Numbered from the stretch's first letter, positions 1 to 64,000 are shown. The stretch is 64,000 nt of DNA from Mesotaenium endlicherianum (GCA_009602735.1 WELA01001035.1:468961-532960), one strand, 5' to 3'. A program made the numbers and translations. Notes: generated by a model from the sequence alone, not told the origin.

Positions 1-855
1 CCCCCCCCCCCGCGATGCCCCCTGCCCTCTTTTTCCTTCCCCGTCCACTTGTCTTCCACTCCTCCCTGCTCCCTGCGTCTTTCGCCCCCCCCTGTACGCG
101 TGGATGAATACACCCGGGTAAGACATGCATGCACATGTACACATGAATGTATGGGTGTACTGTTGGGTATGCATATGTATATGGAAGTGAATAGAAGATG
201 GAATACTGCCAGGGCTAGTGTGGGTTGGACCCAGGGTCGCAATTCTCGACGGGGGCAGCGTCCAGCTGCTCGGTGGGGCAGCCATGGCTGTGGGGCTTCT
301 CCCCAACTGGCTCCTCCTCCACTTCTGACTGCATGACACCAGGAATGGGTTTGCAAGCTGGAGAGGAGGGCAGGCAATGATGCTTTGAGGGAGAGAAAGA
401 GAGGGTGCTTATAGGGAGAGACAATTCTGTCCTCCCCTGAGAGCACCTAGGATGGAAGGGAAGTGGGGGGGGCGGCAAGGGAGGGGGAGGAAGGAGGGGA
501 ATGTGCCCACCTTGGCAGGGGGCTGCGGTGGAGTGCTCTTGTTGCTTAGAGACAGGGAGAGGCTTTCCCTCACGCTACATGAGAAAAGGGGGTGCTCTGC
601 ACGTGATGCGATGGAAGGTCTTAAGGGGACTGCGCAAATGCGCTCCTTTGTTGCTAGCTCTGGCACTCCATTTGATTTCTCCCTCTCCCCCCCCCCACCA
701 TTTGCAGTGCCCTCTCTTGCTATGAAGCTGCTGCGCAAGTTGAGGCTGACACATGTGCGTGCGCGTGTGTGTGCTCGCATCCATGTGTGCGTGCGTGCGT
801 GCCTGCGTGTGGGTGGGCCCGTCTGGACCAATATTGGTGGAGGGGGTGGGGGCAG

Positions 856-3800
856 GTGCGATCGAGAGAGGGCCTCGCCTACTCCGTGTACGGCGCCTGG
901 TCGCCATCTGTCAAGCACCGGGTGCGCCGCCTGGCATCTCTGCCTCTCTCTTTGACCTTGACTTGGATGTGGACATTTCTGCATCACACTCTTGAGCCCC
1001 TCTCCCCCCCCCTCTGTCTCACGCCTCCTCACTCACTCATCTTCTGCTGAGCCTGCCAGGCTTCTGCGTTCCCCTTGTGCCCTTGTGCCCTTGTGCCATC
1101 GTCCCCTTGTCCTCTTGTCCTCTTTTCCCCTTGTCCTCCGTCCTCTTGTCCCCTCGACTTTGAGCTCTCACAGTTGCTCATGCGTCCTACGAAGGATGGC
1201 TCCTCCGGCTCGACGGCATCCCCTTGCTGCTGCTAGATGCAAGGAGCTGCAAACGTGCAAGCAATCGCAACGTGGGCAGCGCATGCGCGTCACTCACACC
1301 CCTCTTGGTGCCTCGGTTGCGCATACTTTGTACAGGATCAAATTGCAGAGTATCTCTTATCCTCTCTCTCCCCACCCCACACCCCCCGTCTTCCCCCCGC
1401 CCAAGGGAGGAGGACCCAAGGGTGGTCCTCACCCTCCCCCCCGCCCACCCTCTCCTCCCCTTCCCCCCAATCTCCCACTAATCAGCCAGTTCCAATGCAT
1501 GCATCTGCTGCTGCTGGGGTTGTGGGTACATGCACCTGTCAGTTTGACATGCATGGGAAGAAGAGCTGCTGGCGGCAACGCGCCAAGCGTGCAGATGTGA
1601 ATTGTGGATCCTCGTACTTGACACTTGGCACGCATGCACCTGCCTGCCAGTAGAGAGCATGAACCTGTGAGAGAGACCCGCAAAAGAAATGCATCTCAGA
1701 GACAGGGACATGCATGGATGCAAATTTGCTGCGAAGCGCAAGAGAGTGGAATGTGAGTGACTCGTCATTGGATCTTGACTCCTTTGTGCGTGTGCATGTG
1801 CGTGTGCATGTGCGTGCGCGTGTGTGTATGTGTATGCACGCACGCGCGCACGTGCGTGGGTGGATGTCCGTGTGTGAAAGTGTTGTCAGCCATGTACGTT
1901 TGCTCCCCAACTGACATACACGCCCTTTTGCTGGGTGCGTGCAACAAGATGCGCACACACGTGGCGCGTGCAATGCTTGAGGATGGCAGGGGGCGTTTTT
2001 GGCGGGCGGCGAGACCCGTATCGAGTCGGTGCCCCAGTTTGTGACAGCTGTGCGGCGCGTGCTCACCCAGCTCACCCTTGAGGCCCCCACGCCAGGTGTC
2101 CCCCACTCACCAACACCCCCCTCCCCCTCCTTTTTCATTCTGCCCTGCCCCATCCAGCCGCTGCTTCCCTCTCTCTATGCTCCCATCCTCTTCCTTCAAC
2201 CAACTCGCATGTTTCACTGAAACCCATCAGTAACGTTTCCGTAAGCTACTAAACTCAGGCCTTGTCAAACGCTCCCCGACCTGAAACCCCTTTCCTCCTC
2301 GGACCAGACCTGCCCCCTCCGAGAGGCCCTGAATCGAACTCAACGCAAGACCTGACATGCAGGAGCTTCAAACCCGACAGATTCTCAAGCCCCAACCCTA
2401 GCCCGAGCCTGAGCCTGAGCCTGAGCCCAAATCGCAGCTCTGTGCTGGAGGGCGTGCGGACAGATCTGAAGCAGAAGCCTGTCGGGCCTTTCCCCTGGAG
2501 GGACCTTCCTCCCTTTCTCTGTGGCCTTTCAGTCCTCTGCCTGTGCGCCCCTGCCCGTGCCCGTGCTTGTGTCTGTTTGTTGTGCCTCATCTTTCCATAG
2601 CCCTCGTTTCCGCCCCACTCTCTGCCATGCCTCGTGCCTGTGCCTGTGCCAGAGCCTGGGCAACCACCTCTGCCGCTGTTTCTGCATCCCTCTATATCCA
2701 CCTCTGCCTGTGCCTCTCTGTCTGTGCCTCCCTCTCCACCTCCGCCGGTGCCTCTGTCCCTCTGTATCTCTGCCCCTGCATGCCTGTGGCTGTGCCTCTG
2801 CTTGTGCCTGTGCCTCTTCCTCTGCCTCTGCCCCTGCCTATGCCCCTCTCTCAACATCTGCTTGTGCCTGTGCCTGTGCCCGTGTTGCTGAACCCGCCTC
2901 TCTTCTTCGCACTCGTGTCGTTGATGGCTTGTCGCTCCACACATGCCGTGGGGCAACTGCAACCCCACAGCCCAAGCAACTTGATGCGTCGTGTTGACGC
3001 TGCTTGGTTCTTTCATCCAAGCGTGTGCCCAACCCGGTGAACTGGTGTGTGAAGCTAACTTGTGTCGGGGGCCGTGCGAGAAGTGGCGTGGTGGTGTGCG
3101 TGCGCGCGTGTGCTTGCGTGCAGAGGAGCTGGCGCAAGCCAAGGACGCGGCTCTGAACACGTTCGTGTTCAACTTTGCCGACTCGTACGTTCTTCCCACG
3201 CCTCCTGCTTGTTCTATTGGAACCCTATAAGCACCTGTTTCCTTTATTCTGTATGTCTATCTGCATTTTTCCTCGTGTGCATCAAATCCCCTTCCCGTCA
3301 TAGCGTGCATGCAGCTGTTTGTGTTGGTGCGCATGTACGCGTGTGCACGTATGTCTGAAACAGAAGTTGCCTTAATGATATTGAGCATCATATAAAAAAG
3401 ATGCATAAATGAGTATATGTAACATGTATATGATAAAGAGAACCATTGCGCATGTATAGAACAATGTGTGGCGTACACACAGCTAGCTCCTTTTTGTATT
3501 CGATAAGCACTTTGGTTTGTAATGGCAATTTTTAAATGTGCGAATTGCTAGCACTGAGCATTGTGGAGCTTTGTCAAAGTATTGGAACGGCTTCTCTCAG
3601 GTAAGAGTTGTCGTCGAGCATACGCATAAATTGCACAACTATTGGGCCATAGTAGGTGGACTTAAATGCACGCGTATATCAACATAGGTAAGAACATTGA
3701 GAGAACTTTCTATAAGCAACCATGCACACACATGTTTCGATTCATTGACGTGTGTATGCATTTTACTGACACAGGGAATCAAATACATTACAAAATACAT

Positions 3801-4316
3801 CCCCCCTGTCCCCGCCCTCACATATACACATACAAACACACACGCACACAAACACACATATTATCCCATTCATTTCATTGCATGTGCAATTTACACAAAC
3901 TTATGCAGACACACAAGCATCACTAACTAGTCTGGCATTGAATACTCCTCTTTCTACTTTTTAATTTTGGGGCTCATTATTCGATGCAAACATGCATGTT
4001 CATCTGTATGTCTATGTGTGGAGGTTCCGCACGGAAGTTTTCATTGGAATCCTCAAGTTCTATTGTTGTACTTGCTACATGCAGCGGCTCCCAATTGAGT
4101 CGAATCATGACGTATGAACTCTTTGGCATTGACCAAGACTATGTGTTCAAGTACAAGAAAGCGATCGAGAATATGACGGCTGAGCAAGTGCTGCGGGCAG
4201 CTCAAACACACCTGCACCCGGACAAGCAACCAATCTTACTGGTCACCGATGTCGGGGCTGTCAGATCATCTCTTGCCTCGCTAGGCTTGCCACTAGTTGA
4301 TGTAAAAATTGACTAG
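856..4316 (+). CDS. M16 (insulinase/PqqL-like) zinc peptidase, C-terminal exons; 5' part lies upstream of the window
   Basis: Phase-consistent GT-AG exons: 856-921 (VRSREGLAYSVYGAWSPSVKHR), 1990-2095 (GAFLAGGETRIESVPQFV...), 3124-3184 (EELAQAKDAALNTFVFNFADS), 4085-4316 (GSQLSRIMTYELFG...HLHPDKQPILLV...KID*). The R-x5-Y motif (RSREGLAY) and EELxxAK are typical of the C-terminal half of M16B peptidases. Confidence 0.88.
2390..2885. repeat. Intronic degenerate hexamer microsatellites, (CTGAGC)n and (GCCTGT/GCCTCT)n
   Basis: Visible tandem hexamers inside the M16 intron 2096-3123. They explain the spurious CLCLCL/VPVPVP ORFs. Confidence 0.8.
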
Positions 4317-5772
4317 CTGCGGAAGGGCTAATCGATGCATGAAGTAAGACTTGGCTTACTTCACTTCTAGCAAGCACTATCGGCCGCGTAGTCAGTACCA
4401 CTGTAGTATGCACTGCTCGCTCGTGCGAACAAGGAACCTTGGTCTTTTGTAGATCTTGCTCAGTGACATCTTCACATATTTTGGGCTACGCGATTGAGTC
4501 CAATTGCTAGCTAAAGCATTTTAATTGCAGCCTTCTCGCGTTTCACTGTGGACGTCAATAAATTTAAAAAGTTCTTATAAGTCGCCACATTCGCAAGCTC
4601 TTTGACTTCTCATACCATTTAGTTCTTTGAGCCAATCACAATCAAACATGATGATGTTCACTTTCTAATGGAACCCTTTAGATTGTTTTGACTTGAACCT
4701 TATAAATCTCACCTGCTTTATGAATACCCGCGCTCACTGTCATATGGGTTTCATAAAACCCATGTCACGAAAGTGGATTTTCATAATAGATACCATCCCA
4801 TGCCACATGCTACACGTTTGCTCATATATCCTCCACACTTGAATAGAAACTGATATATGTTTGGAATCGCACGAATGTCAACCTCGAACTGGTAGGGGCA
4901 GATCTTTCACAACCTGTTTGATGCAAGTTACAAAGAAATCCATTTACAGCCCCGCTACTACTGCATGTCAAGTAGCTCGGGTCAAAAGTTGCTGTAACAC
5001 GTGTGTATACACCCCTCTGGACCAAAATCGTATATTACGTGACAAACAAGAATATATACTTTTGCTTTGTACATACAGCTTGCCGCCTAAGAAATTGACA
5101 TGGAAATATACGACTGTCTAACTAGTCCTTATGTACAAGAGCTATGAAACTTTGACTAGCCAGAAATCTCCATATCTAGCGACCTCAGCTGTTCATGAAT
5201 CCCAAGAAAAAATAGTTCTCAGAAGAACACCACCACCAACACCACACTACCATCAGCAAACCAGGCGCAACACCACAATGACAGTCCACCAATTACCCCA
5301 CCACCACCGTTAGCGGCAGCTTTAGCCTACTATGGCGATTGCACAGGTGCTTAATATTGTAAACCCCACACCAAACTTAAAAGATGCCCATGACTACATG
5401 CCTGCCCCTTGCATCCACTATCTAGAGTTCAGCATTGGAGGAGATTCTGCAGCACAAGCAGAGTCGCGCACTCAATCAGCCACCAGCTGTCAACGCCCCC
5501 TCCAAGAATCTGCTTCCAGCGAGCCCNNNNNNNNNNNNNNNNNNNNNNNNNNNNNNNNNNNNNNNNNNNNNNNNNNNNNNNNNNNNNNNNNNNNNNNNNN
5601 NNNNNNNNNNNNNNNNNNNNNNNNNNNNNNNNNNNNNNNNNCCCCCCCCCCCCTGTGGCAAGCCTCCCCCTTCTTTTCTTCTTTTTTCATCTCCAGGTCA
5701 CCTCCTCTATTTCCCCCCTCTCCTCACCCCCCCACGTCTTTGCCCCCTCTTTTCGCTCGAGCATACTACGCC

Positions 5773-8700
5773 TCACAGCTCGGCCAGCCATGGCTTCATG
5801 AGGTTGGCTGCGAGCTCCGGCCTGTCATCGTGCGGGCAGTGGCCGACGTCCGGCAGCGGCACGACGCGCACATTGTCCCTCTGTGTCTCCAGGCTTTTGA
5901 AGTACCGCGCCAGCTGTCCATCCAACCGCGCCGCAACACAGAGCTCCCGCCACTTGTCATCCACTTGCCACAGGCTCACGAGCGTCGAGTGCACCCGGCT
6001 TTCTGACTAAGGACCTCTCCAAGGGACCTCTCCAAAGACCTTCTGGACAAAGTGGCAGGTACATTGCAATTGGTGCCACATGGCTGCAGCACACGGCACG
6101 TGGCATAGCACATGGCACGTGCATATGGCACGGAAAACAAGAGTCACAGCAGACATATATCGCACGCACGGCTGCTCGGGCAACTACCCGGCAGCAAAGC
6201 CACGTGTCAAGATTCCTCTGCAGCAGGCCTGGGCATATTTGTGCCACGAACAGCTCAGGTATCGCCTCGCAAGTGGACGAGGTCAAAAGAAGGTCAACGC
6301 ACAAGAAAGTCAGCAGAGACACCCGGGTTCAAATACAGAGGTGACCCCACCCAACCACCCCACCCACCCACACCCACTCAGGCGGGCGAGCAGGCAAGAG
6401 ACAGGCAGGCAGGCAGGCGAAGGCATCAGGCCCTCCGCAGCCCACAAATGCCAGCCCCACATGCCATCTACTGGGCGCCAACATTTACTCTCATGCCCGT
6501 CTCTGCCCACCCACTTATAGATACCTAGTCAAGTCGTGCGCACAGCAGACCCTAAGCTATCCCTGCTCAAGACAGCAGAAAAGACACCAGCAACACCGGC
6601 AGCAGCAAGAGGGGAAGGAAAGTGATGAAGAAGCCGAATGCCCGGGGGAGGGAGGGGAGGACTGACGGGCCGAACGCACCTTGCCGTTGGGGGGGGTCCA
6701 AGGGTCCTTGTCGCCCCACAGGACCAGCATGGGCAGGCGAATCATCTCCATCAACGCCTCTGGACGCAGGCCTGCTCACATGCGCCCGCACGCGCGCACA
6801 CACGCACGCACGCACAGTGGAAAGAGTGGAAAGTGGAACAGGACTCAGGTGTGATACTGTATAATGCCATTCAAACCACGAGGGCGCACACGGAGTGAAC
6901 GGATGACATATGATTCAGATGTGATACTACGGATTCTCACATACAACGATGGGACTGTCGTATTGCCGCAGAGAAAAGCTCAGGAGCGCTTGCACAAAGA
7001 CCTCCGAGTGCGATTCCTGGCAGCCAGTCGAAGCGCGCAAGAGAGGGAGAGAGAGAGCAAGCAGGGGGGCGAGAAAGCAGCAGCTGTCTGCTGTGGATGC
7101 TCATTGGCGGCGATGACGTGGCGTGCTCACCTGGCTCGCCAAGGAACACTTTCACGAACACATCGATGGCGCCCGGGTGCTCCGAGGGCTCACACAATAT
7201 GTCCACCTGTCACGTACGAGCATGCACACGTGCACATGCAAGCCGGTAGGTAGGTAGCTGACTTTTAGAAGCCAACAATACCTCAAAATGAAGGAGGAAG
7301 GACAGGGCGATGGAAAGGGAGAAGGAGAGGGGGAGGACGAGGGGGGAGGAAGAGGAGGCCAACCTGGCACTTCAAAAACAGACAGAAAGAACCACAGGAG
7401 GGCCACCCTAGTGTAGAAGCAAGCACTCAAGAGACATAGTCTCTCCCCACGAAGAAGCACAATCAAAGCAAACGATACCTGCGCAGAAACATTTCACGAG
7501 AACAAGCCTCCCTCCCAGCTGCCTGAGAGCAGTGGGCTCAGCCTGTCTAGTTTCACAAAAGTGTGGGTTCCAACACTATCTGCAGAAGCAGGGTCCTACT
7601 AAGCTTTGAAGGCTCCTGCCAAGGTCAACCCTGTGACCAGACTACCTCCATCTGCAACTACTCCGCGTGTGACGAAGTCTACTATCATCTCCCAGTTCCG
7701 AAACCCACGGAGCACGCCCGTCAGCAGCCACCTGCCACCTGGCACCATCTTGAGGCCTAAAGCGCATGCCACAGCTCACACTAAGAACGCTTCGTCGCAT
7801 TCCGAATGAGGACAAGCCTCTGTACGTCTGTCACCCTTCAGAGGGAAAAAAAGGGGGGGGGATACGTCATGTTGTTAATAGGCAAGTGTCGCCTTGTTTA
7901 TCATTAAGGATCAAAACAGTTTCGAGGGGACATTCTTGGACAAGAAAAGGGGGGGGGGGGATGCGACACACCAGCTGGTCAGTGACGGCGGTCTTGTCGC
8001 GGTACACCTGCTGCTGCAAGATCTTCTTCACGTTCTCGCGGTTGCGGAACCTGCACACGACACGCGCGTGCGCGCACACCGGCTTACATTTCACTTGGGC
8101 ACACTCAAGCACCCACCGCGCTGTGTCCTCATGCTCCTGCCGGCGCACTAAGCCCAATGCAAAGAGAAAGCACATGCACTGCAGCAGCAGCAGCGGCAGC
8201 AAAGCAGCAGCAAGAATGGCAGCAGGGCTCCAGAGCCAGCTGCTGTCGCTGCCGCTACTGCCCCGCTGGCATTGTTGCTCCTGCTCTTGTGAGCCGTAGG
8301 CGTACCCTTTGAAGAGGTAGTTGGCAATGCGCGGGCTGCTGAGCAGGCGCTCCACCAGCACAAAGATGGGCGTCATGGCGGCCAGCAGCGCGTCGTCCTG
8401 CGCCAGCCCCTTGCGGTTCATGGCGCCCGTGCAGTTCAGGAGCACCAGGCCCCTGCACCCCCCCGCTCCACCCCTCCCCCCCCTCAGCCACAGCCACAGC
8501 CACAGCCGCAGTAGGAGTGGAAGCCAGATCAGCTCTAATCCTCTCTGTTCTCTTCGACTGTCTCTAGGATGGCAGCAGTGGATATAGCAACCCACGGAAC
8601 TCACCCCTCACCCCCACCCCTCCCCGCCCCCCGCCTTCACANNNNNNNNNNNNNNNNNNNNNNNNNNNNNNNNNNNNNNNNNNNNNNNNNNNNNNNNNNN

Positions 8701-10627
8701 NNNNNNNNNNNNNNNNNNNNNNNNNNNNNNNNNNGCCCCCCGCCTTCACACCCCCCTCCACACAGCCCTTTTCTTTGCCAATCCCCCTCCTTTCACCGAC
8801 GGCTCAGCATGAGCGCGCACACACCCGTACAGACACATCAACCCGACAACATGCAGGTGTTGGTCAGCAAGTGACAGATAGGACGGGCATTGGACGGCAT
8901 CAGCCCAAGGTGGACCTCTGCAGCGGGTGCGTGCGCGGCGTAACACTCATGTACACACTTCCAAGGCCTGCCAGCTGGCAAGCGCGCAAACGCATGGGAG
9001 GAAGGGAGGCACAGAGGGTGGGGTGCCTGCATGCAGAATTCCACAGAGAGCACAACAGAACGTGGAGGGAGAAGACGAGCGGAAAGGGATACAAAGAAGG
9101 TGGGGAACACAAAGGTCGAAGGAAGGCGGTGAGGTGGTTGAGGTGGGTGGGGTGGGTTGCGTTCGCACTTGTAGAGGTCGGATCTGGCCTGGGCAGCCTG
9201 GGCGGCTGCTGTCAGGGCTGTGAGCGACCCGATGGAGTTTCCGACGAGCACTGCCTGCTCCCCCCGTCCCTGCGCAAACTCGCCCGCAAAGTCTGACGCA
9301 CGCGCGCGCGCGCACACACACACACACATGCCAGGAGAGAGAGAGAGAGCGTCAGTCGGCCTCTTATCATGTACAATCACGGAGCTGCGTGCTCTTCACA
9401 CAGGTGGTGGCTGCCAAAACTCACAGAGGCCACACAAGCAGCAGCAGCAGCAGCAGCAGCAGCAGGCGCCGCTCAAGAAAGTTGGGGGGGAAGCAGGGGC
9501 CAGTGCATGCGCGCATGCCGAGCCAGCTGGGGGCCATAGCCAGGCAGCTGGCGGGCAGGCAGGCAGGCAGGCAGGCAGGCATGAGAAAAGCACACTAGCG
9601 AGCACATGCAGTGAAGAGCTGGCAGGTATGCAGCAGAGGAAGGGGAGGAAAAGGAGGAGGAGGAGGAGGCAGAGGAGGATGTAACAACCCGTTGCTTTCT
9701 GCAAAGCCACTGATCATTGACACTCTGTCCAAGCTGCGTGTGCCACCGGACTGCCATTCAAATGACACCGAGGCTGGCACACGTGCCTGCCGCACGTGGG
9801 GGCCAACTCCCCCGCTCGCTTGCTCGCTCATTCATGAACCATGTCACTCGCCCACTCACCCGCACAGGGCTCCACAGACTGGCCGCTCTTCTGACTGTCA
9901 GTCGACTAACAGTCAACTGACTGACTGCCAGGCTCCCAGAGCCACCACCGGCCAAAGAGAGGTGCCACCTGGCAGACAACAGAGGCTGTTCACTGAGCGA
10001 GGTGTCAGGGCCAGAAGGAAAGAAAGGGGGAGAGAGAAGGAGAGGTTGAGGAAAAGAGGAGGGCGGGAGGAAGTGAGGGAGAGCAAGAGAGGCAGGCAAG
10101 AGACTAACCGTTGACCAGCTGCGCCCAGAGGTCCGGCCCGTAGTCCACGTCAGCGGGCTTGTCTGACGCGCCAAACCCGAGGAGGTCCAGAGCGTACACG
10201 CGGTGGTCGTCCGCCAGGTGTGCGATCAGGTGGCGGAAGTGGCCCACGTTGCCACCTGGCATGCCCCGCCCCGCCATGCCCCGCCATGTCAGCCAGCCGC
10301 AGCCACGTCGGCAACCCCCTCAAGAGCAGCAGCGCCGGCTGGGCTTTGGTAAATAAAGAAAAGGCAGATTTGAGCTCCTCTAGAAGTTTCATAGGCCAAC
10401 ACAAAAGGCAACCAGTCCCAATTTCCTCCTCTCCCCCCCCCTCTTGCTGCCATGGCCCCAGACTGCTGCCCCCCCCTTTCTCAACCCTCCTCCCCCCAGT
10501 ATTGTCTGGTCCCTTAAACCCCCCTGAGCCTCTCTCCCCCCTCCCTCCGCGCCCTCATCCGTCGTCTCGACTCTCTAAAGCTGGTGCCATGCGCCCTCCA
10601 GACCTCCTGCAGTACCAGGACGAGGCC

Positions 10628-10661
<34 letters not shown>

Positions 10662-13364
10662 TCTAGCAACGGGCGACGCACACTGGGGCGTGGCGCTGGT
10701 CAACTTGTTTCCCTGTGGTCATGTTTCCACAGGAAGAGCCGGAGGTGCGAGAGAGGGAGGTGAGAGGGAGGGGTTCCTCACCGAAGCCGTGCACGAGGAT
10801 GAGCGGCGGCTTGCCGCACCCCGCCACCGCATAGTTGATGCTGTGGCCCCTGCCCGCCCGCCCGCCCGCCCAGCCCTTTCGCGTCAGAGCCAGCTAGCAG
10901 GGCACCACCGAGCCGGAGGTGGAAGCGGAGGAGGCGCAGCACTAGGGTCCACTGTCGGGCCCGAGTCTAAGTCTGAGGCCAAGGCTAAGCAAAAGCGAGG
11001 GGTCAGAGGAAGAGGAAGACGGAGTTAGAGTGAGAGAAATAGTGAGAGCAGAGTCAGAGTCGATGGGCAGCAGACACCACCCACCCGCACGCCCACGCAC
11101 ACGGGCACAGGGACACACACAGACAAAAAGATGTGCACGCACGCACGCACAGGCATGCCGACACACACTCATACACAGGCAGGCACGCACGCACGGACAG
11201 ACGCCAAGCTTGCATGCGCGCACCTCCACTGCCAGGCGTGCTGCTCGAAGGGCAGCGCCAGCAGGGACTCCTCCTCCAGCTCATGCACGCGGTCCAGCAG
11301 CTCCCGGATCTCCACCTGGCGGTCGACCTCCAGCTGCGCGGGCACAGACCCGCTGCGAAGGCCGCCCTCCTTAAGCGAGCCCATCCACACGCCCTCCACG
11401 CCCTCCAGCCCCAGCAGCTGCTGCTCCAGCCTGTTTGGGTTCCGTGCCAGGTGGAAGCGCGCGTGGTTGAACGTCAGGTGGCGACGCATGAGAAGCACGA
11501 GAGCAAGGGAGGGGGGGGGTGNNNNNNNNNNNNNNNNNNNNNNNNNNNNNNNNNNNNNNNNNNNNNNNNNNNNNNNNNNNNNNNNNNNNNNNNNNNNNNN
11601 NNNNNNNNNNNNNNNNNNNNNNNNNNNNNNNNNNNNNNNNNNNNNNNNNNNNNNNNNNNNNNNNNNNNNNNNNNNNNNNNNNNNNNNNNNNNNNNNNNNN
11701 NNNNNNNNNNNNNNNNNNNNNNNNNNNNNNNNNNNNNNNNNNNNNNNNNNNNNNNNNNNNNNNNNNNNNNNNNNNNNNNNNNNNNNNNNNNNNNNNNNNN
11801 NNNNNNNNNNNNNNNNNNNNNNNNNNNNNNNNNNNNNNNNNNNNNNNNNNNNNNNNNNNNNNNNNNNNNNNNNNNNNNNNNNNNNNNNNNNNNNNNNNNN
11901 NNNNNNNNNNNNNNNNNNNNNNNNNNNNNNNNNNNNNNNNNNNNNNNNNNNNNNNNNNNNNNNNNNNNNNNNNNNNNNNNNNNNNNNNNNNNNNNNNNNN
12001 NNNNNNNNNNNNNNNNNNNNNNNNNNNNNNNNNNNNNNNNNNNNNNNNNNNNNNNNNNNNNNNNNNNNNNNNNNNNNNNNNNNNNNNNNNNNNNNNNNNN
12101 NNNNNNNNNNNNNNNNNNNNNNNNNNNNNNNNNNNNNNNNNNNNNNNNNNNNNNNNNNNNNNNNNNNNNNNNNNNNNNNNNNNNNNNNNNNNNNNNNNNN
12201 NNNNNNNNNNNNNNNNNNNNNNNNNNNNNNNNNNNNNNNNNNNNNNNNNNNNNNNNNNNNNNNNNATCGACCGGCGGGCAGTTCAGGGGAGAACTGCCTT
12301 GCCCCCACTTTCCTTCCCCCTCCATCCCCTTCTTTCTCTTTCTTTCTCTGGCTGATCCCCTCGCATGCCTGCTGGAAAAGCAGAACCCGAGCACCCCTCG
12401 CATGCCTGCTGGAAAAGCGGAACCCGAGCACCAGCGCTTTCATGAATGCAAAAAGCAACCGTAACAGAACCCTCTGAAGGACTGCCGTGGAGATGTTATG
12501 CAAAGAAAATGTTGGAGGGAACTCAAGTTCTCACCTGGCAGCAGCCTCCAGGCTCGTGACGCCGTGCAGCCTGCAGAGAAACCAAAAAAACCATCACAAC
12601 AATGTAAGAAGGCATCCCCACTCTACACAAAGAAACAACAGAATTTGTCACAATCAGCCTTGCTGACTTAGATCCCCTAGTAGCTTCTCAAGTTGAATAC
12701 TTCAATAGTCAGCCTTTATCCTACTCTAGCCTGCAATGACGCACACTCTGCTTTATGGAACAGCAACCAGCCCTTCTGATCTGCAGGAGAGAAACAAGAG
12801 CATAGCGACGCACGTTTCATTCTAGCAAGTACTCCCTTTCCATACATTCAGCCCTGAATATCCTCTTAATAAAAGGCAGCCATCATTGAGCCGGATGTCG
12901 AGGTCACATAAAAAATAAGCGAAGCATAAAGTGTGAGCTGCCTACGTTAGAGAGACTGCGCGGGTGGGAATCCTGTCAGCCTCCTCCTTGCGCATGCCCA
13001 AGCTGTCAATGGCAGCCGAATTTGCTGCTGCAATCATCTCTGCTATGTTCATCTCCTGTCCTTCTAAGTTGCGCTCGTCGGCTTTACTTGCACCACAGCG
13101 AACGGCAAAGGCTCTCCTGTGACAAGAAGATGAGCAGTTGTGACCATGTACTCTACCGCCATGGAAAGCCAAGCCTTTCAGATTCGTGGTCAGGCCATTG
13201 CTTAAGCTTTTCAAGCCCCTACACGACCTTGCCTGCGCAAGATCATAATTCTCTCGACTGCCAAAGAAAAGTCTTTCCGACTTCGAAGTGCATCGAGTTA
13301 CTTTACTTGAACATACTCCATATAGAAGTCGGCTCGTAGCAGGCAGGCCACAAACCGCTGCCAT
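5773..13364 (-). CDS. Plastid-targeted alpha/beta-fold hydrolase (pheophytinase-like family) with an N-terminal HMA-like domain
   Basis: Eleven GT-AG exons, all phase-consistent: 13364-12946, 12570-12535, 11430-11224, 10849-10782, 10255-10109, 9292-9169, 8452-8306, 8050-7972, 7206-7131, 6771-6680, 5913-5773. Motifs: LVHGFGG, ALDLLGFGASDKP, nucleophile GNSIG, WGDKDPW, GHCPHDD. The Ser/Arg-rich N-terminus ending AVRC is transit-peptide-like. Confidence 0.9.
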
Positions 13365-14229
13365 CTCTAGAAGTCACTGAATGAGTTTTATTCCTTTAAC
13401 TAGGAACACTTCACGAGCAGATGGTGTGCAGTGAGAAGATTTTGTAAGAACAAACTACTTCAAGCTTTTGTACTCCAACTTCGAAGCAAACAGTGTGCAC
13501 TGAGGATTCTCTGAGGAAATGAGCTTTAAAAAATATGACCCACATATAAAGCTTGCTTCTGCGGTACTTGTATCTTTCTACCGAGCATGGCAAAGCGGAG
13601 GTGGGTATTAAGAAAGACACAATGCAGAGGCTCACACACTCGGCACGACAACACGCGGAAAGGTGCTGGCAAAGCTGATGAACCACGATAAACCGTCTTT
13701 CAATTGCTTTAATCGTTTGTACCTCGTCTTGTTGCGTGCGTTTCGCGCTTTACATTCTTGACGTGGTTTCTGCCAATATCGACGGATGGCACAGGAGCCG
13801 TGGCAATCCCGTATTAACGCGTTGCATGCCCTGAAAGATCGGCCACATCGACGCAATTCGTGCCCAGTTTGATGGCCTGCACTTTTGCAGACTGATGTCA
13901 GGGAAACTCATGCGAACTGATGCGAAATCAGGTCACGCGTCCGAGGGGCCCGCGGAGGGCGGAGCGTGCCAACTCCGCCAATCTTCGCAAGCACGCACCG
14001 CAAGCTGCCGCAAGCAGTTACAAAACATTCACCCGAACTTGTCAGCGTTGCATGGTCAGCAGCTGCAGGTAACAGAAGCAAGCAGAAGCAAGCAATAGGA
14101 CGGACAAGGGGTAAAAAAAGCACGGACGAGGGGAAAAAGTGGTGTCAGGCTAGGCACGTCATTTTCGACAGGTGGACTGACCATGACTAGGAAAACTTGA
14201 CGTGAGGGTGTAGCTTCGTATTCTTTAAA

Positions 14230-27312: not shown

Positions 27313-30300
27313 TGTAATGAATCAGTATAATAGTAGATTTAGTATTCATTTAAATATAATAGTTAATTAAGTTCAGCTTGCTGGACTCTAGTTAATAATC
27401 AGTCTGCTGGACTTTATATTAAATATCAATTTAATGACTCAGCCGGAAGCAGCAGGCTGAAGTCAACTTAAGTCAGCTTGCTAACAAATTCTTTGACAGC
27501 CAGCTGACTTCCGTTCTCGGTAGCAGCGAACTGCCTCGATATGCATCTAAGTGTGTATGCTAGATGAATGGCCAGATGACATCCCTATGATGGATGGCGA
27601 TTCGGGATGATGGGAGATGGCGGTAGATTTGGTTAACCGAGGTCCTACCAACGTGGTTAACTCCCGGGTAGGCGGTGCCATCGCACTGACCGTTGAACAG
27701 TAAACTCATTCCATGTACATATGCTAGGCATTGCTCTCGAGTTCGGCATTCGGAAACGAGGCCAACTCTCTTGTACAGCTTACTGAGAGAACTCTGAATC
27801 CAAGGCGAGAAGCCATTGATACGCACTGTCTTCTAACCTTGCTTATGTATGAGTTTACTGATTTGCATCATTGATGCTAGTTTACTCGCATTTGACTTAC
27901 GAGTATTATTCCCTGCTAGTGTATTGTCCTTTGCCGTTTAACTAGTTAACGGAAATACCATAAGATTACTTGCTGATATAAAGATCTTTATTAATTGTTA
28001 ATCGCCTATTTGGTAAGTCGATTCATTTCAGTGGTATCGGAGCAGTTATCACAGTCTTCTTTGTATGGTAAGGACAAGGTCTCAAACTAGCAACTCCCGA
28101 GACATGAAGAATCAGGATAACGAGAATGTAGAAAACCAGGCGGAAAGCCAATGTAGCGGGAACCCGTACCTATTCTGAAGCAGTGGCAGATGCTGCAGCT
28201 GCTATTGCCGCAGTCGCAGCACAGCAAGCTGAGGAGGAGAGAGCGAGATTAGAAGCTGAACAATTGGCAAAGGCTGCTGAAGATACAATAAGGAGGGAAG
28301 GTCAGCCCGCTGACGAGCGCACGGTTGAAGAACTTATGGTATCCAGGGCCAATGTTCTGAATCCACCTCCTGCTCTACAACTCAATGTACCCCTAGGTCA
28401 AATACGTGACCGGCTGAATGCGGCAGTAATTGCTGCTGCAGGAGCGAGAGGGACTGTTGAGGACACCACTCAGCGAGTAGATGCCAATGCTGCTGCTGCA
28501 TTTGCCAGACTACCACCAGAGTGTAGACTTGGGAGCATTGTACGTTCAAATGCAGTTGCAAATGGCGACCATGTATCAGTCCCAACAGGAGGACAAAAGA
28601 ATCATAATGTCTCTACCGCGAGACAGAGACCAACTGGGGTCTCAAACCATTAGTGGTGGTGGCCGAGGGCCTAGTAAGCCCAAGCCGAAACCTCCCAAGG
28701 ACTATGATCCTGAGGGAAACAGGAAATACTACCTGATCAAGTTTCTCGCGGATGTTGAGCAGTGGCTGGAGAACTACCCAGACCCGCAAGACTTCGAGAA
28801 GGTCAGGCACACTGGTGCACTACTGAAAGGCAGTGCCGCAGACTGGTGGCTGTACTGGAAAGAAGAGCGTAAGGCTCGGCAACTCCGTGACCCTACGTGG
28901 GTAGAGTTTGTTGAGAAGTTGCATGAGAAATTTGATGTCATCAACCAGCAGGAGAAAGCTATCTATGCGATGATCTCCCTGACACTGAAGCAGACCACTT
29001 CAGTTGCTGAGTTTGCACAAAAGTTCCAAGAGAACATGATGAAGCAGCCAGACTTGCCAGAATGGTATAGGATAGCATACTTCAGGTATGGCTTGGTATC
29101 CGAAGTCTCTGGTCATTTTGCTGAAAAGAAGTATGAAAAATTGGCTGACTTGATCCGGGATGCTGATGCCTGGGATCAGCAGCAGTTCAATCACAAGCGC
29201 CAGAGTAATGATTTGGTGTCTAAGATTGTCAAAAAAGCCCCACAGATCCTACAATGCAATTGGAGGAGACCAGACTGAGGATGATCAGGGTGATGCGTAC
29301 GAGTATGAGTATAATGCTATACAGCCTAGGGGGAGAGGTGGTTACTCTCGAGGTGGCCGTGGAAGAGGTGGTGGTAGGACTAAGCCGAGACCAGCCTCAT
29401 CAAAATCCGCTTGCTACCATTGTCAGCAGCTGGGTCACTATAGAGAACAGTGTCCAGACAAACACCTTCCGAAGGTCGAGAGAAATGACCAGCCTTTAAA
29501 AGACAGCAACAGTTAGTAATTTAGTCTACTGACTGTGAGGATGCTAGAGATAGTGAGTCGTCACTAGCTGCCCTCGTAGCAGGTATTATGGCTCCTGCTG
29601 AACTGGATTCACTATGCATGCCTGACAACCAGATAAAGGAGACCATCAGCAATATAGGCATCCAGAGAGTGCACACTCTCGATGCTCTTGTTCCACCTGA
29701 TGTCCAACATTTGTTTGCTAAGTCAGGAGAACAATGCGAAAGTCAGGAAAAGACAGTCCCCCCTATCCTACTGCATTGCATGATTGCAGGTAGGAAAGTG
29801 AGGGCATTTGTTGACGGAGGGGCGTCACATACCTTTATCCACAAGGACTTAGTTAAGCGGCTAAGGCTGCCTACTGTCACCCAAGGGAATAGAAAAATAT
29901 TCCTTGGAGATGCCTCATGTATCCCGCTCGGAGTTTTAACCACGCCCATTGAGGTCCAGTTAGGTTCTGGCATTGTAGTTCTAACTGAAACGCTTACATT
30001 TGAGGTACTCAACACTGGCTTCTATGATCTCGTGCTAGGCAGGTCCTGGCTTAATAGACATCAAGCTGAAGTGTGTTGGAGCAGAGGTACAGTTAAAGTG
30101 AGAGGAGCCAGTGATGGGCAGACTGACTTGGCACCCACCAGTGCTCTTCCTCTTGTCCTGTGTGGATGGCAAATGAAGGAAAAGAAGAGGCTTCCAGAAG
30201 GATGCAAGTTGCTGAATGCAATGGAGTTCGTCAAAAGCTGGAACCAGAAGGAAGACAGAATGTTCTGTCTGCTGCTAAGAGAGGTACCTCCTCCACCTGA

Positions 30301-33300
30301 AAAAGTGGTGGAGAAAAAGGTAAGCCCTCCGGAGCACCCTACTGCTGTAAAAATTGTTGCTCAGTACACGGATGTTTGTAATATGCCTCCAGGACTACCA
30401 CCTAAGAGGGAAGTAGATCATAGGATTGATTTATTACCTGGGAGTCAGCCACCCTGGCAACGAACCTACGGCTTGTCTTATGTGGAGAGCGAAGAGTTGA
30501 AAACACAGATTGCAGAGCTTGAGGAAATGGTTATATTTCACCCAGTTATTCACCATACGGCGCACCGATCCTATTTGTTAAGAAAAAGGATGGCAGTATG
30601 CGGATGTGTGTGGATTACAGAGCCCTGAACAAAATTACGGTAAAGAACAAGTATGCTTTACTTAGAATCGTGGACATGCTTGATACCCTGTCTGGTGCTA
30701 AGGTGTTCAGTAAGATAGATCTCAGGAGTGGTTATCATCAAATCAGAATTTGCTGAGGGGGATGAACACAAGACTGCCTTCCGCACACGTTATCGACACT
30801 ATGAGTTCATCGTGATGCCATTTGGACTGACTAATGCTCCTGCGACCTTCATGGGTGCTATGAATGACATGTTCAGGCCTTATTTGGATAAATTTGTGCA
30901 AGTTTTCTTGGATGATATTTTAATTTTCTCTAAAGATGAAGCTCAGCACGCTGCACACCTAAAGACAGTCATGGACACTCTGAGAAGAAATCATTTATAT
31001 GCTAAAACGAGCAAGTGTGATTTCTTTAAGGAAAGTATCGAATTCTTAAGCCACGTTGTCAGTAAAGAGGGCATCAGTGTGGATCCTAAGAAATTCCAGA
31101 CCATAAGGGACTGGCCAGTACCACAGTCGATCTCTGAAGTTAGATCCTTCCTCGGGTTGGCTAACTACTATAGGAGATTTATTGATAATTATTCCACAAA
31201 GGCCAGTAAACTGACTGACCTTACTAAGAAAGACATAGGGTATTTGTGGGGGGAAGAGCAGCAGGCTGCCTTCTAGACCCTTAAGGATGCCCTTTGTTTT
31301 GCCCCAGTGCTAGCTGTGTATGACCCCAGCAAACCGGTGCAGGTGGTCACGGATGCCTCTGACTTTGCCATGGGTGCTATTTTGTTGCAGCCTGCTGACA
31401 AAACCACAAAGGATGGTGAGGTAAAATAGGAGTGGCACCCTGTGCTGTACGAGTCTATATAATTCAATCCAGCGGAGATTAATTACGCAGTGCATGATAA
31501 AGAGCTGCTAGCTATCATTCATGTGCTCAAACAGTGGAGAGCATACTTACATGGTAAAGCTTTTAAGGTGATTACAGATCATCTAGCTCTGACTCACTTT
31601 CAAAATGAAGTCCAAGCTGTCAAGGAGGGAGAACCGCTGGAGCCAGATGCTGGAGCAGTTCCAAGTCCAGATCGACTACAAACCAGGGAAGTTGAATCTT
31701 GCTGATGCACTCTCTAGAAGACCTGACTTGCAAGAAAGAAACTTTAGTCAGCATGCTGTAGATAAAGTCCTGTGTGCACTCACTTCACTAAAGGTGAAAA
31801 AGTCCTTCCTTGAACAACTTAGGAAAGCCTATACCTTTCTGACCCGAAATTTGAGCCCAGCCCCACTACTGGTGTGTATCGTGCTACTGCACTCGGGTAC
31901 CGGCTTAAAGCAGGGGTCTGGGTGACTGAAACCACTTCAGGAAGGCTGAAGCTGGTCATTCCTAATAACTTGGAAATAAGGTCTCTTACTGAGTCAAGCG
32001 CATGACAGTTTACTGGGTGGTCATTTGAGGCCGGCCAAAACTGTTGGCAAACTGGCAAAACATTATCATTGGGAGGGGTTGCCCCGGGAGGTCTTGAAAT
32101 ATGTGAAGTCCTGTGATCAGTGTCAAAGAAATAAGTCTAGGCACACACCACCGGGAGGTCTCTTGCAACCNACACACCACCGGGAGGTCTCTTGCAACCA
32201 CTTCCCATCCCAGCTGGACGCTGGGAGACCATATCCATGGACTGGGTGGTCACACTAGCCTGCCAATGGGCACGATTCAATACTGGTAGTCGTGGATAAA
32301 TTGACAAAAATGGTCATTTTTATCCCCACAACTGTGAAAGTGACTGCACTCGAAACAGCGAGACAGTTCTATAACCATGTAGTATGCCAACATGGGCTTC
32401 CCTCTAATATCATCTCAGACAGAGACTCAAAATTTACCTCTAAGTTCTGGAGAGCTTTGATGGGGTTAATGGGAGTCAAACAGCTGATCAGCACAACTAA
32501 CTACCCTCAGACTGATGGGCAGACTGAAAGAACTAACCGAGTTTTGAAAGAGGTGCTGAGAGCATATATTAACCAAAAACAAAATAATTGGGATGACCTG
32601 TTGCCTCAAATTTAGTTTGCGGTCAACAGTGCGGTGCACGCGTCAACGGGCAAGACTCCTTTTGAACTCAGCCTGGGTAGAGTTCCTAAGTCTCCTTTAG
32701 ATGTGCTAGGGGAGTCTTTAACTCACCCTGACGCGATTGACAATCCGGTCTCCCTCCAGTTAACTCAGGATTTTGCTAACACCCTGTCAGAAGTCCAGCA
32801 GAACCAGCACAAAGCCCAATAAAACCAACAAAAGCACGCTAATCAGCACCATCGAGAACTGACCTTTTCTAAAGGCGATTTGGTCACACTGCATTCTCAA
32901 CACCTGTACCTTTCTGGTGTGGTCAAGAAAAAGCTTGGCCCTGTCTGGGTCGGTCCATATTCGATGGTACGCCGTGTCGGTCAGAATGCTTACAAAATGA
33001 ACATGTCAGCCGAATACAAGGGTCATCCGGTCTTTAATGTCTCCTTCCTGGAACCATACATCAAAGGTGATATACTGTTCACAGGTTGGTTACTTGTCCA
33101 ACTGAAACCGGTCCCCGCTGTCCGGGAAGGCGACCCTGAGGAATATGAGGTTGAGGAGATTTTAGACGCACGCTCGGTCCGTCGATCGTCTAAATATGTC
33201 ATGAAGTATCTCATTCGATGGAAGGGTCACGATGCCTCTGGGGACACTTGGGAATTTGAAGACCATTTGACTAATGCCAAAGAGGCGTTGAAACGGTTCC

Positions 33301-36223
33301 AGCTTCAGGCGGCTGGAGCACCTCCCTAACAGTCATTTCGGTTGACACGGGAAAGGGACAGGAGAACCTGTCTCCATTTGAGTTGGAGGGGAAAATCTAG
33401 GACACTTAGTGTGCGAGAGCGAGAAAGGCACAGTTATGTGAATCCTAAGTGTCAGCATAGTGACAGAGGGGACAGCCTGGCCCACATAAAGCACCTTTGG
33501 CTGAAGGAAAGAGGGCACAGCAATACATCACTTAACACACCAGGAAACACATTCATACGCTTATGTCTAGCGCACCGCAACTACGTCAACTCCTAGCAAT
33601 CACCCTGTAAGGTAAACAGGAACGAATATACCATATTAATACGAACTTCCTCCCTTCCTGCAACTCCTATGACAAAGAGCGATATCCCACTGACTTGTGC
33701 CCTGGTTGCATGTGCGAAATGGCTTCCACCACACAAAAGGAGGACAGACAGCGCAAGGCAGAAGAAGCCAGGAGGACAATGGAGCAATACCAGAAGGAGC
33801 TGGCGGCCACGTCCCTCACCAGGATAGAACAAGAACAGGTCCGCAAACAACAGGAGGCGGCAAAAGAGGCACAGAGGAAGAAGGATCGGGAAGCGGAAAA
33901 CCTCAGGAAAGCTGAGGAGGAGAGACAGAAGAAACAACAAGAAGAAGCGGCAGCGACAGAAGAGGAGAGAAGGAAAAAGGCTGAAGCGGACAGGCAGAAG
34001 AGCTTGGCCACTTACTGGTATACTGTGATGGGTGGCCAAAATTTTGATAACCTGAAGGAAGCATTGCTGGCAGCCCAGGAGATCAACAAGCTGGAACAGA
34101 CAACACTGCTACAGAGGGAAGGAACTGCAGCACTGGATAGGTACATTGAGACACACATAGGTGTGGTCCTCTACGAGGATCATGCCAAGATGGTGGGCTA
34201 CACAGCAGATCAGGCCCGGTACCCCACCGATGATTCAGAGGACAAGCCAGTCCCAATAACGGAAATAGTGGGAGATCAAAGACTCATCAGGATGGTGAGC
34301 ATGCGGCCCGATAGCTTTTAGGATACGGTATTCTACCTCACACTATTGCTAGCTTACAACAAAGTTGAGAGAAGGAGCTGGGAGTACTTGGCCAGGGAAG
34401 CAGGACAACAGATGTTCTCTCCCCACTGGTTCCCATGTAAACTGAGGAAGGCTGAGCATGGACCCCAGTACTACCAACAGCCAACAGATTGGAGGTGGAT
34501 GACCGTCACAAACAAAAAGCAGGAGTGTGACCGAGCCCAACCAGACGATTTCCACTATGGCCTAGACGGCTACCTCATCCTACCACCTCACATTGCCCCT
34601 TGGGACCCCAGGCTGAATGGCTGCCTGAGCAATATGAATGCAGAGACCAAAGAGCACAGGAGGAGGGGGAGAGACTACTTCTCTAAGGGAAAGCATGCCT
34701 TCGTCAAATGGGCGAAGAATGCAGGCCAGATAGATATCAGCAGGCTGAAGGCCAAGCAACCCCCAGCGCGCCCTAAGAAAGGGAGGTCAGTAGACTACTC
34801 CATGTCTACCAGGGAGCAGGACGACTTAGTGGACGAGACTCCTACTCTCTCAGAGGAGGAGGATGAGGAGGATGAGCAAGAAGAACAAGGCAGAGGAGAA
34901 GCATCAGGAGCTGGTACTCAGGAGACCCAGGGGCAGGCAGGGGCACTCCTTAAGGAACCAAGATCAGGCGTATGGAACGTGATCCCGGTCATGGAGGCAA
35001 CTAGACCCCGCACTCGCTCCCCCCGTCTACCTGCCCAAGCAGGGAAAGAAGCTGATCTGACTGTACTTGGCAGCAGACACAGGCAGAAATCTCCAGAGGA
35101 CAGGGCTGCCAGGAGAGGAACACGCGGGGTGGCCAGAGGTATGCCAGCCTCCCCCTTTGCTCAGGGACATGTACCTCTTGCCGATGTATTTTAGCATCCT
35201 ACTGGAATGCCTGTCTATGTGGGGATCAACACTCAAGTGGTTGAATAGCAGGCTACCATCCTTCGTTCTCCTCGAGGTCCAACTCTTGAACAAACGGGGT
35301 TCTTCAGGAGGCTAGCTAACAGACTTAGAGGGCTGTCTAGATCTAGGTCCAGATCTCCGTCTTCTGATCCTGAAGCCCCAGGAACAACCCCTTAGGTGAC
35401 AAGCTGAAGAGGCAGTTGGTGGGGAAGGCTGGACAGGTTCAGTTCCCTTATTTTAAAACTTCTGCAGTTTAATGTTGTCGAGGCGACAACAAGTTGAGGG
35501 ATTGTAATGAATCAGTATATTAGTAGATATAGTTATTATTTAAATATAATAGTTAATTAAGTTCAGTCTGCTAGACTCTAGTTAGTAATCAATCTGCTGG
35601 ACTTTATATTAAATATCAGCTTAATGACTCAGCCAGAAGCAGCAGGCTGAAGTCAACTTAAGTCAGCTTGCTGACACATTCTTTGACAGCCAGCTGACTT
35701 CCGTACTCGGTAGCAGCGAACTGCCTAGATATGCATCTAAGTGTGATATGCTAGATGAATGGCCAGATGACATCTCTATGATGGATGGCGATTCGGGATG
35801 ATGGGAGATGGCGGTGGATTTGGTTAACCGAGGTCCTACCATCGTGGTTAACTCCCGGGTAGGCGGTGCCATCGCACTAACCGTTGAACAGTAAACTCAT
35901 TCCATGTACATATGCTAGGCATTGCTCTCAAGATCGGCATTCGGAAACGAGGCCAACTCTCTTGTACAGCTTACTGAAAGAGATCTGAATCCTAAGGCGA
36001 GAAGCCATTGGTACGCACTGTCTTCTAACCTTGCTTATATATGAGTTTACTGATTGCATTATTGATGCTAGTTTACTCGCATTTGACTTCCGAGTATTAT
36101 TCACTGCTAGTGTGTTGTCCTTCGCCGTTTAATCAGTTAACGAAAAATACCATAAAAATTACTTGCTGATATAAAGATCTTTATTAATCGTTAACCGCCT
36201 ATTTGGTAAGTCGATTCATTACA
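27313..36223 (+). mobile_element. Ty3/gypsy chromovirus copy B (full length, pseudogenised), inserted in the gag of copy C
   Basis: LTRs 27313-28030 and 35503-36223. TSD AGGAG at 27308-27312 and 36224-36228. PBS at 28032. gag, pol and ORF3 are broken by stops and frameshifts. Confidence 0.93.
33719..35395 (+). pseudogene. ORF3 of chromovirus copy B (premature stops)
   Basis: Near-identical to ORF3 of copy A, with in-frame TAG at 34319, 35192 and about 35246. Confidence 0.85.
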
Positions 36224-39200
36224 AGGAGAAAGCTATCTATGTCATGATCTCCTTGACACTAAAGCAGACCACTTCAGTTTTCGAGTTTGCTCAAAAGTTC
36301 GAGGAGAACATGATGAAGCAGCCAGACTTGCCAAAGCGGTATAGGATAACATACTTCAGGTATGGCTTGAAATCCGAAGTCTCTGGTCACTTCGCTGAAA
36401 AGAAACATGATAAACTGGCTGACTTGATCCAGGATGCTGATGCCTGGGATCAACAGCAGTTCAATCACAAGCGCCAGAGTAATGCCTTGGTGTCTAAGGT
36501 TGTCAAAAAGCCCCACGGGTCCTACAATGCAATTGGAGGAGACGAGGCTGAGGATGATCAGGATGATGAGTACGAGTACGAGTATAATGCTATACAGTCC
36601 AGAGGGAGAGGTGGTTCCTCTCCAGGTGGCTATGGAAGAGGTGGTGGTAGGACTAAGCCGAGACCAGCCTCAGCAAAATCTGTTTGCTTCCATTGCCAGC
36701 AGCTGGGTCACTTCAGAGAGCAGTGTCCAGTCAAGCACCTCCCAAAGGTTGAGAGAAAAGACCAGCCTTTAAAAGACAGCAACAGTCAGTAATCCAGTCT
36801 ACTGACTGTGAGGAAGCTAGAGATAGTGAGTCGTCACTAGCTGTCTTCGTACCAGGTACTATGGGTCTCGCTAAACTAGATCCACTATGCATGCCTGACA
36901 AACAGATAAAGGAGACTATCAGCAATATAGATCTTTAGAGAGTGCACACTTTGGATGGTCTTGTTCCACCTGATGTCCAACATTTCTTTGCTAAGTCACG
37001 AGAACAATGCGAAAGTCAAAAAAAGTCTATCTCCCATATTCTATCGTATTGCAGGAATAAAGGTGAGGGCAATTGTTCACGGAGGGGCGTCACAAACTTT
37101 TATCCATAAGGACTTAGTTAAGCGGCTAAGGCTGGCTATTGTCATCCAAGGGAATAGAAAAACATTCCTTGGAGATGCCTCAAGTATCCCGGGAGGAGTT
37201 ATAACCAAGCCTATTGAGGTCCAGGTAGGTTCTGACATTGCAGTTCTAACTGAAACGCTTACATTTGAGGTACTCAACACTGGCTTTTATGATCCCGTGC
37301 TAGGCAGGTCCTGGCTTAACAAACATCAAGCTAAAGTGTTCTGGAGCAGAGGTACAGCTGAAGTGAGAGGAGCCAGTGATGGGCAGAGTGACTTGGCACC
37401 CACCAGTGCCTTTCCTCTTGTCCTGTATGGATGGCAAATGAAGGAAAAGAAGAGGCTTCCAGAAGAATGCAAATTGCTGAATGCAATAGAGTTCATCAAA
37501 AGCTGGAACCAGAAGGAAGACAGAATGTTATGTCTGCTGCTAAGAGAGGTACCTCCTCAACCTGGAGTGGTGGAGAAAAAGGTAAGCCCTCCGGAGCACC
37601 CTACTGCTGCAAAAATTGTTGCTCAGTATACTGATATTTTTAATATGCCTCCAGGACTACCCCCTTAAGAGGAAAGTAGATCATAGGATTGATGTATTAC
37701 CTGGGAGTCCACTCCCCTGGCAACGCACTTATGGCTTGTCTTATGTGGAGAGCGAAGAGTTAAAAACACAGATTGCGAAGCTTGAGGAAAATGATTATAT
37801 TTCCCCTAGTAAATCACCTTATGGCGCACCCATCCTATTTGTTAAGAAAAAAGATGGAAGTATGCGGATGTGGGTTGATTACAGAGATCTTCACAGAATT
37901 ATAGTAAAGAACAAGTATGCTTTACCGAGAATTGAGAAATTGCTTGATACCCTGTCTGGTGCTAAAGTGTTCAGTAAGATAGATCTCAAGAGTGGTTATC
38001 ATCAAATCACAATTGCTGAGGAAGATGAACACAAGACTGCCTTTCGCATACGTTATGGCCACTATGAGTTTAATGTGATGCCATTTAGACTGACTAATGC
38101 TCCTGCAACCTTCATGGGTGCTATGAATGACATTTTCAGACCTTACCTGGATAAGTTTGTGCATTTCTTCCTGGATGATATTTTGATTTTCGCTAAAGAT
38201 GAAGCTCAGCATGCTGAACACTTGGAGATAGTCATGGACACTCTGAGAAAAAATCAGCTATATGCTAAAAAGAGCAAGTGTGATTTCTCTCAGGAAAGTA
38301 TTGCATTCTTAGGCCATGTCGTCGATAAGGAAGACATCTTTGTGGATCCTAAGAAAGTCCAGACCATAAGGGACTGGCCACTATCACAATCTGTCTCTGA
38401 AGTTAGATCCTTCCTGGGGTTGGCTAACTACTATAGGAGATTTATTGAGAATTATTCTACAAGCCAATAAACTGATTGACCTTACTAAGAAAGACACAGG
38501 GTATGTGTGGGGGGAAGAGCAGCAGGCTGCCTTCCAGACCCTTAAAGATGCTCTTTGTTCTGCCCCATTCCTAGCCGTGTATGACCCCAGCAAATCGGTG
38601 CAGGTGGTTACTGATGGTTCTGACTTTGCCATGGGTGCTATTTTGTTGTAGCCTGTTGACAAAACCACAAAGGATGGTAAGGTAAAACAGGATTGGCACC
38701 CTGTGCTGTACGAGTCTATGAAGTTTGACCCAGCTGAAATTAGCTATTCTGTGCATAATAATGAGCTGCTTGCTATCATTCATGTGCTCAAACAGTGGAG
38801 AGCATACTTACATGGTAAAGCTTTTAAGGTCATTACAGATCATCTAGCTCTGACTCACTTTCTGAAACAGTCCAAGCTGTCGAGGAGAGAGAACCGTTGG
38901 AGCCAGATGCTGGAGCAGCTCCAAGTCCAGATTGACTACAAACCAAGGAAGTTGAATCTTGCTAATGCACTCTTTAGGAGACCTGACTTGCAAGAAAGAA
39001 ACTTTAATCAGCATGCTGTAGATAAAGTTCTTTGTGCACTCACTTCACTAAAGGTGAAAAAGTCCTTCCTTGAACAACTTAGGAAAGCCTACTTCTATGA
39101 TCCAACATTTGAGCCCAATCCTACAGACGATATGTGTCTTGCTATTGCACTCGGGTATAGGCTTAAGGGAGGGGTCTGGGTGACTGAAACCACTTCAGGC

Positions 39201-40528
39201 AGGCTGAAGCTGGTCATTCCTAATAACTTGGAAATAAGGTCCCTCATACTGAGTCAAGCACATGACAGTTTACTGGGTGGGCATTTGGGGCAGGCCAAAA
39301 CTGTTAGCAACCTGGCAAAACATTATCATTGGGATGGGTTGCCTCGGGAGGTCTTGAAATATGTTAGGTCCTATGATCAGTGTCAGAGAAATAAGTCTAG
39401 GCACACACCACTCGGGGGTCTCTTACAACCAACGCCCATCCCAGCGAGACGCTGGGAAATAATATCTATGGACTGGGTGGTAACACTACCAAGAACTGCC
39501 AAAGGGCATGATTTGATACTGGTAGTAGTGGTAAACTGAAAAAAAATGGTCATTTTCATCCCCACCACTGTCAAAATAACCGCACTCGAAACTGCGAGAC
39601 AGTTCTACAACCATGTAGTATGCCAACATGGGCTACCCTCTAATATCATCTCAGACAGAGACTCAAAAATTCACCTCTAAGTCCGGGAGGTTAATGGGAG
39701 TCAAACAGTTGCTCAGCACAGCTGTAATGAATCAGTATATTAGTAGATATAATATTCATTTAAATATAATAGTTAATTAAGTTCAGCCTGCTGACCTTTA
39801 GTTATTAGTCAGTTTGCTAGACTCTAGTTAATAGTCAGTTTGCTGAACTTTACTTAATAGTCAGTCTGCTGGACTTTACATAATTATCAGTTTGCTGACT
39901 CAGTGGAAAGCAGCAGGCTGAAAGTCCATATAAGTCAGCTTGCTGACACATTCTTTGACAGCAAGCTGACTTCCGTACTCGGTAGCAGCGAACTGCCTTG
40001 ATATGCATCTAAGTGCGATATGCTAGATGAATAGCCAGATGACATCCCTATGATGGATGGCTATTCGGGATGATGGGAGATGGCGGTGGATTTGGTTAAC
40101 CGAGGTCCTACCAACGTGGTTAACTCCCGGGTAGGCGGTGCCATCGCACTGACCGTTGAACAGTAAACTCATTCCATGTACATATGCTAGGCATTGCTCT
40201 CGAGTTCGGCATTCGGAAACGAGGCCAACTCTCTTGTACAGCTTACTGAGAGAGATCTGAATCCAAGGCGAGAAGCCATTGATACGCACTGTCTTCTAAC
40301 CTTGCTTATGTATGAGTTTACTGATTTGCATCATTGATGCTAGTTTACTCGCATTTGACTTACGAGTAGTATTCCCTGCTAGTGTATTGTCCTTTGCCGA
40401 TTAACGAATTAACGGAAATACCATAAAGATTACTTGCTGATATAAAGATCTTTATTAATTGTTAATCGCCTATTTGGTAAGTCGATTCATTTCAGTGGTA
40501 TCGGAGCAGTTATCACAGTCTTCTTTGT

Positions 40529-42007
40529 ATGGTAAGGACAAGGTCTCAAACTAGCAACTCCCGAGACATGGAAAACCAGGATAACGAGAATGTCGAAAAC
40601 CAGGCGGAAAGCCATGTAGCGGGAAACCGTACCTATTCGGAAGCAGTAGCGGATACTGCAGCTAGGGAGGCTGCAGATGAGGCAGCTGCTATTGCCTCAG
40701 TCGCAGCTCAGCAAGCTGAGGAGGAGATAGCCAGACTAGAAGCTGAACAAGTAGCAAAGGCCGCTGAAGATATACAAAGGAGGGAAGGACAGCCAGCTGA
40801 CGAGCGCACTGTTGAAGAACTTATGGCATCAAGGGCCAATGTTCTGAACCCACCTCCTGCCGTACAACTCAATGTACCCCTAGGTCAAATACGTGACCGG
40901 CTGAATGCGGCAGGAATTGCTGCTGCAGGAGCAAGAGGGATTGTTGAGGACACTACTCAGCGAGTAGATGCCAATGCTGCTGCTGCATTTGCTAATCTAC
41001 CACCCCAAAATGTAGACTTGGGAGCATTGTTCGTTCAGATGCAGTCGCAAATGGCGACCATGTATCAGTCCCAGCAGGAGGACAAAAGAATCATAATGTC
41101 CCTACTCCGGGACAGAGACCAACTGGGGTCTCACACCACTAGTGGTGGTGGCCGAGGGCCTAGTAAGCCCAAGCCGAAACCTCCCCAGGACTATGATCCT
41201 GAGGGAAACAGAAAATATTACCTGATCAAGTTTCTCGCGGATGTTGAGCAGTGGCTGGAGAACTACCCAGAACTGCAAGATTACGAGAAGGTCAGGCACA
41301 CCGGTGCGCTACTGAAAGGCAGTGCCGCAGACTGGTGGCTTTACTGGAAGGAAGAGCGTAAGGCTCGGCAACTCGGTGACCCTACGTGGGTAGAGTTTGT
41401 CGAGAAGTTGCATGAGAAGTTTGATGTCATCAACCAGCAGGAGAAAGCTATCTATGCGATGATCTCCCTGACACTGAAGCAGACCACTTCAGTTGCTGAG
41501 TTTGCTCAAAAGTTCCAAGAGAACATGATGAAGCAGCCTGATTTGCCAGAACGGTATAGGATAGCATACTTCAGGTATGGCTTGAAATCCGAGGTCTCTG
41601 GTCATTTTGCTGAGAAAAAGTATGAGAAACTGGCTGACTTGATCCAGGATGCTGACGCCTGGGATCAGCAGCAGTTCAATCACAAGCGCCAGAGTAACGC
41701 TTTGGTGTCTAAGATTGTCAAAAAGCCCCACGGTTCCTACAATGCAGTTGAAGGAGACCAGGCTGAGGATAATCAGGGTGATGAATATGAGTATGAGTAC
41801 AATGCTATTCAGTCTAGAGGTAGAGGTGGTCCCTCTCGAGGTGGCTATGGAAGGGGTGGTGGTAGGACTAAGCCGAGACCAGCCTCAGCAAAATCTACTT
41901 GCTACCATTGTCAGCAGAAAGGCCACTACAGAGAACAGTGTCCGGTCAAGCACCTGCCTAAGGTCGAGAGAAAAGACCAGCCTTTAAAAGACAGCAACAG
42001 TCAGTAA
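40529..42007 (+). CDS. gag: Gag (492 aa)
   Basis: LKGSAADWW...WVEFVEKL...[10 protein letters not shown] retrotransposon gag core, RGG-rich region and [14 protein letters not shown] zinc knuckle. Confidence 0.95.
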
Positions 42008-45000
42008 TCCAGTCTACTGACTGTGAGGATGCTAGAGATAGTGAGTCGTCACTAGCTGCCCTCGTAGCAGGTATTATGGGTCCTGCTGAACTGGATTCAC
42101 TATGCATGCCTGACAACCAGATAAAGGAGACCATCAGCAATATAGACGTCCAGAGAGTGCACACTCTGGATGCTCTTGTTCCACCTGATGTCCAACATTT
42201 CTTTGCTACGTCAGGAGAACAATGCGAAAGTCAGGAAAAGACAGTCCCCCCTATCCTACTGCATTGCATGATTGCAGGTAGGAAGGTGAGGGCATTTGTT
42301 GACGGAGGGGCGTCACATACTTTTATCCACAAGGACTTAGTTAAGCGGCTAAGGCTGCCTACTGTCACCCAAGGGAATAGAAAAATATTCCTTGGAGATG
42401 CCTCAAGTATCCCGGGAGGAGTTATAACCAAGCCTATTGAGGTCCAGTTAGGTTCTGGCATTGCAGTTCTAACTGAAACGCTTACATTTGAGGTACTCAA
42501 CACTGGCTTTTATGATCTCGTGCTAGGCAGGTCCTGGCTTAATAGACATCAAGCTGAAGTGTGTTGGAGCAGAGGTACAGTTAAAGTGAGAGGAGCCAGT
42601 GATGGGCAGACTGACTTGGCACCCACCAGTGCTCTTCCTCTTGTCCTGTGTGGATGGCAAATGAAGGAAAAGAAGAGGCTTCCAGAAGGATGCAAGTTGC
42701 TGAATGCAATGGAGTTCGTCAAAAGCTGGAACCAGAAGGAAGACAGAATGTTCTGTCTGCTGCTAAGAGAGGTACCTCCTCAACCTGAAGAAGTGGTTGA
42801 GAAAAAGGTACACCCTCCGGAACACCCTACTGCTGCAAACATTGTTGCTCAGTACACGGATGTGTTTAATATGCCTCCAGGACTACCCCCTAAGCGGGAA
42901 GTAGATCATAGGATTGATTTATTACCTGGTAGCCAGCCACCCTGGCAACGCACGTATGGCTTGTCTTATTTGGAGAGTGAGGAGTTGAAAACACAGATTG
43001 CAGAGCTGGAGGAAAATGGTTACATTTCTCCCAGTAAATCACCGTACGGCGCACCTATCCTATTTGTTAAGAAAAAGGATGGCAGTATGCGGATGTGTGT
43101 GGATTACAGAGCCCTGAACAGAATTACAGTAAAGAACAAGTATGCTTTACCCAGAATCGAGGACTTGCTTGATACCCTGTCTGGCGCTAAGGTGTTCAGT
43201 AAGATAGATCTCAAGAGTGGTTATCATCAAATCAGAATTGCTGAGGGGGATGAACACAAGACTGCTTTCCGCACACGTTATGGACACTATGAGTTCAACG
43301 TGATGCCATTTGGACTGACTAATGCTCCTGCTACCTTTATGGGTGCTATGAATGACATTTTCAGACCTTATTTGGATAAGTTTGTGCAAGTTTTCCTGGA
43401 TGATATTTTAATTTTCTCTAAAGATGAAGCTCAGCACACTGAACACTTAAAGAAAGTGCTGGACACTCTGCGGAAAAATCACTTGTATGCTAAGATGAGC
43501 AAGTGTGATTTCTTTAAAGAAAGTATTGAATTCTTAGGCCACGTTGTCAGTAAAGAGGGCATCAGTGTGGATCCTAAGAAAGTCCAGACCATAAGGGACT
43601 GGCCAGTACCACAGTCTGTCTCTGAAGTTAGATCCTTCCTCGGGTTGGCTAACTACTATAGGAGATTTATTGTGAAGTATTCCACAAAGGTCAGTAAACT
43701 GACTGACCTTACTAAGAAAGACATTGGGTATGTGTGGGGGGAAGAGCAGCAGGCTGCCTTCCAGACCCTTAAAGATGCCCTTTGTTCTGCCCCAGTGCTA
43801 GCCGTGTATGACCCCAGCAAACCGGTGCAGGTGGTTACTGATGCCTCTGATTTTGCCATGGGTGCTATTTTGTTGCAGCCTGCTGACAAAACCACAAAGG
43901 ATGGTAAGGTACGGCAGGAGTGGCATCCTGTGTTGTATGAGTCTATGAAATTTAATCCAGCGGAGATTAATTACTCAGTGCATGATAAAGAGCTGCTAGC
44001 TATCATTCATGTACTCAAACAGTGGAGAGCATACTTACATGGTAAAGCTTTTAAGGTGATTACAGATCATCTAGCTCTGACCCACTTTCAGAAGAAGTCC
44101 AAGCTGTCGAGGAGGGAGAACCGCTGGAGCCAGATGCTGGAGCAGTTCCAAGTCCAGATCGACTACAAACCAGGGAAGTTGAATCCTGCTGATGCACTCT
44201 CTAGAAGACCTGACTTGCAAGAAAGGAACTTTAGTCAGCATGCTGTAGATAAAGTCCTGTGTGCACTCACTTCACTAAAGGTGAAAAAGTCCTTCCTTGA
44301 ACAACTTAGGAAAGCCTACCTTTCTGACCCAACATTTGAGCCCAGCCCCACTACTGGTATGTGTCGTGCTACCGCACTCGGGTATAAGCTCAAGGGAGGG
44401 GTCTGGGTGACTGAAACCACTTCAGGCAGGCTGAAGCTGGTCATTCCTAATAATTTGGAAATAAGGTCTCTCTTACTGAGTCAAGCTCATGACAGTCTCC
44501 TGGGTGGACATTTGGGGCAGGCCAAAACTGTTGGCAAACTGGCAAAACATTATCATTGGGAGGGGTTACCCCGGGAGGTCTTGAAATATGTCAAGTCCTG
44601 TGACCAGTGTCAGAGAAATAAGTCTCGGCACACACCACCCGGAGGTCTCTTGCAACCGCTACCCATCCCAGCGGGACGCTGGGAAACTATATCCATGGAC
44701 TGGGTGGTCTCACTACCAAGAACTGCCAACGGGCATGATTCAATACTGGTAGTCGTGGATAAACTGACAAAAATGGTCATTTTTATCCCCACAACTGTCA
44801 AAGTGACTGCACTCGAAACAGCGAGACAGTTTTACAACCATGTAGTATGCCAACATGGGCTCCCTTCTAATATCATCTCAGACAGAGACTCAAAATTCAC
44901 CTCTAAGTTCTGGAGAGCTTTAATGGGGTTAATGGGAGTCAAACAGCTGCTCAGCACAGCAAACCACCCTCAGACTGATGGGCAGACTGAAAGAACTAAC

Positions 45001-45792
45001 CGAGTTCTGCAGGAGGTGCTGAGAGCATATATTAACCAAAAACAAGATAATTGGGATGACCTGTTGCCTCAAATTCAGTTTGCGGTCAACAGTGCGGTGC
45101 ACGCGTCAACGGGCAAAACTCCTTTTGAACTCAGCCTGGGTAGAGTCCCTAAGTCTCCTCTAGATGTGCTAGGGGAATCTTTAACTCACCCTGAAGGGAT
45201 TGACAACCCGGTCTCCCTCCAGTTAACTCAGGAGTTTGCTGACACCCTGTCAGAAGTCCAACGAAACTTGCACACGGCCCAAGAAAACCAACAAAAATAC
45301 GCTAATCAACACCGTCGGGAACTGACATTTTCCAAGGGGGATTTAGTCAAACTGCATTCTCAGCACCTGTACCTCCCTGGTGTGGTCAAGAAAAAGCTTG
45401 GCCCTGTCTGGGTCGGTCCATATTCGGTGGTCCGTCGTGTCGGTCAGAATGCTTACAAACTGAACATGTCAGCTGAATACAAGGGGCACCCGGTCTTTAA
45501 TGTCTCCTTCCTGGAACCGTACATCAAAGGTGATACACTGTTCACAGGTCGGTTCCCTGTCCAACCGGGACCGGTCCCCGCTGTCCGGGACGGCGACCCT
45601 GAGGAATATGAGGTCGATGAGATTTTAGACGCTCGCTCGGTCCGTCGATCGTCTAAATATGTCATGAAATACCTCATTCGATGGAAGGGTTACGATGCCT
45701 CTGGGGACACTTGGGAGTTTAAGGACCACTTGACCAATGCCAAAGGGGCGTTGACACGGTTCCACCTTCGGGCCGCTGGAGTCCCTCCATAA
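41962..45792 (+). CDS. pol: Pol polyprotein: protease, reverse transcriptase, RNase H, integrase, chromodomain
   Basis: FVDGGAS (PR), [29 protein letters not shown] (RT), [17 protein letters not shown] (RH), HHCC plus DDE integrase, WVGPY (GPY/F), and chromodomain EEYEVDEIL...[16 protein letters not shown]. First ATG at 42076, but the frame is open from 41962. Confidence 0.97.
41983..42024 (+). promoter_or_regulatory. Putative -1 programmed ribosomal frameshift signal (gag to pol)
   Basis: In-frame slippery heptamer T TTA AAA (41983-41989), 7-nt spacer, then a perfect 10-bp stem ACAGTCAGTA/TACTGACTGT (41997-42024). The pol frame (-1) is open from 41962. Confidence 0.8.
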
Positions 45793-46059
45793 CTGTCATT
45801 TCAGTTGACACGGGAAGGTGACAGGCGGTCCTGTCTCCATTTAAGTTGGAGGGGAAAATATATGACAGTTAGTGAGCGAGAGCGATAAAAACACACTCAT
45901 ACGTTTATGTGTAGCGCATCGCAACTACGTCAACTTTTAGCAATCATCCTGTAAGGTAAACAGCAGCGAAGCCACTATACTAAATACTAACATACTTCCT
46001 GCAATCCCTATGACAAAGGTCCATATCCTACTAACTTGTGCCCTGGTTACATGTGCAGG

Positions 46060-47736
46060 ATGGCGCCCACCACACAAAAGGAGGACAGAAAGCGCAAGGC
46101 AGAAGAAGCCAGGAGGACAATGGAGCAATACCAGAAGGAGCTGGCGGCGACGTCCCTCACCAGGAGAGAACAAGAAAGGGTCCGCAAACAACAAGAGGCG
46201 GCAGAAGAGGCACAGAGGAAGAAGGATCAGGAAGCGGAAAACCTCAGGAAGGCTGAGGAGGAGAGACAGAAGAAACAGCAAGAAGAAGCGGCAGCGGCAG
46301 AAGAGGAGAAAAGAAAAAAGATTGAAGCGGACAGACAGAAGAGCTTGGCCACTTACAGGTATACTGTGGTGGGTGGCCAAAACTTCGATAACCTGAAGGA
46401 AGCATTGCTGGCAGCCCAGGAGATCAACAGGCTGGAACAGACAACACTGCTACAGAAGGAAGGAGCTACAGCACTGGACAGGTACATCGAGACACACACC
46501 GGCGTGGTCCTTTACGAAGATTATGCTAAGATGGTGGGCTATACAGCAGAGCAGGCCCGGTATCTCGCAGATGATTCAGAGGACAAGCCGGTCCCCATAC
46601 CGGGAATAGTGGGAGATCAGAGACTCATCCGGATGGTGAGCATGCGGCCCGATAGCTTTAAGGATACGGTATTCTACCTCACACTCCTGCCAGCTTACAA
46701 TGAAGTTGAGAGAAGGAGCTGGGAGTACTTGGCCAGGGAAGCAGGACAGCAGATGTTCTCTCCCCACTGGTTCCCGTGTAAACTGAGGAAGGCTGAGCAC
46801 GGACCCCAGTACTACCAGCAGCCAACAGACTGGAGGTGGATGACCGTCACAAATAAGAAGCAGGAGTGTGACCGAGCCCAACCGGATGACTTCCACTATG
46901 GCCTAGACGGCTATCTCATCCTACCACCTCACATTGCCCCTTGGGACCCCAGGCTGAATGGATGCCTGAGCAATATGAATGCAGAGACCAAGGAACATAG
47001 GAGGAGGGGAAGAGACTACTTCTCTAAGGGAAAGCATGCCTTTGTCAAATGGGCAAAGAATGCAGGCCGGATAGATATCAGTAGGCTGAAGGCCAAGCAA
47101 CCTCCAGCGCGCCCTAAGAAAGGGAGGTCGGTAGACTACTCCATGTCTACTAGGGAGCAGGACGACTTAGTGGACGAGACCCCTACTCTCTCCGAGGAGG
47201 AGGATGAGGAGGATGAGGAAGAAGAACAAGGCAGAGGAGAAGCATCAGCAGCAGGTACTCAGGATACCCAGGGACAGGCAGTGGCACTTCCTAAAGAACC
47301 ACGATCAGGTGTGTGGAATGTGATCCCCGTTATGGCGACAACTGGACCCCGCGCTCGCTCCCCCAGCCCACCTGCCCAAGCAGGGGAAGAAGCTGATCTG
47401 ACTGTATTGGGCAGCAGACACAGGCAGAAATCCCCAGAGGACAGGGGTGCCAGAAGAGGGACACGCGGGTGGGCCAGAGGTATGCCAGCCTCCCCCTCCG
47501 CTCAGGGGCATGTACCTCTAGCCAATGTATTTCAGCATCCTACTGGAATGCCTGTCTATGTGGGCATCAACACCCAAGTGGTTGAAGAGCAGGCTACCAT
47601 CCTTCGTTCTCCTCGAGGTCCAACTTTAGAGCAAACAGGGTTCTTTAGAAGGCCAGCTGACAGACCTAGAGGGCTGTCCAGATCTAGGTCCAGATCTCCG
47701 TCCCCTGATCCTGAAGCCCCAGGAACCACCCCTTAA
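46060..47736 (+). CDS. ORF3, an uncharacterised accessory protein (~558 aa) between pol and the 3' LTR
   Basis: Long intact ORF in copy A with homologues in B and C. E/K/R/Q coiled-coil N-terminus, aromatic-rich conserved core, acidic/RS-rich disordered tail. Confidence 0.85.
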   Translation: MAPTTQKEDRKRKAEEARRTMEQYQKELAATSLTRREQERVRKQQEAAEEAQRKKDQEAENLRKAEEERQKKQQEEAAAAEEEKRKKIEADRQKSLATYRYTVVGGQNFDNLKEALLAAQEINRLEQTTLLQKEGATALDRYIETHTGVVLYEDYAKMVGYTAEQARYLADDSEDKPVPIPGIVGDQRLIRMVSMRPDSFKDTVFYLTLLPAYNEVERRSWEYLAREAGQQMFSPHWFPCKLRKAEHGPQYYQQPTDWRWMTVTNKKQECDRAQPDDFHYGLDGYLILPPHIAPWDPRLNGCLSNMNAETKEHRRRGRDYFSKGKHAFVKWAKNAGRIDISRLKAKQPPARPKKGRSVDYSMSTREQDDLVDETPTLSEEEDEEDEEEEQGRGEASAAGTQDTQGQAVALPKEPRSGVWNVIPVMATTGPRARSPSPPAQAGEEADLTVLGSRHRQKSPEDRGARRGTRGWARGMPASPSAQGHVPLANVFQHPTGMPVYVGINTQVVEEQATILRSPRGPTLEQTGFFRRPADRPRGLSRSRSRSPSPDPEAPGTTP

Positions 47737-49839
47737 GGTGACAGGCTGAAAAGATAGTCAGTAAGGGAGGCTGGTCAGGGTCAGTTTCTTTATTTAAAGC
47801 TTTTGCAGTTTAATGTTGTCGAGGCGACAACAAGTTAAGTTGGAGGGATTGTAATGAATCAGTATATTAGTAGATATAATATTCATTTAAATATAATAGT
47901 TAATTTAGTTCAGCCTGCTGAACTTTAGTTAGTAGTCAGCCTGCTGAACTTTAGTTAATAATCAGTCTGCTGGACTTTACATAATTATCAGTTTAATGAC
48001 TCGGCCAAAAGCAGCAGGCTGAAGTCAACTTAAGTCAGCTTGCTGACACATTCTTTGACAGCCAGCTGACTTCCGTACTCGGTAGCAGCGAACTGCCTTG
48101 ATATGCATCTAAGTGCGATATGCTAGATGAATAGCCAGATGACATCCCTATGATGGATGGCTATTCGGGATGATGGGAGATGGCGGTGGATTTGGTTAAC
48201 CGAGGTCCTACCAACGTGGTTAACTCCCGGGTAGGCGGTGCCATCGCACTGACCGTTGAACAGTAAACTCATTCCATGTACATACGCTAGGCATTGCTCT
48301 CGAGTTCGGCATTCGGAAACGAGGCCAACTCTCTTGTACAGCTTACTGAGAGAGATCTGAATCCAAGGCGAGAAGCCATTGATACGCACTGTCTTCTAAC
48401 CTTGCTTATGTATGAGTTTACTGATTTGCATTATTGATGCTAGTTTACTCTCATTTGACTGACGAGTAGTATTCCCTGCTAGTGTATTGTCCTTTGCCGT
48501 TTAACGAGTTAACGGAAATACCATAAAGATTACTTGCTGATATAAAGATCTTTATTAATTGTTAATCGCCTATTTGGTAAGTCGATTCATTTCAACAGCA
48601 AACCACCCTCAGACTGATGGGCAGACTGAAAGAAATAATCGAGTTCTTGCAAGAGGTGCTGAGAGCATATATTAACCAAAAACAAGATAATTGGGATGAC
48701 CTGTTGCCTCAAATTCAGTTTGCGGTCAACAGTGCGGTGCACGCGTCAACGGGCAAGACTCCTTTTGAACTCAGTCTGGGTAGAGTCCCTAAGTCTCCTT
48801 TAGATGTACTAGGGGAGTCTTTCATTCACCCTGAGGGAATTGACAATCCGGTGTCTCTCCATTTAACTCAGGAATTCGCAAACACCCTGTCAGAAGTCCA
48901 ACACAATTTGCACAAAGCCCAGGAAAATCAACAAAAATACGCTAATCAACACCGTCGGGAGCTGACATTTTCAAAGGGCGATTTGGTCAAACTGCATTTT
49001 CATCACCTGTACCTATTTGGTGTGGTCAAGAAAATGCTTGGTCCGGTCTGGGTCGGTCCATATTCGGTGGTGCGCTGTGTTGGTCAAAATGCTTACAAAT
49101 TGAATACAAGGGTCCTTCCTGGAATCATACATCAAAGGTGACACACTGTTCACAGGTCGGTTACCTGTCCAACTGGGTCCGGTCCCCGCTCTCCGAGAAG
49201 GTGACCCTGAGGAATATGAGGTTGATGAGATTTTAGAAGCTCGCTTTGTCCGTTGATCCTCTAAATATGTCATGAAATATCTGGTCAGATGGAAGGATTA
49301 CGATGCCTCTGGGGACACCTGTGAATATAAGGACCATTTGACCAATGCCAACTAGGCGTTGAAACGATTTTACCTTCGGGAGGTTGGGATACCTCGTTAA
49401 CTGCCATTTTAGTTAACATGGGAAGGTATGTGACAGGACGTCCTGTCTCCATTAAGTTGGAGGGGAAATTTGGCCAAACGTGGCCTAAAGTGACAGTTAG
49501 TGACAGATGTCAGAAAGTGACAGTAGTCGACTGTGAGAGACAATTGTGACAGGCAGCCCAGTAACAGTTGAAACAGGCAACCCACCTTAAACTTGAAGTT
49601 GGAGGGAGTGGGATAAACATCTCAAAAACTAGCCGGTTACCGATTGCCGTTGCATATTCATCCTTGACACTCAACTACGCTCACACTCACTTCCCTCTCA
49701 AGCACACTCGCACTTCCAATTTACTTACACCCGGTATTGCATGCCCTAACCCCCTCTACTACGTTCTTCCCTGTCAAAGTACTCAATCTTGTGCATGATG
49801 TCATGACTACACTAACTCCATTGTGGTGTGAGTGAGCAA

Positions 49840-51512
49840 GATGACTCAATTGTCTAAACTCAAGAGGAAAAGAAGGGCGGACAAGGCACAGGCGGAGTAT
49901 AAGGAGTTCCATGGCGACATCAAATCATCCTCCATCTCTTCTTGAGAATTAGAGCGACTCCGACTACAGCGGGAGGCTCAGAAGAGGAAGGAGGATGAAG
50001 AACAAGCCAGACTGAGACAAGAGGAGCAGGATAGAAATGTTGCAGAGGACGCCAAGAAGGCGGAGGAACAAAGGTTGGCTGAGGAGAGGCAGAAGCGGCA
50101 GGCTGAGGAGGAACAGAGGAGAATCAAAAGCTACCGTTACACGGTGATGGGCAAGAGCTTTGATCTTTTGGAGGAGGCCTTCAAGTACGCCCAAAGGAAC
50201 CAAAGTGACTCACAGATGGACATACTGCAGCGGGAATGGGAGACAGCCCAAGGTTTTGACAAGTACATAGAAGTCAGTACAGGGCTTCTACTGTACCATG
50301 ACTATGCCAGGATGGTGGAATTTACGATCCGGGAGGCCAAAGCATTGGCCCAGATTGGTGAATCTGAAACGGTGCCAATACCTAGGATCTGGGACAAAGG
50401 CAGGGTCTTCAGGTTGATCCCTATGCATACAGACAGCTTCAAGGATGCCACTTTCCACAACCGGTTCAAGGCCATGCATAACGAGGTGGGGAGAAGAAGC
50501 TGGGAGTTTTTGGCAAGGGAGATCAGCCAATTGGATTTCTCAGGTCACCGGTACCCCTGTACTTTGAAGAGGTCGGATTCTGCTTTCTTTCTACAGCCCA
50601 CTGACTGGCGCTGGATGACCATCACTATGAAGGACCAGCAAAATGACAGAGCCGAGGAAGACAATTTTCTGGCAGATCTGCTGGGGAAGATAGTGCTGCC
50701 ACCTCACATTGCAGCATGGGACCCAAGGCTGAATGGAGTCAGGGATTGCATGAGTCAGGAGACACAGGAGGATAGGACCACGGCTAGAGATTCTTTCTCT
50801 GAGGGGAAGCAAGCTTATGCCAAATTGGCAAGTAAGCAAGGGGAGAAAAGACCTGTATGCTGTCAGGTACCAGCAACCCCCACCTGCACCCAAAAGGGGG
50901 AGGTGCGTGGAATACTTCTTTTCTCGGGAACGGCTGGAGGAGATGACCAAAGAGACTCCAGACGTCTCAGAGAAACAAGAGGACAAAGAGGAGGAAGGCG
51001 CCGGAGAGGAGGCTAGTCCTGTTGAGGCACAGACCCCTGCTACATCCCCCGCTCTACAGCAGACTGGAAGTGCCGTTGCACAAGCAGCCCTGCAGCAGCT
51101 GGGGGATACCAGCCCACCAAGAGATCCAAATCTCCAGTGGCTGGAGAGTTTCAGCAGGAAGAGTTTCACCCCAGGAGGTGAGACTCAGTCAGACAGAGCA
51201 GACAGAGGGGCTGCCAAGGAGGCAGCCAGAGGGCAACCAGCATCCCCCTCTCATAGAGGGCATGTAACCTTAGCCCATGTCATGCAGCACCCCTCCGGTA
51301 TGCCAGTGTATGTCCCTGTCAGTTTGAGAGCTGCACAGGAGAGAGAGCGGTCTCCATCAACTTGCAGACAGTGCAAGAGCAGGCTGCCCAACTGTTGCAT
51401 TCACCCCTTGGTTCACCCTGGTCTAAGCCTCCAGGTTTCAAGAGACCATCAGACAGGAGAAGGATCCGATTCCAGGTCTCACTCCCCAAAAGACCGAGCT
51501 CCTGGTACTTAG
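49840..51512 (+). pseudogene. Divergent ORF3 homologue of copy C (frameshifted)
   Basis: Shares YRYTVxG, NEVxRRSWExLARE, QPTDWRWMT, LPPHIAxWDPRLNG and QHPxGMPVYV with ORF3 of A and B. Confidence 0.8.
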
Positions 51513-51984
51513 TTTGCTGTTGTTTTTGTTTTAGATTTAGTTGGTTGTGTTGCATGTATGTTACTTTGTTGTAAATAAAAATAGAATTGTTGTCAAGTCA
51601 ACAACAATTTAAGTTGGAGGGACTGTAATGAATCAGTATATTGGATAGATATAATATTCATTTAGATATAATAGTTAAATAAGTTCAGCTTGCTGAACTT
51701 TAGTTAATATTTAGTCTGCTGTATTTAAGTCTGCTGGATATTTGGTACATACTTAAATGACTCAGACGAGAGTAGCAGGCCAAAGTCAAATAGGTCAACC
51801 TGCTGACTTGGATTAGCTTGCTGACGCATTCTTTCACAGTCAACTGGCTGCCGTACTCGGCAGCAGCAAACAGCGTAGGTATGCATCTAAGTGTGGTGTG
51901 CTAGATGAGTGGCCAGATGACTCCCTTATGGTTGATGGCAATTCAGGATGATGGGAGATGGCTGTGGGTTTGGTTAGCCAAGGT

Positions 51985-64000: not shown

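Follow-up and report, generated by a model that had tools for sequence, protein, structure and literature searches.

The window, by which we mean the whole 64,000-nucleotide stretch of Mesotaenium endlicherianum DNA analysed here, contains three related LTR retrotransposons, A, B and C (Table 1). Element A shows the features that define a chromovirus (Ty3/gypsy), namely the PR-RT-RH-INT order, LTRs, a primer binding site (PBS), a polypurine tract (PPT) and a target site duplication (TSD). The PBS, TGGTATCGGAGC, is of the Met-tRNA type by established knowledge. The chromodomain at the integrase C-terminus (residues 1216-1268) matched PF00385 with E=2e-8, above the cut-off; it is of group I, and aromatic residues of the cage type are visible in it. 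Between this chromodomain-ending pol, which stops at 45792, and a PPT-like motif at 47837, element A carries an open sense frame of 558 codons (ORF3), which starts 267 nt past the pol stop and is separate from the polyprotein.

A tblastn search of the window with ORF3 gave exactly three matches: A itself (100%), B (33719-35392), with 91.4% identity across 558 aa, and C (49856-51509), where 36.7% identity across residues 7-537 is spread over two frames. Three stops, at codons 201, 492 and 510, interrupt the copy in B; the copy in C is broken by a stop close to its 5' end and by a frameshift around 50.9 kb. These matches bear out the first-pass annotation, which had reported a sense ORF after the chromodomain and before the PPT in three copies, intact in A. 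The three are not equal members of one family, however, the version in C being deeply diverged.

The LTRs of A are 96.9% identical (K2P 0.032). Their differences fall mostly in U3 (39723-40100 versus 47850-48200): the first half holds 17 of the 23 substitutions, and there is also one additional unit of the 26-bp repeat, which has 3.2 copies in the 3' LTR (47910-47991) and varies in number across the six LTR copies. As gag, pol and ORF3 are all intact, this suggests that the LTRs of A were already unlike when the element inserted.

Table 1. Coordinates of elements A, B and C and of the features of ORF3 and its surroundings.
Feature	Position	Strand	Basis or remark
Element A, full-length chromodomain Ty3/gypsy LTR retrotransposon, 8.87 kb, 5-bp TSD ACAGC	39723-48594	+	inserted in pol of C
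5' LTR of A (TG...CA)	39723-40494	+	
26-bp tandem repeat in U3 of A 5' LTR, 4.2 copies	39789-39898	+	
Candidate splice donor G/GTAAGT in U5, before PBS (inferred)	40476-40482	+	all five complete LTR copies, 89-97% alike
PBS TGGTATCGGAGC, Met-tRNA type	40496-40507	+	
gag of A, intact (Ty3_capsid, Retrotrans_gag, zinc knuckle)	40529-42007	+	Pfam
pol of A, intact (PR-RT-RH-INT-SH3-chromodomain), overlaps gag in different frame	41962-45792	+	Pfam
Hairpin GACAGG-N4-CCTGTC (kept in A, B, C), then inner PPT-like motif AAGTTGGAGGG; left cassette border	45820-45858	+	
Non-coding spacer of A	45859-46059	+	
Candidate branch point CTAAC and acceptor TGTGCAG/G	46029-46058	+	motif position in three copies
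ORF3 of A, 558 aa, intact, orphan	46060-47736	+	translation, selection test, homology searches
ORF3 aa 1-95, long E/K/R/Q/A-rich helix, charged single-helix-like, RKRK and KRKK	46060-46344	+	predicted helix, composition
ORF3 aa 96-345, conserved core, without confident fold	46345-47094	+	
ORF3 acidic tract	47173-47240	+	
ORF3 aa 483-501, island GHVxLAxVxQHPxGMPVYV	47506-47562	+	A versus C comparison
ORF3 RS/SP-rich tail	47677-47706	+	
Hairpin and outer (3') PPT-like motif AAGTTGGAGGG; right cassette border	47814-47849	+	
3' LTR of A	47850-48594	+	
Element B, decayed, TSD AGGAG	27313-36223	+	inserted in gag of C
ORF3-B, three stops	33719-35395	+	inside element B
Element C backbone (5' LTR, gag, pol), split by B and A	25652-49468	+	close to A and B
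Divergent cassette of C: inner PPT-like motifs 49454 and 49596, spacer, ORF3-C 49841-51512 (broken), hairpin, outer motif 51611	49454-51622	+	
U3 of C 3' LTR, truncated	51624-51984	+	81-85% identical to other LTRs

The ORF3 protein and the selection acting on it

The N-terminal 90 residues of ORF3 are 82% E/K/R/Q/A and were modelled as a helix at pLDDT 70-92 (AlphaFold2, single sequence). The first-pass annotation had described this region as a coiled coil. Since only 6 of the 90 residues from 6 to 95 are L/I/V/M/F and 23 E-K/R pairs stand at i,i+4 in this stretch, a charged single alpha-helix fits better, and this is what the N-terminus looks like. The core that follows is 48% identical between A and C, with invariant H236, C240 and H291 and many invariant R, D and E residues. 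All the motifs quoted in the earlier description are present in A, and they fare unequally in the other copies: QPTDWRWMT is unchanged in all three copies; A and C have LPPHIAxWDPRLNG and QHPxGMPVYV in common, the latter being interrupted in B by a stop on the Q; the tail SRSRSRSPSP is complete in A only, B reading SRSRSRSPSS and C SRSHSP. Apart from the island at residues 483-501, the tail has diverged between A and C. Basic NLS-like motifs (RKRK, KRKK and PARPKKGR) were found together with Arg-rich patches and SP/RS sites. Neither a transmembrane segment nor a signal peptide was detected from hydropathy and N-terminal charge, the best 19-residue Kyte-Doolittle mean being 0.73 and the N-terminus charged. 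Having no hydrophobic segment, ORF3 does not look Env-like, in agreement with the first-pass annotation. No long tandem array was found in it.

The ratio dN/dS between A and B was 0.17 for ORF3 (Nei-Gojobori, 555 codons; 95% interval of pN/pS 0.13-0.27), with 0.32 in the N-terminus, 0.11 in the core and 0.21 in the tail, and the differences at the first, second and third codon positions numbered 29, 22 and 77. For comparison, gag gave 0.15 and pieces of pol 0.15-0.30, while one piece of C with frameshift edges gave 0.68. Identity of the core between A and C stays at 48% although synonymous sites are near saturation. These comparisons, which involve the three copies A, B and C, indicate that ORF3 is a gene under purifying selection, with a constraint like that of gag. 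A value near 1, named beforehand as the outcome that would speak against an accessory gene, was not obtained. ORF3 could otherwise be seen as a neutral passenger, either a frame that its composition happens to keep open or a piece of host sequence that was captured and is decaying: its N-terminus and tail are of low complexity, and two of the three copies are broken. However, gag and pol of B and C are broken as well, constraint extends over all three parts of ORF3 with an excess of third-position changes, and the core has kept its similarity at synonymous saturation. We therefore regard the neutral reading as largely refuted already and give it scarcely any credence.

By sequence, ORF3 is an orphan, with no relative detectable in the databases searched. 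A word-indexed protein search with residues 90-350 returned 3697 candidates (lengths 306-977), none at E<=1e-3, and a search with the A/C alignment 7216 candidates (lengths 140-457), none at E<=1; these searches covered two length windows of a database of 5.8 billion clusters. A phmmer search of 1.84 billion representatives gave no match at E<=1e-3. ORF3 was absent from 212 stretches of metagenome contigs and from 58 viral contigs, and 80 related metagenome loci contained no homologue, the single match having E=0.21. There was no match in PHROGs or NCBIfam; Pfam matches were all below the cut-off, with no RNA-binding or other domain, and the best value in the Atlas was 0.85, with none after it. 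PDB profile matches to ALR (E=0.47) and to Vpx (E=1.3, over an RRSWEY stretch) were judged to be due to chance. A match to an already described TE domain, the other outcome held in advance to be adverse, was thus seen in none of the Pfam, PDB, sequence and Atlas searches. AlphaFold2 gave a pLDDT of 42 from the single sequence and of 40 from a four-row alignment, and fold searches with these models reached at best Z 4.6 (VIA-align) and E 0.05 (Foldseek, viral). As both models are poor, these searches neither show nor exclude a known fold.

We also looked past the chromodomain in related loci. At least 1500 nt follow it in 16 of the 44 loci with a matched chromodomain region. Among ten ORFs scanned there, seven were Gag by Pfam, belonging to the next unit, and three had no match; of these, one ends in a knuckle-like motif (L036), one follows gag (L033) and one is 151 aa long (L029). 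None of the ten is thus a clear 3' extra ORF.

The cassette between two PPT-like motifs and its candidate splice sites

The motif AAGTTGGAGGG ahead of the 3' LTR of A (47837) recurs about 50 nt past the pol stop (45843). It is found at 49454, 49596 and 51611 in C, and the inner site of B is a one-base variant. A small hairpin precedes each PPT-like motif, the significance of each being modest (z -0.4 to -2.6). In five related loci (L039, L054, L062, L079 and L080, inspected by eye), a purine run and a likely LTR start lie at most about 130 nt past the chromodomain. As the inner motif occupies the position of the only PPT of these related elements, it is likely to be the original 3' PPT.

Comparison of A with C revealed an abrupt change at these motifs. 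Identity ran at 0.82-0.98 from the pol end as far as the inner motif, fell to about 0.6 inside the cassette and was 0.79-0.91 past the outer motif. Within the ORF3 core, 28 of 42 fourfold sites differed, saturation lying at 0.73; the corresponding figures were 102 of 481 for gag-pol (p=2e-9 for the difference from the core) and 23 of 107 for the adjoining pol end (p=6e-7). Between A and B there was no comparable gap (35 of 226 in ORF3, 37 of 357 in gag-pol), so that ORF3 is not simply hypermutable. The U3 of C is only K=0.20-0.22 from those of A and B. With both flanks of ORF3-C close to the A family and a cassette far older, two versions would circulate on one backbone, and the near-saturated divergence of the C cassette beside a close gag-pol suggests that cassettes were swapped. 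Exchange of the cassette between element lineages is, from this pattern of divergence, very probable. The LTRs of C differ from each other (K=0.166), its 5' LTR being nearer to the 5' LTR of B (0.091). Because its LTRs differ, its 3' LTR is truncated and its TSD is not checkable, C may be a dead chimera formed after insertion instead of a transposed recombinant. This would touch the left breakpoint, but leaves the young U3 beside the old cassette unexplained.

The paired motifs offer a possible route for such an exchange. In EVADE and Ty1, central PPTs prime extra plus strands (PMC7197481). The inner PPT of A, probably the original 3' PPT, would now be usable as a central PPT; the pair would supply homology and a strand break, and cassettes would be exchanged in reverse transcription or by ectopic recombination. 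If the cassette was exchanged at a duplicated PPT, simple retrotransposons would have a way to acquire accessory genes and to pass them among each other, comparable to the capture of env. With two very different natural versions on one backbone, swap tests could also separate the protein from its target.

The spacers are enriched in TGACAG, with three copies in A and six in C (a level reached by none of 300 shuffles); the enrichment is not seen in B. TGACAG is a site of the TALE-homeodomain (KNOX/BELL) type, and the copies in the C spacer (49454-49610) are possibly a stage-specific enhancer.

Lying at the 3' end of the element, ORF3 needs an mRNA of its own. Besides the candidate donor in U5, a second GGTAAG overlaps the start of gag (40531). 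On the acceptor side, a CTRAC motif ends exactly 24 nt upstream of the ATG in all three copies (CTAAC in A and C, CTGAC in B), while the spacers of A and C barely align. In shuffled C spacers this spacing arose with a frequency of 0.003 when exact and 0.034 within 5 nt, the motif having been seen before the test. The sequence in A is TGTGCAG/GATG, and C has an AG right before the ATG. Among eight host acceptors read in the window, three have CTGAC upstream and three end in TGCAG, as in A. Splicing between the U5 donor and the acceptor next to the ATG would remove the PBS, gag and pol, leaving a non-replicating ORF3 mRNA. The position and spacing of these motifs make it reasonably probable that ORF3 is expressed from an env-style spliced mRNA with the U5 donor. 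Two points weigh against this: the dead copy B has no AG, and the test of the branch motif came only after the motif had caught attention. The CTRAC motif is possibly part of an internal promoter for ORF3 instead. A Gag-ORF3 fusion, made by joining the donor at the gag ATG (40531) to the acceptor of A, was considered and dropped, the ORF3 frame being mismatched.

Relation to known extra ORFs and possible functions

A third ORF is reported for the fungal chromovirus CfT-1. According to the REXdb summary, 18% of 782 Tekay chromoviruses have a forward 3' extra ORF, whereas no element of Chlamyvir (44), Tcn1 (1500), Reina, Galadriel or CRM has one, with the proviso that its per-element tables could list rare algal cases (PMC6317226). 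The statement of the first-pass annotation that chromoviruses normally encode only gag-pol is therefore overstated. ORF3 has the features that define an eORF-3'F, being of at least 250 codons, sense-oriented, placed after pol and before the 3' LTR, apart from the polyprotein and not a tandem repeat. Like the plant eORF-3'F or aORF-3S of Tekay, SIRE, Athila and Bagy2 (PMC7264820 and the summary in PMC6317226), it is conserved over copies and divergent; splicing is reported for 3' sense ORFs of Bagy2 (PMC7264820). Unlike these, ORF3 has no transmembrane segment and no similarity to the Pfam families of those ORFs, lies between two PPT-like copies, is dimorphic on one backbone, and belongs to an element that falls, with weak support, among algal chromoviruses, where the REXdb summary has such an ORF in 0 of 44 Chlamyvir. 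The RT-RH region of A is at most 62% identical to any sequence found, and in a quick tree of 58 rows, made without REXdb references and with the short row P0034 excluded, A grouped with Closterium, Haematococcus, Nannochloris and unnamed chromodomain elements with weak support (80-86). Together with the GC-rich, repeat-laden introns of the host gene in the window, these neighbours would suit a green alga, possibly a streptophyte, as host. A resembles Chlamyvir, as outlined in REXdb, in its group-I chromodomain, 5-bp TSD, size (5.3-11.4 kb in the clade) and Met PBS (41% of the clade), Tcn1 being self-priming. It differs in having the extra 3' ORF and in the overlap of gag and pol in different frames, which in Chlamyvir are split by one stop. 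The sunflower Tekay group-2 aORF is likewise a chromoviral extra ORF of about 400 aa, with an NLS, helices and long disorder, conserved over copies, but it lies 5' of gag and not after the chromodomain (PMC11728184). Our literature search, which covered mainly freely accessible papers, found no description of ORF3 or of a PPT-bracketed ORF in an algal chromovirus. We conclude that ORF3 is a genuine accessory gene and an orphan. As a kind, 3' extra ORFs are known, while this lineage, protein and PPT-bracketed dimorphic cassette were not found in the literature searched.

The function of ORF3 can be approached by analogy. The first-pass annotation had proposed an element-encoded nuclear accessory factor, of which the selected, non-Env accessory ORF with NLS-like motifs is borne out; the PPT-bracketed cassette and the candidate splice signals had no place in it. 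If the whole of gag-pol is an intron, the full-length RNA would be an intron-retaining transcript and must escape splicing and nuclear retention. Retroviral Rev provides an analogy for a role in RNA export. We tentatively favour a nuclear factor acting on the element's own RNA, with an export or anti-splicing role like that of Rev or CERV: ORF3, with its basic patches, its RS/SP tail and a folded core on a long helix, would bind the full-length RNA and promote its export or block its splicing. Were its target to lie in the spacer inherited along with it, this would account for the joint movement of protein and cassette. CERV is a 517-aa orphan made from a spliced mRNA of the C. elegans LTR element Cer1, has a KRKK NLS and is required for export of the gRNA (PMC10309623). 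It shares with ORF3 the nature of an orphan accessory protein of about 520-560 aa in a Ty3/gypsy-type element, an N-terminal helical region, flexible linkers, KRKK, phosphorylation-type SP sites and, as we infer for ORF3, a spliced mRNA. CERV differs in sharing exons with gag and in its Cys loop and GTPase-like domain, whereas ORF3 follows pol with its own ATG and shows no detectable similarity to it; the function is demonstrated for CERV (PMC10309623) and predicted for ORF3. No sequence similarity of ORF3 to CERV or Rev appeared in Pfam, the 1.84 billion representatives or the PDB, and the fold model is poor. Several observations weigh against the RNA-export role. No RRE-like structure stands out in A, where 20 of 136 windows fold at z<=-2, none of them in the spacer, and Rfam gave no match to A; no RNA-binding domain was detected in ORF3, whose models have a pLDDT of about 40; the pure RS repeat is short and lost in C; and two ancient versions are also what would be expected from an arms race with silencing.

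That last point leads to a DNA-binding anti-silencing factor or transactivator, which would bind the U3 or spacer repeats and keep the LTR active or unmethylated. The foamy-virus protein Tas is a transactivator of this sort. VANC of the VANDAL transposons is a TE-encoded accessory protein whose element has short tandem repeats in its non-coding parts; unlike ORF3, it belongs to dicot DNA transposons and resembles MAIN (PMC13547354, PMC11728184). The 26-bp U3 repeats of variable copy number, the TGACAG repeats in the A and C spacers, the acidic tract with the NLS-like motifs and the deeply diverged pair of versions would all suit such a factor, as would a beta-beta-alpha unit at residues 100-122, the best-predicted part of the core (pLDDT 57-64). 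The LTR has a CpG observed/expected of 0.79 and the coding parts one of 0.30-0.49, but reduced CpG loss in LTRs is commonplace. We place this role close behind RNA export, although by itself it is less likely than not. Two points weaken it: Pfam and PDB sequence searches gave no VANC/MAIN-type or other DNA-binding family (the fold not being usable), and the U3 regions are only K ~0.2 apart between cassette types with proteins 37-48% alike, where tight co-divergence of protein and target would be expected. An undetected enzyme fold in the core, or a poison/antidote-like selfish module, appears improbable. Invariant H, C, D and E residues and W-rich motifs would be in line with, for example, a metal-dependent nuclease or modifier (through H236, C240, H291 and acidic residues), GC3 of 0.57-0.58 in ORF3 versus 0.48-0.50 in gag-pol hints at another origin, and retroelements do capture enzymes, as the methyltransferase-bearing neighbour in the window illustrates. 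Against it, no match was found in the 1.84 billion representatives, Pfam, the PDB or the Atlas, and invariance is weak evidence when drawn from two divergent sequences.

A cofactor of the particle or pre-integration complex, acting in nuclear import across an intact nuclear envelope, integrase tethering to chromatin or as a VLP scaffold, is quite improbable. The long rigid helix could serve as a spacer, the NLS-like motifs and the gag-like strength of selection would fit, and ORF3 adjoins a central-PPT-like motif, central PPTs being tied to nuclear import elsewhere (PMC7197481). However, pol already has a chromodomain with aromatic-cage residues, and a partner of conserved Gag or integrase could hardly be replaced, with the backbone unchanged, by a version only 37% identical. 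The env position and the likely env-style splicing would suggest a protein that is Env-like or serves cell-to-cell movement, which we consider very improbable given the missing signal peptide, the low hydropathy, the strong charge and the lack of a viral fold match to the low-confidence model (pLDDT 40).

The features of A could be joined into a wider and more speculative picture, which we think unlikely to hold in full. An algal chromovirus would have turned into a "complex" retroelement, in which a duplicated PPT flanks a slot for interchangeable cargo. This slot would be occupied by a regulatory orphan that brings along a splice acceptor and target repeats; its two old versions, 37% identical, would be shuffled onto one replicating backbone by central-PPT-driven recombination, and the protein would have a new fold used in RNA export or counter-silencing. 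The literature leaves open what non-Env extra ORFs do in LTR retrotransposons of the plant lineage (PMC7264820, PMC6317226), a question for which ORF3 is useful, being intact in a near-complete element, selected at the level of gag and provided with a predicted splice junction.

Other features of the window

At 21430-25650 (+), a decayed retroelement with gag- and protease-like parts precedes a domain of the C5 DNA methyltransferase family (PF00145, E=1e-7 at 24810-25157, PCQ motif); element C cuts it off, and its RT was not seen in the window. DNMT-bearing Gypsy elements of Klebsormidium resemble it (PMC5890265). The 3' LTR of C is truncated by a decayed ORF at 51990-53640 (+), with a GLTGASSTYPCLWC motif and a C2H2-like finger, for which Pfam and PDB gave weak zinc-finger matches only. 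The ORF is reminiscent of RAG1/Transib-like transposases. A 4.7-kb element at 16769-21429 (+) has 709-bp LTRs 98% identical to each other, a Met-type PBS at 17480, a purine tract and no long ORF; this LTR element is probably non-autonomous. Inverted repeats that form two overlapping pairs (14243-14452 with 14906-15111, and 15236-15364 with 15872-16000) are likely MITE-like DNA elements. Finally, a multi-exon host gene for a plant-type alpha/beta-hydrolase lies at 5820-11480 (-); its introns are GC-rich and laden with repeats, and several of its donors are GT without the usual AAG.
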